The notes beneath the pieces were generated by a model that saw nothing but the letters and a program-made list of their open reading frames with translations, had not been told where the DNA came from and searched no databases. Positions 1 to 61,938 of a stretch of 61,938 nt of DNA are shown piece after piece. Numbering within the stretch: position 1 is the stretch's first letter; the number at the start of each line of letters is the position of its first letter. Source of the DNA: a virus (taxonomy: Duplodnaviria; Caudoviricetes); IMG/VR virus record IMGVR_UViG_3300044806_000236, positions 1 through 61,938 of that record; one strand, written 5' to 3'. Position numbers and translations under genes: made by a program.

Positions 1-126
1 ATGAAAGATCGCATCTTCCCTGAATACAGCGACGCAGGGAACATCGACATCATTATCTTCTTTGCTATCGTTGCGTTCGCGTAGGCTTCTCTACTGGCAT
101 CGTCCGCCGGTACGGTCGTTTTTTTT
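1..126 (+). repeat. Terminal direct repeat (circular-assembly overlap), copy 1
   Basis: 1-126 is identical to 61805-61930 (ATGAAAGATCGC...CGGTCGTTTTTTTT). Confidence 0.95.
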
Positions 127-581
127 GGATACCCTACCGCAAGCGAGTCCATGCTTTCAGACAACGCAGGGTCATTGTCTTGCGTGCCTATGTCAGAAGG
201 GTTTTGGTAGCGAATGTACCCGAGGTAATCACCGGACGGGTTAATGTCCAGGAAGTGCCACTTGGCGGAATATGAACGGGTTGGGTTTCCTTCTCCCGGC
301 CAAGTGTATTCGAGCTGTCCGCTTTCCATATACGCCTTGACCGGACTTCTTTCTGGCGCTGAAGTTGGTAGCTGTTCGGTCACGTACTCGCACATTCCGC
401 CTCTTGTTCTTAGACGGGTCACTGAACCATCCGCATTCGTATTGAATCGCGTGGTAAAACTATTCGTATCAACGACAGACGCCCGCATCTGGCGCTCAAC
501 AGCAGAACCCATTGCGCCACCATCAGGGCGCGAATCGCTATGCCTTGTTGGTAGTACCTTGGATTTTTCGTCGTCGTTCAT
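1..581 (-). CDS. 5' part of a ~750-aa putative virion/tail protein spanning the circular junction (continues at 60133-61804)
   Basis: ATG at 581 overlaps the stop of 578..1438 (ATGA). Manual translation MNDDEKSKVLPTRH...KKIMMSMFPASLYSGK is open to base 1 and joins ORF 60133..61857 in frame. It is missing from the ORF track. Confidence 0.85.
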   Translation of the reverse strand, partial: MNDDEKSKVLPTRHSDSRPDGGAMGSAVERQMRASVVDTNSFTTRFNTNADGSVTRLRTRGGMCEYVTEQLPTSAPERSPVKAYMESGQLEYTWPGEGNPTRSYSAKWHFLDINPSGDYLGYIRYQNPSDIGTQDNDPALSESMDSLAVGYPKKTTVPADDASREAYANATIAKKIMMSMFPASLYSGKMRSF

Positions 582-1438
582 TGCAGCACGGACACTGAAA
601 GTTGTTTTGTCATGACATATGCGCAGTCCGCATTGACAAGATCATCGCCAAACGTACAACGGATGTATGGGTATAAAGGAATCCCGACCGCTCCACTGAT
701 TTGAATATCGCTGTACGCGCCAGCCGTTGCCGAGAAGACAACAGAAGGTGATACTACTCCGGCTATTCCGCACCCGTGCTTAAGCGAACCGGAAAACGAA
801 ACAGGAACGGTTATTGCTGCGCTCGCCGCTTTTTGGTGAACTGCTGTTGCAGAAAACACAGAACGAATCGTTGCTGAAACGCTGCCAACGAACCCTGTAA
901 TCACGGCAGAAGAAACGTAGGTCGGTATTGTGACTGCACCACGACCGTGCGTCACCACAAGACCGCTTCCAGAAACGGAAACAACAGGCCGGATCGCTGC
1001 CGTAACTGTCGGAAATACACTCGCTGTGGCGCTCACTCTGACCTTGGCAACAATGCTCGCAACCATCGGCATGTTTTGCGAGCAAAGCACCGTCATGTTT
1101 ACTGGAATAACAATTCCAGCAGTTCCTCGCACCGTCGTCCACGCCATTGACGAAACGGAAACTGTCGGCGCAACCAAACCGACCGCATAGGTTGGTATCG
1201 TTGATGTTGCGCTGAACGAAATTCCAGCCTCTACAACAACCGTTGCTACGCGTTCAACCTGGTCCGCACCGATCTGGACAACCAGATTAGGAACTTCTAT
1301 TGTTGCTGATCCACCTATGCCGTGCGCAGCAGTTATAGAAGCTACCGGGTCAAGCGCTATATCACCGACAAGATACACACCGCCAGAAGTAGCAGTGCTT
1401 CCGTAGGGTACTTGCCCGTAGGATAACGCGCCGTACAT
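578..1438 (-). CDS. Putative virion structural protein (Ala/Val/Ser/Thr-rich beta repeats)
   Basis: 286-aa ORF tightly packed in the late operon; starts MYGALSYGQVPYG. Confidence 0.6.
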   Translation of the reverse strand: MYGALSYGQVPYGSTATSGGVYLVGDIALDPVASITAAHGIGGSATIEVPNLVVQIGADQVERVATVVVEAGISFSATSTIPTYAVGLVAPTVSVSSMAWTTVRGTAGIVIPVNMTVLCSQNMPMVASIVAKVRVSATASVFPTVTAAIRPVVSVSGSGLVVTHGRGAVTIPTYVSSAVITGFVGSVSATIRSVFSATAVHQKAASAAITVPVSFSGSLKHGCGIAGVVSPSVVFSATAGAYSDIQISGAVGIPLYPYIRCTFGDDLVNADCAYVMTKQLSVSVLQ

Positions 1439-2512
1439 TTATGCGTACTGCCCGCCGGTTGCTGTGGTTCCTGCTGAATTGCCAGGAAGCAGCGTCGTGT
1501 TTCCGGTATAGGTTTGAATGACGCCGTTCATGCTCACCGCGAAACGAACGCCGGTTGCTGAACCGCTGTAGGTGTTATTGTACAGTTCCATTGCCCCACA
1601 GGTATCGCTCACTGCGTATGCAGTAGAAAAGTTCGGCGTACCAGTAATTGTTACAGTCTTGCTCGATATTCCTATCTGTCCTGTCTGGATGGACTGCGCA
1701 TGTATTGGCGCTGCGCCAACAATTGAATAGTTACCTGAAGCGGATACGTTTCCTCCGAAACTGGCCCGAATGTGTGCTGCTGTGGCACCGTTGAACTCTA
1801 CATTAGAGAACGAAAGCAGTCCGCCAGTTGTCGCGTACAGGCAAAAACTTGAAGAAGTGTTGATCCGTGCGTATTGCACCTTTAGAACAGCGTTTTTGAT
1901 AGCTGACATAGAACCGATTACAGTATTTGCTGGCGTTGATGTGTTTCCTTCAACAATCATTTCGCCGCCGCCAATAAGCGGCATCGCTAACGCCGCCGAT
2001 CCGGTGTACGTGCCGTCCGCAACTTTTGCCGTTACGCTGTAACCGCCTGTGTCTAGCAATACCGCAACGTCCATAGCTTTCTGGATAGTCAGGAACGCGC
2101 CGCCGGAAGCGTTAGTCAAGCCGGTATTCGAGTCGCTCCCATCCGTGCGAACATAGTACGTTCTCGCCGCAGTCAGCCTCTCACGAATCGAGCGGCCCTG
2201 TAACGCAGTCAAGGTGACAAACGCCCGTTTCGTTCCTGCTGCGAAATTCACCGCCGCATCGGAATTGCTGGAAGAAAGAACTGTCGTCCTGGTCAGCGTA
2301 TTCGCCGCGGAGTACGTGCCGATACCAACTTCCCAAGCACCAGAAGGCCCACCAGCGGCATCGACTTCCTTGATTGCGTAGTAGCACGTATCGCCAGTGC
2401 TGTAGCGGCTCGCAAAGGTAGAGAATCCGGTAATCGCCCCGGCAAGCGTGAAGTTTCCCGTACCAGTTGTGGTACTGGACTCCATTACATTGTCGAATAG
2501 TTTGAAGGCCAT
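1439..2512 (-). CDS. Putative tail fiber/tailspike protein
   Basis: N-terminus DNVMESSTTTGTGNFTLAGA...WEVGIGTY...LTRTTVLSSSN is typical of phage fiber heads. YYVRTDGSDSNTG...FLTIQKA is followed by a beta-helix-like region. Confidence 0.75.
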   Translation of the reverse strand: MAFKLFDNVMESSTTTGTGNFTLAGAITGFSTFASRYSTGDTCYYAIKEVDAAGGPSGAWEVGIGTYSAANTLTRTTVLSSSNSDAAVNFAAGTKRAFVTLTALQGRSIRERLTAARTYYVRTDGSDSNTGLTNASGGAFLTIQKAMDVAVLLDTGGYSVTAKVADGTYTGSAALAMPLIGGGEMIVEGNTSTPANTVIGSMSAIKNAVLKVQYARINTSSSFCLYATTGGLLSFSNVEFNGATAAHIRASFGGNVSASGNYSIVGAAPIHAQSIQTGQIGISSKTVTITGTPNFSTAYAVSDTCGAMELYNNTYSGSATGVRFAVSMNGVIQTYTGNTTLLPGNSAGTTATGGQYA

Positions 2513-2521
2513 GACGCCTCC

Positions 2522-2932
2522 TTACAGCGTGACGGTCAGGGCGCTGATGAGCAAGGGGCCGCCGATAACTACAGAGGTCGTGTTCATCTGCATGGAGCCG
2601 CCACCGCCAGTAGCAGTAATGTCGACGTCCATGACAACCGTTCCGGTGCTGTCGGCAATTCGCGCCCACGCTGCGGTCCCGGTAGCATCGGCCGACGAGT
2701 CTTGCGTAATTGCGGAAGCGGTGAATACACCGCCTGACGCGCTCGCCCCGGACGGATCAGAGAACGTCAAAGTACCGAGTAAAACCTGAGCAGCGATTGC
2801 GTCAGAAGGGAGGGTCGCCATCGGAGACGTGTAAACTTTGATGGTGCCTGCACCAGAACCAGCGTCGATTGCGTCTTTGACTGGGGTGAGCATGGAGTTC
2901 TTGAGGGTGGTTGCGATACGGACGATTGCCAT
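2522..2932 (-). CDS. Small virion structural protein (fiber-associated type)
   Basis: 136 aa with GTIKVY...LGTLTFSDP...DSSADATGTAAWARI; AGGAGC RBS; precedes the fiber gene. Confidence 0.65.
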   Translation of the reverse strand: MAIVRIATTLKNSMLTPVKDAIDAGSGAGTIKVYTSPMATLPSDAIAAQVLLGTLTFSDPSGASASGGVFTASAITQDSSADATGTAAWARIADSTGTVVMDVDITATGGGGSMQMNTTSVVIGGPLLISALTVTL

Positions 2933-2943
2933 GATGCTGCTCC

Positions 2944-3426
2944 TTACGTGGGTGTGTGCGCAGCGCGCGATGGTTTATTGTTGATGGAAAGAGTCTCCTG
3001 CATGTGGCCGGAAACGACGGATTCAGTTGAGTGGTTGGCGAAGACGTGAAACTGCTCGACGCTTGCGTGCAAGGATTCATTTCCCGTAACTGCGTAAGCA
3101 ACGCGCGTTTCCTTGAGTTGCTTTGGTGCGGCCTGCCTGACCTGACGCTGCGGCTTGTCTGCCGTTACCGCCCTGCGCGGCATGACAACCAGCGTTTGAT
3201 CGCCAGCCTGCGCGCGGATGACATCGACGGAATCAATGGCCGACAGGTTGTTGCGCTCGGCAACGGCGACGATGCGCTCGACCACCTCCATCGCATAGAC
3301 CGATTGCAGGACGTGACGAACATAGACGCGCTGCGCTCCGGTGAGGTCGAAGTACGGGACTTCGAGCAGGAACATCCATGAATCCGTGCTGAACGAGTCC
3401 AGCGAGAATGAATCCTCATGGAACAA
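2944..3426 (-). CDS. Hypothetical protein, tail module
   Basis: 160-aa ORF overlapping the upstream stop. Confidence 0.55.
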   Translation of the reverse strand: MFHEDSFSLDSFSTDSWMFLLEVPYFDLTGAQRVYVRHVLQSVYAMEVVERIVAVAERNNLSAIDSVDVIRAQAGDQTLVVMPRRAVTADKPQRQVRQAAPKQLKETRVAYAVTGNESLHASVEQFHVFANHSTESVVSGHMQETLSINNKPSRAAHTPT

Positions 3427-4246
3427 GGTGCGACCTCCACTTATTCCCTGTTGATCCGTCGCCGATTACCTGCTCGTCGTTCTGCTCTTTGATGTTGGCG
3501 TGGATCGGTGTGATCTGTGCGGCCGCCAGAATTGCAGCAGCGATTTCGACGGCAGTTGGATATGAACCCGGTGCGCTAGGGATGGACAGAACCAGCGCAT
3601 CAGCAAAATGTGCATGGATTGACTCTGAAATTGACAGCAAACTATCAAGAGTCAGCGCAATCCCATCTGCACTGTGTCCATGAAACGCATCGCTGATTGC
3701 CAGGCTGGCGCTGCCGGCCGTGCTGAGGCCGATGTTGTCGGCAAGATGGGCGTGAATGGCGTCGGCAATGGCCAAGTAGGCCGCTGCACTCAACGACACG
3801 CCATCAGCCGTGTGCGCGTGCATCGAGTCCTGAACCGATAACGATGTGCTGTCAGTTGTTCCTAGCGTCAGGTTGTCGGCGATATGCGCGTGCAAGGCGC
3901 TGGCGATGAGGAGCGAAGTAGCGGCAGCACCGAAAGTATCCGTAACCGTTGCTACGCCTTGATCCACCCCTGTCTTGAACACCCGGTACTGCCACGTCCA
4001 CACGCCATCGGCGGCGCCGGTATGGGTGAATGTAGCGTCAGGGTAGATTGTGACCGTGCCGCTGCTTGGCGGGGTTTCCACTCGCCAGTAATACTCGCCA
4101 GCAGGGTCTAGCGTGTCATTGACGAGCGGGCTTCCACCGCTGTCACCTGTGGTTGAAATGTCCGCGCCGAAGATACCGAATCCAGCATACTTTTTGACCG
4201 TATGCGCCCCGGTGATTGGCGCGGTGGCGGAGACTATGTGGCTCAT
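3416..4246 (-). CDS. Putative virion protein with five HxHxAD repeats
   Basis: Start revised to ATG 4246 (ATGA overlap). Repeats: LHAHIAD, MHAHTAD, IHAHLAD, FHGHSAD, IHAHFAD. Confidence 0.65.
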   Translation of the reverse strand: MSHIVSATAPITGAHTVKKYAGFGIFGADISTTGDSGGSPLVNDTLDPAGEYYWRVETPPSSGTVTIYPDATFTHTGAADGVWTWQYRVFKTGVDQGVATVTDTFGAAATSLLIASALHAHIADNLTLGTTDSTSLSVQDSMHAHTADGVSLSAAAYLAIADAIHAHLADNIGLSTAGSASLAISDAFHGHSADGIALTLDSLLSISESIHAHFADALVLSIPSAPGSYPTAVEIAAAILAAAQITPIHANIKEQNDEQVIGDGSTGNKWRSHLVP

Positions 4247-5787
4247 GTATTGGTCGCTGCGTAGTCCCACACGCCAAGGCTACCGTCAGCAAATAGCGTA
4301 GTGACCCGGTATGTCGTGCCGCTGGTGATGCTTGCATCCTTGACCACACAAACGCCGGTTGTATCATGCGTTGTCTGCCCGGACTTGCGAACGACTAGCG
4401 CCCCAGTGGCGATATTGTGAATATCGACCTGCACGCCGGTTTCGCTGGTTTTTAGATTGCCGGTGCCCCAATCCCTGACCGCCGGAATCGTGATTGTGCC
4501 AATCAACAGCGTCGGACTGGCCGACAGTGCAGGGGTGGATTTATTCCCCGCTGCGTCGTAGGCGCGAACCTCGAATGTATCCGTGCTGCCGGGTGTGCGG
4601 GCGCTGATACCAATCGTCAGCACATTACCGGCATCGACCCACGAGCCTGCATTCAGCCGGTATTCGTAGCCCGTCACTGCCACGTTATCGCTACCGGAAG
4701 GCCATGTTGCGGTGTAGCTTGTCGTCGTCTTTGAGGAGATCGTGATCGAACCAGTCAGCGTCGGTACAGTCGTATCTGCCGAGCCGGTCGTGAATTGCGC
4801 CGACGTGGCCACGGTCGAGTTGTTTGTCGCCGCGTCCTTATGCTGGAAGTGCGCGTAGTAAGCTGTGGCCGATGTCAGCCCAGTGATGCTGAAGGTCTTC
4901 GCGCCCGTGCTGGATACCGCCTGATTGCCCGACCAGACCGCTGCTGCGCCAGTGTGATCCTGTCCTGCCTGAATCTGTGCCGCGCTCGGCGCAGTCGCCG
5001 ATGCGCTAACGACACTATACAGCGTGCCGTTGCCTTCATCGGTCGTGACGTTGCCGGTGCCGGTCGTCGTGCCTACTGAGGTGACTGATGGGCTGGTTAT
5101 GGTGGGTGCTGTTGAATCTCCTGACGAAACCAGCGCAAACGCATTGCTCGCCCCGAGCGAATCATGCAGGTCTGCTATTTCGGTGGAATTAAGAATCTTG
5201 TTGAATACTGCAATCCAGACAATATCTGCCGTGATTGAAGAAAAGCCCGAAGAACCACCAATTGCAGAAAGCTCTGCCGCCCCTGAGTTGTAACCGAGTC
5301 CGGCACCTGAGCCGATAGACGTTTTGTCAAGATAGACTTGGTTCGCTGTTTCGCCAGTTCGCGTAAATGCAATTGAGTGCGCTGTTCCCGTGGTTGCATC
5401 GCCCGTATATCCAACAACCGCATCAGCAACCCCGCGAGAAGCAATAACGCTTGTTTCATTGATGCCCACGCTAGGACCAGCAACGCCAGAGATTAGATGC
5501 CCGTATCCAGTATTCGCGCCTGCTGAGTTAATGACAACGAAAACCGTTGTGTTTGGATTTGACGAAGTATTGACCGCAATCGCAGGAGAAAACGTCGCCC
5601 CCTTTGATGTGTAGCCAGCTTCTAAGCTGTGGAATGCCTCGCCATAGGTGCCAGAGGTATAGCTTGCATCCGTGTGTTTGGTGAATGTTCGCGCCGTCTT
5701 GTGCGAGACAAGCGCACCAGACTGTACGCCAATCAGTTCAACAAGGTTTGCGTAAAGGGCGTGTCCGGTGTTGAGTGTGTAGGCCAT
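4243..5787 (-). CDS. Virion adhesion protein: LamG/ConA-like plus two FnIII/Ig-like domains
   Basis: WIAVFNKILNSTEI is a LamG-like end. DSTAPTIT and DTTVPTL...SDNVAVTGYEY...FEVRAYDAAGNKS are fibronectin-III signatures. Confidence 0.75.
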   Translation of the reverse strand: MAYTLNTGHALYANLVELIGVQSGALVSHKTARTFTKHTDASYTSGTYGEAFHSLEAGYTSKGATFSPAIAVNTSSNPNTTVFVVINSAGANTGYGHLISGVAGPSVGINETSVIASRGVADAVVGYTGDATTGTAHSIAFTRTGETANQVYLDKTSIGSGAGLGYNSGAAELSAIGGSSGFSSITADIVWIAVFNKILNSTEIADLHDSLGASNAFALVSSGDSTAPTITSPSVTSVGTTTGTGNVTTDEGNGTLYSVVSASATAPSAAQIQAGQDHTGAAAVWSGNQAVSSTGAKTFSITGLTSATAYYAHFQHKDAATNNSTVATSAQFTTGSADTTVPTLTGSITISSKTTTSYTATWPSGSDNVAVTGYEYRLNAGSWVDAGNVLTIGISARTPGSTDTFEVRAYDAAGNKSTPALSASPTLLIGTITIPAVRDWGTGNLKTSETGVQVDIHNIATGALVVRKSGQTTHDTTGVCVVKDASITSGTTYRVTTLFADGSLGVWDYAATNT

Positions 5788-5789
5788 TG

Positions 5790-7181
5790 TTATGCTCTCG
5801 GATCAGTCCAGCCGGTCGGCTTGAATAGCCAGATATTTCCGGCGGTGTTGCCTTGCAGCCCGATGTAACAATCTAGATCAGGCGCTAACTTCCACTTGCC
5901 ATGTACGCCGCTATCCTCGCCGATTACTGTCATTTCGGCGGCCAGTGCAGGGCGTGGGGATGCTGGATCGGCAAGTTTAATCACAACCCAACCGCTCATT
6001 GGTGTTGGATCACCGGCAGGAACCGTGATCGCCCACAACTTCCCGCCGCGACTCCATGCCACGAAATAGCCGCGATTTGCGTCATAAAGTAGGCCCATGC
6101 CTTGCAGGGATTCGGCGAGGAATTCTGTCGCGCCTGCGCCAGTAAATCCGGCAGCAGGCACCCGGAAGTTTTGATTGGTCGGGCCTGCGTATTTCAGATC
6201 CCACCCGTAAATCGGATAGGTCGCATCGCCGAGATAAGCAAAGACGTTGTGCGCCGTGTCGAGGGCTGCGCCAGCATCGCTTGAGATGTTATTCAACGAC
6301 TGCCCTACTTTAGCAACCACATCTGTCGATGCGTTGCCGGCTTCGGAATACTCAATCCGTAACAAGTTGGGGGAAGTCCCCCCGCCAAATCGACCGGAGA
6401 CATAGACGACATCCTTTCCCCCTTCTTCGGCATAGACTGCCTGACCATTGACATGGGAAAAATCGTAGGTGATATGACTTGGGTTCGCCAGCAGGTAATC
6501 GCGCGCATACCACGCATTTGCGCCAGGCAAATCAACGCCGACCGTGGTGTTGCGATGCACGTTTGAGCTGGTGATGCCGCCGACATGGCCCTGCCCGGAC
6601 AATGCCATGTCAAGTGTGTAGCCCCCCGGCAATCCGCGAAGAATTGAATCCCCATCACGAACCACGAACGACGCGCCGCTGCTGTGAGCGGCTCCGCCAA
6701 AAGTCAGGAAACGATTGATCTTCGGAAGATAGACATTGTTGCTGTAAGTGTGCGACGAGATCGGCGAGTGTAAGTCACCATCAGCGTTCACATACCCGGA
6801 CACGGCGTTATAGACCACATTTGATGAATGAAACGCCAGCGCCCAATTGCGGCTTACACCATCCCACTCGAAGACATAATTTCCGGAGCTATTGGCGTGA
6901 CCGCCGCCCCATATTACCAGTCGGTGGTTTCTGCTATCCCACCCAAACCCGGACCATGCGAGAATTACTGTCGCCGGATTGCTGACCCCGGACATGTAGT
7001 CTGGGCAGTAGTCGCTGGCCGGGAATACGCTTTGAATGCTATTTATGTTGACGTTAATCCAGCTTTCGGGCGTGGCGGCAGAAATCAGGTCAAGCAGGGC
7101 CGCATGCGGAAACTGCGTTCGTCCAGCAGCAATGGTGCCGCCGGATGCGCAGGAATAGGAGTCGGCAGAAGGCGTTGTCAT
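5790..7181 (-). CDS. Putative beta-propeller (Kelch-like) virion protein
   Basis: WSGFGWD..LVIWGGGH, PISSHTY and FLTFGGA blade-like motifs. Confidence 0.6.
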   Translation of the reverse strand: MTTPSADSYSCASGGTIAAGRTQFPHAALLDLISAATPESWINVNINSIQSVFPASDYCPDYMSGVSNPATVILAWSGFGWDSRNHRLVIWGGGHANSSGNYVFEWDGVSRNWALAFHSSNVVYNAVSGYVNADGDLHSPISSHTYSNNVYLPKINRFLTFGGAAHSSGASFVVRDGDSILRGLPGGYTLDMALSGQGHVGGITSSNVHRNTTVGVDLPGANAWYARDYLLANPSHITYDFSHVNGQAVYAEEGGKDVVYVSGRFGGGTSPNLLRIEYSEAGNASTDVVAKVGQSLNNISSDAGAALDTAHNVFAYLGDATYPIYGWDLKYAGPTNQNFRVPAAGFTGAGATEFLAESLQGMGLLYDANRGYFVAWSRGGKLWAITVPAGDPTPMSGWVVIKLADPASPRPALAAEMTVIGEDSGVHGKWKLAPDLDCYIGLQGNTAGNIWLFKPTGWTDPRA

Positions 7182-7555
7182 TAAGTCGGGTCAGCGATTT
7201 CAATGTCCCAAGCTGGGAAATTGACGGTGTTTGAGGCATTGGCGGTCAGGGCTTGCGAGGAGCAGGTTGTGACATAGAGCAGTCGCGTACCATCCACTAG
7301 CGCAACATGCGTTGCTGTGCCACTGGTATCAATCAGAACCGTGGACTTGGCAGCGACAGTCACCTTGCGTCCGCTGACATCACCGTTTGCCTTGGTGTAG
7401 TCCGTATTCACCGTCATCGCCACATCAGCCAGGGCGTAGGTAGTAACCGCCTCGGTTCGTGACGTAGGTTGAGCCGAACAGGCAATCATCAGGTTCGCTT
7501 GGTCAAGAACGGCGAACGCCCCGTCAAGCACATCATCATGTACGGTTTTAGCCAT
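7181..7555 (-). CDS. Small virion structural protein
   Basis: 124 aa with GDVSGRKVTVAA...SGTATHVALVD...FPAWDIEIADP; AGGAG RBS. Confidence 0.65.
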   Translation of the reverse strand: MAKTVHDDVLDGAFAVLDQANLMIACSAQPTSRTEAVTTYALADVAMTVNTDYTKANGDVSGRKVTVAAKSTVLIDTSGTATHVALVDGTRLLYVTTCSSQALTANASNTVNFPAWDIEIADPT

Positions 7556-7763
7556 TGCTGTCTCCTACTCCAATGTTGATTTTATCCACGACAAGATCGG
7601 CGGATGCCTGCTTAGGTTTGCCCGTTGCCACTCGTCCGGCCATATCTTCAGCCCAACCGACGGAAACCGCATGAAGTCCTGTTTCATCAGGAATTTCCCG
7701 AACTTCATCTTTCGAGAAACGATCACGGCCATCCATAAACGTGTTCAATACTTTGATTCTCAT
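7548..7763 (-). CDS. Hypothetical protein
   Basis: Likely start MRIKVLNTF at 7763 with AAGGA RBS. Confidence 0.6.
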   Translation of the reverse strand: MRIKVLNTFMDGRDRFSKDEVREIPDETGLHAVSVGWAEDMAGRVATGKPKQASADLVVDKINIGVGDSNG

Positions 7764-7863
7764 GGTTAATCCTTTTGCATACAATTGAATTATTCAAACC
7801 CGGATGAATTCCGGTACTGCTTACGACATAAGACGTCGCTCTTTCTAGTAACGATGTATTCGT

Positions 7864-8502
7864 TCATGGCGTCACCACTTCATCGCCAACCGTTACCGGA
7901 GATGGCGCAATGATGGAATCGACCTTTCCGGTCGAGGATTCGCCTTCAACTTCCCAAATTCCCTTGCTCCACGCCAGGTCTTCCGTCACAGAAGCGGGGA
8001 TTTCGATGGTGATGGTCTTGGTCGCATTGTCGGCAACAGCGGTAATCAGGTTCAGCGGCGTATCCCCCGCTTCGGTCGAGAGCAATACGGTGCCGCCAAC
8101 CTTGTCCTTTACCTTCACTCGGATTGCGTAGCCGGCCAGGTCTTTCGGCGTGTGATACTGCACGAAACCATTTGAGGTGTAGGCTGCCCACTCACGCCCA
8201 TCGGTGACGGGAACAAGCCCGTTGTACTCGATGGTGCTGGCGTCGATCACCGTGGTTTCACGGTAATCGCTTTGGCGCGGAGTATCGTTAGGCGCATTGA
8301 TCTGTTTCGGTGCATCGACGCGGACAACTGCTGATCTCCAACCATCAACCAGGCCGTGACTTGCTACGGTAAGGCGCGGAAATCCGGTCGCAAAGCTGAT
8401 CGCACTGATCGCCTTCGAGACAATCGGCGTTTCCTGCTCCCACCGTATAACGAGCGAAAACGTCTTCCCGCGAACAAGTGTAATCGGATGACTTTTTGCC
8501 AT
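7864..8502 (-). CDS. Putative tail/fiber attachment protein
   Basis: ITLVRGKTFS...PKDLAGYAIRVKVK...WSKGIWEVE pattern seen in fiber adaptor proteins. Confidence 0.55.
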   Translation of the reverse strand: MAKSHPITLVRGKTFSLVIRWEQETPIVSKAISAISFATGFPRLTVASHGLVDGWRSAVVRVDAPKQINAPNDTPRQSDYRETTVIDASTIEYNGLVPVTDGREWAAYTSNGFVQYHTPKDLAGYAIRVKVKDKVGGTVLLSTEAGDTPLNLITAVADNATKTITIEIPASVTEDLAWSKGIWEVEGESSTGKVDSIIAPSPVTVGDEVVTP

Positions 8503-8891
8503 TACTTTCTCCCGTTCCTGTTGCCGCTCATGTCACCAGTGCCAGCCGCTGGCAGGTTGCTGCTGCTGAACAAAGCTCCCTCGATGCGGGACAGCCTTGT
8601 CTCGTCGGTAAGCTGGTGGATTCGGCTGATTTCGGAAGAGGTTTCGATCATGCGTTCGATCCTGGCCAACTGCGAAGAGAACACTTCAACCTTCGTCGCC
8701 GTATTCTGGACAGTCAGGTACGCGCCGCCAGCGGCAGACAGCACGCCGACGACAAGTGCAGTCATGATTGTCTGCGTGTTGACCAGCTTCGGCGCGGTCA
8801 TGCCGAACATCACGAACTGATAGATGTTCTCGCGCATGTTGGCGTTGAGTTTTGCGAGCCACGGAAGGCCGTCGAGTGCGTGGTCAATCAT
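8502..8891 (-). CDS. Membrane-anchored coiled-coil hypothetical protein
   Basis: One hydrophobic segment followed by heptads; coupled to neighbours. Confidence 0.55.
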   Translation of the reverse strand: MIDHALDGLPWLAKLNANMRENIYQFVMFGMTAPKLVNTQTIMTALVVGVLSAAGGAYLTVQNTATKVEVFSSQLARIERMIETSSEISRIHQLTDETRLSRIEGALFSSSNLPAAGTGDMSGNRNGRK

Positions 8892-9222
8892 TTGAACCTA
8901 CCGATTTGTGTGGAAAATATATGTCCGCGAGCGCCTGTTCCTTGGTCGCCCATCGCTTGACGGAGACAATCTTGAAGTGCGTCACCACGTAATGCCCTGC
9001 GAAGGCGATTACAAAGTCGTCCTTGCTCCATCGCCGGCCCTTTGGCGGGCGGTACTCGATTGAGCGAAACTTTCGCAGCCCCATGCGCTCGGCGTGCCCG
9101 AAGTGCGGAATCAGCCCGTAAAATGCGTGACTGCGGCGCAACCAGACATACGTTTTCCCGTGCGACAGTAGCCAAAGCCACATCGCAACGATCCAACAAT
9201 TTAGGCGTGCTCGCTTGGACAT
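8884..9222 (-). CDS. Hypothetical protein
   Basis: 112-aa ORF abutting neighbours. Confidence 0.55.
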   Translation of the reverse strand: MSKRARLNCWIVAMWLWLLSHGKTYVWLRRSHAFYGLIPHFGHAERMGLRKFRSIEYRPPKGRRWSKDDFVIAFAGHYVVTHFKIVSVKRWATKEQALADIYFPHKSVGSND

Positions 9223-9468
9223 TCATTCTTTGTCTTTCGCAATGGCGGCACTGATATGCTCGACAGCGTCCATCAGGCATTTCCGCGCCAGAGATAGCTC
9301 GAACGCTGGCATCTTCAGCACGTCCTCGGCAAACCGAGAATTTTCGATGTTGTCGGGCAAATCCTTCACGTCCTGACGCTCTGCATCGAGGATCGCAGTG
9401 AGTTGGCTCGTCGCGGCTTCTACGGACATGCCGATTTGTTCAAGGCCGGCTCTACGGACTTCGTTCAT
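9223..9468 (-). CDS. Hypothetical protein
   Basis: ATGA coupling with the upstream gene. Confidence 0.55.
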   Translation of the reverse strand: MNEVRRAGLEQIGMSVEAATSQLTAILDAERQDVKDLPDNIENSRFAEDVLKMPAFELSLARKCLMDAVEHISAAIAKDKE

Positions 9469-9680
9469 TGTGGCCTCGCTTTATTTTCGTCAAGGCGGTG
9501 GTCGCCGCACCAATCATTTACAAACACGACGGGGAATCCGCCCATTGTCGGGCAGTGCCTCCGGCAGCGACCCAAGTCATAAACCTCTGGCGACGGTGGT
9601 TCCTGCGCAACCTTCGGCACAAACCACATACACGTTTTGCACTTCATGTTGTCGCTACGATGAATCCAAGGGTCATTCAT
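9465..9680 (-). CDS. Small Cys-rich protein
   Basis: CKTC...GRCRRHCP...DWCGDH motif; GAGGA RBS. Confidence 0.65.
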   Translation of the reverse strand: MNDPWIHRSDNMKCKTCMWFVPKVAQEPPSPEVYDLGRCRRHCPTMGGFPVVFVNDWCGDHRLDENKARPQ

Positions 9681-10155
9681 TTTGAATCCTCTCGATGTAT
9701 GACTGCAAGAAATTAGCTGTTACTGTGGTTTCGGCGCAGTCCTGCGCAACTCGCTCGGGAGCAGGTATTGGGTCGGGGTCGGGTACAGCAATGCTGGGTC
9801 GATCACCGGGAACTTTGGGCACGGCACTGCTACCGGCACTTCGGCGGGCTGCGTCGCGCAACCGCTGAGTAGTAGCATCAGAGCGAACAACAGCAAGGGC
9901 AGCAGCCCAACCATCAACGGTGTCTTTTGCAATCTTCGCATCTTCCTTCTCCTTCTGTTTGGCTTGCGCCTGGGCGATTCGCCCAGATGATTCGACCTGA
10001 TCCTTGAATGCCCTATGGTCGGCGTTGCACTTGGCAACAAGCGCCTCTTGCTTGTCGGCGCGACTATCAGCAAATTGCCACAGGCCAATGAACACCAAGT
10101 TGCTCATGAGCAGGGCGACCATGCCATAGAACGGGAGAGGGTTCAGGCCAAACAT
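9673..10155 (-). CDS. Rz-like inner-membrane spanin
   Basis: Start MFGLNPL at 10155; N-terminal TM plus coiled coil; directly after the endolysin; contains an embedded lipoprotein gene. Confidence 0.75.
   Translation of the reverse strand: MFGLNPLPFYGMVALLMSNLVFIGLWQFADSRADKQEALVAKCNADHRAFKDQVESSGRIAQAQAKQKEKEDAKIAKDTVDGWAAALAVVRSDATTQRLRDAARRSAGSSAVPKVPGDRPSIAVPDPDPIPAPERVAQDCAETTVTANFLQSYIERIQNE
9720..9941 (-). CDS. Rz1-like outer-membrane lipoprotein spanin, embedded in Rz
   Basis: MRRLQK...LLLSGC lipobox and a Pro-rich mature part, in an alternate frame inside Rz. Confidence 0.75.
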   Translation of the reverse strand: MRRLQKTPLMVGLLPLLLFALMLLLSGCATQPAEVPVAVPCPKFPVIDPALLYPTPTQYLLPSELRRTAPKPQ

Positions 10156-10604
10156 AGCGCCATCTCCGCATTGCGCCGCTTGGTCAGTCCGGGGAGCGGC
10201 ACTAATACACCGGCCACTCTTGCCTTGTTCCAACGAGGTAGCTCTTTACAGGCTGAATCGTAATCACCCGCTTGAAGATAACGCGATGCTGTCGAGTCAC
10301 AGGCGACCGTCGGGCCAATGTTGAAAACAGCATCCGAGAAAGCTGCATGGACGTTCTGCGGCAGGTTCGGGTGGCACTTTTCAACCGCATTGACTGCCTC
10401 CAGCATGTCTTCGGTGAGTAAAACTTTACAATCAGCCAGTGAATACTTTACATTCCGCGCCACATCCGATCCAGTATGCCCATAGCACACCGTCAGGATG
10501 CCAGGCGGGTCGTAGTAGGCCCACTGGCGCAAGCCTTCGGCCGGGATGGCGATGGCCGTGGCGATAGCGGCAACCGCCGACAGGCGCTTAGTTCTCGGCT
10601 GCAT
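10143..10604 (-). CDS. Endolysin, GH24 lysozyme with SAR-like N-terminus
   Basis: EG..YYDPPGILTVCYGHT catalytic motif; FNIG; LPGLTKRRNAE; Ala-rich N-terminal segment. Confidence 0.92.
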   Translation of the reverse strand: MQPRTKRLSAVAAIATAIAIPAEGLRQWAYYDPPGILTVCYGHTGSDVARNVKYSLADCKVLLTEDMLEAVNAVEKCHPNLPQNVHAAFSDAVFNIGPTVACDSTASRYLQAGDYDSACKELPRWNKARVAGVLVPLPGLTKRRNAEMALCLA

Positions 10605-10779
10605 TTTTCGCCGTCGCCTTCTGCGCCACATTCGCGCCAAGGTAAAGCGTCAGGTCAAGCGAGGCGACCGTGACCCACATGCCGCCGTCGATCAGGCCGA
10701 AGGCGCGCAAGGCGGTAGCCGCCGCCAGAACCAGCAGGGCCAGGATGAACTTGCGCGAACCGTAGCGGGCGTAGTTCAT
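10588..10779 (-). CDS. Putative holin (2 TM)
   Basis: GSRKFILAL... two hydrophobic helices next to the endolysin. Confidence 0.65.
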   Translation of the reverse strand: MNYARYGSRKFILALLVLAAATALRAFGLIDGGMWVTVASLDLTLYLGANVAQKATAKNAAEN

Positions 10780-10985
10780 TCGTCAAGGTTCCTTTGGGTC
10801 AGCAAGCGGGTGAGCATCGCGCCAACCACCACGATGAATGCCACGAAAGCCATCGGGCGCGGGGCGAGCACGTCATCGACGAACGGCAGGATCGCTTCGC
10901 AGCCGGCGAAGAAAGCGGCCACGGCCATCAGCCTGAAGCTCCAGGCTTTCTTGGCGATCCGTTTCCAGTCGGGAAGCAGCATCAC
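10776..10985 (-). CDS. Putative holin/antiholin (2 TM)
   Basis: LLPDWKRIAKKAWSFRL... two TM segments in the lysis cluster. Confidence 0.6.
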   Translation of the reverse strand: MMLLPDWKRIAKKAWSFRLMAVAAFFAGCEAILPFVDDVLAPRPMAFVAFIVVVGAMLTRLLTQRNLDE

Positions 10986-11302
10986 TTCTGCACCTCAAGC
11001 GTGATAGTTGTGCCCATGTCCTCTTTCGCCTCGATCAGCGCGAGCAGGCGCCCAAGAGCAGACGGTGATGGAATAACGCCATTGCGGCCCCGTACTCCGC
11101 CCAAAACGATGTCGCACTCAGGAGAAGCGCCAATCCATCCGAGGCCAATCGCGTCGGGAAGTATTCGCCCGTGGACATGGCTAAACTGTGCCGTGACCTC
11201 ATATCGTCCATGTGGTAAATTTGGGCGTCCATTGCCAGCCTCGCATAAGCAGAGTTTCAGGTTGTCGGCGTAGATCATGTTGTCGCGGATCGAGAGGTTC
11301 AT
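10982..11302 (-). CDS. Hypothetical protein
   Basis: Coupled to both neighbours. Confidence 0.6.
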   Translation of the reverse strand: MNLSIRDNMIYADNLKLCLCEAGNGRPNLPHGRYEVTAQFSHVHGRILPDAIGLGWIGASPECDIVLGGVRGRNGVIPSPSALGRLLALIEAKEDMGTTITLEVQK

Positions 11303-11955
11303 CAGAATTCACCGATGTCGTGGTATTGCTCAAACGCCCAGTGCTCATCGATCGCAGAGCTCGGCGGCCCAAACTCAGAAGCGAAGCGCTCCTCGAAGCT
11401 TGCCGCCTTGACCACATCGAGCGTGTCGGCATCCTGCTTCAGGTATCCCTGGTGCAGCATCCAATCAAGCAGCGCCCTGTGGTAGCGCTTCGGGATCTCT
11501 GGCTCATCATCGTCAGCGGACATCTCATTGAGCGGAGAGCGGATCACCGACAGAAGAACAGAGTCCGCGTATGCGGCCGGCGGCCACAGGCGAAGCTTCC
11601 CTGACTCCCAGTCCGGAACTGCGACTTGCGGCGTACTGGCGATCGACAGTTCCCAGCCAGGCACTCGCTCATCCATGGTTCTCGAGACGATCATCGTTAG
11701 CGGCGTACCGGTAGAAGCCAGCGTTGCCCTGCGCACCTTGATCACCGACTCATGGAGTTCGATGTAGGTGTCGCCAACAGAAAGATCGCAAGACGCTGCA
11801 GTCGAAGAAGAGTCGACGATCAGGTTCGCGCGCCGGCAGGCCTCGTCGACAGCCTCGTTGGCGTACTCTGTGATTTCGTCGTCGGACCACAAACGATTGC
11901 TTGGCTTGTCCATGGTGCGTGATCGGAACGCATCGATAAGTTGGCGCAGGTTCAT
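11302..11955 (-). CDS. Head-tail adaptor protein
   Basis: LWSDDEITEYANEAVDEACRR...EPEIPKRYHRALLDW..YLKQDADT pattern of podovirus adaptors. Confidence 0.75.
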   Translation of the reverse strand: MNLRQLIDAFRSRTMDKPSNRLWSDDEITEYANEAVDEACRRANLIVDSSSTAASCDLSVGDTYIELHESVIKVRRATLASTGTPLTMIVSRTMDERVPGWELSIASTPQVAVPDWESGKLRLWPPAAYADSVLLSVIRSPLNEMSADDDEPEIPKRYHRALLDWMLHQGYLKQDADTLDVVKAASFEERFASEFGPPSSAIDEHWAFEQYHDIGEF

Positions 11956-13493
11956 GCTGCAGCTTCCTCTGCATTGACGGCCGCGGCATAGACGTCGGCC
12001 GGGTCAATCAGTTTCTGGCACATCGCGGTTCCAGTCGCCTTGTCTTCAAGGCAGAAGGCTGATCCGTAGTGCAGGCGATGGCACGGGTAGCAGTCGAGAC
12101 CACGCGGCGCCAGCGGGATGGTGTTCTTCCAGTGCTTGGTCAGGTTCTCATGCGACGAGTGGGAGAGCAGCACGACCTTGCGATTGTCTTCGAAGGCCAC
12201 GGCATTCAGCACACCGGTCTCGCAACCAATGACGACGTCCATCTGCTGCGCCAAGGAAAGCGTCTGGCGGATGCTCAACTCTCCAGACAGGAGAACAACC
12301 CGCGGCTCTTCTTCCCATCCCTGCTCGAGCAATCGGCAGGCGTCGTCGCCGACCATGAAGATACGGCACACAGGGTTTTCGATCAGGATCTTGGCGATCA
12401 CCGCGTCCTGGTGCGGGTAGAACTTGTGCATCGCAGATCCGGCCAGGGCGAACATCACGTTCAGGCCGCCGCCGATCCGCGCCTTCGCTTCGTCGCGCTC
12501 TTCTGCGGTCGGGTAGAACTTGCCTTCGCTGGTGTATGGAAGCCCGGCGATCTCCGAGGTGAACTCGAGGTAGTTCTTGTCCAGGTACTTGTGGCGCATC
12601 GCATGCGGCCACATGTGGTTGGCCCGCCCGGGCATGGCCAGCAGCGTACCCTCTACCGACTCGCAGAGATTTATGAACTTGTCGAACCGGTTCGATACAA
12701 CGCGCCAGAAGTCATTCAGCTCATGGTTCGGAACCTGGCCGTCATCCTGGATGAAAAAGTCGTCGATGTTCGGATCTTCCTTCAGTACATCCTGGCCCTT
12801 CGGGGTGGTCATCACCGTTACCCGATAGCCTTGGCGCTTCAGCACCGGCAGGATGTTCGCCGTCTGGATCATGTCACCGAATCCGCCGTAGCGGACAACG
12901 CACACGCTCTTGCGCCGCGCCTTCTGCTGCTTGGTGACGTAGGAGTTGCGCCACACGGAGCCGGCCAGCTTCTGGAAGACAAGCAGGAACGAATACTCCA
13001 TGCCGTCCTTGCGGTCTTCATTGACCAGGACGTCACATCCGACCGCCACTTCCTGAATCGCCGAGACGATGTCGCGCGGCTCGAAGTCGTGCTTGTGGTC
13101 AGGGTTTGACCCCATCTCGCCAATGTTCGGGTAGAAGTGCTTGTGCGGAAGGTAGAGGACCAGATAGCCGTCATTCTTGATGCAGCGCCACCAGTCCTTC
13201 AGGGCGCCGCGGTAGTCATCGATGTGCTCGAGCAGATGCGATGAGAAGATGGCATCGCACGACTCATCCTTGACGTACTCGCCAAGGTCGGCACAGTCCT
13301 TGACCACAAGATCAGGGCGCATCTTGATGCCGAACAGCTCGGTATCCTTGCACGAATCAACGCCGATGAAGTGGGGGAAAGCCTTGGACGGACCACAGCC
13401 CAGATCAAGAACGGCGCCGCGGGTGTATTCCACGACGTCGTACTTTACTTTGCTCGCTTCATCGCCGCATGGATCTTCCAGTCTCCAGACCAT
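11952..13493 (-). CDS. Class I SAM methyltransferase fused to a GT9 (heptosyltransferase-like) glycosyltransferase
   Basis: VLDLGCG and IFSSHLLEH in the MTase domain; VVRYGGFGDMI, VIGCETGVLN and CYPCH in the GT-B/GT9 domain. Confidence 0.85.
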   Translation of the reverse strand: MVWRLEDPCGDEASKVKYDVVEYTRGAVLDLGCGPSKAFPHFIGVDSCKDTELFGIKMRPDLVVKDCADLGEYVKDESCDAIFSSHLLEHIDDYRGALKDWWRCIKNDGYLVLYLPHKHFYPNIGEMGSNPDHKHDFEPRDIVSAIQEVAVGCDVLVNEDRKDGMEYSFLLVFQKLAGSVWRNSYVTKQQKARRKSVCVVRYGGFGDMIQTANILPVLKRQGYRVTVMTTPKGQDVLKEDPNIDDFFIQDDGQVPNHELNDFWRVVSNRFDKFINLCESVEGTLLAMPGRANHMWPHAMRHKYLDKNYLEFTSEIAGLPYTSEGKFYPTAEERDEAKARIGGGLNVMFALAGSAMHKFYPHQDAVIAKILIENPVCRIFMVGDDACRLLEQGWEEEPRVVLLSGELSIRQTLSLAQQMDVVIGCETGVLNAVAFEDNRKVVLLSHSSHENLTKHWKNTIPLAPRGLDCYPCHRLHYGSAFCLEDKATGTAMCQKLIDPADVYAAAVNAEEAAA

Positions 13494-13699
13494 CAGGCAC
13501 CTTCCACACTGGATTCAACTACCTTCTTCGGACGGCCGCCACGACGCTTTGGCTCATCGACAACGACGACGGCTCCATCGGACGCCGGAACCATCAGATT
13601 GCCGGCATAATCGAAAGGCAGATTGTCCTGCTCGTACCTGACATCGGAGATGCCATGCACTTCAGCAAACGGACGGCTGCGATCGAGAACTTGGGCCAT
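13493..13699 (-). CDS. Small protein with basic RRGGRPKK tail
   Basis: Start MAQVLDRSRPF at 13699. Confidence 0.6.
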   Translation of the reverse strand: MAQVLDRSRPFAEVHGISDVRYEQDNLPFDYAGNLMVPASDGAVVVVDEPKRRGGRPKKVVESSVEGA

Positions 13700-13700
13700 A

Positions 13701-13907
13701 TCAGCACTCGCCGGGACAGGTCTCGTCGGGCTTTGCGCTGCCGGCGCCATTGAGGGGGCCGATCGTATTGGTGGCGTCGGGCGAGATGTTGGCGCCGTAG
13801 GTATCGCCGTTCAGACCGGTGCCAGTGCCGGCATCCTTGAGATTGCCGCCTGCGCCGCCCTTGCCGACAGCGTTGTTCTTCGCAATTTCCTTGGTAACTT
13901 GGGACAT
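13701..13907 (-). CDS. Small Gly-rich hypothetical protein
   Basis: AAGGAG RBS before ATG 13907. Confidence 0.65.
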   Translation of the reverse strand: MSQVTKEIAKNNAVGKGGAGGNLKDAGTGTGLNGDTYGANISPDATNTIGPLNGAGSAKPDETCPGEC

Positions 13908-13974
13908 TTCAAACTCCTTGTGATGGGTAAAAATCACTGCCAGCGAAGTCTCTCACGACCCCTCTTGACCGTGA

Positions 13975-14526
13975 CTAGACAATGACCAGCGCCTTGCCTG
14001 TTTCCGCAATGACCAGGATTCGATACTGGCTCTCATGCAGCGCATCCGTGCAGCCCTGGCAGTCAGCGACCATGTAGTCGTCGAAGAGGATCATCCCGCC
14101 ACGAACCATGCGGCTCGGCATCAACTCCAGGATGGCCTTGGTGCTCTCGTACTGGTCTGCATCGGCATGGACAAAGCCAACCGGCGGCATGTCGATCAGA
14201 GAGTCTGGGAACATGCCCTTGATGACTGTAGCGCTCGGGACAAGAGCGCTGACCTCTTCCGCGGAGCAATCAGCGAAATGGCCGATCTGGTGGGCGTCGG
14301 CGCCGCTGGATACCGGCATACCCTCGAACGTGTCGTACAGGAATAGCGGGCGACCGAGTTTTGCCAGGTGCCAGGCAGTGCCGCCCTTATAAACACCGAC
14401 CTCGACAATAGCTCCAAATGGCGAGCGCGAGGCGTAGTACATCAGCGAGTCAATAGCGATCGGATGAACAAGCGAGGGTGGCGACACAATGAGCTCCTTG
14501 AATGGTGAGCCACAAGTATCTTCCAT
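13975..14526 (-). CDS. TylF/MycF/NovP-family O-methyltransferase
   Basis: IVEVGVYKGG, LYDTFEGMP, KGMFPDSL, FVHADADQYEST and GGMILFDDY motifs. Confidence 0.88.
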   Translation of the reverse strand: MEDTCGSPFKELIVSPPSLVHPIAIDSLMYYASRSPFGAIVEVGVYKGGTAWHLAKLGRPLFLYDTFEGMPVSSGADAHQIGHFADCSAEEVSALVPSATVIKGMFPDSLIDMPPVGFVHADADQYESTKAILELMPSRMVRGGMILFDDYMVADCQGCTDALHESQYRILVIAETGKALVIV

Positions 14527-14562
14527 CCCCTCTTGAGTTTTGATGATCTAAAAATGGGCAAT

Positions 14563-14587
14563 AAAAAGCCACCCGAAGGCGGCTTTC
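14563..14587 (-). terminator. Rho-independent terminator after the capsid gene
   Basis: Minus strand AAAGCCGCC-TTCG-GGTGGCTTTTT. Confidence 0.8.
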
Positions 14588-14603
14588 GTTGTGCTGCAAT
14601 TGT

Positions 14604-15545
14604 TTAGCCAGCGGAGTCCCAACAAATGATGCGAGCTTGGGCCGCGACTGTGTGCACGATCCCAAAACCTCCAACATAATACCATGCCACACCACGGCCA
14701 CGGCCGTAGTCGGTCGGGATCTTGCCGCGCATTTCCTCGGGGACCGCGATGCCTTCCGCGACGGTATCGCCGCCGAAGAAGTAGGCCCAGTTGGACTTGT
14801 TGGAAGCGAAGGTCTTCTTGGCGATGTTGTTCTGCTCGACGAAGCGGGTATTTTCATACCGGCCGATTTCGCCGTTCAGGATCATGCCAAAGCCTTCCGT
14901 GGTGTATTGCTTCACGGACTCGAGGTCGTTCTTCAGCTTGCGGAAGGTCGACGGGTGCGCAACCGAGCAGTAGTCGTCCATCTGGTACGGAGGAATGTTG
15001 CGTTCCTTCATCAGATCGACGATCGCCTTGACGTGATCCTTGCCGAGCTCGATTCCGTTGGTGGCGGTAGCCGTACCATTGGTGGTCAGAGCGACGGACG
15101 TGGTGTGGGTCGAGGTTGCGACGACGCGCAGCGGGGTCTTGTTGAATTCGGCGTGAGCGGCAATGTCGAATGCCTTCATCGCGTCGTTCTTCAGAACCTT
15201 GTTGATCACTTCCTTGACCGGGTGCTCGGACAGGTCGTCCAGCTTGCCGGTGTAGGGAACGGAGTTGCCGAATTCAGTGATCGACATCGTGCCCTGGGTG
15301 ATCGTGAAGTTCGATTCGGGCATGACGGAGGTTTCCGTCAGGGTCGTGCCTTGCGATGCGATGTCCGAATAGACGTTCCAGTGGAAGGTGTCGCCCTTGC
15401 CCTTGCCTTGGACAGCAGCATCCTTGACGTCGGCGAACTGGCGGAACTTGCACAGCGGTTGAACGGCGTGGCGCAGCACCTTGGACAGGTTGTCCGAGTA
15501 CATGTAGCCACCAAGCGAGTTGGTTACCCAAATTTGACCAGCCAT
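14604..15545 (-). CDS. Major capsid protein (N4-gp56-like)
   Basis: KFRQFAD..GKGKGDTF, EFGNSVPYTGKL, GEIGRYENTRFVE and DYGRGRGVAWY; follows the scaffold; ends at a terminator. Confidence 0.88.
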   Translation of the reverse strand: MAGQIWVTNSLGGYMYSDNLSKVLRHAVQPLCKFRQFADVKDAAVQGKGKGDTFHWNVYSDIASQGTTLTETSVMPESNFTITQGTMSITEFGNSVPYTGKLDDLSEHPVKEVINKVLKNDAMKAFDIAAHAEFNKTPLRVVATSTHTTSVALTTNGTATATNGIELGKDHVKAIVDLMKERNIPPYQMDDYCSVAHPSTFRKLKNDLESVKQYTTEGFGMILNGEIGRYENTRFVEQNNIAKKTFASNKSNWAYFFGGDTVAEGIAVPEEMRGKIPTDYGRGRGVAWYYVGGFGIVHTVAAQARIICWDSAG

Positions 15546-15563
15546 AAAATTCTCCTAGAGGGG

Positions 15564-16523
15564 CTAGTGGGGCAGTGATTGCCCCAGTCGTTTCTTTGCC
15601 ATCTCGGCAATGACCGACGACGGAGAGGAATTCTCCTGCGGCGATCCGCCTTGAGCGGCAACAGTTGAAGCAGTCGGGATGTTATCCAGACGCGCCTTGT
15701 TTTCCTGGCGAATGCTTTGGGCTGACTCAGATGACGGGCGTCCCCTACCCAGGCTCTTGTACATGCTCTCGGAGACTTCAAGGATTGCCTTCGAGCGGGG
15801 CGAACCCTGCTCAACCAGCTTGTTCACCTTGATGGTCGCCAACAGCTCAAGATCAGGGTCATTGATAATTTCGGGATAGTCCGTCCTGACTTTGCTCATG
15901 GCATCGTTCAGCGCAATGCGCTCCAGGACTCGATCGGTAAGCGCATCGTCATCGAGCCGCTCAACGACAGGCTGCTGGGTAGGCTGGTCACCGCCCTTTG
16001 CCTTCGTGATCAACTGCGCGAGTGCTTCCGTTGCTGCATCCTGGTCGCCGTCGTAGAGCTTGCTCAAGACGTCGGCGGCCTGGGATTTCAGATCTTCCGG
16101 CGTGATGCCGGTATTCGGTGTGGCCGCGGGCTCTGCAGCGCGTTGCTGCGTGAGCTCCTCGGCATGTTTCAGGATACGGGCCGCCTCCTCGAGGCGACGA
16201 TCGGCCGCAGCATTCTTTTGGTAGGTGCGGACCAGTTCTTCCTGGGTGACTTCCAGCTCACTGCCATCAACCTTGACCTTGATCGGCGCCGGCTGTGTCG
16301 GCTCAGGCTCTGGATCGGCCAACTGCTCTTCGATCTGGGTGTCGTTGGCCGGGGCGGCCGACAGATCGACACCAGATTCCTCCTGAAGCTGGCGCAGGCG
16401 CGACTCATTGATCGCTTCCATCGCAATGTTCCGCGGCGAATTGGGCGACTCCATGGTCATCGGGGTTTGCTCTTCGGCCTGCACGTCCTCTTGGATAGCG
16501 CCGGCTTGGGCTTTGGCATTCAT
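15564..16523 (-). CDS. Capsid scaffolding protein
   Basis: Acidic, helical, with KVKVDGSELEV..EL..YQK; directly upstream of the capsid gene. Confidence 0.75.
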   Translation of the reverse strand: MNAKAQAGAIQEDVQAEEQTPMTMESPNSPRNIAMEAINESRLRQLQEESGVDLSAAPANDTQIEEQLADPEPEPTQPAPIKVKVDGSELEVTQEELVRTYQKNAAADRRLEEAARILKHAEELTQQRAAEPAATPNTGITPEDLKSQAADVLSKLYDGDQDAATEALAQLITKAKGGDQPTQQPVVERLDDDALTDRVLERIALNDAMSKVRTDYPEIINDPDLELLATIKVNKLVEQGSPRSKAILEVSESMYKSLGRGRPSSESAQSIRQENKARLDNIPTASTVAAQGGSPQENSSPSSVIAEMAKKRLGQSLPH

Positions 16524-16538
16524 GTGCTGTGTCTCCTT

Positions 16539-16832
16539 TTACTCAGTGTCGTGAAGTTCTGCCTGGGCATTCAGCCCGGCATTGATGGCATCGACGAGCC
16601 AGTATTGAACTGACTCGGCAACATGGATCGTGTTCTGCAGACCGCGGATGCACTTAGAGTCATCAGGATCAACCTGCTTCAGCGCCTCGACGGCTTCCTC
16701 AACCTGACCTTCGGCGCGCTGCACAAGGTAGCGTCCAATGTCAGACTGCAAGAAAGCCTCGGCCTGGAAGCCAAGGTCGATCTGCTGCAGCAGTTGATTC
16801 TTTCCAGGGTCATTGCTCATAGCTTGCGACAT
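16539..16832 (-). CDS. Conserved small head-module protein
   Basis: Lies between portal and scaffold. Confidence 0.65.
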   Translation of the reverse strand: MSQAMSNDPGKNQLLQQIDLGFQAEAFLQSDIGRYLVQRAEGQVEEAVEALKQVDPDDSKCIRGLQNTIHVAESVQYWLVDAINAGLNAQAELHDTE

Positions 16833-16851
16833 TAACTCAACCCCTCATAAC

Positions 16852-19383
16852 TCAACGCTCATCACGATCTTCGTCTCTCACCCTGGCAAATGACTGTTGC
16901 TGCGGCGAGTTCGGGTCGAGCGGAGGATCGTAGAATCCTGCGTTGTGCGGATGAACAGCGCCACCATTTGCGTATCCGCGCTGCTCACCGTCTGCAGCAT
17001 ATGGAGTCTTTCCCTGGAGGCCACGCTGTATTGCATGGTCGATTGCCCTATCATTCATCTCCTTGGTCGGCTTTCCACCAGTCAGGACATTGCTCAAGTC
17101 CTTAAATCCTTGGTTCGGAGTGATTAACGGGTACTGCAAGCGCCGGCCATCAACATCTGCCTCGGCCGTCAGTTCTGTCATAACAGAACCATCTGAGGCG
17201 TTAAGCGGGCCGAAATAACCAGCTCCTTTTGGCGTACCATCCGGACGATTCCCGTAATCAACCAAACCGCCATTGGAGAAGCCCTGCATACCATCGGCCT
17301 CCATCCCCTCATTGGCGCCAACTGCTGGGGAACCCGGGTTTCCCGGGTTTCCCGGTCGGGCCGGGAATGCTGGCGATGTGTTGCCGCTCTCCGGAACATC
17401 GATCGGACCAGTCATTGCAGCATCAACCGCGGCGGGGGTGACAGGGGCGGCCGGCTGCGGGAAATTCGGATCGATTCCGGCAGGGGCCGGTTGCTGGTAT
17501 CCGCCGGCCTGCATGATCTTGTCAGCAATCGGCGCCACTTGCGGCACGGTGGCCAGAACCTCTCCGGCCTGCATGGAGCTGTAGATAGCCTCGACCATCT
17601 TGGCCACCTTGTCGGCGTCTGTCTTGCCGATTCTGGAGTCGATCTCGCGAACCTGTGCGGCCAACAGTTCTGGAGGATACTTTGCATCCAGCGCCGCCTG
17701 AAGCTGCTGCTTCTCTTGCTCCAGAGCCACGATGCGCGGATCTTGTTCGCCTTCGAACTTGAAGAAGCGGCCACCATCCTTGTGGCCAAGGGCGCCGAAG
17801 ACTTCCTTGATGACCTCGGTTGGATCAACTCCGTATTTCTCGAGCACGCCATCGGCCAGGGAGTTCTTGACCCCGTTGATGCCGGTCAAGAGGTTGTTGA
17901 TCTTCTGCGTCGGGCTGGTGGCGTTCATCCCGACATTGACGGTCAGGGTGAGCTCCTGCAGCAACAGCTCGTCGGTCACGGCGTCCATTCCGAGCTGCTG
18001 GAACATCTTCGACTTGTTCGCTGCCAGCGCCAGGATAACCGCATCGGTCTCATAGCGCTGCTCAAGGAGAATCATCTGACGCATGACCGGTTCGACCCAG
18101 GTCTCGATGAAGACCTTGATCGCGTAAGCCTTCACCTTGTTGGCGTCGGCCGACAGGATCTCCATCCCGCCAACTGTCTCATTGAGCCGGCGGTTGGCTT
18201 GTACAGAGCTCTGCGACATGTTTCCGCTGATCTCGTCGAAGTCCATGTTGAGGCGGTCCTGCTCCTGATAGGCAGACGACGTCACGTCAGGCGTATCGAC
18301 CACTTTGACGTCTGACTCAGGGTCGCCCATCAGGGTAACGCTGCCGATCGTGTTGCGGGTCAGGGAGCGAATATCGACCTGCTTGTTGCGCTTGACGAAG
18401 TAGCGCTTGTTCATCGCGAACTTGACGTTGTCGATGCGCTGGTTGGCTATCTCGTTGATCTCTGCAGCGACGTCCCTGGTCAGGCGTACCTCGCCGGCCG
18501 GGTCTGTCTTGTGCGTCTCGATCACCACCTTGCCAAGAACGAATGGCCGCTTGCCGTGGGCGTACCGCGCACTAAGCGGAACGGCCGGCGCCAAGAGATG
18601 CTCAGTGCCAAGCGTGAAGAACAGCTCGTCACTTCCGTCGATCTCCATCACGTTCATATGAACCCAGACGATCGTGAAGTCATTGATCGGCGTGGTCTGG
18701 TCGCTTGAGTCGGTGCGATTACCTTCTCGCAGCATGCGCGTCGTGTCGCTGTACTTCTTGGCGGCCGACGAAATCTCCTGATCTGATAGCGACATCCACT
18801 TGCCACTGGCCATTCGTGCCTTGACGTCCTTGACGTACATCGGCATCAGCCAGATCAGGTAGGGGGAACTGTTGATCGGGTCAGTCCAGTCGGCCGCCGG
18901 GTCATAGCGGAAGTTCTCGCGCGGGATCAGCGTGATGACCGGCACGTCCTTCTCGCGATGCCAATCTTGGTGCGAGATGACGACACCCTGTACTTCGGCG
19001 TCCTGAAATGCACCAACGGCAACCTGGAACCATGGCACCGACTTGGTCATCCGGTACTGCAGAAGCTCCTGGATAACCTCGGCGCTGGCCTGTTGTACTT
19101 GATTGGAAGAGTCCTCCGGCGTGATCGACACAACGTCACTGGTCGAGAACAATGCCTCTGCCACGCTTGCCTCGGCGCCACGCACCATGGCTCTGGTCTT
19201 CGGCCGGTAGAACTTGGCACGACCGCGGTAGCCTTCGGACATGTACTTCGAGTCCGGGTTATGCTTGCTGTGGAACTGGCGCAGATCCTTCTCGAGGTCA
19301 GGCCGGATGTTGGCATCGAAGTACATCGTCGAGCCCGAGTACGCATCCCGGGCTAATTGCAGGGCTGTGGATTCATCAATCAT
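16852..19383 (-). CDS. Portal protein with extended C-terminus
   Basis: Follows terL; PKTRAMVR, FRYDPAADW, EINEIANQRIDNV and ETVGGM motifs of podovirus portals. Confidence 0.85.
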   Translation of the reverse strand: MIDESTALQLARDAYSGSTMYFDANIRPDLEKDLRQFHSKHNPDSKYMSEGYRGRAKFYRPKTRAMVRGAEASVAEALFSTSDVVSITPEDSSNQVQQASAEVIQELLQYRMTKSVPWFQVAVGAFQDAEVQGVVISHQDWHREKDVPVITLIPRENFRYDPAADWTDPINSSPYLIWLMPMYVKDVKARMASGKWMSLSDQEISSAAKKYSDTTRMLREGNRTDSSDQTTPINDFTIVWVHMNVMEIDGSDELFFTLGTEHLLAPAVPLSARYAHGKRPFVLGKVVIETHKTDPAGEVRLTRDVAAEINEIANQRIDNVKFAMNKRYFVKRNKQVDIRSLTRNTIGSVTLMGDPESDVKVVDTPDVTSSAYQEQDRLNMDFDEISGNMSQSSVQANRRLNETVGGMEILSADANKVKAYAIKVFIETWVEPVMRQMILLEQRYETDAVILALAANKSKMFQQLGMDAVTDELLLQELTLTVNVGMNATSPTQKINNLLTGINGVKNSLADGVLEKYGVDPTEVIKEVFGALGHKDGGRFFKFEGEQDPRIVALEQEKQQLQAALDAKYPPELLAAQVREIDSRIGKTDADKVAKMVEAIYSSMQAGEVLATVPQVAPIADKIMQAGGYQQPAPAGIDPNFPQPAAPVTPAAVDAAMTGPIDVPESGNTSPAFPARPGNPGNPGSPAVGANEGMEADGMQGFSNGGLVDYGNRPDGTPKGAGYFGPLNASDGSVMTELTAEADVDGRRLQYPLITPNQGFKDLSNVLTGGKPTKEMNDRAIDHAIQRGLQGKTPYAADGEQRGYANGGAVHPHNAGFYDPPLDPNSPQQQSFARVRDEDRDER

Positions 19384-19787
19384 TTACTTAGGTCTCCGAT
19401 GACCCGCCCGGCGAAGTCGGTCGGCAGTTCGTTCATCTTGTCGTGGTTGATGCGGCCGCGCGCCACATTGAAGCGCTCGAGGATCTCGCCGGCACCGATC
19501 TTTGCGGTGGCGACCAGGTCAGAGACGCTGTAGCGCTTGTCCAGATGCATTCGATAGCCATGGGTTCCGGACAGCATCAGGTTGTGGATCGTCGCGATAC
19601 CCTGCTCGCCACGAACATTGACCGCCCACATGTGTCCCGGGTAATGGGCATGCAGCGCCTCGGCGATCACCTTGGCAGTCGAGATGTCGATCGCCTCCTG
19701 TTTCGCCTCGTTCTCATTGGCGATGACGATCGTGTCGTCGTACTGGGTGCGGATCGCCGGGGCGCCTTGCTGTGCGGTCATGTCCAT
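19380..19787 (-). CDS. Conserved hypothetical protein
   Basis: LHAHYPGHMWAV...GAGEILERF; ATGA overlap with the portal gene. Confidence 0.7.
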   Translation of the reverse strand: MDMTAQQGAPAIRTQYDDTIVIANENEAKQEAIDISTAKVIAEALHAHYPGHMWAVNVRGEQGIATIHNLMLSGTHGYRMHLDKRYSVSDLVATAKIGAGEILERFNVARGRINHDKMNELPTDFAGRVIGDLSK

Positions 19788-19889
19788 TCTGGTTCCGTTT
19801 CCTCTTGCATCAAGTTGGCCTTCTGGCCGTCAGATAGCCACAGGTATTCCTGCAGGCTGTAATACTGGCGGATTGCCTCTGGAAGTTGC

Positions 19890-20072
19890 TCATACGGGCT
19901 GGGGTTTTGGGTCTCTGAATCGCCGTCCATTACTGAACTCATAGCCAATGTCCTCTTGTTGGATCAGAACTTCACCAGCTTCAGCCCTGGCGATCGCCAC
20001 CTCTTCACTCCATAGGCGCTGGGTGAAGGTCGGCCCGCCAGGGTGATTGATCGGTACGTTAGGATCAGACAT
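19890..20072 (-). CDS. Hypothetical protein
   Basis: AGGAGG RBS. Confidence 0.6.
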   Translation of the reverse strand: MSDPNVPINHPGGPTFTQRLWSEEVAIARAEAGEVLIQQEDIGYEFSNGRRFRDPKPQPV

Positions 20073-20259
20073 GTAACGCCTCCTTTACTGCCAGTAGCGT
20101 CGGAAAGTAGAAATCCTTGGAGATCATCGCGCCAAAGCGGACAACCCGCAGCTCTGCAGAGATATAGAGCACTGATCGATAGTCATTGACGCGACAGACT
20201 CGCGGCATGGCAACGCGGATGCGAAACCTAGGGCGATTGTTGCGAAACAAGTCAAATGC
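20065..20259 (-). CDS. Hypothetical protein
   Basis: MAFDLFRNN... overlaps the terL stop. Confidence 0.45.
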   Translation of the reverse strand, partial: AFDLFRNNRPRFRIRVAMPRVCRVNDYRSVLYISAELRVVRFGAMISKDFYFPTLLAVKEALHV

Positions 20260-21871
20260 CATCGTCGAAAAACTCCGGTTCAAGCGACCGCTCATCGACA
20301 ATAATGGGCGGCTGCGGGTCAATGTCCTCGATACGGCTCATGGCGTCCACCAGGTCATCATGGACACCAAACGGAAACACCAGGAACTCCTCGAGGAAAT
20401 TCTTGTTGAGAGAATACATTCGCCCCTCTTCATCCGTGCGCTTTACCGGCTTATAGATACGGAACGCCTGTCCCTGCTCACGCATGCTGACCTGGGCCTT
20501 GGTTTCTGACTCAGCCACGGCCGGCAGAAAGAATCTACCAGCACGGAACCATGGCTCGAGGCGCTGCACCCGATCGGTCTTGCTACCCGGGCCTTCGCGC
20601 GGCCAGGCAAGCTCGGTGATCTCGAAGGCATCACCATCGCGGCGCATCATCTCTTCGAAGTATTCGAGGTCGCTGGTGCTGCCGTATCGCTCGTAGCCGA
20701 CAGTCACCGACTGTACCCCTGGCATGGCCATCCAGGTTCTGCGCAGCCCGCGGAGAGCTGTCCATCGCTCCGACAGGCTCATTCGATGATGGAATCCATC
20801 CACCAGCCACCGGTTGCTTGCAGAGTCGACGCCGATCACCGGCATGGCTGTGCGGTCGCTGCCCTTCTTCTTCGAGCTCGCCGGATCGCACAGGATGTAG
20901 ATATTGAGCGTGGCCGGCCTTACCTCCTGGAAGCGCAACCATTCCTTCTGGAAGATCGCGTTGTTGCCGGCCGCAGGGTTCTGGAGCATCTGGGCGGCCA
21001 GTACGCTGCTGGTCTGGCGCCGCTTCTTGTCTTCCCACACCTCTTTCGACAGGAACACAGGGTCGCCATTGCGTGTTCCACACTTCGTTGCAGGGTAGAT
21101 CCGAGGCTTGACGGCCTTCATCTCGATCATTGTATGGTACGAATCACCGAATGAATATCTGGTGCCGACGTGCCACGCCCGGGCCATGCCATTCTCGCCG
21201 CGGGCCCCCAGGTTGTCGGACAGCGACCATGCCTCGGTTGTCTTATTGACCATCTCGGGTGACGTCACGCTATCCAGGGTGACCACGTCATCATAGACGC
21301 GCAGCAGGAAGTGAGCCCCGGTCGGCTGGCCATCGACCAGGCCATGGCCCTCGATGGTTGCTTCTTTCGGGTTTCCAACTCGCCTGACAACGATGCCGCT
21401 ATCCTCCGACCATCGCGAGCTTTCCTTCTTCGGGTCGGCGAACAGCACCTCTGGATAGAGCTCCTGCAGCGTCCTGTTGCTCTCCAGCTCGTACTTGATC
21501 TGGCGCAGGAACTTGCGGGCGGTCGGCTTGTTGAAGCTGAAGATTCCGATCGTGATCTCGGGGTTGTTCAGGATCTCCTGGATAACGCCAGCAAACGTAA
21601 TCAAACTTGATTTTCCGTGCTCTCTAGCCCAGAGATCAAGGTATCCGTCTGGCTCCTGTTCTACCTCCCGGCACCGCTCATATAACCATTGGTGCCTCAG
21701 ATCTTTGCGGCCCAATAGTTTTGTCACCAAGAAAAAGCGATCTTTCCTTCCAAGATAGGCTATTTCCTTATTGTTGAAGTCTGGTGACTTATATGCCTCA
21801 AGGTAAAACCTCTCAGCCTGCTTCATGTTTGCCGTCTCATGGAGCCACTTTATCGCGGCATCAAGGTCCAT
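20252..21871 (-). CDS. terL: Terminase large subunit
   Basis: Walker A AREHGKS, Walker B LRVYDD, motif III GTRY, nuclease LCDPA..SDRTA and C-terminal HDDLVDA. Confidence 0.93.
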   Translation of the reverse strand: MDLDAAIKWLHETANMKQAERFYLEAYKSPDFNNKEIAYLGRKDRFFLVTKLLGRKDLRHQWLYERCREVEQEPDGYLDLWAREHGKSSLITFAGVIQEILNNPEITIGIFSFNKPTARKFLRQIKYELESNRTLQELYPEVLFADPKKESSRWSEDSGIVVRRVGNPKEATIEGHGLVDGQPTGAHFLLRVYDDVVTLDSVTSPEMVNKTTEAWSLSDNLGARGENGMARAWHVGTRYSFGDSYHTMIEMKAVKPRIYPATKCGTRNGDPVFLSKEVWEDKKRRQTSSVLAAQMLQNPAAGNNAIFQKEWLRFQEVRPATLNIYILCDPASSKKKGSDRTAMPVIGVDSASNRWLVDGFHHRMSLSERWTALRGLRRTWMAMPGVQSVTVGYERYGSTSDLEYFEEMMRRDGDAFEITELAWPREGPGSKTDRVQRLEPWFRAGRFFLPAVAESETKAQVSMREQGQAFRIYKPVKRTDEEGRMYSLNKNFLEEFLVFPFGVHDDLVDAMSRIEDIDPQPPIIVDERSLEPEFFDDGI

Positions 21872-22478
21872 TCGGTCGCCACTCGGACATCAGTTTCGCG
21901 CCTTTGCTGCGATTGCATGCAGGACACAGAAGCTGCAGGTTTTCTGGCCAGTTCGACCCACCACGGGAAAGCGGGTGGATATGATCTACGTTGTAGCCAA
22001 GCTCTGCCAAGTCACCACCGCACGACAAACACTTTCCACCCTGGGCGGAACGCAACGACTCAATGTCGCCCGATCCGTACCTTCCATCGGCGCCCAGTAT
22101 GGATGCCCTGCGCTTGGCCACAATGGCGCGCATTGCTTCCGGGTTGTTGCGAGCCCATGATCTGCACAGCTCGCGGTGCCTATCCAGGTTGCGCATGCGC
22201 CACTCGAGGTTTTTTGCCAGGATTTGCTGCTTGTTCTCTTCGTAGCGCGCCTTACGCCGCGCCTTCTTCGCCTCCTTGTTCTCCAGGTAGCTCAGGCGAA
22301 GACGAGCGGCCTCTGACGCTCGCTGTTCAGGCGTTGCTGCAAGGCGCCTAGCCTTACTTGCTGCGCTCTTGCATTCCCTACAAATTGAGTACCGGCCGTC
22401 TGGCGAATAGGGGTTCTTGCCAAATGAATCGAGACGCTTTACTGCTCCGCACCTCGAGCATGCCTTGTCATCACTCAC
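21861..22478 (-). CDS. HNH endonuclease between terS and terL
   Basis: CSRC/CREC zinc finger and VDHIHPLSRGGSNWPENLQLLCPACNRSKG; likely GTG start at 22478. Confidence 0.88.
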   Translation of the reverse strand: MSDDKACSRCGAVKRLDSFGKNPYSPDGRYSICRECKSAASKARRLAATPEQRASEAARLRLSYLENKEAKKARRKARYEENKQQILAKNLEWRMRNLDRHRELCRSWARNNPEAMRAIVAKRRASILGADGRYGSGDIESLRSAQGGKCLSCGGDLAELGYNVDHIHPLSRGGSNWPENLQLLCPACNRSKGAKLMSEWRPNGP

Positions 22479-22830
22479 CGCTGGCCTTCTGCACCATATC
22501 TGAGAAATCAAGCTCGACCTTGTGGGTGACAGAGCCGCTAACCTCATGCTGCACAGGCAGGTCAGGGTCGCCGGCTACGATCGTTCGGCCGAGCTTTGGT
22601 ACGTGGTATTCGATCACCGACTGGAACAGGGCGAATGCCTTCTCGGGATTTGGTGGCACTACGTAGTCGCCATCAACGATGACTCCGTCAGCTACCTTGT
22701 CCAGCCAATCCTGGAGCCGGCCGGCATTGCCATTGACGAACGTGGCGATCGCCTGCCTCGCCTCGACGGTGGTTTTGTTCGGAACACCCTTGCGGCTTCC
22801 GCCACCAGTTTTAACTCCGTTGCGTGCCAT
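22471..22830 (-). CDS. terS: Putative terminase small subunit
   Basis: KTGGGSRKGVPNKTT N-terminus and EYHVPKL; position upstream of terL. Confidence 0.7.
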   Translation of the reverse strand: MARNGVKTGGGSRKGVPNKTTVEARQAIATFVNGNAGRLQDWLDKVADGVIVDGDYVVPPNPEKAFALFQSVIEYHVPKLGRTIVAGDPDLPVQHEVSGSVTHKVELDFSDMVQKASGE

Positions 22831-23150
22831 TATAAAATCACATCCAATCTCTCTTTGTGATTAGAAAATCCTATCACAACATCCTCGGCCCGCGGCATCA
22901 GCCAGGCTGGGAAGACAACATCGCCAAACGATATGGCCCTTCTGTAGGCGTTGCACCTGCGGCGGCGCCCTTTGCTGCTTACCCATGAGACTGCATCGAT
23001 CTCTACCATGGCCCGGCCCTCGAGCCTGATCAGCACCCTGGCTATCTTCCGCCACGACTCGCCGGTCTCGATAGCGAGCTCTCTGGCGGTTGCGAAGTCT
23101 TGGCCGCGGGCCTTCAAGTGGTCCATGAGCAACTGTTCTATCTCATCCAT
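22830..23150 (-). CDS. Winged-HTH-like protein, first gene of the late arm
   Basis: ATARELAIETGESWRKIARVLIRLE. Confidence 0.55.
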   Translation of the reverse strand: MDEIEQLLMDHLKARGQDFATARELAIETGESWRKIARVLIRLEGRAMVEIDAVSWVSSKGRRRRCNAYRRAISFGDVVFPAWLMPRAEDVVIGFSNHKERLDVIL

Positions 23151-23376
23151 CCAGTAGGCCTCGCCTGATTTAGCGCGATTCTACTAAACAACTGAATATA
23201 AACACAGCCCCCCATGAACTCACTCATTTGCGACCTGGGAAAAAAATTTCCCCCGGAGCGAACTCGACGGGGGCGAAACCGGTTGTCAAACCGGTTGGAG
23301 GGGAGATGACGTTGCTGATTCTACGCGGCATTGAGACGTGCCTCAACTTTTTTTCAACTTTTTTTCGTTTGCCCTA

Positions 23377-23404
23377 TTGACATCCTCTCACTAAAGAGTA
23401 GAGT
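23377..23404 (+). promoter_or_regulatory. Sigma70-type early promoter
   Basis: TTGACA-16 bp-TAGAGT; upstream T tracts at 23344-23365; CTCT-N6-AGAG dyad in the spacer. Confidence 0.7.
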
Positions 23405-23425
23405 GTTACTCAACACAGCAGCAAG

Positions 23426-23438
23426 CGCTCCTTAAAAA
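23426..23438 (+). promoter_or_regulatory. boxA-like antitermination element
   Basis: CGCTCCTTAAAAA resembles boxA (GCTCTTTAACA), about 20 nt downstream of the promoter. Confidence 0.55.
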
Positions 23439-23459
23439 CCCGGCAGCAACAAAACAGCA

Positions 23460-23718
23460 ACACCGACCCGCGAAGCCACGAAGGCTCCCCGCTCAGTAGA
23501 AGTGGTCGAAAGCAACAAGTTCTCGGTGGTTGAGAACCGTTAGAGCACTTGGGGAAACGCCCGAAGGAGTAAAGAGCCGCAAGGCCTCAGAAACTGCACG
23601 GCGCAACGGCGGCACCCCCGCCCAACAACAAGCGCAGCACTCCGGTAGTTCCAGCGGTATCTAGTTCGTCTCAGCCACCACCCCAGAGCGCCTGCCACAG
23701 CGGACGCTACGGAGTGCT
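23460..23718 (+). ncRNA. Structured ORF-free early leader RNA
   Basis: Hairpins CGACC/GGTCG, GTTCTC/GAGAAC, GCC-GCAA-GGC and AGCACTCC.GTAG/CTACGGAGTGCT. Confidence 0.5.
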
Positions 23719-23736
23719 AACCAACAGGAGAACACC

Positions 23737-23904
23737 ATGAGCTACCTGCAAGAAGCCGTCGCCGAGTACGCCCGCGAACACGGTCGTCTCGATACCAACC
23801 GGGCCTGGATAATCAGCCCGTTCGACACCTGGGAGCGCAACCCCTTCTACCAGGGGCCGCCGCAGCCCCACCCGGAAGAATACGAGTACGACGACGCCCA
23901 ATAA
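23737..23904 (+). CDS. Small early protein (55 aa)
   Basis: CAGGAG RBS; MSYLQEAV...AWIISPFDTWERNPFYQGPPQPHPE; below the ORF-track cutoff. Confidence 0.75.
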   Translation: MSYLQEAVAEYAREHGRLDTNRAWIISPFDTWERNPFYQGPPQPHPEEYEYDDAQ

Positions 23905-24017
23905 CCCCCAGCGCCTCCCCCGAGGCGCCACCTCTCAGCCAGTTCGGCAGCCCCCGCGATAGACGACGGTCTTAGGGGTGAGCTGGCTGAGAAGTGATCA
24001 ACCAACCGGAGACTGAA

Positions 24018-24203
24018 ATGATCCGCCGCACCAAAGAACAGAAGCAAGCTCTTGAAGCCTACCGCTTCGCCGAGCGCCAGGAAGACCGCTACATGGGCAG
24101 CGTGTTCGTCACGCCGTCCGGACAGCGAGACTACGAAGCCAAGACCCGCGCCGCCTATGAGCGTTGCAAGACTCTTGGCATGACCTACGAACACGGACTC
24201 TAG
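24018..24203 (+). CDS. Early hypothetical protein
   Basis: GGAG RBS before ATG 24018. Confidence 0.7.
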   Translation: MIRRTKEQKQALEAYRFAERQEDRYMGSVFVTPSGQRDYEAKTRAAYERCKTLGMTYEHGL

Positions 24204-24212
24204 GAGAGAACC

Positions 24213-24476
24213 ATGATCCGCTTAACCAACCTTAAAACCTGCGTCTCCAAGGAATTCCCTGACAGCCTTCTCGCTAATGTCTGCCTGCAGGTAGCCGGCG
24301 GCGGCTGGACAACGGCGCAGACCGCGAAGGCCATGTGCCTTCAGTCCTCTGTCAAGCGAGACGGCAAGGCCAAGATCAAGAATGTCCTGATCGAGATTGT
24401 CGATGACACCCCTGTCGAAGGCCGGATGTTCGACATGGCCTACGAAGACCAGTGCCGCGATGCCTGCGGCCTTTGA
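24213..24476 (+). CDS. Early hypothetical protein
   Basis: AGGAG RBS; ends YEDQCRDACGL. Confidence 0.7.
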   Translation: MIRLTNLKTCVSKEFPDSLLANVCLQVAGGGWTTAQTAKAMCLQSSVKRDGKAKIKNVLIEIVDDTPVEGRMFDMAYEDQCRDACGL

Positions 24477-24492
24477 GTTACACCACCAGGAG

Positions 24493-24687
24493 ATGAACAT
24501 GCTCTACAACGCCCGCCCCGTTCGCTCAGTCGATCGCCGTGTCGTTCCCAATCAAGGGGAAATCGGAATCTACTGGCCCTACAGCGACTACACCGACATC
24601 TTCAACGCCGACCACTTCAATGCTGACGAATGGCTGCAGCAGTCGATTGATCAGCGAGAAGACTGCGAAGTGATCAACCCGCAATGA
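24493..24687 (+). CDS. Early hypothetical protein
   Basis: CAGGAG RBS; start at 24493 or 24499. Confidence 0.6.
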   Translation: MNMLYNARPVRSVDRRVVPNQGEIGIYWPYSDYTDIFNADHFNADEWLQQSIDQREDCEVINPQ

Positions 24688-24768
24688 GTTCCCACCACCA
24701 AGCCTTCGGGCTTGCTAGTGGCAATTCCGCTACTCCCGCACCTTACGGGTAACAACAGGAGCATTACC

Positions 24769-25065
24769 ATGGCCAACACAGCCACCGTCACCTCCCTCTC
24801 CACCCTCAAGCAGCGCAACCTGATCGATCGCGCGGTCGAGCTCAAGACTCTGATCGATGGCGCCAAGGACGAATTATCCGAGATCCTCGACCAGTTCAAA
24901 GCCATGGGCGACAACGACTACGTCGGCCGCGATGGCCACAAGATCCAGGTTCGCTCCTCCGAGCGCCAGTCGCTTGATGCGGCCCTGGTCAAGGGGATGC
25001 TTACCCCATCGCAGATTGCTGCGGCGACCAAGTCTTCCTTCGTTATCACGGCGAAGGTTCTGTGA
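24769..25065 (+). CDS. Early hypothetical protein
   Basis: CAGGAG RBS; MANTATVT... Confidence 0.7.
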   Translation: MANTATVTSLSTLKQRNLIDRAVELKTLIDGAKDELSEILDQFKAMGDNDYVGRDGHKIQVRSSERQSLDAALVKGMLTPSQIAAATKSSFVITAKVL

Positions 25066-25184
25066 TGCAAGACTACAAGCCCCGCCCGATTTTTCTCAAG
25101 CGCAAGACGCCGGTTTGGGTCAATCCACTAATCGCACTGGTGGCCGGAATCATCATCGGCATCGTGCTTACACTCAATATCTAG
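25065..25184 (+). CDS. 39-aa membrane peptide
   Basis: TGATG coupling; C-terminal hydrophobic helix. Confidence 0.55.
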   Translation: MQDYKPRPIFLKRKTPVWVNPLIALVAGIIIGIVLTLNI

Positions 25185-25193
25185 GGGATCACC

Positions 25194-25556
25194 ATGAAAG
25201 TCCATACCCTGAACATCAAGTGGGGCACCTCTCGCGGCGCCTCGACCTACGGCTACACAACCTGCAGCCTGCGCGACCAACGCGGCAATCGACGGGCCTA
25301 CTGCCATGGAGGTGGTTACGACATGCGCGGAACCGTCTTTGGTGACTGGCTTGCTGAAGAATACCAGCAGAAGCTTTCCGCTTTGCCTGACAAGGCATTC
25401 TACGGGCTTCACAAGAATGGTTCGCGAGTCAGCATCGATGGTGCCTGTGGGTTTGAGTCAGTCCGCAATATCGCCGAGGCGCTTGACCTCGAAGTAAATC
25501 TGATTGATGCCGGCAAGAACCTCGACATCATCACCGTTATCGACAAGGAGAACTGA
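25194..25556 (+). CDS. Early hypothetical protein
   Basis: GGGYDMRGTVFGDW and IDGACG motifs. Confidence 0.75.
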   Translation: MKVHTLNIKWGTSRGASTYGYTTCSLRDQRGNRRAYCHGGGYDMRGTVFGDWLAEEYQQKLSALPDKAFYGLHKNGSRVSIDGACGFESVRNIAEALDLEVNLIDAGKNLDIITVIDKEN

Positions 25557-25558
25557 CC

Positions 25559-25939
25559 ATGGCATCAATTCAAATCGTCCATGTCGGAGACAGCTCCGAC
25601 ATCTCCGCTCTCAAGGCCAACTTCAACCGGATGCTCATTGAGCACCTGACTCATGGCGGCCCGGCGCCAACTCCGCCAAGGACGCAGACCCTGCTCGAGC
25701 TGATCGAAAAGCGCGGCCTGACCGACAAGAAAGTCCAGGCAAATGCTCGGCGCCGCGCCAAGTACGTTCCGGCCGGCCCGATGCATGCATACCCGACTAT
25801 CCACGAAGTCCAGCACCGCCTGACCATTGAATCACAGGGTCCGCTGGTCACCTACGACGGCGATGGTGGATTCTCAAGCCGAGGCCTTACCGACTGGTAC
25901 GTGGATCTGTTCTGCACCAGCAACCACCTGAAGCACTGA
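25559..25939 (+). CDS. Early hypothetical protein
   Basis: AAGGAG RBS. Confidence 0.65.
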   Translation: MASIQIVHVGDSSDISALKANFNRMLIEHLTHGGPAPTPPRTQTLLELIEKRGLTDKKVQANARRRAKYVPAGPMHAYPTIHEVQHRLTIESQGPLVTYDGDGGFSSRGLTDWYVDLFCTSNHLKH

Positions 25940-25951
25940 AAGGGGAAAGAG

Positions 25952-26152
25952 ATGACAAAGATCAAATTCACAGCAGCCCAGGTTGCAGCTCGAGGACTTC
26001 CACCGCGGCCACTCTATTTCGAGTACGACGAACGCAGCGGAAGACTAGAAGACTTCAGCGCCTGGGTCGAACGGGTCATTGACGAAGATAAGCTTCGAGC
26101 CATTGATTCACTTCAGGCGGAGGCCGATGCAAGACTATCAATCAGCCACTGA
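25952..26152 (+). CDS. Early hypothetical protein
   Basis: RBS present; followed by a terminator. Confidence 0.6.
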   Translation: MTKIKFTAAQVAARGLPPRPLYFEYDERSGRLEDFSAWVERVIDEDKLRAIDSLQAEADARLSISH

Positions 26153-26159
26153 AACGAAA

Positions 26160-26192
26160 CCCCCTCGGCGAAAGCCCTGGGGGATTTTTTTT
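26160..26192 (+). terminator. Rho-independent terminator of the early operon
   Basis: CCCCC..GGC-GAAA-GCC..GGGGG followed by T8, at the convergence point. Confidence 0.8.
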
Positions 26193-26197
26193 GCCTT

Positions 26198-26482
26198 TTA
26201 TTCTTGATCTCTTCCGCGGCGCTTGCTGGCGCATATCCTTTTCCAGTGATCGTCGCGACAGGCCTCATCGCAGTAGCTTGGCATGATTGCGCACTCTTCG
26301 CGAATCTCAATGACCTCGGCCTCGGTGACCAGGCGCTCGCCGCAGTTCTTGCAGCATCCCTCGCCATGTGGCCACGAACTTCCTGACGCCTTTTCTTTTT
26401 CGGCCTGATACCTTGTTTCGCTGATGATTGCCTCGAGTATTTTCTCGGCCCTCTCGTTCCCCAGATCTGCTTCGTCAGCCAT
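26198..26482 (-). CDS. TraR/DksA-like zinc-finger protein
   Basis: MADEADLG N-terminus; CKNC...YCDEAC. Confidence 0.6.
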   Translation of the reverse strand: MADEADLGNERAEKILEAIISETRYQAEKEKASGSSWPHGEGCCKNCGERLVTEAEVIEIREECAIMPSYCDEACRDDHWKRICASKRRGRDQE

Positions 26483-26496
26483 TTTTTACAGCCCCC

Positions 26497-26931
26497 TTAA
26501 TATTCATTTTCGTTCGGCATGACCAATACTCCGCGCATCCACGGAATGACTTTGACACGGAGGCCGTAAATTACTCCATGGCTGCCATATTTCGCATCGA
26601 ACGAAAACGCATACCTTGACCCTGGCTCCATCATCAGGTCCGAATAGTCTTCTGACCCGATCAGCAACACCTCCGGATGCATGCCGAAAAAGTCGCTGAT
26701 TGAATCACCCTGTTTGAACAGGCGCTCCATGAAAGTGTCGGCATCGATCGTGTGGCGCTCAACAGAAACCGTCTGCTCTACATAAAAGGCGCGAAGTTTT
26801 CGTAGCACATAAAAGCACGCCCTCTGAAGCCATACAGCCGGCCGATCTTTGCGAAGCTGAAAAGCCTCTTCGAAGTCGCGAAAATCAATCTGCCTTTCGT
26901 GGGCCAAGAACTCGATTTGGTACTTGCCCAT
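26497..26931 (-). CDS. Hypothetical protein
   Basis: Start MGKYQI with AGGGG RBS. Confidence 0.6.
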   Translation of the reverse strand: MGKYQIEFLAHERQIDFRDFEEAFQLRKDRPAVWLQRACFYVLRKLRAFYVEQTVSVERHTIDADTFMERLFKQGDSISDFFGMHPEVLLIGSEDYSDLMMEPGSRYAFSFDAKYGSHGVIYGLRVKVIPWMRGVLVMPNENEY

Positions 26932-26932
26932 T

Positions 26933-27169
26933 TCAACCCCCTGAAGAAACCGGCATACCGTCACTCTCGTTCGGATAGATGTCGTGTCGAAGCTGGTGCG
27001 GGGTGACCTTCCAGTCGATCAGCTTGCAGACCGGGATGACCTGTGGCGGCGGACAGTAGCCCCACTTATAGACGGCGGTCTTGTGGAGGCCCAGGGCAAG
27101 GGAAAGCTTTACGGGGCCGCCGGCCAACTCAATTGCCTTGGCAAGTTCCGTGAATCGAGAATCAGTCAT
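26933..27169 (-). CDS. Cro/YdaS-like HTH regulator
   Basis: AIELAGG..KLSLALG....VYKW...VTPHQLRHDIYP. Confidence 0.8.
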   Translation of the reverse strand: MTDSRFTELAKAIELAGGPVKLSLALGLHKTAVYKWGYCPPPQVIPVCKLIDWKVTPHQLRHDIYPNESDGMPVSSGG

Positions 27170-27638
27170 TTTGAATCCTTTGCTTGTGACAGAGACTCAC
27201 TCTACCATAACAGCCTGCCGAATCTACACACAAACTACCGCGCATTTTTTTCTTCCTGTATTCCTTGATGCTGATGCCGAGCAGCGCCTTCATCAGCTTT
27301 TTCTTCAGGATGTACTCGCGAGTTGAAACCCCTTTGGCGTCCTCGACAACTCGGTTCCCATCGATGTCGACGTACACGAAGTCGGCGATGTAGTGGCAGA
27401 TCAGCTCCCGATCGATCTCGAGCGCGAACCTCACCTGGCGCTCCAGCCCGAATATTGCGCCGGCCTTCTGCAGCATGACGAGCTGGCCATGCCGATCGGC
27501 CTCAAGCTTTGAGTCGAACTTGATTCCGCCAACCGTCGTCTTTGTGTTACCGAACTTTGGTTTCTTCGCGACGGCTACACTTGCCGGAGCCCGCTTCTTG
27601 CCGAATGCAGCAAGCTGTTCTTCAGACCACCGCAGCAT
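27162..27638 (-). CDS. DUF1064-like PD-(D/E)xK endonuclease
   Basis: KFGNTKT..GIKFDSKLEA, YIADFVY and VVEDAKG. Confidence 0.85.
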   Translation of the reverse strand: MLRWSEEQLAAFGKKRAPASVAVAKKPKFGNTKTTVGGIKFDSKLEADRHGQLVMLQKAGAIFGLERQVRFALEIDRELICHYIADFVYVDIDGNRVVEDAKGVSTREYILKKKLMKALLGISIKEYRKKKMRGSLCVDSAGCYGRVSLCHKQRIQND

Positions 27639-27807
27639 GATATTCCTCGTCCTTTGGATGTGATACGCCAGGAACCCATAGGCCATTCTTCGCCAGATAG
27701 TCCGAGTCCGTCTTGCGCTGGCACCCAGCGCACATTTGATCGACAGCCCGCCGGTCGAACCTGCACAGGCGATCTTTGTCGTACTCTTGGCATCCGTATC
27801 GAGTCAT
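27622..27807 (-). CDS. Small Cys-containing protein
   Basis: ATGA-coupled ORF. Confidence 0.5.
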   Translation of the reverse strand: MTRYGCQEYDKDRLCRFDRRAVDQMCAGCQRKTDSDYLAKNGLWVPGVSHPKDEEYHAAVV

Positions 27808-28103
27808 GCGAGTTCAACCTTTCCAGACTTCACCAGCTCAACCAACGTGAGATTTATCGCCTTGCTCATTCTTGCTCGGCGCTCGTCACGGTCGAGGTCG
27901 CGGCCATGGTCAATCTCGGAATGGCATGTCGGGCAAAGCGCCGCGGTCAAACAATCGTGCTGCTTCATCCCCTTGCCCTTCCCTTCGTTCTGGTGCGCGG
28001 CCTGGACGCCGTAGGAACCGCACAGTACGCAGTAGTGCAGTGAGCGCACCGCGGCGAGCCACTTATCGGAGCGGTACGGGATGTCCTTTGGGCGTGGTGT
28101 CAT
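27804..28103 (-). CDS. DUF968/DUF1364-like His-Cys nuclease
   Basis: CVLCG..QAAH..GKGMK.HD..ALCPTCH. Confidence 0.8.
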   Translation of the reverse strand: MTPRPKDIPYRSDKWLAAVRSLHYCVLCGSYGVQAAHQNEGKGKGMKQHDCLTAALCPTCHSEIDHGRDLDRDERRARMSKAINLTLVELVKSGKVELA

Positions 28104-28333
28104 TTGTTTATGAATCCATCTAAGTAGGATCTAACTGCATCAAGATCGCCGTTTTTGTAGAATGAACCGATGTACATTTTGTCACCACCTTTGATCTGGC
28201 GATGCGTATGTACTGTGTGGCGAAACACGGCATTCAGCTTTCCTCTGTACTCCGAGCGAAATACGGCAATCTGGCTGTGGCGTGTGGCGCCTTCGATTCT
28301 TTGCATGATGTGACGTAGTGTTGCTTCGCTCAT
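28100..28333 (-). CDS. Hypothetical protein
   Basis: ATGA coupling at both ends. Confidence 0.6.
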   Translation of the reverse strand: MSEATLRHIMQRIEGATRHSQIAVFRSEYRGKLNAVFRHTVHTHRQIKGGDKMYIGSFYKNGDLDAVRSYLDGFINK

Positions 28334-28893
28334 TTCGGCTCCCATGCGCGGTAGAGTGGCATTGATTTATTAGCGTTCACCCCATCAAAACTTGGCTTGT
28401 CTCGCCAAACACTTGATCCGTCCCAATACGGATACTCGTAGATATAGCGCACCGGCTCCGCATGGCACAGGATCAGACCATCTATGTCAGCGGTGGCGGC
28501 GAGTGCTTCTTCACAGTCAGACAGGTACTTCCTCTTGAACTTACACATCGAGTTATATGGTTCGTTGAACTTGTCTTCCTGCTCTGAATAGTATTTCCCG
28601 AAGGAGACAAAGCCATCCGGGATGCGCTTTGGAACCAAGCTCCGTAGCAGCGTCACCTGCTCGCGTAGTTGGTCGTTATCAGACTGTAACTGAAGCCAAT
28701 ACGCAAGACGTTGTTCACCCATCGTGGTTCCTTCGCGTATTTCGCACGCCAGTCGCAATGACTCCTTCAGCTCAGCAACCTCCGCATCGCGGCTTGCGAG
28801 TTGCTGTCGCAGGGATTCATTTACCCGAACCGCAGATGCAAGCGAACGCTCAAGTTCCCATACCCGTGGCAGAAGTGAATTTTCATATGTCAT
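28330..28893 (-). CDS. Mosaic accessory protein (ESLRQQL / ALAATAD boxes)
   Basis: Shares 26-bp and 55-bp boxes with 30721..31353. Confidence 0.7.
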   Translation of the reverse strand: MTYENSLLPRVWELERSLASAVRVNESLRQQLASRDAEVAELKESLRLACEIREGTTMGEQRLAYWLQLQSDNDQLREQVTLLRSLVPKRIPDGFVSFGKYYSEQEDKFNEPYNSMCKFKRKYLSDCEEALAATADIDGLILCHAEPVRYIYEYPYWDGSSVWRDKPSFDGVNANKSMPLYRAWEPK

Positions 28894-29696
28894 TTCGTAC
28901 CCCTTGTGCGGATAGCTCCTGAAAACCACTCAATAACGTCGCGTACTTCTTGTGATGTTTCTAGTGGATTAAAATTGAAAATCTCCAATGCCTCTTTCTT
29001 AAGGCTGAAGCACGCTTCCAGTTCAGCTACACGACCAGCCTCGAAGGCGATGGCGTAGAAGCGTTCAATTTCTGGATACCAAAATAGTGCTGCGTGTGGG
29101 TCGTCGTGTGATCCTATATACATGCTTGCCTCTTTAGCTGCATCGATGATCTGTTCGCGTGTGGTCATTTCGACTCCTTTGATTGCGCGGATTTCGTTTG
29201 CCAAGTCTCTGCCGCACATTCCGCATGACTGAATACTCTGAGCGCATTGCTCCCGCACCTTTTCAGCGAAGGCTTGCAGTGCGCTGTCGTCTGGCTGGAT
29301 GGCGAGTGCTTCTTCTGCATAAGTTATCGACCTGCAAAGATCTTCATCTTTGCCAGCTACTCCACCAGTTGTCTGTGCATTAAAAGACAACTTTCTAAGA
29401 GCCTCGTCCTTCACCTTGATAGCGGCCAGTGCTGCGTCGAGTTCATGTTCCATCGCGTCTAGCTGTTTCCATGCGTCGAACTTTGCCTCAACATTGCCGT
29501 TTGCTACATTTTTGGCTACTTCAAGATCATCGAGTGCTGCGGCGAGTTGCTTCTCAAATTCAAAACAGCGGTGGAAAGCCATTGCCACTTCATTCGAGAT
29601 TGCGGGTGCGATAACGCCTGTTTCAACCCCACGCCCTGACAGAAAAAAGTTGCTCTTTTCCTCGTCAGTCTTACAGTCACAAAATAGCTTGCTCAT
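28890..29696 (-). CDS. Mosaic accessory protein fused to an MTTREQII module
   Basis: Internal AAGGAG-N6-ATG; C-terminus paralogous to 41220..41432. Confidence 0.65.
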   Translation of the reverse strand: MSKLFCDCKTDEEKSNFFLSGRGVETGVIAPAISNEVAMAFHRCFEFEKQLAAALDDLEVAKNVANGNVEAKFDAWKQLDAMEHELDAALAAIKVKDEALRKLSFNAQTTGGVAGKDEDLCRSITYAEEALAIQPDDSALQAFAEKVREQCAQSIQSCGMCGRDLANEIRAIKGVEMTTREQIIDAAKEASMYIGSHDDPHAALFWYPEIERFYAIAFEAGRVAELEACFSLKKEALEIFNFNPLETSQEVRDVIEWFSGAIRTRGTK

Positions 29697-29920
29697 TTCT
29701 GCTCCTTTTTCAACTCCAAGGAAAAGTTCCTCCACGCCGGACGTTGGTGTTTCTCGTACTCGGCAATCTGCTCGTTGGTCATTTCTTCGGGGCAGTATTC
29801 CAGCATCAGTTCGTCAATCTTTGCTTGCGCGGCTGACAGTTGCTGGCGCAGGGATTCGTACTTTTCATTCAATGTATGGTTTTCACGTTCTAATGCGTAG
29901 CAGTAATCTTCATGTGGCAT
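29693..29920 (-). CDS. Mosaic accessory protein
   Basis: ESLRQQLSAAQAKIDELMLEYCPEEM. Confidence 0.7.
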   Translation of the reverse strand: MPHEDYCYALERENHTLNEKYESLRQQLSAAQAKIDELMLEYCPEEMTNEQIAEYEKHQRPAWRNFSLELKKEQK

Positions 29921-29925
29921 TTTGG

Positions 29926-30228
29926 CTACTCCGGGTAGTTATTAAAATCGCGCTTAGGAAGTCCGTGTTGTTCTCCGCAAGCAACGCCAAGGGCAAGCAC
30001 TTTACGCAAACAATGAAGCGCTTCCTTGTCGGTATCTGTTTTTGCCCAAGCAGCTTCGGCTTCATTGAGATGAACACGCATCAGTGTGAGATAGCCACCA
30101 ACACTTTGATGGTGTTCTTCAATAGTTCCCCACTTTTGCTCTTGGTGGTAACGCTCTGTACCAATAGCGTCATACACATTAGCGCGAAGCTCAGGAAGTT
30201 TTTCTTTGTTTGAGTCTTGAGTATCCAT
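29926..30228 (-). CDS. Hypothetical helical protein (possibly MazG-like fold)
   Basis: VYDAIGTERYHQEQKWG...LRKVLALGVACGEQHG. Confidence 0.55.
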   Translation of the reverse strand: MDTQDSNKEKLPELRANVYDAIGTERYHQEQKWGTIEEHHQSVGGYLTLMRVHLNEAEAAWAKTDTDKEALHCLRKVLALGVACGEQHGLPKRDFNNYPE

Positions 30229-30265
30229 CTCGCTCACCTTATTAAGTACAGTTAAAATAGCCTTT

Positions 30266-30724
30266 TCAACCTTGCGTAGCTGATACTGCTTGTTCAAGTT
30301 CTGATTGCGCGTCGTCTGCATATCCAGATGGAACGTCTAGACTTCTTCCGCGTCGATGCGACAATGCAACGTGTGCAGATAAAATATGTTCGCGCATCAT
30401 ATTCACATCATTGCGGAGTTCAGCAACCTCCGCATCACGGCTTGCTGCGCCATTCTCAAACGATATGCTGCTAGCCAATTTACTAAGCTCTAATAGGTTT
30501 TTTGCCTGTTCTTCAAGTTCGTTATCGCGGCTTGCAAGTGCGTCGGTCAGTTCGTCAATCCTGGCTTGCGCGGCTGACAGTTGCTGGCGCATGGATTCGA
30601 TCTCCGTATCGCGGCTTGCTGCGCTGGCGTCCCATGCCGCATGACATGACTTCTCCCAACCTTTATAGGTATCCGGAGTTGCTCCGCATCCTTCTGGACG
30701 ATCCCACCATTCTTCAAATGTCAT
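30266..30724 (-). CDS. Mosaic accessory protein
   Basis: MTFEEWW; three ASRD boxes. Confidence 0.65.
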   Translation of the reverse strand: MTFEEWWDRPEGCGATPDTYKGWEKSCHAAWDASAASRDTEIESMRQQLSAAQARIDELTDALASRDNELEEQAKNLLELSKLASSISFENGAASRDAEVAELRNDVNMMREHILSAHVALSHRRGRSLDVPSGYADDAQSELEQAVSATQG

Positions 30725-31353
30725 TTCGTTGGCTCCCATGCGCGGTAGAGTGGCATACAGCACTTTCCTTCTGGGCAATGCCCTAACCCCTCCGCACCGT
30801 GGTCTATTGCGTACTGACAGCGACCGTCGTCACGACAAGGCTCCGCATGGCACAGGATCAGACCATCTAGGTCAGCGGTGGCGGCGAGTGCTTTCTGTAC
30901 AGATTCTTGATACGCTGCATTGCATCCGTTTTTGGATAGAAGTAACAGTTCTCGCATCGTCGCTATCTGCGCGGCTTGCTTCTTGATGGTCTGATGTTGG
31001 AATTCGTTGGCCTGTCTTGCCAGCTTCAACTCCTCATTGAGGCCACTTGGCTCGCACGCCAATAGGCCGCCTGGGTCTTCTACCAAGTGACGCTCGATCC
31101 AGTCTTTCGGTTGTTCATAGGTTGTCATAGCTTTATCCTTGAGTGCAGCGTCGTCGGGCTGAATGGCGAGTGCTGCGGCGAGTTGCTGGCGCAATTCTGT
31201 AATTACCTCTTGTGCTGAGTTTCCCTGTCTTTCAAAAGCCCTCATCAACTCCTGTCTTTTGGACTCTTTCTCAGCGAGTTGCTGGCGTAGGGATTCAATC
31301 TCACGCATAGCGCGGTCGTTATCCCACAATGTTTTGATTGGAGCATCGCTCAT
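30721..31353 (-). CDS. Mosaic accessory protein
   Basis: Start MSDAPIK with GAGGG RBS; several shared boxes. Confidence 0.65.
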   Translation of the reverse strand: MSDAPIKTLWDNDRAMREIESLRQQLAEKESKRQELMRAFERQGNSAQEVITELRQQLAAALAIQPDDAALKDKAMTTYEQPKDWIERHLVEDPGGLLACEPSGLNEELKLARQANEFQHQTIKKQAAQIATMRELLLLSKNGCNAAYQESVQKALAATADLDGLILCHAEPCRDDGRCQYAIDHGAEGLGHCPEGKCCMPLYRAWEPTK

Positions 31354-31363
31354 AATTTCCCTC

Positions 31364-31444
31364 TTATGCGTATTGAAAAAGTCTCGGACATACAAACAGT
31401 CCGAATAGGATTGAGATTGCTAACCATAGTGCTAGGATGGTCAT
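31364..31444 (-). CDS. 26-aa hydrophobic peptide
   Basis: MTILALWLAISILFGLFVCPRLFQYA; ATGA coupling. Confidence 0.4.
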   Translation of the reverse strand: MTILALWLAISILFGLFVCPRLFQYA

Positions 31445-31527
31445 TTCCAGCGCCTGGCTAGACGAATGAACAGCCATACATAGAAACATGCCAGTAGGCC
31501 GATTCCGATTGATTTAAGAACGATCAT
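31441..31527 (-). CDS. 28-aa hydrophobic peptide
   Basis: MIVLKSIGIGLLACFYVWLFIRLARRWK. Confidence 0.4.
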   Translation of the reverse strand: MIVLKSIGIGLLACFYVWLFIRLARRWK

Positions 31528-31572
31528 GGCGTTTTGTGGCGAAGAGCGCTTTATCAATTGCGGAACCGAAGC

Positions 31573-31872
31573 TCAAATGAACAAATCAAGTTGCTTCGCC
31601 GGAAGCGCCACCGGTCGAGCCGCTATTCCAGAGATACGATCCTTGCGCTTCTGGCGCTCAACGACTTCGCAGGTTTCGTACAGGAGCTCATTCACCCGGG
31701 CAGATACCGTCGACTTCTCCATGTGTAAGGCATGCGCAAGCTCTCCAATTGACCAGTCACCACCCATCAATGCGATGTATCCAAGGATCTTCTCGCGCTG
31801 GCCACGGGCGATTCCGCGGCCGACATGGGCATGAAATGCATCACATGCGGTAGGCGCCTGGGCGATTCTCAT
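31573..31872 (-). CDS. Winged-HTH protein
   Basis: SIGELAHALHMEKSTVSARVNEL. Confidence 0.7.
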   Translation of the reverse strand: MRIAQAPTACDAFHAHVGRGIARGQREKILGYIALMGGDWSIGELAHALHMEKSTVSARVNELLYETCEVVERQKRKDRISGIAARPVALPAKQLDLFI

Positions 31873-32387
31873 TCGTCAAACCCAGAAAGAATCGAATCCA
31901 TCATTTCATGCGATTTCTCGCCCAGGTGCTTCCACAGGTACGGCGCCGCGTACTGCCCGCGCAGGAAGTTCATAACCGCAGCGTGATACTTCTCGAATTC
32001 CGCCTGGTCGGCCTTGGCGTAGCTCACCGAGCGCGGCAGCGGAACAATCCCACCCTTCGGGCCCGGAACCCATACCACCCAGGCGGCGCCGATCTTCAGC
32101 CAGTCACGGAACATATCGAAGTTATCGAAGCGGTCTTGTGCATCAAAAACCGACGCCTCGATCTTCATGTGCCGGCGATGGTATGGGGAGGATCGCGGGA
32201 AAAGCATTTCGGCGCGGACCCACTCGCCCGGCTCCATCGTCGTGATGCGCTTCCAGAATTTGCGCCAGCCGCGCTTGTCATCCTGGTTCAGCCCATCAAG
32301 GCAGCGGAACAGGAAGGTACGCACTGACTCAAGGGCGCGCTCGTCCGGTAGTGCAATGTCGGTACGCACGATGTCGATCTTGCTCAT
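31869..32387 (-). CDS. DUF1367-like (nin-region) protein
   Basis: PRSSPYHRR, FRDWLKIGA and PRSVSYAKADQAEF. Confidence 0.75.
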   Translation of the reverse strand: MSKIDIVRTDIALPDERALESVRTFLFRCLDGLNQDDKRGWRKFWKRITTMEPGEWVRAEMLFPRSSPYHRRHMKIEASVFDAQDRFDNFDMFRDWLKIGAAWVVWVPGPKGGIVPLPRSVSYAKADQAEFEKYHAAVMNFLRGQYAAPYLWKHLGEKSHEMMDSILSGFDE

Positions 32388-32653
32388 TTCTTCACCCTAT
32401 TCCATGGACCGACTAGAGTTTCGCTCAACTTTATGCCGCCCGTCAACTTTTCTCCGAATTTATATTCGCCTTCTTTGGCGTATGTCACCTTGGCGCCGGG
32501 GAATTCTTCACGCGTCTTATCTACCCATGCGGAAACCTGCGGCATCCTGGCGCGGTTCTCGGCTGCTTGCTGCTGCTTGATCTTGACGCGCTCGGCTTCG
32601 CGGTCAGAAGATTGCCGGCGTAGTGACTCGACCTTGGAAAACAGATCGCTCAT
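32384..32653 (-). CDS. Hypothetical protein
   Basis: ATGA coupling. Confidence 0.65.
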   Translation of the reverse strand: MSDLFSKVESLRRQSSDREAERVKIKQQQAAENRARMPQVSAWVDKTREEFPGAKVTYAKEGEYKFGEKLTGGIKLSETLVGPWNRVKK

Positions 32654-33213
32654 ACGAACGCTCCGTCTCGGTAGGTTTTTAGAAGGTGACCATCGGCCGT
32701 GCAGATACCGTCAGATACCATCTGCTCGATGCAAGCCTTGAACCGGTGGTCACGATCGGCCGCATCGAAGATGAAAGCCAGGTGCGCAGCAGTACGCGGA
32801 TGAGTAGCCCAGTGCGTGTCGATTCCATCATGGATCTTTCCGGCGCCGATCGAATCACCGAGGCGCTTCGCCATGACTCGTTGATGCTCGACTTCTTCTG
32901 GTGTCTGCTTATGGGTAAGAGCTGGAGTATTCGGCCCGATACGCTTTGCGACGTCGCGGCAAAGATCAGCGAATTGCGGTGCGTTTGGCGGGAAGTCGCG
33001 AGGCAAGTTCTTCAGGGCGCCAGCGATTGCGTCAAGGTTATCAGCAAATCCAGCAAGCTCTTCGGCCCACGCTTCTTTGGCGCCAAGTATTCCGACATCG
33101 ACGTCGTTTTCGACGCGGCTGAACTTGGCCGTGAATTGGTTTCCATACGCTCCGAGAAGTCTGTCAAAAATTCTGGCTACAACACGGTCGTTAAGTCGTG
33201 GTGTGGTGGTCAT
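32650..33213 (-). CDS. Lambda P-like replication accessory protein
   Basis: IFDRLLGAYG...WAEEL...FPPNAPQFADLC; follows the initiator gene. Confidence 0.6.
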   Translation of the reverse strand: MTTTPRLNDRVVARIFDRLLGAYGNQFTAKFSRVENDVDVGILGAKEAWAEELAGFADNLDAIAGALKNLPRDFPPNAPQFADLCRDVAKRIGPNTPALTHKQTPEEVEHQRVMAKRLGDSIGAGKIHDGIDTHWATHPRTAAHLAFIFDAADRDHRFKACIEQMVSDGICTADGHLLKTYRDGAFV

Positions 33214-33953
33214 ACGATTTCCCCTTGGATCAGTTTTTCTGTGTTCTGCATCGGCGTCCCATAAATTGCCCTCATGGTCGCCTCGCTGTTGCGTTGCTTC
33301 TCGCTCTTGAAGCCATTTACCTGCTGCGTCACAGCCTTCTCATTCCGCACCCATGTTCGCCAGGTTGCAGACCAATCGACTTTCCTTGCAGCAGCCCCAC
33401 CCTTGGCACTCCAGTAGTCTCTGAAGTTCTCGACAACCCTGCCGACTTGCAGGTCTGGCCTTTCGGTTTGGCAGTAGGAAACTTCTGCTTCGCTAGGGCT
33501 CCAGTCAGCAGGCAAACGCGTAGCGGTTGCACCTACGCTTTTGACTTTAGGTTTACTAATGGGTATTGGGTTATGGGTAGCATCGTTTTTTGGTTCGTTC
33601 GCATTGCGGTCGGAATGCGTTCGCAATGCGTTCGCATTGTTTTTCTTCTTGCCCCAACGCGCGTTTGCGCTTTCCCTGGCCCTGGCTGATTTTCCGTAGA
33701 ACTCGGCTATCACTGCATCGCAGCGTGATTGATGCCACTTTCCGTCATGCAGGAAAAAGAAATGCTTCAGGATCTGCTCAACGTCTGCGGAATTCGACCC
33801 GATCTTGAATGCGATCGCATTGCAATCGGTATCCAATGGCTGTTCGGTCGCATAGTATTCCCAGATCAGGCGAAGGTAGGCCATACCCTGAGAATCTGTA
33901 AGCCTGGCTGTATCCTTGATGAAGTCGCCGATGTGGTGCGGGTAAAACTTCAT
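33210..33953 (-). CDS. Replication initiator (DUF1376/YdaU N-terminus)
   Basis: MKFYPHHIGDF..DT..L...AYLRLIW.YY; C-terminus FRDYW...DWSATWRTW; start revised to 33953 (AAGGA RBS). Confidence 0.85.
   Translation of the reverse strand: MKFYPHHIGDFIKDTARLTDSQGMAYLRLIWEYYATEQPLDTDCNAIAFKIGSNSADVEQILKHFFFLHDGKWHQSRCDAVIAEFYGKSARARESANARWGKKKNNANALRTHSDRNANEPKNDATHNPIPISKPKVKSVGATATRLPADWSPSEAEVSYCQTERPDLQVGRVVENFRDYWSAKGGAAARKVDWSATWRTWVRNEKAVTQQVNGFKSEKQRNSEATMRAIYGTPMQNTEKLIQGEIV
33597..33821. repeat. Iteron-like repeats, putative replication origin
   Basis: AATGCGTTCGC twice in tandem (33614-33635), GTTCGCATTG (33597) and palindrome AATGCGATCGCATT (33808-33821), inside the initiator gene. Confidence 0.55.
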
Positions 33954-33959
33954 TGACAA

Positions 33960-34086
33960 AGTTCCTTTGGTGGTCGCCCCATCCGGTGAGTGTTCCGGTA
34001 GGCGGCGACTATTGCTAGTCTGTACGGGCAGACGAGGCGACCAACGAAGGAACCTGTCCGCACTACTATGCGTCCTCACAACGCCT
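33960..34086 (-). ncRNA. Structured 5' leader of the initiator gene (c4-like architecture)
   Basis: Long stem GTTCCTT..TGGTCGCCTC/GGGGCGACCA..AAGGAAC, hairpins GCG-TTGTGAGGA-CGC and CCGG-AACACTCA-CCGG; TAGAAT at 34091-34096. Confidence 0.6.
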
Positions 34087-34208
34087 GATAATTCTAACAT
34101 CATTATGGTGAATCGGTACGCATCCTACGACAAACGGAGACTCAAGATCAACACAATTTTGTAATTTTTCATGGCCAGAAAAAAGATAGAAATTTTTCCT
34201 GAAAACTG

Positions 34209-34237
34209 TTGATTTAATCTCTTTTATCAAATAGTAT
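34209..34237 (+). promoter_or_regulatory. Sigma70-like promoter of the recombination arm
   Basis: TTGATT-17 bp-TAGTAT in an AT-rich divergent intergenic region. Confidence 0.55.
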
Positions 34238-34282
34238 CGGCATATCGGATGCGCACAGCATCTGCGTGATGGAGGGAAAACA

Positions 34283-34408
34283 ATGAACAACTACCGTGCC
34301 TACGAACTGCTTCAGATGAAGGCCAGGATTATTCGTATCGCTGTTGGAGTTGCTGGTGGGTTCTCCCTTCTTGTTCTGATTCTTGGACTCTTAGGAAAAC
34401 TGAAATGA
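34283..34408 (+). CDS. 41-aa membrane peptide
   Basis: GGAGG RBS; one TM; ATGA coupling to the next gene. Confidence 0.6.
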   Translation: MNNYRAYELLQMKARIIRIAVGVAGGFSLLVLILGLLGKLK

Positions 34409-34587
34409 CCATCGATCACTCCGACCCAAGCTTCAGGTATCCAGAACTCTGCAAGACATGTGGCGAGCACTACGCCTACAAGCGGGGCCAGTGCTACGAG
34501 TGCTACGAAGCAGACGAATGCGAACACGCCGACCAGCAGCGCAAAGAGCGGCTGATTGAAAAACACTTTGGAAAGGAAGAAGAATGA
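34405..34587 (+). CDS. Small zinc-finger protein
   Basis: CKTC...CYEC. Confidence 0.65.
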   Translation: MTIDHSDPSFRYPELCKTCGEHYAYKRGQCYECYEADECEHADQQRKERLIEKHFGKEEE

Positions 34588-35501
34588 GCAATCTCGCAGT
34601 ATCAAAGCAACAGGCCAGCGTTCCGGCGCTTGCCATCAACGAGGAAGAGTTGATTTCCGTTCTACAAAGCTCGGTCTATCCGGGCGCCAAGCTCGAAAGT
34701 ATCAAGCTGGTGATCGGCGCCTGCCGTGCGTCTGGAAAAGACCCGCTGAAGAAGCCGTACCACATCGTCCCGATGCAGGTTTCGACCGGCAAGAAGAGCG
34801 ACAAGGGTTGGGACATCAAGGAATGGCGCGATGTCATCATGCCGGGCATCAACGACTACCGCACCGATGCGTCCCGTACCGGGCAGCACGCCGGAACGTC
34901 TGAGCCTGAGTTCGGCCCGGACAAAAACGAAGTGCTTAATGGCGTCAGCGTCACCTATCCAGAGTGGTGCCGCGTCACGGTAAAACGCCTGATTCCAAGC
35001 GGCCAGATCGTTGAATTCTCCGCGGTCGAGCGCTGGAAGGAAAACTACGCTACCGCTGGCCGAGACAAAGACGAGCCGAACGCGATGTGGAAGCGCCGGC
35101 CCTATGCGCAGCTTGCCAAGTGCGCCGAGGCCCAAGCGCTCCGCAAGGGCTTCCCTGAAGTCGGAAGCCAGCCGACCGCCGACGAAATGGAGGGCAAGGA
35201 AATCGACATGGGCGCGGCTGAAGTCGTCAGCCACACGCCGGCTAGGACAGATCCTCCGACGTTGCCGCCCTACCCGCCAGAGCAGATGGAGGTTGATCTT
35301 CCAGCAATGGCTGGCGCCATCAAGTCAGGAAAGCGCAGCGCGGATTTCCTGGTGTCTGCACTGTCATCGAAATACACGCTGACTGAAGAGCAGAAGGAAG
35401 CGATCAAGCAGCTTGGAAAGCCGGCCAATGTCGATGCGGATGGAGTTATCGACGGCGAGTTTGTTTCTGCGATGGATTCTGCTGAGAAGGAGCCGTTTTA
35501 A
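34584..35501 (+). CDS. bet: Single-strand annealing recombinase (Bet/RecT family)
   Basis: DPLKKPYHIVP, GINDYR..A.RTG and MWKRRPYAQLAKCAEAQALRKGFPE. Confidence 0.9.
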   Translation: MSNLAVSKQQASVPALAINEEELISVLQSSVYPGAKLESIKLVIGACRASGKDPLKKPYHIVPMQVSTGKKSDKGWDIKEWRDVIMPGINDYRTDASRTGQHAGTSEPEFGPDKNEVLNGVSVTYPEWCRVTVKRLIPSGQIVEFSAVERWKENYATAGRDKDEPNAMWKRRPYAQLAKCAEAQALRKGFPEVGSQPTADEMEGKEIDMGAAEVVSHTPARTDPPTLPPYPPEQMEVDLPAMAGAIKSGKRSADFLVSALSSKYTLTEEQKEAIKQLGKPANVDADGVIDGEFVSAMDSAEKEPF

Positions 35502-37183
35502 TGAACCGCATAACCCATGATTGCCAGCAAGGCAGCCAGTCCTGGCTCGACCTACGCGCCAAGTATTTCACCGCATCGGAACTTGCAGCGGCAGCCGGCG
35601 AAAGCAAGTACCAGACGCGCAGCGCCTTGCTGAAAGCGAAGGCCACCGGCATTGCAGAAGAAGTTGATGATGCCAAGCAACGCCTGTTCGACGCCGGCCA
35701 CGCATCCGAGGCAGCAGCACGCCCGATTGTCGAACGGATGGTCGACGCCGAGCTTTACCCGGTGACAATGAGCGTTGAAATCGACGGCTTGCCGCTGCTT
35801 GCCAGCCTTGACGGCATCGACATGCTCGGCGACGTGATTTGGGAAAACAAGTTGCGCTCCGAGTCACTTGTCGAGCAAGTCAATGCAGGCCGTCTTGAAC
35901 CGCACTACACATTCCAGATAGAGCAGCAGCTACTCGTTTCTGGAGCCAGCCGGTGCTACTTCACGACCAGCGACGGAACGCCCGAAGGCACGTTCGGCCT
36001 GTGGTACGAATCGAATCCAGAGATTCGCGCAAAGGTTGTTTCAGTCTGGAAGCAGTTTTCCAAAGACCTTGCAGAATACCAGCACGTCGAAGCCAAGCCG
36101 GCCGTAGTAGCCGATGCCATCGAAGACTTGCCAGCGCTGTCTGTGCAGCTCGTCGGCCAGGTCACGGCATCTAACCTTGACTCGTTCAAGACTGCCGTAA
36201 CCGCCCGCATTCAGGCAATTAATACCGTGCTGGTCACGGATGCCGACTTTGCCAATGCCGACAAGATGGTGAAGTTCCTGGACGACGGCGAGAAGCGGCT
36301 GGATATGGTCAAGGCGCAAGCCCTGGCGCAGACGGAAAGCATTGACCAACTGTTCCGCACAATCGACGCACTGAAGGCCGAAATGCGCAGCAAGCGCCTG
36401 ACGCTGGACAAGTTAGTAAAAGCTGAGAAGGAAAACAGGAAGAACGAGATTGTCCGCGAGGCACAACTTGCATTCAACGAACACTATGGCGCGCTGACTG
36501 ATCGTGTTGGCATCGCGTTCAGTATGGTGAATGTAGGGTTCGCTGATTCAATCAAAGGATTGAAGTCGCTCGACTCCATGCGCGACAAGATCAGCGTCGC
36601 CCTGGCGAACGCCAAGATCGAGGCCAATGCAGTTGCGGACCGTATCGACGCGAACCGTAAGGCGATGGGCGAGCACGCCAGCCTGTTGCCTGACTTCATC
36701 CAAGTCTGCACCAAGGCGCCGGATGACTTCGCCGCCCTGGTCGCCATGCGCGTAGCGCAGCAGAAGGAGCGCGACGAGAAACGCCTTGAGGCAGAGCGCG
36801 AGAAGATCCGCGCTGAGGAGCAGGCGAAGGCACAGCGCGAAGCCGATGCCCTGTTGGCAGCAGAGCGCGCCGAAGCAAACCGTATCGCCGCCGAGGAACT
36901 TCGCAAGATTGACTTGGAGCGCAAGGAGAAGGAGGCGCAAACAAGGTCACAACCGGCGTCGACCGCAGCATTCGAGCCACAGCCCGGCGCCACGCTGAAG
37001 CTAGGCGAAATCAACGCCATGATCTTCCCGGTAACTATCAGTTATTCAGGACTTGAATCGCTCGGCATTCTCCCGGTAGCGCATGAGAAAAACGCCAAGC
37101 TGTACGACGCCAACAAATTCCCAACAATTTGCCGGCTGATTTCCGAGCATGTCATGGCGCAAGCGTTCAAGAAGGCGGCGTGA
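35501..37183 (+). CDS. YqaJ/lambda-exonuclease with long coiled-coil C-terminus
   Basis: QGSQSWL..R..FTASE, LASLDG, WENK and QIEQQL; partner of Bet. Confidence 0.88.
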   Translation: MNRITHDCQQGSQSWLDLRAKYFTASELAAAAGESKYQTRSALLKAKATGIAEEVDDAKQRLFDAGHASEAAARPIVERMVDAELYPVTMSVEIDGLPLLASLDGIDMLGDVIWENKLRSESLVEQVNAGRLEPHYTFQIEQQLLVSGASRCYFTTSDGTPEGTFGLWYESNPEIRAKVVSVWKQFSKDLAEYQHVEAKPAVVADAIEDLPALSVQLVGQVTASNLDSFKTAVTARIQAINTVLVTDADFANADKMVKFLDDGEKRLDMVKAQALAQTESIDQLFRTIDALKAEMRSKRLTLDKLVKAEKENRKNEIVREAQLAFNEHYGALTDRVGIAFSMVNVGFADSIKGLKSLDSMRDKISVALANAKIEANAVADRIDANRKAMGEHASLLPDFIQVCTKAPDDFAALVAMRVAQQKERDEKRLEAEREKIRAEEQAKAQREADALLAAERAEANRIAAEELRKIDLERKEKEAQTRSQPASTAAFEPQPGATLKLGEINAMIFPVTISYSGLESLGILPVAHEKNAKLYDANKFPTICRLISEHVMAQAFKKAA

Positions 37184-37185
37184 AC

Positions 37186-37302
37186 ATGACCACGAAACAA
37201 ATAATCGAGCGCCTGCGCGTAATGGTGTGCGATTGCGAGAACCAGGACGACATCGACACCATTTGGGCCGCAATCAAGCTGCTTGAAGGAATGGCAGCGT
37301 AA
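37186..37302 (+). CDS. Small hypothetical protein
   Basis: MTTKQIIERLRVMV...GMAA. Confidence 0.45.
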   Translation: MTTKQIIERLRVMVCDCENQDDIDTIWAAIKLLEGMAA

Positions 37303-37309
37303 CGACCAA

Positions 37310-37418
37310 TGGGGTGAATGCGTAGGCTGATACGCAGTGAGTCGCAACAGTGGTTTAGATAAGCAAGTCGCGGCATAGAGGCACCACAAGCCGGAGATCA
37401 GCACCGGCCGCCCCACCA
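37310..37418 (+). ncRNA. tRNA-like ncRNA ending in ACCA
   Basis: GGGGTG/CGCCCC closing stem plus ACCA; TGCGTA-GGCTGA-TACGCA and GCCGG-AGATCAGCA-CCGGC arms. Confidence 0.65.
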
Positions 37419-37443
37419 CTTTTCAACCAAGAAGGAGATTCAA

Positions 37444-37662
37444 ATGACCACAAAAGCAAAGAAGACACCGCTTATCAAGGACTACAGGAAGTTGCGCTCG
37501 AAGATGAACCTGAACCAGTCCGAATTCTGGAACCGCGTCGGCGCCACGCAATCGGCAGGCTCGCGCTACGAAACTGGCCGCACCGTGCCGAAGTCCGTCG
37601 CCGTTCTCGCGCACCAGGCATACATCAAGGGCGATCCGGTCGACGTGCGGGAGTTCAAGTAA
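37444..37662 (+). CDS. XRE-family HTH regulator
   Basis: LNQSEFWNRVGATQSAGSRYETGR; AAGGAG RBS. Confidence 0.85.
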   Translation: MTTKAKKTPLIKDYRKLRSKMNLNQSEFWNRVGATQSAGSRYETGRTVPKSVAVLAHQAYIKGDPVDVREFK

Positions 37663-37805
37663 TGAAAATGCACAGCTACACGAAGCGCGGCCCAGGCCGC
37701 CAGGTTCGCAAGAACCACGAATCAAAACGCGAATCCGAAGACCCGACGTTTGGCAACAAGATGCTGAAGAAGGCAGTCTACGGAAAACTCACCAAGCGCC
37801 ACTAA
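37662..37805 (+). CDS. Small basic protein
   Basis: TAATG coupling; MKMHSYTKRGPGR... Confidence 0.5.
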   Translation: MKMHSYTKRGPGRQVRKNHESKRESEDPTFGNKMLKKAVYGKLTKRH

Positions 37806-37820
37806 CCAACTGGAACAATC

Positions 37821-38252
37821 ATGCAAGTAAAGGTACTGAAAATTCACCCCGAGGCAACCGTCCCACAATACGCCACGGCCGGCGCTTCCGGGCTCGACCT
37901 TCACGCCAGAATCCCGCACGAAATCTATTTGCAGCCAGGCGTTCGCTATTCATGCCCTACCGGCATCGGTATCGAGTTGCCGGCCGGCTTCGAGGCGCAA
38001 GTCAGGCCGCGATCTGGCATGGCGAAGAAGAACGGCGTCACGGTATTGAATGCCCCTGGCACAGTTGACGCTGATTATCGAGGTGAAATCCTGGCGATCC
38101 TTATCAATCACAGCGACACCGCTTTCAAGATCGAGCCGAACCAGCGCATTGCGCAACTGGTTATCGCGCCGGTAATGCGGGTCGAGTTGGTTGATTCTGT
38201 CTCGCTTTCTGATACCGAGCGCGGCGAAGGCGGGTTTGGAAGTACCGGCTAG
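37821..38252 (+). CDS. dut: Trimeric dUTPase
   Basis: GLDL, RPRSG, GTVDADYRGE, RIAQLV and RGEGGFGSTG. Confidence 0.97.
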   Translation: MQVKVLKIHPEATVPQYATAGASGLDLHARIPHEIYLQPGVRYSCPTGIGIELPAGFEAQVRPRSGMAKKNGVTVLNAPGTVDADYRGEILAILINHSDTAFKIEPNQRIAQLVIAPVMRVELVDSVSLSDTERGEGGFGSTG

Positions 38253-38304
38253 CAATTTATGAAACGCTGAGTAATCAGACTCAAAACCAAAAGGAAACAG
38301 CATC

Positions 38305-38739
38305 ATGGCATCAGTCAACAAGGCAATCATCGTCGGCAATCTCGGCAAGGATCCGGAAGTTCGCTACACCGCATCCGGAGAAGCAATCGCCAATATCACC
38401 GTCGCCACTAGCGACACCTGGAAGGACAAGGAAACCGGCGAGAAGAAGGAGGCGACGGAATGGCACCGCATTTCGTTCTTCGGCAAACTGGCGGAAATTG
38501 CCGGCGAGTATCTGAAGAAGGGATCATCGGTCTATATCGAAGGATCTATCCGCACCCGCAAATGGACAGACAAGGAAAACATCGAGCGCTACACCACCGA
38601 GATTCGCGGCGACCAAATGAAGATGCTCGGCAGTCGGCCGGCTGAATCCGACCGCAGCCCGCCGGAAGACAAGCGGGCGCCAGCCAGTGACAAGCCGAAG
38701 CCGTCTTTCGATGACCTGGGCGACGAAATTCCCTTCTGA
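38305..38739 (+). CDS. ssb: Single-stranded DNA-binding protein
   Basis: [18 protein letters not shown]...TEWHR; C-terminal DEIPF. Confidence 0.97.
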
Positions 38740-38747
38740 TATTACTT

Positions 38748-39092
38748 ATGAACCTATCAACTATGCTTATGGCTACAGTCACGCCATTGTCTGATTACAC
38801 ACCAGAGCGCGCGCCGAAGAAGAAGCGCAAGCCTGGTGGTGCTGTCGGGCCAAACAATGAGCAACTGCACATGCTAACCATTTCAAAGTATCGGGCGATC
38901 TGGAAACAAGGCGAGGTTTGGCTATCCACGCGCGAGATTGAAAAGCGCCTTCGCGTTGGTCGCTGTACGGTCACTTGCACGCTGCAAAAGTGGGCAGACA
39001 AATACAGCATTGTCGAGCGCCGCCATGCGTTCGGATCATTCTCAAAGCGGCATGGCTATGAATGGGCCTGGAGCGATAGAAAGCAAAAATGA
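38748..39092 (+). CDS. HTH-like protein, paralog 1
   Basis: MNLSTML...WLSTREIEKRL...YEWAW. Confidence 0.65.
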   Translation: MNLSTMLMATVTPLSDYTPERAPKKKRKPGGAVGPNNEQLHMLTISKYRAIWKQGEVWLSTREIEKRLRVGRCTVTCTLQKWADKYSIVERRHAFGSFSKRHGYEWAWSDRKQK

Positions 39093-39568
39093 CATTTGAC
39101 AAGGCAAGTGATCTTTTTATGTATTTTCCTAATACTGGATTGTTATTTTGGAAAGAACTATCTGGTAGAAGAAAAAATCCAATAAGTAGCCTTAGCAAAG
39201 GATATTTGCATGGAGAACATAAAGGAAAGCGTTTCAAAGTTCATAAAGTTGCATGGTTACTTTTTTACGGAAATATTCCTGACGGCCAAATAGACCATAT
39301 CAACGGAAATCGCTCTGACAACAGAATAAGCAATTTACGATCTGTATCTAACCTAGAAAATCATAGAAACATGAAAAAGTTTTCAACAAATAAATCTGGA
39401 GTTGTTGGCGTATCGTGGTCGAATGAAAGACAAAAATGGATTGCCACAATAACCGTTAAACGAAAAGTAATTCAACTCGGTAGATATTTGTCATTTGATA
39501 ATGCTGTATCTGTAAGGAAAGCCGCAGAGAAGCAATATTGCTTTCATAACAATCATGGGATGCGTTGA
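39089..39568 (+). CDS. HNH-AP2 homing endonuclease
   Basis: HKVAW, IDHINGNRSDNRISNLR, NKSGVVGV and AP2-like WIATI..LGRY; visibly AT-rich. Confidence 0.9.
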   Translation: MTFDKASDLFMYFPNTGLLFWKELSGRRKNPISSLSKGYLHGEHKGKRFKVHKVAWLLFYGNIPDGQIDHINGNRSDNRISNLRSVSNLENHRNMKKFSTNKSGVVGVSWSNERQKWIATITVKRKVIQLGRYLSFDNAVSVRKAAEKQYCFHNNHGMR

Positions 39569-39572
39569 CAGC

Positions 39573-39884
39573 ATGAACTGGCTATCGCAAATGATCCAGA
39601 CGCCCATTGATCTGCGAAAGCAGTATCCAAGCTCATACGAGACAAGGGCGCAGCCTAATGGCTTGGCGGTGATGAAAGAGTACAACGCCGTGCGCGGGAA
39701 GATTGCGCGCGGAATGATCATTGATGCGCTCGGAGACGAACGGCTTTCATCAACTGAGTTATTGACCAAGATCAAAAAGCGGAATGGCGGCGCATTCAAA
39801 AGGATGCTTGAAATCATGGTTGATGAAGGGTCAATCGCTGGCGAGAAGATCGGGCAGCGGTGTTTCTGGTGGCGCGTGAAATGA
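39573..39884 (+). CDS. HTH-like protein, paralog 2
   Basis: MNWLSQM...LSSTEL...FWWRVK. Confidence 0.6.
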   Translation: MNWLSQMIQTPIDLRKQYPSSYETRAQPNGLAVMKEYNAVRGKIARGMIIDALGDERLSSTELLTKIKKRNGGAFKRMLEIMVDEGSIAGEKIGQRCFWWRVK

Positions 39885-40021
39885 CAGCAGACGACTTCCT
39901 CGATACCGATGCACTTGCCGTGCTGACCGGATACCGCAGGCCAGGAAAGCAGGTTGAACACTTGCGCCGGGTTATGCCTCGGCGCCAACAACGGAGATTG
40001 ACAGATGGACCACTTGATTGA
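39881..40021 (+). pseudogene. Truncated DUF4224-like (excisionase-like) gene
   Basis: FLDTDALAVLTGYRRPGKQVEHLRR fits the family N-terminus; the resemblance stops at GTTATGC (39971). Confidence 0.55.
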
Positions 40022-40265
40022 CGACAGCAACAGACTCAAGCCATGCCCGTTCTGCGGCGCAGAAGCGGAAATCATCACGCTCGAAGGAGAGACGGATGAC
40101 CCGAGCATCGGTGCGCAGTGCGTGCAATGCACCAGCAGCGCATGCGGGGCGGCAAGCGGCCTGATTTACCCATTGATGGACGACGTAACAGACCTGCTGC
40201 GCGAGCGCTGGAACAAGAGGCATAACGCAAAAATCATGGGCGGCGAAGCCGTCCCGCTGGATTGA
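40005..40265 (+). CDS. Lar-family restriction alleviation protein (cassette 1)
   Basis: LKPCPFCG...VQC...CGA...WNKR. Confidence 0.8.
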   Translation: MDHLIDDSNRLKPCPFCGAEAEIITLEGETDDPSIGAQCVQCTSSACGAASGLIYPLMDDVTDLLRERWNKRHNAKIMGGEAVPLD

Positions 40266-40275
40266 CGGGTTAGGC
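40220..40275 (+). other. attC-like recombination site (56 bp)
   Basis: R'' GCATAAC, inner stem GGGCGGC-GAA-GCCGTCC, R' GTTAGGC. Confidence 0.7.
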
Positions 40276-40287
40276 ATGGAGGTTGAG

Positions 40288-40527
40288 ATGAGCGAGTACC
40301 TGAGCGAACCGCACGAATTTGTAGAGGACTGCGACTGCCACCAGTGCGCCATAAAGCAACGAGACATGGCGATTTGGATGCTTGCAGAGTGGTGCGCGGC
40401 CATTGATCGGAACGGCGCAGGCTGGGACGACTGGGACGAGTATTACAAGGACGCTGCATTCCGCCCAGGCCCGCTACGGCATAGGCTGGACAAGGCGATT
40501 GCAGAAGTGAATGAACAGAATGCCTAA
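40288..40527 (+). CDS. Hypothetical protein (cassette 2)
   Basis: GGAGG RBS just after R'; the stop TAA lies in the GCCTAAC R'' box. Confidence 0.7.
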   Translation: MSEYLSEPHEFVEDCDCHQCAIKQRDMAIWMLAEWCAAIDRNGAGWDDWDEYYKDAAFRPGPLRHRLDKAIAEVNEQNA

Positions 40528-40560
40528 CGCTGGCGTAACTGGCCTTGCGCCGGGTTATGC
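40522..40560 (+). other. Internally shortened attC-like site (39 bp)
   Basis: GCCTAAC...GTTATGC. Confidence 0.55.
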
Positions 40561-40578
40561 CTCAGGCAGAAAGGACTG

Positions 40579-41223
40579 ATGATGGACGACCCGAATATGC
40601 ACGCCTACGACCACTACCCCGACGACAGCGACCAGGCGCTACCGCTGCCGCCCGAAGGGCACCCGTTGCTCAAGCTTGGTCAGCGCCTGACAGAACTGCT
40701 TGACGAAGACCATTGGGCAGAGTGCGAACGCCTGTTGCTCGAAGGATGGGAACACGACCGTATTGACCGAAAGACCGGTTCAGATTGGCGGAATAACAGT
40801 AGCCTTGAACTTTGGTTCCCATTCTCGGCGGAAGAATTGGCCCGATGGAAGAGATCTGCCGAGGCCAACATCGAAGAAAACGTGCGGCTGCGCGCCGATC
40901 TGGATGAACTGAGGCATAACGCACTAGCTCAGGCGGACGCCGCTGATCTGATCGAATCCCAAGCCGCGCAGATTGCGTTGCTACGGGAGGCGCTAGGCCA
41001 CGCACTGAACGGCCTCCTCTACTACCACCACGCGAAGCTGGTCAAACGTGGCATTGATGTGGCAAACGAGGCATTGAGTGCCACCCCCGACCAAGCCCTT
41101 GAGCAGTTCGCCGAGCGGGTGCGGGATCAATTCGCTCTTGTCATCGAAGCACAGGATGTTGATCCATCGTTCAAACACAGGATGGCGAGTGCTATCCGCA
41201 GCTTGAAGGAGCTACCGAAATGA
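40579..41223 (+). CDS. Cassette-3 ORF fused through a half attC site to a mosaic module
   Basis: Reads through GCATAAC (40914) into ESQAAQIALLREAL...FAERVRDQ. Confidence 0.65.
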   Translation: MMDDPNMHAYDHYPDDSDQALPLPPEGHPLLKLGQRLTELLDEDHWAECERLLLEGWEHDRIDRKTGSDWRNNSSLELWFPFSAEELARWKRSAEANIEENVRLRADLDELRHNALAQADAADLIESQAAQIALLREALGHALNGLLYYHHAKLVKRGIDVANEALSATPDQALEQFAERVRDQFALVIEAQDVDPSFKHRMASAIRSLKELPK

Positions 41224-41432
41224 CCACACGCGAACAGATCATCGCTGCGGCGAACATATTCAATGCTTACAAACAAGCATTCGACTGGTACGCATTCGAT
41301 GAGGAAGAGCTAGAACACTTCTACGCCATCGCCTTCGAGGCGGGTCGTGTCGCCGAACGGGAAGAAACAAATAGACGACCATTACCAGATAACACTGCGC
41401 CTTATATCCGCGCAAGAGGAGATACGAAATGA
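41220..41432 (+). CDS. MTTREQII-family small protein
   Basis: Paralog of the C-terminal part of 28890..29696. Confidence 0.7.
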   Translation: MTTREQIIAAANIFNAYKQAFDWYAFDEEELEHFYAIAFEAGRVAEREETNRRPLPDNTAPYIRARGDTK

Positions 41433-41587
41433 CAGTAGGGCAGCTAATTGAGAAATTATCTAAATTCGATCCCAATACAGAAGTAACTATTTCAGATGGG
41501 TATTACTGTAAGTTTTACAGGGGTAGCTACACCGTTGAAGAATTTGAAGGTGCTGTTGATATTGGTATTGGTGGAACAGAGGAGTGA
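41429..41587 (+). CDS. Small hypothetical protein (AT-rich)
   Basis: MTVGQLIEKLSKFDPNTEV...; GGAG RBS; ATGA coupling. Confidence 0.6.
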   Translation: MTVGQLIEKLSKFDPNTEVTISDGYYCKFYRGSYTVEEFEGAVDIGIGGTEE

Positions 41588-41590
41588 TAA

Positions 41591-41890
41591 ATGACAACTG
41601 AAACAGAATATATCGACCTACCCACCCTGCAAGATGTAGCCAAGGCTCAGTCTGACAATTGGGAGATTCAATACAGCTTAAAAGGGCGTGAGTATTTTGC
41701 GTGGAGTGAATCTGCGTGGGATTCTAGTACATTTTTCCGTGGCCGCCCTCGCCAGCCGAAGATGAAAGAGATCAAGATGGAGTGCTTCTTGGTTGATGGT
41801 AAACTGCAGTGGCGCAGCGAATATATGTCTGTTCTTCAGAGTTGGATTCGCCAGCCCCATCTGGACTTGATTGTGAAGGTGCCAGAATGA
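41591..41890 (+). CDS. Hypothetical protein
   Basis: GAGGAG RBS. Confidence 0.65.
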   Translation: MTTETEYIDLPTLQDVAKAQSDNWEIQYSLKGREYFAWSESAWDSSTFFRGRPRQPKMKEIKMECFLVDGKLQWRSEYMSVLQSWIRQPHLDLIVKVPE

Positions 41891-42192
41891 ACTTCGCTCA
41901 GATGCTCTCGATGGATGTGAAGCCGTTGCCGGCGCATCCACGCGAGAAGAACAACAAGTGGCGCGACCCCACAGTCATGCATGAGGCGCGCCATTCAAAG
42001 GCGGTCGCCAAATACTGCAACGCCATCGGCAGCGAGTGGCGCAAGACGGTTGAGATTGCAGAACGCCTCGGGATGGGGCGCATGTCGATCTTCAAACAGT
42101 TGGTGCGCTACGTCGAACTCGGCATTCTGGAGCGCCGGCCAGTCGGCGGCACCTACAATCATTACAGAGGTTGGGAATGGAGAGTGAAATGA
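41887..42192 (+). CDS. HTH-like protein, paralog 3
   Basis: MNFAQML...WRKTVEIAERLGM...WEWRVK. Confidence 0.7.
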   Translation: MNFAQMLSMDVKPLPAHPREKNNKWRDPTVMHEARHSKAVAKYCNAIGSEWRKTVEIAERLGMGRMSIFKQLVRYVELGILERRPVGGTYNHYRGWEWRVK

Positions 42193-42449
42193 AAGACGAA
42201 GACATCATGTTCGAACAACGCCGTCAGGCAATGATTGATTCTGAGGCGTGGAACAGTGTCCATTCAATCCCGTGGTACCAGAAGGTCGGGACGACCGTCC
42301 CCTTCAGCCGCACGGTTGATCGCGATCCTAACCCGCGTATTCCACTTTCTGTGCCGGAGAACAGTTACCCGAGGATCAGCAAGAAGGAAGCTGTCTTTTG
42401 GGTCTTTGTTGGCGCGATCCTTGTTGCTTGGTGGACGGGGGTGCTGTGA
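42189..42449 (+). CDS. Protein with C-terminal TM helix
   Basis: ATGA coupling; AVFWVFVGAILVAWW. Confidence 0.6.
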   Translation: MKDEDIMFEQRRQAMIDSEAWNSVHSIPWYQKVGTTVPFSRTVDRDPNPRIPLSVPENSYPRISKKEAVFWVFVGAILVAWWTGVL

Positions 42450-42691
42450 TGATTGACCCAAAGATGCACGTCGAAATGTGCGATGCCGAGTTTGCTGCTG
42501 GAAAGGCAAGCCGCGATGCAGAAATCGAATCCCTGCGCCAGCAACTCGCTTCACTGACGATGCAATGTGAAAAGGTCGTCAGATGGAAGCATCTGATGTC
42601 ATATAACGACAGCTATTTCGGAGAGCCAGCCGGAGATTTGAAACGGGTGGTCTATGAGATAGAACGGTCAATGCCAATAAAGGGACAATAA
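42449..42691 (+). CDS. Mosaic accessory protein
   Basis: ASRDAEIESLRQQL box. Confidence 0.65.
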   Translation: MIDPKMHVEMCDAEFAAGKASRDAEIESLRQQLASLTMQCEKVVRWKHLMSYNDSYFGEPAGDLKRVVYEIERSMPIKGQ

Positions 42692-42692
42692 A

Positions 42693-43043
42693 ATGAATGA
42701 ATCGACAGCAAGAAATATCCGCGTACAGGACAGATACGACGAACTCATGCGTATTGGTAGGCACGGGCATTACGAAACAATGTTCCAAGTTGTCAGGGAA
42801 GAAACCGAGTCCCTGCGCCAGCAACTCGCCGCAGCACACAAAGGACTTGATGCCGCTATCGAAAGCAATAACGATCAAATCGGGCAGATTAAGCGCCTTG
42901 AACACGATCTAACCGCAGCACTAGCCGCGATCAAGGTAAAGGACGCATTCCTTCATATGGTAACAACTGAAATCCGTTGGTCTGGTGATCCCATGTACGA
43001 AGCTGCCTGCGAAGCACTCGCCGCCACGGAGCCGAATCCATGA
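42693..43043 (+). CDS. Mosaic accessory protein
   Basis: ESLRQQLAAA, AALAAIKVKD and EALAAT boxes. Confidence 0.65.
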   Translation: MNESTARNIRVQDRYDELMRIGRHGHYETMFQVVREETESLRQQLAAAHKGLDAAIESNNDQIGQIKRLEHDLTAALAAIKVKDAFLHMVTTEIRWSGDPMYEAACEALAATEPNP

Positions 43044-43381
43044 ACCGAAGAAATTTCCTGAAAGCAATTACTGCTTTCGTCGGCGCGGCAGCAGTCCCAG
43101 TCGCGCTTGTCGAGGCTTGCCAGATCGACGCACCGATCCCGAAGGATTGGATTGTCGGACTTCTCGACAGCAACGGTGATGTGTTCGCGCAAACAAAAGT
43201 TGCCGCGCTAGATAGGGGAATTGAGTTCGGGGCCGTAACAAGAACCGGAACGGTGACGCATATTTTCATTGAAGGCGGCGATCTGCCAGGCGTGGTTATC
43301 TCACCGATTACCATGTCGACAGCAACGGTGTGCTCTGGCGACTCGATATTTATCAGCCACATTTCACTGAAACAAGAATGA
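43040..43381 (+). CDS. Protein with twin-arginine (Tat)-like signal
   Basis: MNRRNFLK followed by a hydrophobic region. Confidence 0.6.
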   Translation: MNRRNFLKAITAFVGAAAVPVALVEACQIDAPIPKDWIVGLLDSNGDVFAQTKVAALDRGIEFGAVTRTGTVTHIFIEGGDLPGVVISPITMSTATVCSGDSIFISHISLKQE

Positions 43382-43551
43382 ACTATCCATCCGTAAAACT
43401 AGAGGCCCACCATCTGACGCGCAACAGCTACGTCCTCGGCCTGGTCAATGGCCGCATGATGATCGGCGTATCGTTCGAACGCGGAACATGGAGGCCGGCC
43501 AGGTTGGCAAGATGGGGTGATGACACCTATTTCAAGAAGGCTTACAAATGA
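43378..43551 (+). CDS. Hypothetical protein
   Basis: ATGA coupling. Confidence 0.5.
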   Translation: MNYPSVKLEAHHLTRNSYVLGLVNGRMMIGVSFERGTWRPARLARWGDDTYFKKAYK

Positions 43552-43775
43552 AGCGCGCCAAGCAGCGCAAATTCAGGCCACCGACCCCGATGTATTTCTT
43601 TCCGATTCGGTTCGCTCTCGAAAACTTGATCAGGAATAATTCAGTCGAGTACGACGGCCCGCTTATTTCAGGAGAGATCGGAACGATCGATGGCTTCAGA
43701 ATTATTGAAACCGTGTTGAGATAGCGCGGCCAATATTGTAGAGTTCGTGTCACACAAACAACATAGGGGAAATCG

Positions 43776-43955
43776 ATGAACACAAACTTCAGCCACCAGA
43801 ACAAGCTCGAGGAGGCCAAGCGTTACCTTGGCCGGCACTACGTCTTCAGCGACCAGTACGACCCAGCGGCGCACCGCCACCACAACACGGCAAACAAGCG
43901 CAGCTTTGTGCTCGACAGTTGGGTGAAGAAGATCCGCGAGGAACGCGCAAAGTGA
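43776..43955 (+). CDS. Hypothetical protein (59 aa)
   Basis: AGGGG RBS; MNTNFSHQNKLEEAKRYLG... Confidence 0.55.
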   Translation: MNTNFSHQNKLEEAKRYLGRHYVFSDQYDPAAHRHHNTANKRSFVLDSWVKKIREERAK

Positions 43956-44158
43956 GCAAGGAATTCAACCCGCTCGCCGAGACGCTATACCGGGCGGCCA
44001 CATCAAGCCACGCCAAGACGGCGGGCATCACGCTCAACCGTCGCATCTGCCACAAGTGCAAGAACCCATGCAACAGCACTGACGGAAAGATCGTCAGGGA
44101 AACAAGCAGACACAACCCTTCGAAGTTCTACTGCGTCAATTGCAAGGACAAGATATGA
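43952..44158 (+). CDS. Small zinc-ribbon protein
   Basis: CHKC...CVNC; GTGA and ATGA coupling. Confidence 0.55.
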   Translation: MSKEFNPLAETLYRAATSSHAKTAGITLNRRICHKCKNPCNSTDGKIVRETSRHNPSKFYCVNCKDKI

Positions 44159-44436
44159 GCACACGCGAAAAAATAAATGAATACCTCGAGATGGTCGAGG
44201 TCTCATCCGTATTCCTTGATCCGCCAGAGACATTCGACCAGGCAATCATGGGTATCGCCGAGGGTGCCGGTGACCTGTGTACGATCGCCTACGACCGCGG
44301 CCTGATCATCGACGCGTTCATTGCCCAGGGCATGGATCGCCAAGAGGCTGAGGAGTTCTTCGAGTTCAATACGGTTCGCGCATGCGCATACCTTGAGAAC
44401 CCGCCGATATTTGTTGATACGAGGTACGCCGAGTAG
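44155..44436 (+). CDS. Conserved phage hypothetical protein
   Basis: FDQAIMG...AYD...EAEEFFEFN...PIF. Confidence 0.75.
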   Translation: MSTREKINEYLEMVEVSSVFLDPPETFDQAIMGIAEGAGDLCTIAYDRGLIIDAFIAQGMDRQEAEEFFEFNTVRACAYLENPPIFVDTRYAE

Positions 44437-44454
44437 TCATACTATACTTGGCCG

Positions 44455-44565
44455 ATGCTCGAAAAAATCGTCATCTGGCTAATCGGAATAGGCGCCGCAG
44501 GATGGGTTCTCGGAATCATCCTGAACCTCATTCTGCACGGCGCCATACCTTCACACTGCTGCTAG
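44455..44565 (+). CDS. 36-aa membrane peptide, possibly leaderless
   Basis: TATACT ends 6 nt before the ATG; one TM; stop overlaps the giant gene's stop. Confidence 0.45.
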   Translation: MLEKIVIWLIGIGAAGWVLGIILNLILHGAIPSHCC

Positions 44566-47500
44566 TCGACCCCAGGTGCAACGCGCCTGGCAACCTGATC
44601 CTTCATCTTCTTCACGTTGTCGATCTGGGTCTTCTTCTGGTCAGGGTCGATGTTGCTTCGCTCGATTGCGCGAATACGCTCATTGAGCTTTGACTCCATT
44701 TCCTTGACCTTGGCCAGCGGCTTGTAGCGCTTGAGCTCGTCGGCGTGTTCTGCCATGTACTCACGCGCCTCTTCGATGCGGCCCTCGCGCTTCATGTGGT
44801 TCCAGGTAGCGTGTGCCTGCTCAAGCTCATTGGCCTGATCATACATCTGGGTGATGTACCTAGACCCTCCACTTCCGACCTCTTGACCGATACCTTGGGT
44901 TGCGAACTTCAGGTAGTCCATGGTCGGACGAGTTGGCTCATTGCTGGCGGCACGGGACAGCATGTCGGCACCGCCCACGACGAACGTGCCAAGCCAGGAG
45001 AAGTAGCCGCGGACAATGTGATCAACCTGGACCGGTGACAGGGCGCCACCGATCGAAGCAGAAACAGCTCTGGCCGGCAGGCTGGTATTGGCAGTGTAAC
45101 GCTCGGTAGGATCAAGCCGCTGCATCGACATGTTCTCGATCGGCCGGCCGGTGAAGCTGTCCTTGTTGGCGTAAAGATCGACGATCGGCTTGATGGCCTG
45201 CGGAACCGGGTTCATCGACAGGTTGTTCAGGAGAAGGCTCTTGAGGATCTTGCGATACCGCTCTCCGTTCATCTCGTCGTTGAGCATGAGCTCGACAGAC
45301 CTCTCGGCTACGGTAGCCACGGCGCCAACTTCGAACGGCTTCGGGATACGCCAGGCGGTGTCGCCGATCTTGAACCACCAGAAGTTGTCGCGATCCCAGT
45401 CCTCGCGCTTCTTCCAGTCATCGTCATCCTCACTCGCCATCATCAGCGCGATCGAGAACAACGCGGTTGCACCGGTAACGATTGCCAGCTTTCTCGGGTC
45501 GTCCTTGGCCGCGCGCCCAAGCTTGTACATGCCCTGAAGTCGAGCGTTCATAAACGGAACGATCTGGGTTAGGAAGCGAATCGTATTGAAGCTTCCCTGC
45601 ATCGAGAAGTCCATCAGGTCGCGCGCTAGAAGAGATGCCTCGGCATGGCTACGGCCTTGCGCTACGAGCTGCTTGTAGAGCGCCATGCGGTTGATCTCTT
45701 CGCCGCGGTTTCCGATCTCGTTGTAGGCAGACACCAGCGGCTCAAGTGTGCGGTCATAGAACTGCTGGAGCTTGCCCTCGCTGTTCAGGATGGTCGAGTC
45801 CTTGACGCCAGACTTGATGAGCTGTCGAACCCGTGCAGACTCGGAACCCTCAAGCATGGTTCCGAAGCGAATCAGGCCGCCGCCGGCCAGCGCAGAAACG
45901 TAATCCTGGCTGGCACGGTTGGATGCCTTAAATCCCTTGACGACGTTGGTGACTGGGTTGTATCCAAGCTCGCTGGCGCCGATCGCCTGAAGCGAGTCGC
46001 GGATCAGGTTGCGCACCTTGAATGCTGGAGAGGCAGTGACACCGACCGTCAGCCAGTGCTTGAACTTCGACAGCGTATCCATGATCGGATTGCGCATACC
46101 GGCATACTCGAGGCCGGTGATTGCCGTCATCACGAAGGGGTCGGTGACCTTGTACTCCTGCTTCTGGCCATTGTCCATGTACCAGACCGTCTTCTTGGTT
46201 CCCGGGGGAAGCAATGCACCGTTCGACTGGGCATAGGATGCCATGTCTGGCGCAACCTTCTGCGCCACGCCGGCCTGCTCGGCAGCCTGCAATGAAGCCT
46301 TGGCCGCTCGGTTCTTGGCCGATGCGTCAATCAGGTGCGACCAGTTGAGTAGCGTGTTCGACAGCAGGTCGGAGTTCAGCTTGTCGGTTCCACCCTTCAG
46401 CTTCTGGAATGCGCGCTGGCGAACCAGGCCGCTCTTGATGTTGCTGCCAATGAACTCGTTGTCTTCCTCTGACACACGGTAGAACGGGACGTAGAACTGG
46501 TTCTCCCAGTGCGGGCGAGAGGCACCATCGATCAGACCAGACTGCTCGGCCATGTCCAGCGTGTTCTTGTTGAACTCGTTGAAGATACGCAGTGCATCCT
46601 TGTAGATCAACGCACGGTTGCGCGTCGTGGCGCCGCCGGGAAGCGTGTAGTCGAACGTGGTCTGTCCGGTTGCAAGAGACTTTCCTGCGGCAATGTCTTG
46701 CGGCGAGAACAGGTTTTCCTTGCCTTGCGCAGAAAGGGCATCAGCTCGGTTCGCGGCGACCCACCACATGAAGTCCTCGAGCTCTCCATTCAGCGGGATG
46801 CCGAGACGATCAACGAAACCACCGGACGTGTCTGCATCATAGACATTGTCGCGAAGACGAAGCTTGCCATGGTGGAGCAATGCATCGAATGCACCGGACG
46901 CTCCCTTCGACAGGCGAGACAGCATGTATGCCTGCATTCCACCCGGGCCGAGATCCTTTAGGCCGCGGAACTGATCGACAATACCGGTCGCCATCTTCTT
47001 TGCGAAGTCGCTGCGCATGGCGCCAAGCTTCTCAAGGAATGACGGCTCGTCGATAGTGCGGCCGACACGCTTGAAGAAGTCGGTGTGGTCCTGGCTGTAC
47101 GGGCGAGTGCTGGCGCCGATGATGCGAGAGGTGCTCTTCCGGATGTCCGGATTGGCCGGATCGAACTGGCCGTTGTTTCCGATGGCGGATTTGATTTGGG
47201 TGGTGTCGAATGCATACGCAGTCTTTATGTTTCCGTCTTTATCAACGAACATAACGCCGTCGTGACCATCCCGCGCCAATGCTTCATCTGTCTTGCTTCT
47301 TGACCACTCGCGTAACCCGTCATCTGGAAGCGAGAAGACCTTCGGATTCTTGATGGAAACATACAACGGCATGATATTCCCGCCGCTTCCTTGCTCTGTT
47401 ATTCCTTCCTTCGTATAAACAGAGGCGAGTTCTGTATCTGAAGTTACCCATATACGCTTGCCCTTGAAAACAGAGAAGTCTTTCGGAGTGCCGTGATAAA

Positions 47501-50500
47501 CCACCAACGGCTTCCCATCGGCATCCACCACCTTTGAGTCACCAAACCACTTCTTGAACTCCGGCGTATCGGTCTGGGTACGGCGTGGCGAGAACAGCGG
47601 CAGCGGCTCGGACATCTTGGGGGTGACGGAGAAGCCAGGCTGGTCGCTTCTTGCGGATACCAGCTTATCTCTGAAAGCACGAGCATCAGACTCGGTGTCA
47701 AAGTCTTGCTCTCCGCCATCCCACTCTACGTGCTGTGTGCCATCGGAGTATTCGCTCCAACGAATCTCTGAGTCATCGGTATTAACCCCCGTGTTTACGG
47801 AAACCACCTCCATCTTCCCGCCGACCTTCTTCAGTTGGTCAGAGACTACCTGCGGGACGATGCGGTCGTAGAAGGTCTTCATTCCCGACCCGCCGACTTT
47901 TAGATCGAGGCCGCGATACTCGGCGTTCGTGTCCTCATCTGTTACATCGTTTATGATCTTCTCGGCCAACTCTTTTCCGACCAAGTCGGGAAGCTCATCC
48001 TTCGTAACTTTTTTGTTGATGATGTCTTTGTCGCGACCCTTGTCAGCGCCGACAAGATACTTTCCATCCACAGACATTCCGGCGTATATAACGTCAACCT
48101 GCTTGCTCAGATCATACCGATCCGCAGACTGCTCGCCATTGATGAACGCCACCTTGTCGTAGCCATTGGCAGCAGCGTAGGCCATGATGCGCTTGATGGA
48201 TAAACCGAGCCATGCTTTCGTGTCGGTGACGAAGGGGGCGGACGGGGCTCCACCAGTAAAACCATTGCGAGTTGTCGCCGACTTAATGGCCTCTTCCTTC
48301 GTTTCGGCATAGGTGCCAACCTGAGTTTTACTGTTGTCGAACACAGCCCAGCGTGTTGCGTATGGGCTGATTTTTACTTCTTCAACAGACCATCCGGCAG
48401 GCAGCTTTCCGTCAGAGACAAACCCCTTCTTCTTCCCTTCCTGGCCCCAATCGCTCTGCACTTCCTCGATGAACAGTGTCTTTGCACCGGTTGAATCAAC
48501 GCGGTCGTTCATGCGGATGTGCGCAAGGATATTCGGCTCGTCCCAATGCGTAGAGCGGTAGTTGTTTCGGTCGGACTGCTTTGCGTAGCCTTCCATTGCG
48601 CCCTGTGCGCCACGCTCGGTGGCCCAGGCCAGCACCTCGCCAGAGTCGCTGCCCACATACAGCTTGCCGTCCGGCTTGCGGATGACATAGGCGCCATCGG
48701 CGTTTTCCTCAACCGCCCAGCCCGACTGCTGCCGGTTGGCCGGCAGCGTCAGCAGCAGCTCCCGGTAGTTGGACCCACCCGGCAGGACGTACTGGCCGTA
48801 CTTGGTTGCCTCATTGCCACCCCAGTAGTCCGGGTGGCCCATGTAGGCGTCAGAGATTGCTTCTGCTTCAGTGCCGCCGTAGCCGAGCACGTCGCCATCA
48901 GCGTTCTTGACCTGATACGGGTAGCGGCCTTCGCCCTGGTCATCGATCTCCAACCCAGCAGGCAACGTCGGGTTGTCTTCGTTGAAGCCCTGCTTGCCCT
49001 TCATCACTTCCTGAACCTGCACACCGCTGCCAGCCAGATACCCCAGCACATCAGACTTGCTGACCTTCTGCTTGCCCATCAAATCTAAAAAGTCATTGAT
49101 GCCCGTCCACAAAATCTCGTCGTCCTTGATCCCCAGCTTGGCCTTGTTGCCGGCGAGCCACAGCTTGACCTGGGCAGCCGGGCCGAACACGCGGTCCGGC
49201 GCCGATTCGATCGCCTTCTCGAGGCCGGAGAAGTACCAGCGGGATGGGGAGTAGCGGATGTCGGGATTGCTGCCATCGAACGTGCCGCGGTTGCCCGAAG
49301 CTGATTTGATTTCTGCTGAACGAAAGGCGACGTAGGTATCGCCGCCATCAGACGCTTGGCCTGGCGAGTCCTCGTAAATGATTGCGCCGTCGTAGCCGGC
49401 CGCCTTGAGCGCAGCGACAAAAGCGTTTTCACCGTTGTCGTCGTTGTCAAACAGCTCCCACTGGTTCTGTACGTTGTGGATGAACCGGGTGTTGAAGCCT
49501 GCGTTTTCAAGCGCAAGCTCATCCTGCTCAGTCAGCCCTTGCCGCAGGTCAAGCGGATTTTGCAGCGCCATGTAGATCGGCATGACGTTCTTGCCTGATC
49601 CATCACGCAGGTACTCTTGGGAAAACTCAAGGGACGGCGTTGCAAAAATACCGGCGCGTGACGTCGTGACGTCGCCGAGCAGACCGTAGTTGTTGGTCGT
49701 TTCGCGGCCAGCCTCAAACTCGGTGATGTCACCGTTGGTCGAGTGATACATCAGAAGCGGTAGACCCTCGGCGTCGACCGGACCGTTGCCGTACCAGTCC
49801 CAGAAGTTACGCAGCGCCTGCTTGGTCGGGGCGATCATCCTGCCGTCGCTGGCGACGTTGCCGCGCGTGATCTTTTCCTTGGCACCGCGCGAAGACACAA
49901 CCACTTCGTCTGTCACCGTAGTGCGCTTGGTGGCGAAGTCTTTGGCAAAGAGGTCGTCTTGTCTGGCCGGGCTGAACTTGATGTCATCCCGGTAGTACAT
50001 CTTCCCGTCTTCAAGATCCGCAGCCCGTGGCTCGAATTTCTTCCACTCGGCACCGGTCATCTTGCCCATGGGGAGGTCGGTGCGGCGTTCTGTTTTCGGT
50101 GCAGTTTCGACGCTGACCGCAGGAGCCACGGCATCGGTCGGCGTAACTCCGCGGGTTGCGGCGCCGCCCATCAGGATGGCAACGCCTTGACGTCCGAAGA
50201 CGCCTGGCGCGTAGTATCCATCGAACCCTGCGTCGAGGATCAGCGACTCGCGGTCGTTTGCATCGCGCGTCTTCTGGCGGATACCTAGCGGATCTGCCTT
50301 GATGTCGTAGAGATTGTCGAGCTTGACGGTGTGCGCGTAGGCACCGACACCAGACTCCGGAAATACACCCTGGCCTTCATTGACGTAGGCGTACAGACGA
50401 GAATGGAGGCGCGTGTCTTTCGCTTCCTTCAGGCGCTTTCCTTCTTCGCCGGCCAGGCCGGTTCCGAAGTATCCTCCGGTCAGGTGCTTTCGTTGCTTTC

Positions 50501-53500
50501 TGGAGTAGTGGGTGCCGGTGACGTCGACTCGTCCCAACTGGCGATCACCTGGTCGACCCTGTCCTGCAACGCCGCCATTTGCTGCGGGTTGTCCATATCC
50601 CCGGGCGGGGCTGAACTTTGCGCTGAAGTTGTCTGGGGTTGCGCCAGTTTCTGCGGCGTCGCGCTCGAGCCGGTTGGCTGGCCCCCATCCGTATTGGTCT
50701 GCGTATCGCTTGTTGACTCGGTCAATTGCGGGCGAAAGCTGATCATCGGCCCACTTGAGTAGATCGGATCGTCCGGCTTTGCCCACCCGAGACTTGTAAT
50801 CTTCGCCATTGGGAGATTCCTTCCAGTTGTTTTCGATTGCATCACCGTCAAAGGTGAATGACCTCATTGTCGCCCCATTGGCCCAAGGCTTCAACTTTCC
50901 TGCGGCGCGCTCAATGATTTTCTCGAATTGCTTGTGATCGAACTGCTGCGCCGGATTGTCATTGAAGCTGGTGAAGTTTAGGAAACGCACGCCAATCGGC
51001 GTATTTGCTGGTGCCCATTCCTGATGCCCAGCCAGCTTGCTGACGATGCCGTAGAACTCGGCGACTTCTGCTGTCGTCAGGGAGCGTCCGAAATTAACCT
51101 CGACGCCGGTCGGATACATGGCGTGATTTTCTGGTGCGCGATAGACCGGGTAGTGCCAATAGACGCCTTCCTGGTTCAGTACATAACCAAGGATTGATGC
51201 GGCCACTTCAAGATTCTTGCGCGAATCGGCGTCGACCTTGACGCTGCCCATGTTGTCGGCAACGATGCCGATCTTCTGCAGGATGGTCTGCGCGCCAGCG
51301 GCGACGTCGCCTTTCCATGCAGACGGACCAAACAGCGTGCGACGGAAGTCAATGCCGAGCTTCTTGCCGACCTGCAGCATGTCAAACTCGGCGAAGATGT
51401 CGGCCAGGTACTGCTGCTGGACATGAAGTGGCGCACCGAAGATGCCCGGCAAGATACCGGTCGTTCCGCCTGGCTTGGCTTCCCAGCTGATTTGCATGTT
51501 GGTACGGCGCTGGCGCTGCAGGAATTCGATCCGGCGCCCTGCTTCGTCGAGCATGCTCTGGCGCTTCTCGTCGGCGAACGGTGCGCGGCCGGGGTCTTCG
51601 TGCTTTGGCATCGGCATGGTGTTGAGCTTCTGCCCAAGTCCGGCGTTACGCAGGATGCCTGCATACGGCTCCTGACGGAACAGCAGTTCGAAGTCTGGCG
51701 TGGCAGAGATCAGGTCGTCCGTGATCACCCCGTCGTTCATCAGTTGCTTGGCGGTACGGGTTTCGCCAGATGCGTCGAGCGTCTCGAGCATGGTCTTGGC
51801 CCACGACCAGATGGTTTCCTGCACCTCTGCCGGCGTCCAGGCGACGCCCGTTTCTTTCGACAGGATCTTGGCCGCCATGCGTGTCTTGACGTTCATCGCC
51901 AGGTAGCCAGCGCCCTTGCCGGGATCAGATCCGTCCTTGCTCTTGCCGGTGCCGGAAAACAGGTTCTGATCGACCAGCGCGTAGTTTGCCACCCAGGCGT
52001 CGTTGGTCACTTCTTCCCAGTTGCCGACCAGGTTCAGCATGAAACTATTGACCTTTGGACCGGACAGCGTCAGGTCATCCAGGTTCTTGATGGTCAGCGC
52101 ATCCATCGAGTTATTGACCCAGGCTCCCATCACGCTGGATTCAGCGCCAGACCCTTCGACGCTCTGACCGAGCAGGCGCATGATTGAAGGCTTGTCGGTC
52201 GGGCGGCCGGCGGCATCCCAGTTGGCCCACATGCGCAGCGCGTTGCGCGTATTGACCTCGACGGAAACCTGCGGCGACAGCGCCGCCAGCAGCCCGGCAA
52301 AACGGCGGGCCTCGGCGCCAAACAGATGCGACAGTGCGTTGGCGCTGTTTTTGTACCAGCCGCGCTTGGCCTTTCCGGCATAGGCGACAGCGGCCATTTC
52401 GTTTTCTGACGGCATGACATTGAACAGCTCAACGATGCGGTCTTGGTTACGCTTGCCGACCTTCGATTTCTCGCGATCGGTCATCAGCTTCTTGAGCTTT
52501 TCAATGTTGGTCTGTTTTCCGGAGAACTTAACCACGCCATCGCCCGCCGGCTCAACCGTGCGGCCGTCCTTCACCGCCTTGGCGTAGTCGGCAAATCCTT
52601 GAGCCATGGCCTCGCGTATCTTCTCGAGGTTGTCTGCCATACGCCGATCGACGGCGAACATCGTACCGCCACGGATGGTGCGCAGAAGACTGTTGATGAC
52701 CTTGACCACGGCCATGCGCAACTGGTTGATGATCTTCTTGGCCAGCGTAGTTCCGTGCTGCTCCTCTAGCTTGGCGAACATCGAGCTCCAGAACTCAGCC
52801 TCGCCCCAGCGGTTTCCACCAAGGTCAGCCATCCACTCTTCGACCAATGCATCGCGCTGTTCAGCGGACATCTCGGCCGGCATCGTCTTGCCGTTGTTGT
52901 AGTCGGCGTAGAAAGCCTTCAGCTCCGCATCGGTGAGGAGCTCACTGACCGCATCAAGCATCTGCTGATAGACCTTCGGCGCCTGACGACGCAGGGCGTG
53001 CATCATTTCGTGGCCGAGCACGCGCAACTGGGAAACGCTCGAGTCAGACTTGATGTAGATCGTGTTTCCGTTTATGTAGAAACCATCGGCGTCGGCATCA
53101 GTCTTGAAGATGACGATCTTCTTGCCGAACAGTTTTGCCAGCATGCGCAGGCTCTTGGCGCCCTGTTTGGTAAGCGTTCCTGGAGCGTCCGTATCCTTTG
53201 CGTCCGGAAGCGCTTCGTCTTTGACTTCTTCGAAGTCGGTGGCGCCAATCGTGCGCGCTACTGCGGCATTGTCAGGAGCCTGTTCGGGCATGCCAGTGGT
53301 TCGCCCAGAGCGACGATCGTTCGCTTCCTGTGCCACGGCATAGGGATCGCGGCCGGCGGCCTTCTGGCGCGACGGCGATAGCTTGCCGGTGCTCTTCTCG
53401 ATCTCGGCCTGGGCTTCATCAGCAGTCCGTCCAGACTGACTGATCGGAGAAGTGGTGTCGCCCTCTTTTGCCCAACGAGCAAACGTGGCGGCCGGCATTC

Positions 53501-55670
53501 CGATAACTGCCTTGCGGCGCTTCGGGCCAGACTTGTCGCCGAAGTGATCGTCGTATGCCCGGGCGGCGTCGGCCTGAGATGAATAGCCGATCATCCCCTT
53601 GTGCTCGTCGAAGCGTCCAGTCTTCGGGTTGAACTGGTCAATGACATAGACCGTTCCACTGTGATCTGCTGGCGTACCTTCCTTGACGAAGACGTCGACC
53701 TGGTCGCCATCGGCGCCAACGGTACGCTTGATGTACCCGTAATGCGCACGCATCGTGGTGGTCCAGGACTTCTTTCCTTCCTTTCCGGATCGCGTCGACC
53801 CGATCGGATTCTCGACGGAAATGTCGAGCGGACCAACCTTGATGTGGCCCTTCTTGTAGTTTCCGGCGGCGATCTGTGCTTCGCTCGGAGATGTATTGGC
53901 AGCAGCTGCCTCTTCATCAACAAGCGCCGTTCCGCGGGCTTCCGCGGCGATACGTGCAGCGGCGATACGTTCAGCGTTTCTTGCTTGAACTCCAGGCATG
54001 CTTGATACCGGCTGCGCAGATTGCGGCGCCAGTTCGCCCTGTGCCGATTCAAGAGCTAGTGCAGACTCGGTGGCGTCGGAAGTTCCCATAGCCATAGACG
54101 TTCCGCGGCCAGGAACAGATGATGCGGCAGTGTTACTGCTTCCACCTCCGATTCCTGAGACAGTAGATGCATTTCCTCCGCCTCCGCCTGCGACAGAACC
54201 TCGTCCTTGACTGCCTGCTTCATCCAGTTGGGGAGCATTGCCGTCCTCCTGTTCGAGTTGTTGCCGGCGCATGGCAGCCTGGTCCTGCGCCTCGAGAGTG
54301 AGGCGGTCCTTTGGAACCATGGCAAAGCGACCACTGACGCGCGGGTGCGGAACTACCGTCAGTCGGTCAGCATCTTCGCGTTGATCGATCGCGCTCTGGG
54401 CTGCGTCTCTGCTGGCGAACGGGACAAGCGTTGTTCCGTTGTCCAGCATTTGACCGGTGATTCCGGTATCGACTACTGCGGCCGACAGTGCGCCGTCGTT
54501 GCGGTTGATCTCGGTTGTTCCGCCGCTTTGGTTAGGGACAATGATCGCGTCAGGCTTTCCGTTGTAGCCAATCTGCGGAACGTCTGAAGGAAGCGCATCA
54601 TAGGCGGCCGTCGCTCCTGCCAGTTCAGTGTTGGATGCAGTGAGGTCAGCAGCAGCCTCTTCCTGAGTCATGGGCTGGGTTTGCTGTGGCGGCTTTGCCA
54701 TGTACGAGCGCACGCCGGCAGGGGCGCCAGCGATGCCGAACAGCATGGTCTGCGCAGCCGTGTTGATGTACTCGTCGCGAGCCTCTGGGCTCATCAGTTC
54801 CAACTTGGCAGCATCACGCTCAAGCACGGTCTGGACAAGCTCAACCGGTATTTCCTTGCCGGCCACGATCGCCATGTTTCCGGCAACAGTCTTGACCAGC
54901 GGGTAGGCGCCTTCGCCAGCGGCTCGATACGCACCTTTGCCAAGCATGCCGCCGAGCAGGATCTTGTCGCCAAGGAATTCTGCAGCAGCATGGCCGGCAG
55001 CGCGCGGAAGAACCTGGCCGAGCTCGACCTGGTTCGGATCGTACTTTGCTTCCTGAAATGCTCGCGACCCAGTTTCGCCGACGCCATGGAATCCAGCCAT
55101 GCCGGCAATTGCTGCGTTCTGCCCGACTTCCTTGCCAATCTCTTTTGCAACAAACTTCTTGGCAGCACCTTCACCTTGGTCGACGGCGATCTTCTTCGCC
55201 TCATCCAACAAGGCATCCTTGATGATTTTCTTTCCGACAAAACCGGTAGCACCACCAACGCCAGCGGTGATCGGATTGCCGAGCGCGCCACCTAGTAGCG
55301 TTCCGGCGCCGGCCGCAACCAGAGACTCAGCAAGATTTCCCGTGACTTGGCCAAGGCCATGCTGCGCCCAGTCGATCGCGCCGCCGACATCCTTGACGTT
55401 CGTGAATTCGTCAGTCGGCTTACCTCCGATCTCTTCAACCTTGCGGTTGGCGTCCTGCATCGTCTCGATACCAGACTGAACCATGCCTTCGCTATCGATC
55501 GCTTTACCGACAAGCGCCTTGCCGGCGCCGTACATTTCCTGCATCTGCGGGACATACTTCTTCAGGCCGCGCAGGTAGTCGCCTTGCTCTGCCTTTGCCG
55601 GCGCAGCACCATCAATTACATTGTCTGGATCAAAACCGTCGAGCTTGATGCTGCTGGGATCGAACGCCAT
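44562..55670 (-). CDS. Giant polyvalent (probably virion-injected) protein, 3702 aa
   Basis: Pyrophosphatase-like domain (GNYKKGH..HYGY..GADGDQVDVF), zincin HEMMH, ART-like domains (YHST, YHGT) and LPD38-like C-terminus (WRIPKPFEVG). Confidence 0.9.
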   Translation of the reverse strand: MAFDPSSIKLDGFDPDNVIDGAAPAKAEQGDYLRGLKKYVPQMQEMYGAGKALVGKAIDSEGMVQSGIETMQDANRKVEEIGGKPTDEFTNVKDVGGAIDWAQHGLGQVTGNLAESLVAAGAGTLLGGALGNPITAGVGGATGFVGKKIIKDALLDEAKKIAVDQGEGAAKKFVAKEIGKEVGQNAAIAGMAGFHGVGETGSRAFQEAKYDPNQVELGQVLPRAAGHAAAEFLGDKILLGGMLGKGAYRAAGEGAYPLVKTVAGNMAIVAGKEIPVELVQTVLERDAAKLELMSPEARDEYINTAAQTMLFGIAGAPAGVRSYMAKPPQQTQPMTQEEAAADLTASNTELAGATAAYDALPSDVPQIGYNGKPDAIIVPNQSGGTTEINRNDGALSAAVVDTGITGQMLDNGTTLVPFASRDAAQSAIDQREDADRLTVVPHPRVSGRFAMVPKDRLTLEAQDQAAMRRQQLEQEDGNAPQLDEAGSQGRGSVAGGGGGNASTVSGIGGGSSNTAASSVPGRGTSMAMGTSDATESALALESAQGELAPQSAQPVSSMPGVQARNAERIAAARIAAEARGTALVDEEAAAANTSPSEAQIAAGNYKKGHIKVGPLDISVENPIGSTRSGKEGKKSWTTTMRAHYGYIKRTVGADGDQVDVFVKEGTPADHSGTVYVIDQFNPKTGRFDEHKGMIGYSSQADAARAYDDHFGDKSGPKRRKAVIGMPAATFARWAKEGDTTSPISQSGRTADEAQAEIEKSTGKLSPSRQKAAGRDPYAVAQEANDRRSGRTTGMPEQAPDNAAVARTIGATDFEEVKDEALPDAKDTDAPGTLTKQGAKSLRMLAKLFGKKIVIFKTDADADGFYINGNTIYIKSDSSVSQLRVLGHEMMHALRRQAPKVYQQMLDAVSELLTDAELKAFYADYNNGKTMPAEMSAEQRDALVEEWMADLGGNRWGEAEFWSSMFAKLEEQHGTTLAKKIINQLRMAVVKVINSLLRTIRGGTMFAVDRRMADNLEKIREAMAQGFADYAKAVKDGRTVEPAGDGVVKFSGKQTNIEKLKKLMTDREKSKVGKRNQDRIVELFNVMPSENEMAAVAYAGKAKRGWYKNSANALSHLFGAEARRFAGLLAALSPQVSVEVNTRNALRMWANWDAAGRPTDKPSIMRLLGQSVEGSGAESSVMGAWVNNSMDALTIKNLDDLTLSGPKVNSFMLNLVGNWEEVTNDAWVANYALVDQNLFSGTGKSKDGSDPGKGAGYLAMNVKTRMAAKILSKETGVAWTPAEVQETIWSWAKTMLETLDASGETRTAKQLMNDGVITDDLISATPDFELLFRQEPYAGILRNAGLGQKLNTMPMPKHEDPGRAPFADEKRQSMLDEAGRRIEFLQRQRRTNMQISWEAKPGGTTGILPGIFGAPLHVQQQYLADIFAEFDMLQVGKKLGIDFRRTLFGPSAWKGDVAAGAQTILQKIGIVADNMGSVKVDADSRKNLEVAASILGYVLNQEGVYWHYPVYRAPENHAMYPTGVEVNFGRSLTTAEVAEFYGIVSKLAGHQEWAPANTPIGVRFLNFTSFNDNPAQQFDHKQFEKIIERAAGKLKPWANGATMRSFTFDGDAIENNWKESPNGEDYKSRVGKAGRSDLLKWADDQLSPAIDRVNKRYADQYGWGPANRLERDAAETGATPDNFSAKFSPARGYGQPAANGGVAGQGRPGDRQLGRVDVTGTHYSRKQRKHLTGGYFGTGLAGEEGKRLKEAKDTRLHSRLYAYVNEGQGVFPESGVGAYAHTVKLDNLYDIKADPLGIRQKTRDANDRESLILDAGFDGYYAPGVFGRQGVAILMGGAATRGVTPTDAVAPAVSVETAPKTERRTDLPMGKMTGAEWKKFEPRAADLEDGKMYYRDDIKFSPARQDDLFAKDFATKRTTVTDEVVVSSRGAKEKITRGNVASDGRMIAPTKQALRNFWDWYGNGPVDAEGLPLLMYHSTNGDITEFEAGRETTNNYGLLGDVTTSRAGIFATPSLEFSQEYLRDGSGKNVMPIYMALQNPLDLRQGLTEQDELALENAGFNTRFIHNVQNQWELFDNDDNGENAFVAALKAAGYDGAIIYEDSPGQASDGGDTYVAFRSAEIKSASGNRGTFDGSNPDIRYSPSRWYFSGLEKAIESAPDRVFGPAAQVKLWLAGNKAKLGIKDDEILWTGINDFLDLMGKQKVSKSDVLGYLAGSGVQVQEVMKGKQGFNEDNPTLPAGLEIDDQGEGRYPYQVKNADGDVLGYGGTEAEAISDAYMGHPDYWGGNEATKYGQYVLPGGSNYRELLLTLPANRQQSGWAVEENADGAYVIRKPDGKLYVGSDSGEVLAWATERGAQGAMEGYAKQSDRNNYRSTHWDEPNILAHIRMNDRVDSTGAKTLFIEEVQSDWGQEGKKKGFVSDGKLPAGWSVEEVKISPYATRWAVFDNSKTQVGTYAETKEEAIKSATTRNGFTGGAPSAPFVTDTKAWLGLSIKRIMAYAAANGYDKVAFINGEQSADRYDLSKQVDVIYAGMSVDGKYLVGADKGRDKDIINKKVTKDELPDLVGKELAEKIINDVTDEDTNAEYRGLDLKVGGSGMKTFYDRIVPQVVSDQLKKVGGKMEVVSVNTGVNTDDSEIRWSEYSDGTQHVEWDGGEQDFDTESDARAFRDKLVSARSDQPGFSVTPKMSEPLPLFSPRRTQTDTPEFKKWFGDSKVVDADGKPLVVYHGTPKDFSVFKGKRIWVTSDTELASVYTKEGITEQGSGGNIMPLYVSIKNPKVFSLPDDGLREWSRSKTDEALARDGHDGVMFVDKDGNIKTAYAFDTTQIKSAIGNNGQFDPANPDIRKSTSRIIGASTRPYSQDHTDFFKRVGRTIDEPSFLEKLGAMRSDFAKKMATGIVDQFRGLKDLGPGGMQAYMLSRLSKGASGAFDALLHHGKLRLRDNVYDADTSGGFVDRLGIPLNGELEDFMWWVAANRADALSAQGKENLFSPQDIAAGKSLATGQTTFDYTLPGGATTRNRALIYKDALRIFNEFNKNTLDMAEQSGLIDGASRPHWENQFYVPFYRVSEEDNEFIGSNIKSGLVRQRAFQKLKGGTDKLNSDLLSNTLLNWSHLIDASAKNRAAKASLQAAEQAGVAQKVAPDMASYAQSNGALLPPGTKKTVWYMDNGQKQEYKVTDPFVMTAITGLEYAGMRNPIMDTLSKFKHWLTVGVTASPAFKVRNLIRDSLQAIGASELGYNPVTNVVKGFKASNRASQDYVSALAGGGLIRFGTMLEGSESARVRQLIKSGVKDSTILNSEGKLQQFYDRTLEPLVSAYNEIGNRGEEINRMALYKQLVAQGRSHAEASLLARDLMDFSMQGSFNTIRFLTQIVPFMNARLQGMYKLGRAAKDDPRKLAIVTGATALFSIALMMASEDDDDWKKREDWDRDNFWWFKIGDTAWRIPKPFEVGAVATVAERSVELMLNDEMNGERYRKILKSLLLNNLSMNPVPQAIKPIVDLYANKDSFTGRPIENMSMQRLDPTERYTANTSLPARAVSASIGGALSPVQVDHIVRGYFSWLGTFVVGGADMLSRAASNEPTRPTMDYLKFATQGIGQEVGSGGSRYITQMYDQANELEQAHATWNHMKREGRIEEAREYMAEHADELKRYKPLAKVKEMESKLNERIRAIERSNIDPDQKKTQIDNVKKMKDQVARRVAPGVD

Positions 55671-57373
55671 TATTTGACTTCCTTCCAGGTTCCGTCCTTC
55701 TGATAGATCGCCTTATTCCCATTGGCGTCCGTGTAGGTCTGACCTGCCGTAAACTGCTTTGGCTTTTGAGTAGCACCAGACTGCACCATCTGTCCGGTCT
55801 GGGTGTCGAACAATCCACCAGGCACCTCGTCGATAACCTGCCCCATCTCGTTGTAGACCTTGCGGTTCGGAAGGTTGTGATAGCGATCCTTGTCGGAGTT
55901 CTTCCCACTCAGTGCGTTAATCATGGCGACCGCTTTCGGATCTCCAGCGAACGCCTTTCCGCGAAGACCGGCCATCTCTTCCATGCCGGCCACCTCGATC
56001 TGCTTCTTGCGGGTATCGAGCGGATCAACAGACTGCTTACGAACAGTTTGCGGCTGTTGCATCTGCTGGTCACCGCGCAACCTTGCACCGGCAACCGCGG
56101 TGTTTGCTGCGAGAAGATTGTTAATCATCGAGGCATCTGCTGCTGGACCGCTGCGGCCGCCCTTGCCAAGCTCATCTTCGACCATCCATCGGCGCGACTT
56201 CTCCGCATTGTCAAGATCAGTCTGGGTCAGTCCGCCACCAACATCGCCGACAACACCGACTCCACCGCGAACAGTATCGGCACGTTCCTTGAACTGCTTA
56301 TTGAAATCATCGACTCCGCCGTATCCGAGCGCCTTGGCCATGGCTTCGTTCTGCTTGGCTTGGTTGTACCCGCCTTCGCCGACGCGCACGCCACCGCTCT
56401 TCATTCCGGCCAGGCCGCCGCTGTCTGAGAATGCCTTGGCAGATTCGGCAGTGATGACACCGTTGGCGTCCCTGCCACGTTGAACAGGTTGAGTCTGTGC
56501 AGGAGATTGAGCCGGAGCCCCAAGGCTTGGCTTCATTGCCTGTGTGGCGGCTGGAGATGTAACGCTTTGCTGCCCCTGCTGCGCACTAGGATTCGCTTGA
56601 TCTACGTTGCCAAGCACACCAGAAACAACTGGCGACAGCATCTGCTTTGCGCCGCGATAAGCTCCGCCGACAACATCGTCAACTAGCCCTGCACCAGTGG
56701 CGAGCATGCCGCGCGTGGCAAGGCCGAATGCGTTTCCGTAATTTCCCTTTGACATCGCATCGCCAACATCTTTTCCAGCCTCGTTATAGACGGAGGTGGT
56801 GTTAGGAAGTACGGCGCCGGGAATCTTTTTCAGTGCCTCATAAGTCGGGTCGTAAATACTTGCCCCGTCAGCAGCGGCCATCATCCCGTCCTTCATGGAA
56901 GGGCCGACCGGCTTTCCGGTCATCTGTTCGAACATGGCGTCGACGGTTTCAAACCCAAGCATCTGCGCGATGCGCTCGAGCAACTGGTCCTGCTCGACGG
57001 AAATGATCCGCTCGCCGTTCGCGACCAGGATGTCTTCACCGGTCGGCGAGATCTTTGCGGGGATGGAGTCTGACGTCGCAGTTCCTGGGCCGCTGATCTT
57101 TCCGGAAGCATCAACCTTGCCACCTTTCGCATGCGCCTTGACCTTGCCGCCGCAGGCATAACCAGCCGCTTTGTCGATCTGCTTGTTGCGATTGCCAATC
57201 AGGTTCATGGCACCCTCAAGCATTCCGCCAGGCTTCTTTGCCGCAGGTTGTGGCGCCGGCTGAACGGGAGGCGGAGCCACCGGTTCTACAGGTGCGGAGC
57301 TCGGCGTCTTGCCATACTTTTCTTCCATGTCGGCAAGAAGTTGTTGGGATCTTGAAAGCGAATTATCAGCCAT
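55670..57373 (-). CDS. Putative ejection/internal virion protein
   Basis: Start MADNSL (GGAG RBS); GPGTATSDSIPA motif; Gln/Ala/Gly-rich; upstream of the giant gene. Confidence 0.7.
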   Translation of the reverse strand: MADNSLSRSQQLLADMEEKYGKTPSSAPVEPVAPPPVQPAPQPAAKKPGGMLEGAMNLIGNRNKQIDKAAGYACGGKVKAHAKGGKVDASGKISGPGTATSDSIPAKISPTGEDILVANGERIISVEQDQLLERIAQMLGFETVDAMFEQMTGKPVGPSMKDGMMAAADGASIYDPTYEALKKIPGAVLPNTTSVYNEAGKDVGDAMSKGNYGNAFGLATRGMLATGAGLVDDVVGGAYRGAKQMLSPVVSGVLGNVDQANPSAQQGQQSVTSPAATQAMKPSLGAPAQSPAQTQPVQRGRDANGVITAESAKAFSDSGGLAGMKSGGVRVGEGGYNQAKQNEAMAKALGYGGVDDFNKQFKERADTVRGGVGVVGDVGGGLTQTDLDNAEKSRRWMVEDELGKGGRSGPAADASMINNLLAANTAVAGARLRGDQQMQQPQTVRKQSVDPLDTRKKQIEVAGMEEMAGLRGKAFAGDPKAVAMINALSGKNSDKDRYHNLPNRKVYNEMGQVIDEVPGGLFDTQTGQMVQSGATQKPKQFTAGQTYTDANGNKAIYQKDGTWKEVK

Positions 57374-57435
57374 GATGAAACTCCAGTTTGCGCTTCTCGG
57401 AGAGTACGGCAACCCCTCCTAACTCATAGGTATAT

Positions 57436-57467
57436 AAAAGGAAAACCCGCCGAAGCGGGCTTCTTTT
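57436..57467 (-). terminator. Rho-independent terminator
   Basis: Minus strand GCCCGC-TTCG-GCGGGT then TTTCCTTTT. Confidence 0.75.
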
Positions 57468-58542
57468 ACAGGTCTTGTGCCTGGGTTGTGACAGAAGTTC
57501 CGCCGGCCTGCATCGTGACCCCAACGTGGAGGTTGTTGAACAACGAAGTTGCCATCTGCGCGATGGACTGCGCTTCAGCCAAGAGAGCTTTCAGCTTGTA
57601 CTCGATGATACCCATGTCGGCGCCCTGGTTCAGCTTGTCGCCTTCAAGCGCGACCGAGTTGTTGTACTGGGCGACCTTGCTGATCATTTCCTTGGCGTTG
57701 GTATCTGCCGTGTAGAACTGGCTGGCAGAGGAGATCAGCTTGGTCTGGATGTCGTAGCCGTAATTGACCATGCGGGAAACCATATCTGGACCTGCGGCCA
57801 AAGCCTTCACATACTCCGTGGCGTCCTTCATTGCCATTTCACGCATACCGAGAAGTTTCTCAACGCTCCACTTCTGCAACTCGACCGACATGATTGCGAT
57901 CTTGCGGCTGGAGTCGGCGAGCTCATCCTGTGCCTTCTGTTCAATCTGCATTACAGCAGAAGTTGCCGCTGCGGTCGGGATCGGGAAGCGGCGCGCGGCG
58001 AATTGCGCGACGACCGTATCTTGTGCTCGGAGTTTGTCAGCCGAGATACGGGCATGGTCTTCGCCCCAAATCTGTTGTTGCACCGCCAACGGAAGGCCAG
58101 AGTCAGGGTTCGCCATTGCATCGCGCAACCAATCAGCCGCAAGAGCGTAATCGGTCGCGTCATCAGGAAAGTAGGTAGTCATAAACGAAACGCGTTTTGC
58201 CACTAGGTAATCGACGAGCTTGATGTACTCTTGCGTGAAAATATCAAACACGTTGGTCACTGAGATAGAAGACGGAATATCGACAGTCGGTGCGGTGACC
58301 GTAGGAATCGCCACAGAGCCGGTAGTAACGTGCGGGGTGTTGATTACGTTCAGGAATGTATTGAACGCATCAGTGATCTTCGACGTGAATTCGGCCTTGC
58401 TGGTAAGACCCTCTTTCCACGTCGCATTGATGATGTCTTCCAACACCTCCATCGAGGCATTCGGAATCTGGTACAAATTGACGCCAACATCTGGCGTCCC
58501 GATCAAGTGTGGTGTCAGGTCGACAATATCATCTATGGCCAT
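57466..58542 (-). CDS. Putative internal virion/tail protein (helical)
   Basis: GGAGG RBS; follows the nozzle-like gene. Confidence 0.6.
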   Translation of the reverse strand: MAIDDIVDLTPHLIGTPDVGVNLYQIPNASMEVLEDIINATWKEGLTSKAEFTSKITDAFNTFLNVINTPHVTTGSVAIPTVTAPTVDIPSSISVTNVFDIFTQEYIKLVDYLVAKRVSFMTTYFPDDATDYALAADWLRDAMANPDSGLPLAVQQQIWGEDHARISADKLRAQDTVVAQFAARRFPIPTAAATSAVMQIEQKAQDELADSSRKIAIMSVELQKWSVEKLLGMREMAMKDATEYVKALAAGPDMVSRMVNYGYDIQTKLISSASQFYTADTNAKEMISKVAQYNNSVALEGDKLNQGADMGIIEYKLKALLAEAQSIAQMATSLFNNLHVGVTMQAGGTSVTTQAQDL

Positions 58543-58544
58543 GA

Positions 58545-60131
58545 TTAAATCCTCCGACCGGATACAACCGGCACAAAGCTGACTGACGCCAGCGTGAAAT
58601 CTGAACCTTCAGTATTGTATAACGAAAGGTCGTACCAGTTGGCGCGCAAGCCCTTACCAGGGTCAATCCGCTGAATCTGTAGGCTCGTGCTGATTGACCG
58701 CGTTTCGTACCGATAATCTTCGTCGTCAGGTGTCGATACCCGCAGTTCAATCGGGGTATCGGATGAACAGCCAACATAGCAGGCTGGTAAGCGCTTTAGA
58801 TTCTCGCCACCGAAATCGTTCTTGCCGAGAGAGATATGGGCGCCAACGGTTCCGGTAGCTGCAAGATCGTAGAAACCTGCCGCGCCGGTGGCGTAGTTTC
58901 CTGACGTCGAAGTGAAGTCGTAGCCCGTATATTGCGTTGCCGCCATGCGTTCGATATTCAGACACCACCCGCAAGACACGGCGCGATAGTACCCGTTTGA
59001 CGAAAACACGCCAGATACTCCGGATGCCGGAACTGTAAGGTCAACGTTGTCGGCCATCGGCGCAGTGGCCTGCCCTGAAGTATCTGCGAGGACAAAGCCT
59101 TTCTCGCTGAACCATCCGACAACAGGTTTATGCGGCATACTGAATGCCGTCCCGGCCACGCCGCCATAAGGCAGCACGTCGACTACACGTTGCGCGTCTA
59201 GAACATCCGTTCCTTCAAACCAGTAGGTTTTGTCAGCGGTGACATAGACGCCGTTCTGCCCGGAAATTGCGTTGGTTACGTCAGACGGGAACGACAACAT
59301 CGGATCGGTTGGAATGTAATACCCTGGCCTTGCTGCAACCCCGATGTTGATTGCGCTGCCTGAATAAGTGCAGAGCCGTCCGTTGTGCATGAACGGAACG
59401 CCAGCAGGGATAGGTTCTTCGTATCGCTGGAACGCTTCACGCCCCTGCGCAATCGCAGTCGCAAGCGTTACGTCGTAGCTGGCAGTTCCGGTCGCTACAG
59501 TGCCGACCAGCATCGGGATAGCCCCATTCACGGACGACACATAGACATTGACGTGCGTAGCGCCAGAAGTCGCGGAAGGAAGCGTGATGCGCAGCCCTCC
59601 AACGGCGGCAAGTTCGTAGTTGCTCGAAGGACTGACTCCACCCTCTTCGCCAGTCACGTTGTTGTAGTACGCGACAGCAACCTGATACCAGCCCTTGTAG
59701 AGCGCGCCCGAGACCGTTGCAACGGTCGGGCTTGTCGGCGTCGGCAGCGCCCACGGGAACCAGATACCCGATTCAATGCGTCCAGAGTCCGTTCCATTCG
59801 AGTAGTAAAGCGAACCGGCGTACTCGACGTAGCTCACCTTGCCGTTGTTGCTCAATACCTTTAATAGAGTCTGTGTGTAAGTCGGCAGGGTGATCGTGTA
59901 CATCGTCCCTCCAATCACCGCATATCGCGTTCCATCTGTGGTCGTGTAGAGCGAATGCGGCGCGGATGCGGCCTGCAGAAGTGCAGCAGCTTGACGGCGG
60001 CGAACGCGACCGGCGTTGTCAATATCGACGTTCTCTGCTTCGCGCAGCCAGTAGCCAGCATCGGTCGCCAAAGAGAAATCAGGTAGCCGGTTATTGATCC
60101 CGAGGAACGGGCCTATCGGTAATGTTTTCAT
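58545..60131 (-). CDS. Putative tail tubular/stabilisation (nozzle-like) protein
   Basis: GINNRLP...AENVDIDNAG.VRRR N-terminus; beta-rich; typical of podovirus tails. Confidence 0.7.
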   Translation of the reverse strand: MKTLPIGPFLGINNRLPDFSLATDAGYWLREAENVDIDNAGRVRRRQAAALLQAASAPHSLYTTTDGTRYAVIGGTMYTITLPTYTQTLLKVLSNNGKVSYVEYAGSLYYSNGTDSGRIESGIWFPWALPTPTSPTVATVSGALYKGWYQVAVAYYNNVTGEEGGVSPSSNYELAAVGGLRITLPSATSGATHVNVYVSSVNGAIPMLVGTVATGTASYDVTLATAIAQGREAFQRYEEPIPAGVPFMHNGRLCTYSGSAINIGVAARPGYYIPTDPMLSFPSDVTNAISGQNGVYVTADKTYWFEGTDVLDAQRVVDVLPYGGVAGTAFSMPHKPVVGWFSEKGFVLADTSGQATAPMADNVDLTVPASGVSGVFSSNGYYRAVSCGWCLNIERMAATQYTGYDFTSTSGNYATGAAGFYDLAATGTVGAHISLGKNDFGGENLKRLPACYVGCSSDTPIELRVSTPDDEDYRYETRSISTSLQIQRIDPGKGLRANWYDLSLYNTEGSDFTLASVSFVPVVSGRRI

Positions 60132-60132
60132 T

Positions 60133-61804
60133 TCATGCCCACCCTACGAATCTGTCTTGCGAACGTACTGAATTAGGAGATTTTATACCTTCTGATCCGA
60201 TGTACCTACCTCCGTAACTGGTGAAGAAAAACATTCCGGGGTCGTAGTATGGGTAGGTTTTATCAACGTAAAACAGCATCGACGGACTTATCGGGTCATC
60301 ACACGCAACGCCGTGAACTTCTGTATTGAATGCCTTTGACTCTATTACAAATGGAACACTTGGCGGGGTAGTAGTTGTTTCGGTGCTCGCTACCCATGCT
60401 TCAGGATACCAAGTCATTGTGCTTGTATAAACCGTTACGTCCATTGCGCCAGTTCCGCTTATGCCGACTACGTGTTGGTACGCACCAAAGTGAGTTCCAG
60501 AAACAGTAGTTGTTTTTGAATACGCATCAAACTGTTGGTGAGTATAAGTAGTTATGTACGCTGACTCTGCGTCAAGCCCAGGAATAACAAGCGTCCACGC
60601 GCGTTCGTCATACTTCGTTGCTGTTTCTGCAACCATCGTCCGAACGCATTGGTAAACATAATTTGTCAGGTAGTTAAAATAGTTGCCGTTTTGGTCTGGA
60701 CAGCTAGAGTACGTTCCGCATGGGGTGTTCAAAAAAGTCGTCGCAGACTCTGTCGTATATTCACACGCCGGTCCGGTTCCGAACTGACTAATAAACCAGT
60801 CTTGTGTCGATCCGTAGTAAGTTGGGTTGGCATATGTATTTACGAGGTCGTAGGAATCTACGTATTTTCTTTCTCCAGAAAAACTGAACCCGTCAAACTC
60901 AACGGTCATTTGTGTGGTGTTTCGCTTGTACTCAGTGTGAACCTCCCACTGGTCCATTCCTTCGTAATGCCCATCTTCCCACGCTGAAATATCATTATCT
61001 GGGTCTGCCCAACTTGGCAAAACCAATCCTGAGTAATCCAGCGTCCAAGGCCGTGAACCTTCTGCATAAGTAGCAACAGTTCGGCTTAAAACAACAGGTT
61101 CCCATATGTCGTCTATGTAGTACCCGTAGACATGCACGCCGCTGAAGTTGAACGCTGGCGCTACGCCGGGGGCCATAGCGATTGAAACACACTCAAGCCT
61201 GGTCGCAATGTCGGCTTCTGGAGCAAAGATATTGAACGCCCCCCACCCGTCAGTCCAGTACCCGTAGTTCGTGGCGGCCGTTGTCGCTGAGAATACGCCG
61301 TCAGAGAACGAAAAATTAAGGTGGCACTCCCATGCGCGCCACTTCAGCGAACCATAACCACCAACCTGTTCGTGAAGAACGATAGATGCCTTGCTTCCGG
61401 TTGAGTTGAACTTCCACCCATAGGCCAGCGGGCCACCTGTAGGCATTCCTGATATTGGATACGTTTTTCCATCAGTCAGCGCAATGAAGCTGTGCGCGAA
61501 TATGTACGCCTCCAGCTTCGTCCTGTCAGTAATAGCGGAAGAATTGTACGTCTTGAGTAATTCTTTTCCCGCCTCGTCCTGTTTAATTGGATACGCCGTG
61601 AATTGCGTTGTCGTCACGGACAGCAACCAGAACGATGTGTCGCCATTTATATCGACTGCGGTAAATATTCCGGGCGAGTTGTGCGCCCATAGGCCAAGCG
61701 TAAGTTCTATTTCTGTACGAACATACGTTAGAACAAAACTCGATCCTGCTACCTTGAGTGTGAGAGGACTGCTCTTGTCCTCCTTCGCGCCGTAAAGCGC
61801 CTGC
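60133..61804 (-). CDS. 3' part of the junction-spanning virion protein (starts at 581)
   Basis: In-frame continuation across the terminal overlap; Tyr/Thr-rich. Confidence 0.8.
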
Positions 61805-61930
61805 ATGAAAGATCGCATCTTCCCTGAATACAGCGACGCAGGGAACATCGACATCATTATCTTCTTTGCTATCGTTGCGTTCGCGTAGGCTTCTCTACTG
61901 GCATCGTCCGCCGGTACGGTCGTTTTTTTT
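61805..61930 (+). repeat. Terminal direct repeat, copy 2
   Basis: Identical to 1-126; the last 8 nt diverge. Confidence 0.95.
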
Positions 61931-61938
61931 TGTTAACC

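Follow-up and report, generated by a model that had tools for sequence, protein, structure and literature searches.

The window, the whole stretch of 61,938 nucleotides analysed here, comes from a Caudoviricetes record of IMG/VR (IMGVR_UViG_3300044806_000236). The element under study lies on its plus strand in an early recombination operon, where RecT and a YqaJ-type exonuclease are followed by a small ORF and then by the element. The gene downstream encodes an RsaL-like HTH protein, and its start codon is 26 nt past the element. A scan of positions 34000-39000 for promoters and terminators gave a single promoter-like site, at 34556, and no terminator on the plus strand close to the element, so within the scanned region the window copy has neither a promoter nor a terminator of its own, and its release by processing is therefore an assumption. 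A minus-strand ORF of 125 aa (37042-37419) overlaps the element. Neither the minus-strand ORFs that overlap it nor the small ORFs on either side had a PHROG or Pfam match. The parts of the element are listed in Table 1.

Table 1. Parts of the element in the window, in order along the plus strand.
Feature	Position	Strand	Remark
P1 5' strand (closing, acceptor-like stem), UGGGGUG	37310..37316	+	Pairs with 37409-37415
J1/2, unpaired AAU, conserved	37317..37319	+	AAU in 178 of 192 unique copies; invariant in alignment A1
P2 hairpin, D-arm position: GCGUA 37320-24, loop GGCUGA 37325-30, UACGC 37331-35	37320..37335	+	
Kissing-helix 5' half, GCUGA in P2 loop	37326..37330	+	Complementary to 37398-37402
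P3, hypervariable middle domain, anticodon-arm position	37336..37389	+	
P3 local helix, GUGGU / ACCAC	37350-54 / 37383-87	+	In MFE fold
AA before P4, conserved	37388-89	+	Last two P3 bases of the copies: AA in 123 of 226, AU in 78 of 226
P4 hairpin, T-arm position: GCCGG 37390-94, loop AGAUCAGCA 37395-403, CCGGC 37404-08	37390..37408	+	
Kissing-helix 3' half, UCAGC in P4 loop	37398..37402	+	Complementary to 37326-37330
P1 3' strand, CGCCCCA	37409..37415	+	
CCA 3' of closing stem, within C/A-rich, G-poor tail	37416..37418	+	Not a family feature

Every feature listed in the first-pass annotation was located in the window sequence, including the middle helix GTGGT/ACCAC, which also appears in the MFE fold, and the complementarity of the two loops (GCTGA/TCAGC). 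The closing stem, one of whose pairs is U.G, is formed by GGGGUG/CGCCCC and possibly a seventh pair, U-A; P4 abuts it with zero linker, in the window copy as in the family described below. The first arm had been given six pairs; a sixth pair, U37319-A37336, is possible in the window, but in the family AAU is unpaired and only five pairs covary. Taken by itself, the fold of the window copy is no better than chance, with an MFE of -36.3 kcal/mol (z -1.24) that 22 of 200 shuffles equal on the plus strand and a z of -0.27 on the minus strand. The case for a real element comes from the comparison of copies. ARAGORN returned zero tRNA and zero tmRNA genes in the whole window. Rfam 15 gave nothing on the element at gathering score and chance-level matches only at E up to 10, with no tRNA, tmRNA, C4, YrlA, STnc100 or ribozyme match in 37200-37520, and at eight related loci ARAGORN and Rfam likewise returned nothing on the element. 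These results agree with the earlier statement that it is not an ordinary tRNA.

The window element is one copy of a large non-coding RNA family of Pseudomonadota phages and prophages. Searched singly, the 5' module and the 3' module each match 120 or more IMG/VR contigs; at least 120 bacterial species, nearly all of them Pseudomonadota among those listed, carry the 5' module in their genomes. We compiled 226 unique copies, and the scaffold was found across phages of alpha-, beta- and gammaproteobacteria. Phages P1 and HK620 carry copies, as do Stx-type prophages, and 113 of 5426 complete E. coli genomes contain the element. The motif strings themselves had no literature match, and the literature searched held no description of the kissing-loop family, with the proviso that the supplements to a catalogue of 8,495 candidate RNAs from IMG/VR (PMC10690425) may contain it.

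The comparison of copies defines the scaffold. Positions 1-7 of the closing stem are paired in 95-100% of 191 unique copies, and pairing falls from 95% at position 7 to 63% at position 8, 48% at position 9 and 32% at position 10; the family closing stem is 7 bp long. A37415, which the first-pass annotation placed between stem and CCA, is therefore more likely to form the seventh P1 pair than to be a discriminator base. In an alignment of 81 distinct rows (A2), 98.5% of cells pair, compared to 84.9% after shuffling, a level that none of 500 shuffles reached, and 12 pairs show changes on both sides. In a further alignment (A4), 96.4% of cells are paired, compared to 82.9% after shuffling, with changes on both sides at 14 pairs. 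Such changes affect six of the seven P1 pairs (A2 and A4), all five pairs of the P2 stem (A2) and four of the five pairs of the P4 stem (A4; this stem was fixed by the search pattern in A2). G.U pairs occur on the plus strand only, and the length-variable indels in the middle, together with the compensatory changes, are likewise compatible with a plus-strand RNA and with neither a coding sequence nor a duplex DNA site. Short family members have cloverleaves as their MFE folds, with z from -1.8 to -3.7. The core GCUGA of the P2 loop is nearly invariant across the family: the canonical loop was found in at least 120 contigs, compared to only 12, 10 and 3 contigs in scans for variant loops. The commonest form of the P4 loop is AGAUCAGCA (51 of 123 copies). 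In the fixed scaffold, AAU leads from the 7-bp closing stem into P2, a 5-bp hairpin whose loop is GGCUGA; P4, likewise of 5 bp and with ..GAUCAGC.. in its loop, adjoins the closing stem directly, and the kissing helix joins the two loops.

The P2 and P4 loops pair as a 5-bp Watson-Crick loop-loop helix that locks both hairpins. Compensatory changes are found at two of its five pairs: U:A is replaced by C:G in seven of the eight GGCCGA variants, and C:G by G:C, A:U or U:A at loci L150, L157 and L362. Compensation between the loops is incomplete across the family. Uncompensated variants comprise three distinct C3-to-A changes (four rows), three G5-to-U changes and locus L175. The first-pass annotation had described a tRNA-shaped ncRNA with a kissing loop, and had suggested collecting homologs and checking them for covariation; covariation supports all four helices, the loop-loop helix among them. 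A structured, non-coding RNA whose four-way junction resembles a cloverleaf is supported, as is the pairing of its two loops.

Within the scaffold, the P3 arm is hypervariable. Its length ranges from 19 to 232 nt (median 78) in the 226 unique copies, whose P3 sequences form 171 clusters. The window P3 is a singleton cluster, and its local helix is a prediction of the MFE fold. P3 stability is unremarkable (median z -0.7, with 21 of 226 below -2), and in a search made without shuffle comparison the window P3 has no complement longer than 11 nt in its own 62-kb phage. P3 may therefore be a neutral, tolerated insertion. Neither the encoded CCA noted earlier nor a discriminator A before it is conserved among family copies: NCCA (CCA at +9..+11) occurs in 14 of 226 copies and CCA directly after the stem (+8..+10) in 15 of 226, and on these counts we rejected CCA as a family feature. 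By a rough estimate, this frequency is no higher than the C/A-rich composition of the tail predicts; at +8..+12 the tail is 45-55% A or C-dominated, with G at 3-11%.

In lytic phages, copies occur in tRNA clusters; in temperate phages they occupy slots that are expressed in the lysogen. A CI-type repressor lies at most 3 kb upstream of 49 of 330 copies, in 46 of these cases on the same strand, and other copies lie between Q and lysis genes or in tRNA clusters. Of 220 copies, 26 have a tRNA gene no more than 500 nt away, in every case in the same orientation; random placement in 1000 trials put 8.3 copies that close on average and 17 at most. For example, copies in phage P1 lie directly 3' of tRNA-Asn and tRNA-Thr and form a tandem array. 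A terminator-like hairpin follows within 200 nt in 41 of 213 copies, 18 of them within 12 nt. Flanking genes differ from copy to copy, and no partner protein is conserved nearby.

The family is like tRNA (RF00005) in its four-arm cloverleaf with side loops in contact, in the 7-bp terminal stem running into a 5-bp arm (a 12-bp stack without a linker) and in its place in phage tRNA clusters, in the same orientation as the tRNAs. Its middle arm and a tRNA anticodon arm can also stand in for each other. In the HK620/swi2 type, P3 is a module that recurs with little change in canonical tRNA bodies, where it forms the anticodon arm: with this P3 as query, matching phage records number 182, of which 150 span at least 80% of it, and those inspected are Ackermannviridae, such as Det7, where the gene is called "tRNA-OTHER". 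These pseudo-tRNAs (Det7 gene 194; SW16-7, SKML-39), annotated in the record as having a possible 15-bp intron, share with the HK620, swi2 and E. coli-prophage copies an arm of ~31 nt, GCAGG..AGAACAAGGUG..CCUG, in the topological position of P3, but differ from the family in having a canonical tRNA body with a D arm and a GGUUCGAAUCC T arm. The same module is found in phage EP_H11 in a tRNA-like body with another acceptor stem, a body classed without a separate ARAGORN or Rfam check. The window P3 is unrelated to it.

The family differs from tRNA in several ways. The tRNA elbow is formed by the conserved D-loop GG and T-loop UUCRA, whereas the family loops have neither consensus and make five Watson-Crick loop-loop pairs instead. 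The 3-nt AAU connector also differs from tRNA, P3 is without the 7-nt loop of an anticodon arm, an encoded CCA is not conserved, and tRNA detectors (ARAGORN and the Rfam tRNA model) reject the element. Equivalence to tRNA is supported independently by the 7-bp stem stacked on a 5-bp arm, by enrichment near tRNA genes with co-orientation, and by the occurrence of a middle-arm module in true tRNA bodies. Of the earlier idea of a tRNA mimic with a kissing-loop elbow, the loop pairing and the likeness to tRNA are supported; the 3' CCA encoded in the window copy, and a discriminator A before it, are not supported as family features.

Among known families the closest is STnc100/PasD, a prophage sRNA and an architectural relative. 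The Rfam consensus of STnc100 (RF02076) has the same outer layout, with a closing stem ..UGGUG, AAU and a 5-bp hairpin with a 6-nt loop, followed on its 3' side by a variable middle and a 5-bp hairpin abutting CACCA.., the 3' strand of the closing stem. STnc100/PasD occupies the slot between Q and lysis genes, as do family copies, and STnc100 and the kissing-loop family lie in tandem in phage P1 and are both present in Klebsiella phage P01. The third P1 copy matches both the STnc100 model (33.9 bits, compared to an RF02076 gathering score of 47) and our family model R1. At eight of nine loci the best R1 match falls on the STnc100 copy, end to end and in the right place and strand; these matches are weak (9-28 bits, E from 3e-6 to 0.83). 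The two groups differ in that the STnc100 loops, GUGCGG and AGGCA, do not have the family's 5-bp complementarity. The STnc100 model includes its own intrinsic terminator, a feature not found with the window copy and found within 200 nt of the minority of family copies counted above, and STnc100 is, going by its Rfam name, restricted to enterobacteria, whereas the family reaches phages of three proteobacterial classes. The window copy has no match to RF02076 at E up to 10. A recent preprint describes PasD and STnc100 as abundant prophage sRNAs from Hfq RIL-seq, with seeds, located near Q and holin (bioRxiv 10.64898/2026.05.13.724894), and STnc100 is reported to be northern-positive in EHEC (PMC5331693). 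STnc100/PasD and the family have one outer architecture in common, and the family is not entirely without relatives.

The c4 antisense RNA of phages P1 and P7 and the CI antisense RNA of P4 are small immunity RNAs cut by RNase P from longer transcripts. The concept would be alike, with a terminal stem that may serve as a tRNA-like processing substrate and a location in lysogen-expressed regions. The window copy differs in having no match to the C4 model at E up to 10 and no target complement longer than 11 nt in its own phage.

We give roughly even chances to a reading in which the family is a tRNA-like chassis that displays a hypervariable effector arm, a function that we infer. The scaffold would provide a tRNA-equivalent chassis capable of autonomous folding and nuclease resistance, and would be excised from polycistronic or tRNA-cluster transcripts, probably by host enzymes that process tRNA ends. 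The effector would be the variable P3 arm, whose targets in trans would be RNA or protein of the host or the phage, a role that may parallel that of the Hfq-associated, seed-bearing STnc100/PasD sRNAs. In the window, the RNA would be freed from the early recombination operon, and the downstream HTH gene would not be its target. More tentatively, we speculate that phages of Proteobacteria maintain a dedicated non-tRNA "surrogate tRNA" chassis with a five-pair kissing elbow, interchangeable with genuine tRNA bodies, for a fast-evolving repertoire of effector arms, in effect a natural RNA display system. Such a chassis would rely on the RNase P, RNase Z and CCA-adding machinery of the host, and its payloads would hit targets in the host or in rival phages, in lysogeny and in lytic growth.

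Alternatively, though with a rather low probability in our estimate, the scaffold itself could be the effector: by mimicking tRNA it would bind or titrate a host factor for the acceptor/T-arm and elbow, for instance a processing or modifying enzyme, or else a toxin or defence nuclease that attacks tRNA, with P3 as a tolerated insertion. That the scaffold is near letter-perfect across alpha-, beta- and gammaproteobacterial phages while P3 varies freely would fit this explanation, as would the linker-free 7+5 bp stack and the placement of copies in lytic-phage tRNA clusters and lysogen-expressed slots of temperate phages. However, three different bodies carry one and the same P3 module with hardly a change, so a neutral P3 is hard to explain; the element also has no T-loop/D-loop consensus, no anticodon loop and no conserved encoded CCA, and no conserved partner protein is found nearby. 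It is distinctly unlikely that the element acts in cis, whether as a processing site, by stabilising or insulating the surrounding transcript, or by regulating the RsaL-like HTH gene downstream. It is known that tRNA-like structures can punctuate transcripts for RNase P or RNase E, and the window element sits inside an operon, just ahead of the next start codon and without its own promoter or terminator. Against this reading, downstream genes vary between copies, some copies are followed by the terminator-like hairpins described above and others by tRNA genes, and tandem arrays such as that of phage P1 are unlike a leader. For the window gene, whose regulation the first-pass annotation had put forward, the HTH gene is not a conserved neighbour and its ribosome-binding site (37432-37437) lies outside every helix.

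It is very improbable that the element is a small catalytic RNA, such as a new self-cleaving ribozyme for trimming transcripts beside tRNAs. The compact multi-helix junction with a pseudoknot, the near-invariant unpaired bases (AAU, AA and the loop cores) and the phage and tRNA contexts would suit one, but the kissing helix mostly explains the invariant bases and no Rfam ribozyme matched at E up to 10. Comparison by eye with hammerhead, twister and other ribozyme cores led us to reject these, as CUGA is in a loop and not in a junction. We attach scarcely any weight to the remaining explanations, that the element is a degenerate or unusual true tRNA (a pseudo-tRNA), or that it is no RNA at all but either a site in the DNA itself or a segment of the antisense ORF at 37042-37419. 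The cloverleaf shape and the CCA end of the window copy recall a pseudo-tRNA, yet ARAGORN and the Rfam tRNA model reject it and the arm loops keep a non-tRNA consensus in hundreds of copies. Coding is suggested by the overlapping 125-aa ORF and by P1-like records (RCS47, JL22) that annotate a similar antisense ORF, plp, across their copy. Against this stand the restriction of G.U pairs to the plus strand, the middle indels and the compensatory changes, which also argue against a DNA site, as well as antisense ORFs without a Pfam or PHROG match.

If the effector-arm reading is correct, the model phages P1 and HK620, together with Stx-type prophages, harbour a structured RNA family that has so far lacked a model, and the doubtful ORF plp overwrites a family copy in RCS47 and JL22. 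A conserved chassis with a variable arm would offer a structural rationale for the STnc100/PasD sRNAs and would tie them to the unexplained "pseudo-tRNAs" of Ackermannviridae. The compact natural scaffold, with its covariation-proven kissing elbow, could be a candidate RNA expression chassis, and what phages gain from non-decoding tRNA-like genes would become testable in laboratory strains.

An E. coli-type copy (locus L086) is contained in 12 RNA-library runs. The four examined are Logan contigs, one of 27 kb, and as contigs only they reveal neither ends, strand nor transcription. As an aside that we do not count as evidence, cover near a copy of this type stops by the late terminator in one run.

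The RNA element in the window is a member of a family of phage and prophage elements. A sensitive BLAST search of the element's region against phage records returned matches in two short blocks only, a 5′ module and a 3′ module, in 25 records of unrelated phages and nearly always in unannotated DNA. The hosts or sources of these records include Aeromonas, Escherichia, Salmonella, Klebsiella, Pseudomonas and an Accumulibacter-sludge podovirus, and the five records inspected share a common plan, with differing closing stems and middles that are entirely unalike. Exact-pattern scans detected the 20-nt 5′ module and the 20-nt 3′ module each in at least 120 IMG/VR contigs, and the 5′ module in at least 120 species genomes. 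Among the matches listed, nearly all of these genomes are Pseudomonadota (Enterobacterales, Pseudomonas, Xanthomonadales, Burkholderiales, Nitrosomonas, Rhizobium, Methylobacterium and Roseomonas), together with a few MAGs of other phyla. Of 5426 complete E. coli genomes, 113 carry a variant of the type found in phage HK620, which lacks annotation in nearly all of the matches listed; the variant is also present in 122 phage records. In an even phylum sample, a covariance model of the family (R1) had matches at E up to 0.001 in 8 of 151 genomes; three were strong, including the one in the genome picked as sample centre. We conclude that the element is accessory and carried by prophages. Compilation from the collected loci gave 245 copies, 226 of them unique. 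At three loci in bacterial genomes (L333 in G029, L335 in G139 and L336 in G049), no 3′ module could be recognised close to the 5′ module, GAAUGCGCAGGCU.AUGCGC; remnants, split forms and chance occurrences are possible explanations.

All of the sequence features that the first-pass annotation had claimed for positions 37310-37418 were present when the sequence was read back (see table), including the complementarity between GCUGA (37326-30) in the loop of P2, the hairpin at the D-arm position, and UCAGC (37398-402) in the loop of P4, the hairpin at the T-arm position. As a single sequence, the window copy has an unremarkable fold (z -1.24), equalled by 22 of 200 shuffles.

Features of the window copy and the phage P1 array
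Feature	Position	Strand	Basis or remark
Closing stem	U37310-G37316 with C37409-A37415	+	sequence reading
AAU	37317-19	+	sequence reading
P2 hairpin, GCGUA / GGCUGA / UACGC	37320-35	+	sequence reading
Local middle helix, GUGGU with ACCAC	37350-54 with 37383-87	+	sequence reading
P4 hairpin, GCCGG / AGAUCAGCA / CCGGC	37390-408	+	abuts closing stem directly
CCA	37416-18	+	after closing stem in window copy
Phage P1 tandem array, between tRNA-Thr and tciA	L338 (OP279344.1) 2400-3300	tRNA strand	R1

Comparison across copies establishes four helices and a kissing helix between the two loops. R1 was built from 45 diverse copies, with 7 bp in the closing stem and 5 bp each in P2 and P4, and a run on 82 sources gave 87 matches and an alignment, A2, of 81 distinct rows, in which the loop-loop helix was entered as a pseudoknot for pair counting. 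In A2, 98.5% of cells pair, compared to 84.9% in shuffles (none of 500 shuffles was as high), and pairing falls to 24.6-54.1% when the partners are displaced by one to three columns. A second alignment, A4, comprises 32 distinct rows deliberately enriched for loop variants, and 96.4% of its cells pair compared to 82.9% in shuffles. Pairs changed on both sides number 12 in A2 and 14 in A4. Covarying pairs make up six of seven in the closing stem and five of five in P2 in A2, where P4 was fixed by the search pattern; in A4, four of the five P4 pairs are among those changed on both sides. Among 191 unique copies, closing-stem pairing runs at 95-100% over positions 1-7 and then falls off, to 63% at position 8, 48% at position 9 and 32% at position 10, with 32-50% further out; the copy finder demanded pairing at six of the first seven positions, so the informative part is the fall after position 7. 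The closing stem and P4 form a 7+5 bp stack.

The kissing helix was examined by scanning for copies whose P2 loop differs from GGCUGA at one position. Such variants are rare (12, 10 and 3 contigs, compared to at least 120 with the canonical loop). In seven of eight copies with GGCCGA, the P4 loop has changed from A to G to match (UCGGC, UCGGU or ACGGC), L175 being the exception, and the closing and P4 stems differ between the compensated copies. The neighbouring C:G pair is replaced by G:C in L150, A:U in L157 and U:A in L362, and by U.G in L360 and L365. An A at this position is uncompensated in three distinct copies (four rows, as L356 and L361 are the same), as is a U at the next position in three copies. 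In A4, double changes number six at the U:A pair and four at the C:G pair of the kissing helix. These compensatory changes bear out the loop-loop complementarity originally read from a single sequence. In the copy at L072 (5′ module at 4990, plus strand), the P4 loop is 7 nt long, UUGGAUU, and GAUCAGC lies just 5′ of P4, outside that loop; the pseudoknot topology of this variant may be different.

The encoded CCA end did not hold up as a family trait. Of 226 copies, 14 carry NCCA at the tRNA position and 15 have CCA immediately 3′ of the stem, the arrangement seen in the window, roughly the frequency estimated from tail base composition alone; the family tail is rich in C and A and poor in G. 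We therefore rejected CCA as a conserved feature. The middle domain, P3, is hypervariable, ranging from 19 to 232 nt and falling into 171 sequence clusters among the 226 copies, 139 of them singletons, including that of the window. The P3 domains have no unusual stability (median z -0.7, with 21 of 226 below -2). T-arm-like hairpins with GTTCRANT loops occur in eight P3 domains (L121, L047, L103, L140, L250, L258, L016 and L029), and at L121 (7100-7178) P3 holds a near-canonical tRNA, called by ARAGORN as tRNA-Ser(GCU) and nested in the element.

One P3 module is common to family copies and true tRNA bodies. The 31-nt P3 of the type found in phages HK620 and swi2 reappears, with 100% identity across 34 nt, inside a gene of Salmonella phages SW16-7 and SKML-39. 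The body of this gene is that of a canonical tRNA (7-bp acceptor, D arm, T arm GGUUCGAAUCC, then ACCA), with the module in place of the anticodon arm, and ARAGORN labels the gene ‘tRNA-???’. With this gene as query, 182 phage records match, 150 of which cover at least 80% of it; those inspected are Ackermannviridae. In phage EP_H11 the same module sits on a putative tRNA-like body with a different acceptor stem. The genes in Ackermannviridae and EP_H11 (L130 1178-1266, L352 400-488 and L353 about 393-480) have a 22-nt ‘anticodon loop’ and are annotated as tRNA-OTHER or pseudo-tRNA, with a possible 15-bp intron in the Det7 record. Neither the module stem nor an 11-nt stretch, AGAACAAGGUG, varies across the four contexts aligned, and the 3-bp inner hairpin is preserved via wobble changes. 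One effector-like arm thus occupies the same topological position on three different bodies. This is our main reason for suggesting that the kissing-loop scaffold is functionally equivalent to a tRNA body, with P3 as its payload.

Our favored interpretation, held with about even confidence, is that the scaffold is an excisable tRNA-like chassis and the P3 arm an effector acting in trans. The scaffold would fold autonomously and shield the RNA, tRNA-maturing enzymes would excise it from long transcripts, and the P3 arm would be the effector. In short members, minimum free energy alone gives a cloverleaf (z from -1.8 to -3.7) in the order closing stem, AAU, P2, P3 hairpin, 6-9 unpaired bases, P4 and closing stem. 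That the scaffold is itself a tRNA-mimicking decoy we consider unlikely. A cis-acting processing or regulatory element is less likely still. Terminator-like hairpins lie within 200 nt downstream of 41 of 213 copies (18 begin 0-12 nt past the stem), compared to 23 upstream and 12 on the opposite strand, and a scan around the window copy found no promoter or terminator belonging to it.

A ribozyme is improbable. We give least credence to a degenerate tRNA, a DNA site or a coding sequence. G.U pairs are present on the element’s strand in A2 and A4, which fits an RNA read from the plus strand. ARAGORN found no tRNA or tmRNA in the 62-kb window, and Rfam 15 gave no match to the window element at gathering score and chance-level matches only at E up to 10, consistent with the first-pass view that it is not an ordinary tRNA. 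An antisense-target search of the window phage revealed no long complement to the window’s P3. In phage swi2 (L002 1336-1710), a 375-nt ARAGORN ‘tmRNA’ covering the element and the adjoining tRNA-Met is almost certainly spurious, the tRNA-like ends having misled the program.

The closest known relatives are the prophage sRNAs STnc100 (RF02076) and PasD, described as structurally homologous (bioRxiv 10.64898/2026.05.13.724894). PasD was found in EPEC by Hfq RIL-seq; it is close to Q and the holin-lysozyme genes, carries a predicted seed and has numerous targets (bioRxiv 10.64898/2026.05.13.724894). EHEC EDL933 has 11 STnc100 copies, one confirmed by northern blot (PMC5331693). A copy is also situated 75 nt downstream of stx2 (PMC12370729). 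The STnc100 consensus has the family’s outer plan: a stem GcaUGGUG / CACCAugC, AAU, a 5-bp hairpin with a 6-nt loop, a variable middle and a hairpin CCGGG-AGGCA-CCCGG abutting the stem, followed by a terminator. However, its loops lack the 5-bp complementarity of the kissing-loop family, and the window copy fails the STnc100 model (Rfam, E up to 10). One E. coli chromosome has 19 STnc100 matches, nine over the cut-off; run on nine of the STnc100 loci with filters off, R1 placed its best match on the STnc100 copy in eight, on the correct strand and end to end (9.1-28.4 bits, E from 3e-6 to 0.83). Given this result and the shared outer architecture, we regard the two as sister classes.

Beyond the outer plan shared with STnc100 and PasD, the element has new features: the kissing elbow supported by covariation, the breadth of the family across Proteobacteria, its presence in phages P1 and HK620, and the exchange of arms between its scaffold and real tRNA bodies. 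Rfam 15 has no model for the kissing-loop class, and our literature searches found no description of it or of its motif strings. Among the 8,495 candidate RNAs that a 2023 study catalogued from IMG/VR, other tRNA-like candidates are highlighted in the text (PMC10690425); the supplements may list this class.

Family members occur in tRNA-linked and lysogen-linked contexts. An ARAGORN tRNA gene lies within 500 nt of 26 of 220 copies, on the same strand in all 26, compared to a mean of 8.3 (sd 2.2) and a maximum of 17 when copies were placed at random within these loci in 1000 trials. An earlier count had put 17 of 107 copies that close. A CI-type repressor (HTH_3 + Peptidase_S24) lies within 3 kb upstream of 49 of 330 copies, 46 co-stranded, with a divergent Cro/YdaS-like gene past it. 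NinG and the Q antiterminator each precede 14 of 330, and a phage lysozyme lies within 3 kb of 23, downstream in 19. The HK620 element is located between the annotated pR′/qut and the late terminator. In lambdoid phages, lysogens transcribe both the stretch downstream of cI and the pR′-tR′ leader, where accessory genes are commonly found. An E. coli-type copy (L086) is present in public RNA libraries as assembled contigs only.

In the window, a nearly complete virus record, the element is carried on the plus strand by an operon encoding RecT (34584-35501) and a YqaJ/RecE-type exonuclease (35501-37183). It sits in a 141-nt gap between a 38-codon ORF that follows these genes and a gene for a 72-aa RsaL-like HTH protein (37444-37662, plus strand; PF22495, E 2.6e-20). 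RsaL is tied to quorum-sensing repression in Pseudomonas. The gene layout is divergent (32650-34103 minus, 34283-37302 plus), with a DUF1376 protein (33210-34103) and a 187-aa ORF on the minus strand facing the operon.

The IME207-type P3 class led to matches in phage P1, where R1 places copies directly after tRNA-Asn and tRNA-Thr, on the tRNA strand. Two copies are strong (86 and 64.7 bits), one is weaker (22.5 bits) and a fourth match is marginal (14.8 bits, E 0.0097). The 22.5-bit copy scores 33.9 bits on the Rfam STnc100 model, under the cut-off of 47. In the P1-like records RCS47 and JL22, the annotated minus-strand ORF plp overlaps the first copy and so may be a mis-call. By eye, a long hairpin, GGUAAGAGCAU...AUGCUCUUWCC, precedes each enterobacterial copy examined: in HK620 (L127, about 2400-2500), directly upstream of the element in L002, L003 and L129, and ahead of every unit in the phage P1 array (L338 2400-2470, 2614-2670 and 3097-3160). 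This hairpin may serve as a processing site or belong to a larger repeat unit.

Follow-up and report, generated by a model that had tools for sequence, protein, structure and literature searches.

In this study, we found that positions 39961-40944 of the window, which is the whole 61,938-bp stretch of phage DNA analysed, are best explained as a small array of genuine integron attC sites that has partly decayed and lacks an integrase. The array would bound three cassettes, namely a Lar-type gene, ORF83 and the N-terminal module of ORF214 (Table 1). Judging from sequence comparison, we give this explanation a probability of about 0.88.

Table 1. Predicted features of the array and its borders (positions of the window).
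Feature	Position	Strand	Remarks
Truncated DUF4224/excisionase-like ORF, 45 aa	39884..40021	+	3' end reads through the first half-site
attC, right half (spacer and GTTATGC box 39971-39977)	39961..39980	+	First copy of the 20-nt repeat; left box absent upstream
Lar cassette	39964..40225	+	Block common to many viral records; ends in GAGGCATAA before the crossover C
Box pair around the Lar gene	GTTATGC 39971 / GCATAAC 40220		Full repeats GTTATGCCTC / GAGGCATAAC
Lar-like restriction-alleviation gene, 86 aa	40005..40265	+	Last 14 codons (HNAKIMGGEAVPLD) encoded by attC
attC, intact, 56 bp	40220..40275	+	Model R2 and fold
Box pair around ORF83	GTTAGGC 40269 / GCCTAAC 40522		Full repeats GTTAGGCAT / ATGCCTAAC
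ORF83, cargo of the second cassette (40226-40527)	40276..40527	+	TAA stop inside the GCCTAAC box
attC, shortened, 39 bp	40522..40560	+	Both boxes kept, centre lost
Box pair around the first half of ORF214	GTTATGC 40554 / GCATAAC 40914		Full repeats GTTATGCCTCAG / CTGAGGCATAAC
ORF214, fusion protein	40579..41223	+	Residues 4-115 third-cassette cargo; residues 163-214 backbone C-terminus
attC, left half of a fourth site (GCATAAC box, spacer, start of L stem)	40914..40944	+	Now coding, RHNALAQADAA; right half lost

Two covariance models were made in this analysis from phage-derived sites. The training set of R1 included the window site, and R2 was built from 75 sites of relatives, none of them from the window. 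The first-pass annotation, a reading of the DNA letters, had proposed that such a model should recognise the region, and R2 scored 40220-40275 at 47.4 bits (E 3.8e-9) on the plus strand versus 9.6 bits on the minus strand. This site aligned over all 59 model positions, with two non-standard pairs in the L stem, and was the top match of the whole window when both strands were searched with the filters off. The site at 40522-40560 came second with 19.7 bits and a marginal E of 0.014, and 33 central model positions were replaced in it by 12 nt. In the bottom-strand reading, 40220-40275 consists of the GCATAAC box, a spacer, the L stem, a GAA loop, extra bases on the 3' arm, a spacer and the GTTAGGC box. 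The inner stem and GAA loop described for it earlier are present, but against shuffles the fold shows no significant gain in stability (z -1.1). The second site is indeed reduced to 39 bp as had been claimed; its L box and loop are absent, its fold gave z -1.5 against shuffles, and the second 20-nt repeat copy makes up its right half (40544-40563). With the L-stem mismatches and weak fold of the one and the marginal score of the other, the window's own sites are poor.

The outer half-sites were found by no model, and R2 did not detect 40914-40944. At 39961-39980, locus comparison showed that relatives possess a full attC, and the similarity to Lar cassettes in other records begins at 39964/39965. 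The stretch 40914-40944 is 96.8% identical over 31 nt to positions 4189-4219 of locus L008, which are the left half of an R1 match at 4189-4251, and the two sequences then diverge, in agreement with the earlier statement that only a left half is kept there. The tally for the window is one strong site, one marginal site and two half-sites; the published threshold for a CALIN is two or more predicted attC sites without intI (PMC9892861). As described for the attC consensus, the R boxes read RYYYAAC / GTTRRRY with a conserved AAC (PMC5027507), and inverted boxes of this kind are present as GCATAAC...GTTAGGC at 40220-40275 and as GCCTAAC...GTTATGC at 40522-40560. GCATAAC and GTTATGC each deviate from the consensus once, and GTTATGC, which had been called GTTRRRY-like, departs from the strict motif by a T at position 5. 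AAC and GTT were invariant in 12 of 12 aligned sites. The alignment of these 12 sites predicted a 7-bp R stem, unpaired spacers of 6 and 5 nt and an L stem with one bulged base, with compensatory changes in 9 of 16 pairs, and the single-strand DNA folds of relatives' sites reached z values from -2.8 to -5.8 against shuffles.

The models also connect these elements with known integrons. In 5 kb of plasmid R100, the sole R1 match below E 2 was the aadA1 attC of the class 1 integron, with 52.4 bits and 4.8 bits on the other strand. In a betaproteobacterial MAG, R1 found 13 sites, all on one strand and with E 0.06 or better, and an integron integrase lies 3.6 kb past them (TIGR02249, 466.7 bits; cut-off 265). 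Together with the R2 match in the window, these results indicate that the window sites are genuine integron attC, as the first-pass annotation supposed. An Rfam scan of 39800-41100 gave just two matches, both at chance level. It could be argued that short GTT and AAC words flank three ORFs by chance, since bare GTTRRRY is not enriched in the window (83 observed versus 90 expected). However, the exact 10-mer GTTATGCCTC has four copies in the window, all inside 950 bp and none elsewhere, where arithmetic gives approximately 0.12 expected copies on both strands. This clustering, the score of a model trained without window sites and the recurrence of the same architecture in 22 of 22 related records refute chance, to which we attach practically no weight.

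All six 7-mers of the first-pass annotation are present at their coordinates, and the paired boxes are exact reverse complements as described, but their length had been understated, because they are really inverted repeats of 9-12 bp flanking the three genes. Two exact direct repeats also occur in the region, one of 20 nt (39961 and 40544) and one of 13 nt (40217 and 40911); the exact 20-mer had no match in viral_contigs. We considered the 20-nt repeat as the target duplication of a 583-bp insertion and did not find support for this. Explanations of the gene-flanking repeats as promoters, as long-range 5'-3' mRNA pairing or as MITE-like terminal repeats were dropped after the match to the R100 aadA1 attC and the comparison of relatives' breakpoints.

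The comparison of Lar loci points to mobility of the Lar gene. By blastn, 19 Lar loci gave a match; the shared block began at 39964-39969 in 13 of them and ended at 40226-40228 in 10. The gene occurs in at least 11 different neighbourhoods, and homology stops in the conserved AAC triplet. On the left, identity starts just after the AAC of the upstream box in 8 loci, among which this box has 7 different forms; on the right, identity stops directly after GCATAAC in 11 of 11 loci, with different flanks beyond it. The proposal that the gene-content breakpoints of relatives coincide with the boxes was thereby borne out, and we believe, from these alignments, that the Lar gene is a mobile cassette. 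The boxes flanking a gene were complementary at 5.72 of 7 variable positions versus 4.35 after shuffling (reached by 0 of 10,000 shuffles), and the boxes within a site at 4.45 versus 4.14 (reached by 135 of 10,000), in cassette counts that are not fully independent because related contigs share cassettes and exact duplicates alone were removed. In the window, complementarity is 7/7, 6/7 and 7/7 for the end boxes of the three cassettes and 4/7 for each of the two sites. Among the joints listed for the contigs of four runs, none removed exactly one cassette and none was a circle junction; contigs drop rare forms, and the result has no bearing on excision.

We also considered that the elements might be RNA or transcription signals, such as intercistronic hairpins, terminators or processing sites, with the genes shuffled by homologous recombination between these repeats and no site-specific recombinase involved. 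The elements form part of every gene's 5' leader and would fold in the mRNA too, their stems contain G-T pairs, attC sites are said to be weak terminators (PMC9892861), and IntI is absent from 21 of the 22 records. However, selection on a hairpin base would make the boxes co-vary within a site, whereas the gene-flanking boxes co-vary instead, and the 8 left and 11 right contexts break within one and the same AAC triplet rather than at scattered points of the repeat. The model also recognises the attC of a clinical class 1 integron and, beside IntI, the array of a chromosomal integron. We consider this explanation very improbable.

On R100, the R1 match falls on the strand opposite the aadA1 coding strand. 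In the phage loci, 86 of the 95 matches lie on the gene strand, and so does the GAA loop of the window site, a loop type said to be typical of attC bottom strands (PMC5027507). Because ORF length could not decide the coding strand (the longer ORF was plus in 26 and minus in 21 of the 47 cassettes), the strand was settled by PHROG matches, obtained for 6 of 10 plus-strand and 0 of 10 minus-strand cassette ORFs, and by the Shine-Dalgarno motifs ahead of the plus-strand starts. In the bacterial integron, the GNAT and HTH genes are on the other strand and the Lar homologue is on the model strand. These results indicate that the bottom strand of attC serves as the coding strand in the phage. If so, each attC would belong to, and travel with, its downstream gene, and the crossover would take place in the ...TAAC box at the 3' end of the gene. 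The crossover had originally been placed at the GTT box ahead of the gene (G/TT), and this choice of box appears to be wrong, given that the R100 match is opposite the aadA1 strand.

The Lar-like protein matched Pfam PF14354 with E 1.2e-9 and 38.7 bits, above the gathering cut-off of 28.6, and PHROG 599 with E 5e-11, and by these profile matches its gene is predicted to be a Lar-type anti-restriction gene. ORF83 belongs to no Pfam or PHROG family; it has 71 metagenomic homologues, none of them named and most on short contigs, and a peptide-pattern search of viral_contigs gave no relatives. Residues 4-115 of ORF214 are 59% identical to a 124-aa cassette protein of locus L002, and residues 163-214 are 74% identical to the C-terminal 53 residues of a 149-aa protein from locus L003. 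ORF214 is best read as an in-frame fusion of a cassette gene with a phage backbone gene over a dead attC. With the half-site at 40914-40944 now coding and both parts of the fusion matched, the proposed decay of attC sites into ORFs is real. At the left border, the 45-aa ORF gave weak matches to Pfam DUF4224 (E 0.02, profile positions 5-25 of 45 only) and to PHROG 4764 excisionase (E 9.5e-4). No relatives of the backbone gene 39555-39884 were found in viral_contigs, and for this reason no "empty-site" relative of the window phage was found.

Clustered attC sites on one strand were found in 22 of the 22 viral records examined, with 1-9 sites each. The integron integrase was found in one of the 22, G011 (453 bits), which also has tail, tape-measure and endolysin genes. 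The first-pass annotation had described the window phage as lacking an integrase, and we agree: the 95%-complete record gave no match to PF00589, TIGR02249 or PF00239, that is, no tyrosine or serine recombinase, and a complete integron, with intI and attI beside the array, is not present in it. The cultured Lessievirus phages JC1 and BcepIL02 share the ssb region alone, at 70-73% nucleotide identity, and approximately 16 kb around ssb in each of them gave no attC match below E 0.2.

From this anatomy, we infer that the cassettes come from a pool circulating among unrelated environmental phages and bacterial integrons. The integron integrase would fold the bottom strand of attC into a hairpin and exchange strands between A and C of the AAC, and the cassette would be excised as a circle and re-inserted at another attC or attI. 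In gene direction, the layout of the pool would be attC, ribosome-binding site, ORF and RYYYAA. Expression of the cassette genes may depend on read-through from the phage early operon, without an integron promoter, and the integrase, which the window phage does not encode, would be supplied by a host's integron or by a co-infecting phage. The array appears to be eroding, with one site intact, one centreless and two outer half-sites joined to truncated backbone genes. IntI could hardly rearrange it at present, because there is at most one good site.

Both ends of the array are truncated half-sites, so ordinary recombination may have brought the block in or trimmed it. The block might even be a fossil that came from another phage or an integron-bearing genome by homologous or illegitimate recombination, in which case IntI never acted on the DNA of this phage and the attC sites are passengers. 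At the left end just a right half-site survives and at the right end just a left half-site, and truncated backbone genes adjoin both; the centre of the middle site is gone, and the 20-nt exact repeat of two right halves resembles the product of a homology-driven rearrangement. The DUF4224-like ORF and Lar stand unbroken in a contig of run X6 (record 25, 39883-40227), and its sequence before 39883 differs from the window, which places the junction in another neighbourhood. However, the internal boundaries 40225/40226, 40527/40528 and 40919/40920 keep the cassette footprint at 7/7, 6/7 and 7/7, respectively, and a fossil origin would cover the last entry step alone and does not contest that IntI made the units as cassettes. 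We regard it as possible, though on balance somewhat improbable.

Beyond the array of attC-bounded cassettes itself, we speculated, at odds a little short of even, that unrelated podo-like and sipho-like environmental phages share a dedicated pool of "inverted" cassettes (attC ahead of the ORF). These would carry accessory and counter-defence genes such as Lar, be shuffled by integron integrases, some of them phage-encoded, and be silent in bacterial integrons. If this is true, the inverted pool would mirror, on the phage side, the bacterial integrons that serve as defence-gene stores, and one phage attC, being almost identical to the clinical aadA1 attC, would link it to the pool that feeds mobile resistance integrons.

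Beyond motif matches, the comparative breakpoints indicate that accessory genes of the early region, in this case an anti-restriction gene, pass among many unrelated phages and bacterial integrons in the form of integron cassettes. The placement of genes on the bottom-strand side of attC is a testable rule for how phages use the integron system; it would imply expression by phage read-through and cassettes that are silent facing Pc in a bacterial integron. The region also provides defined sites and cassettes that IntI assays could use and an example of attC decay into coding sequence that would create gene fusions. The practical weight of the present window is modest, since the array is mostly eroded and phage attC clusters are already published (PMC9892861).

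The 2023 study in question reported attC clusters in virulent and temperate phages without IntI and counted 17 CALINs of at least two sites each in a screen of sequenced phage genomes; five of six tested phage attC sites were recombined by IntI1, and orphan methyltransferases were suggested as cargo of an anti-restriction type (PMC9892861). In contrast to the present window, the portion of its main text drawn on here makes no mention of Lessievirus-like phages, Lar, gene-strand inversion or one cassette common to many phages. Loot et al. described cassette insertion outside att sites (attG) as isolated cassettes, which can be expressed from nearby promoters (10.1101/2022.09.11.507474). Insertion at attG would offer IntI a route to place a first cassette in a phage genome that has no attI, whereas no attG-type junction could be shown in the window, both ends of the array being truncated attC halves.

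Like the aadA1 attC of the class 1 integron In2 of R100, the phage sites have 7-bp inverted R boxes, an invariant AAC, unpaired spacers of 5-6 nt and a variable loop (GAA), and their L stem carries one additional base on the arm that lies opposite the AAC as well as a second extra T. A phage site at 390-452 of L002 differs from the R100 aadA1 attC at 4 of 60 positions. The site lengths of 54-129 bp and the cassette boundaries in the AAC triplet are also those of integrons. Unlike integron cassettes, the phage genes lie on the bottom-strand side, with attC before the ORF and the ORFs pointing toward a would-be attI/intI; the window cargo is of phage type (Lar, PHROG families), and the record has no integrase, attI or Pc. 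In phage mosaicism, accessory genes or morons are gained and lost as single-gene units between short conserved boundary sequences of the early region. The window differs from this in that its boundary is a structured, predicted attC, the breakpoints are fixed at one triplet and the cassettes carry the footprint of a circle.

The six 7-mers that the first-pass annotation had reported around three consecutive genes were all found in place, and they form the cores of longer inverted repeats that bracket the genes (table). The whole window holds four copies of an exact 10-mer, every one within the array region, and the loose pattern GTTRRRY was not enriched in the window. The longer direct repeat consists of two identical attC right halves, whereas the right halves of the two cassettes differ in relatives; gene conversion or unequal recombination is a possible origin of this repeat. 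The original observation of an attC-like array, and its main reading that the phage gains accessory genes as integron cassettes, hold.

Features of the array and of compared loci (window positions unless a locus is named)
Feature	Position	Sequence or remark
HNH endonuclease gene	39089-39568	Pfam HNH_3, E 3e-18; PHROG 99
20-nt exact direct repeat	39961-39980; 40544-40563
13-nt exact direct repeat	40217; 40911
Lar gene	40005-40265	PF14354, 38.7 bits; inverted repeat GTTATGCCTC / GAGGCATAAC
Intact attC	40220-40275
ORF83	40276-40527	inverted repeat GTTAGGCAT / ATGCCTAAC
39-bp site	40522-40560
ORF214	40579-41223	inverted repeat around first 115 codons, GTTATGCCTCAG / CTGAGGCATAAC
Left half of attC	40914-40944	96.8% identical to attC of L008, a related viral contig
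Segments skipped or replaced in contigs	41248-41322; 41340-41405	about 39-67 bp, many contigs, 3 runs
3,702-aa ORF	44562-55670	minus strand
X1 contigs end or overlap at sites	40244-40273; 40915-40944
X5 contigs end or overlap at sites	39951-39980; 40207/40224; 40544-40573
Lar loci with left break at AAC		L009, L012, L014, L015, L016, L018, L022, L027
attC ahead of ORF214-N-type cassette	L002 390-452	uncultivated viral contig
aadA1 attC	R100 13475-13534
Short phage-type site and Lar homologue	L036 7899-8580	betaproteobacterial MAG
Complete integron of G011	L053 1-4068; L054 16337-17853

In the loci of relatives, GTTAKGC and GCMTAAC boxes alternate in runs, and intergenic elements of 54-60 bp (some 70-126 bp) each begin with a GCMTAAC box and end with a GTTAKGC box. 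The consensus of 12 aligned elements has a 7-bp outer stem, unpaired spacers of 6 and 5 nt, and an inner stem made up of 3 + 6 pairs and a single bulged base; double changes preserve pairing in 9/16 pairs. Folded as single-stranded DNA, the relatives' sites had z values of -2.8 to -5.8, and the two sites of the window -1.1 and -1.5. R1, a covariance model from 12 aligned sites, gave 95 matches at E <=1 in the window and 27 loci (209 kb), 86 of them on the gene strand. As an outside control, 5 kb around the class 1 integron of plasmid R100 yielded a single significant match (52.4 bits), which was the aadA1 attC, with 4.8 bits on the opposite strand. In a contig of a betaproteobacterial MAG, R1 detected 13 one-stranded sites (E 0.06 or better), mostly close to 129 bp long; 3.6 kb past the scanned stretch there is a protein that matches the integron-integrase model TIGR02249 (466.7 bits, cut-off 265). 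The features that define attC in PMC5027507 are therefore present: AAC-containing R boxes, a central spacer that stays unpaired, extrahelical bases on the arm opposite AAC, and a variable terminal structure, often GAA on the bottom strand. The GAA loop of the window site is on the gene strand. With filters off and the whole window as target, R2, a model from 75 matches with the window excluded, scored the intact attC at 47.4 bits (E 3.8e-9) and the 39-bp site, whose centre is missing, at 19.7 bits (E 0.014), with nothing further at E <0.3.

At the left end of the array, only the spacer and the GTTATGC box of Lar's attC are left, and they are attached to a 45-aa ORF whose resemblance to DUF4224/excisionase is weak and partial. 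Lar comes first in the interior and extends 40 nt into the intact attC, followed by ORF83, which ends at the TAA of a box, the 39-bp site and the N-module of ORF214. This module shares 59% identity with a 124-aa cassette protein that stands free in L002 and has its own co-varying boxes. The reading frame of ORF214 continues past the half attC, and its final 52 residues match the C-terminal end of a 149-aa gene in the related contig L003; the gene that follows in L003 likewise has its match in the gene following ORF214 in the window. Thus, ORF214 is a fusion across a dead attC. The array of the window is small and eroding.

IMG/VR contigs contain 20 relatives of Lar. The blastn block common to the window and the Lar loci starts at 39964-39969 in 13 and ends at 40226-40228 in 10 of the 19 matching loci. 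In eight Lar loci, upstream identity starts directly 3' of the AAC of the preceding box, with seven different boxes among them (e.g. ...GGCATAAC, ...CTCTAAC, ...TGCCTAAC), and downstream divergence begins directly after GCATAAC in 11/11 loci. The breakpoints on both sides of Lar therefore indicate that attC travels with the downstream gene and that the exchange point is within AAC, which fits the bottom-strand cleavage between A and C described in the available text of PMC5027507. The terminal stem shows compensatory changes between variants. Box statistics were calculated for unique pairs in phage loci, leaving out the bacterial locus and the 15/66 sites with model ends off AAC/GTT. Boxes flanking a gene were complementary at 5.72/7 variable positions versus 4.35 for shuffled partners (reached by 0/10,000 shuffles), and the two boxes of one site at 4.45/7 versus 4.14 (reached by 135/10,000); the three cassettes of the window scored 7/7, 6/7 and 7/7 and its two sites 4/7 and 4/7. 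This pattern is the circular-cassette footprint proposed earlier, but the crossover box lies 3' in every gene, at its end.

The minus strand of the R100 locus carries aadA1, whereas the R1 match is on the plus strand; R1, which derives from the phage coding strand, therefore describes the attC bottom strand. PHROG matches were obtained for 6/10 plus-strand cassette ORFs (two Lar-like) and 0/10 minus-strand ORFs, AGGAG-like motifs precede the plus-strand starts, and the plus-strand stop is the TAA inside the box in 10/47 cassettes; ORF length did not decide the strand (26 vs 21 of the 47). By these criteria, the phage cassette genes do lie on the bottom-strand side of attC. In the MAG integron, GNAT and HTH genes are on the canonical strand and a Lar homologue (PF14354, 51.7 bits) is on the model strand. 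Although most sites of this chromosomal integron measure 129 bp, the one that precedes the Lar homologue is a short, 63-bp site of phage type.

None of the recombinase types sought (tyrosine recombinase, integron integrase, serine recombinase) is encoded in the window record. Clusters of 1-9 one-stranded sites occurred in all 22 viral records examined, and IntI (453.4 bits) in one, the 35.9-kb record G011, which also encodes a tail fibre, tape measure, endolysin, and an integrase and excisionase of its own. G011 carries a complete integron of IntI and 10 attC divided between the two ends of the contig, with six sites at the start and four at the end; sites and cassette ORFs are all co-directional with intI. 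This split suggests that the G011 genome is circularly permuted. We infer that the phage sites would depend on IntI.

The window is an entire IMG/VR record of 61,938 bp, rated 95% complete, and the array is placed downstream of ssb within a run of small plus-strand genes. Nucleotide similarity to cultured phages in the region is limited to ssb (70-73% identity to Burkholderia Lessievirus phages). Lessievirus-like podophages are known to have giant virion proteins; the window has a 3,702-aa ORF. Parts of the stretch are present in at least 20 metagenome runs from 11 studies, labelled freshwater, wetland, soil, sludge and aquatic. Four runs were compared: contigs of X1 and X5 end or overlap at sites, and in X6 Lar gives way to unrelated sequence directly after 40227. 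As contigs, they show variant neighbourhoods, not recombination events. The HNH gene is absent in X5 and X14 contigs, where 39065 is linked to 39573 through 11 other letters; this free-standing gene of homing type is thus polymorphic for presence or absence. A segment inside the gene at 41220-41432 is locally hypervariable.

In the full-text literature search, attC in phages was the subject of one paper (Qi et al. 2023, PMC9892861), and Lar as a cassette of none. The main text of Qi et al. reports 17 CALINs in phages and IntI1 recombination of 5/6 phage sites. That main text does not mention restriction alleviation or Burkholderia; 'orientation' is confined to a cloning method and the title of a reference, and 'metagenom' likewise to the title of a reference. 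The supplementary tables of the paper may list related phages. Compared on the bottom strand, the attC of L002 resembles the clinical aadA1 attC of R100, with 4 of 60 aligned positions differing. The strand evidence indicates that phage-pool cassettes carry the gene inverted relative to ordinary integron cassettes. Phage attC clusters are a known kind, to which our results add this inverted gene orientation, phage-type cargo, and one widely shared cassette.
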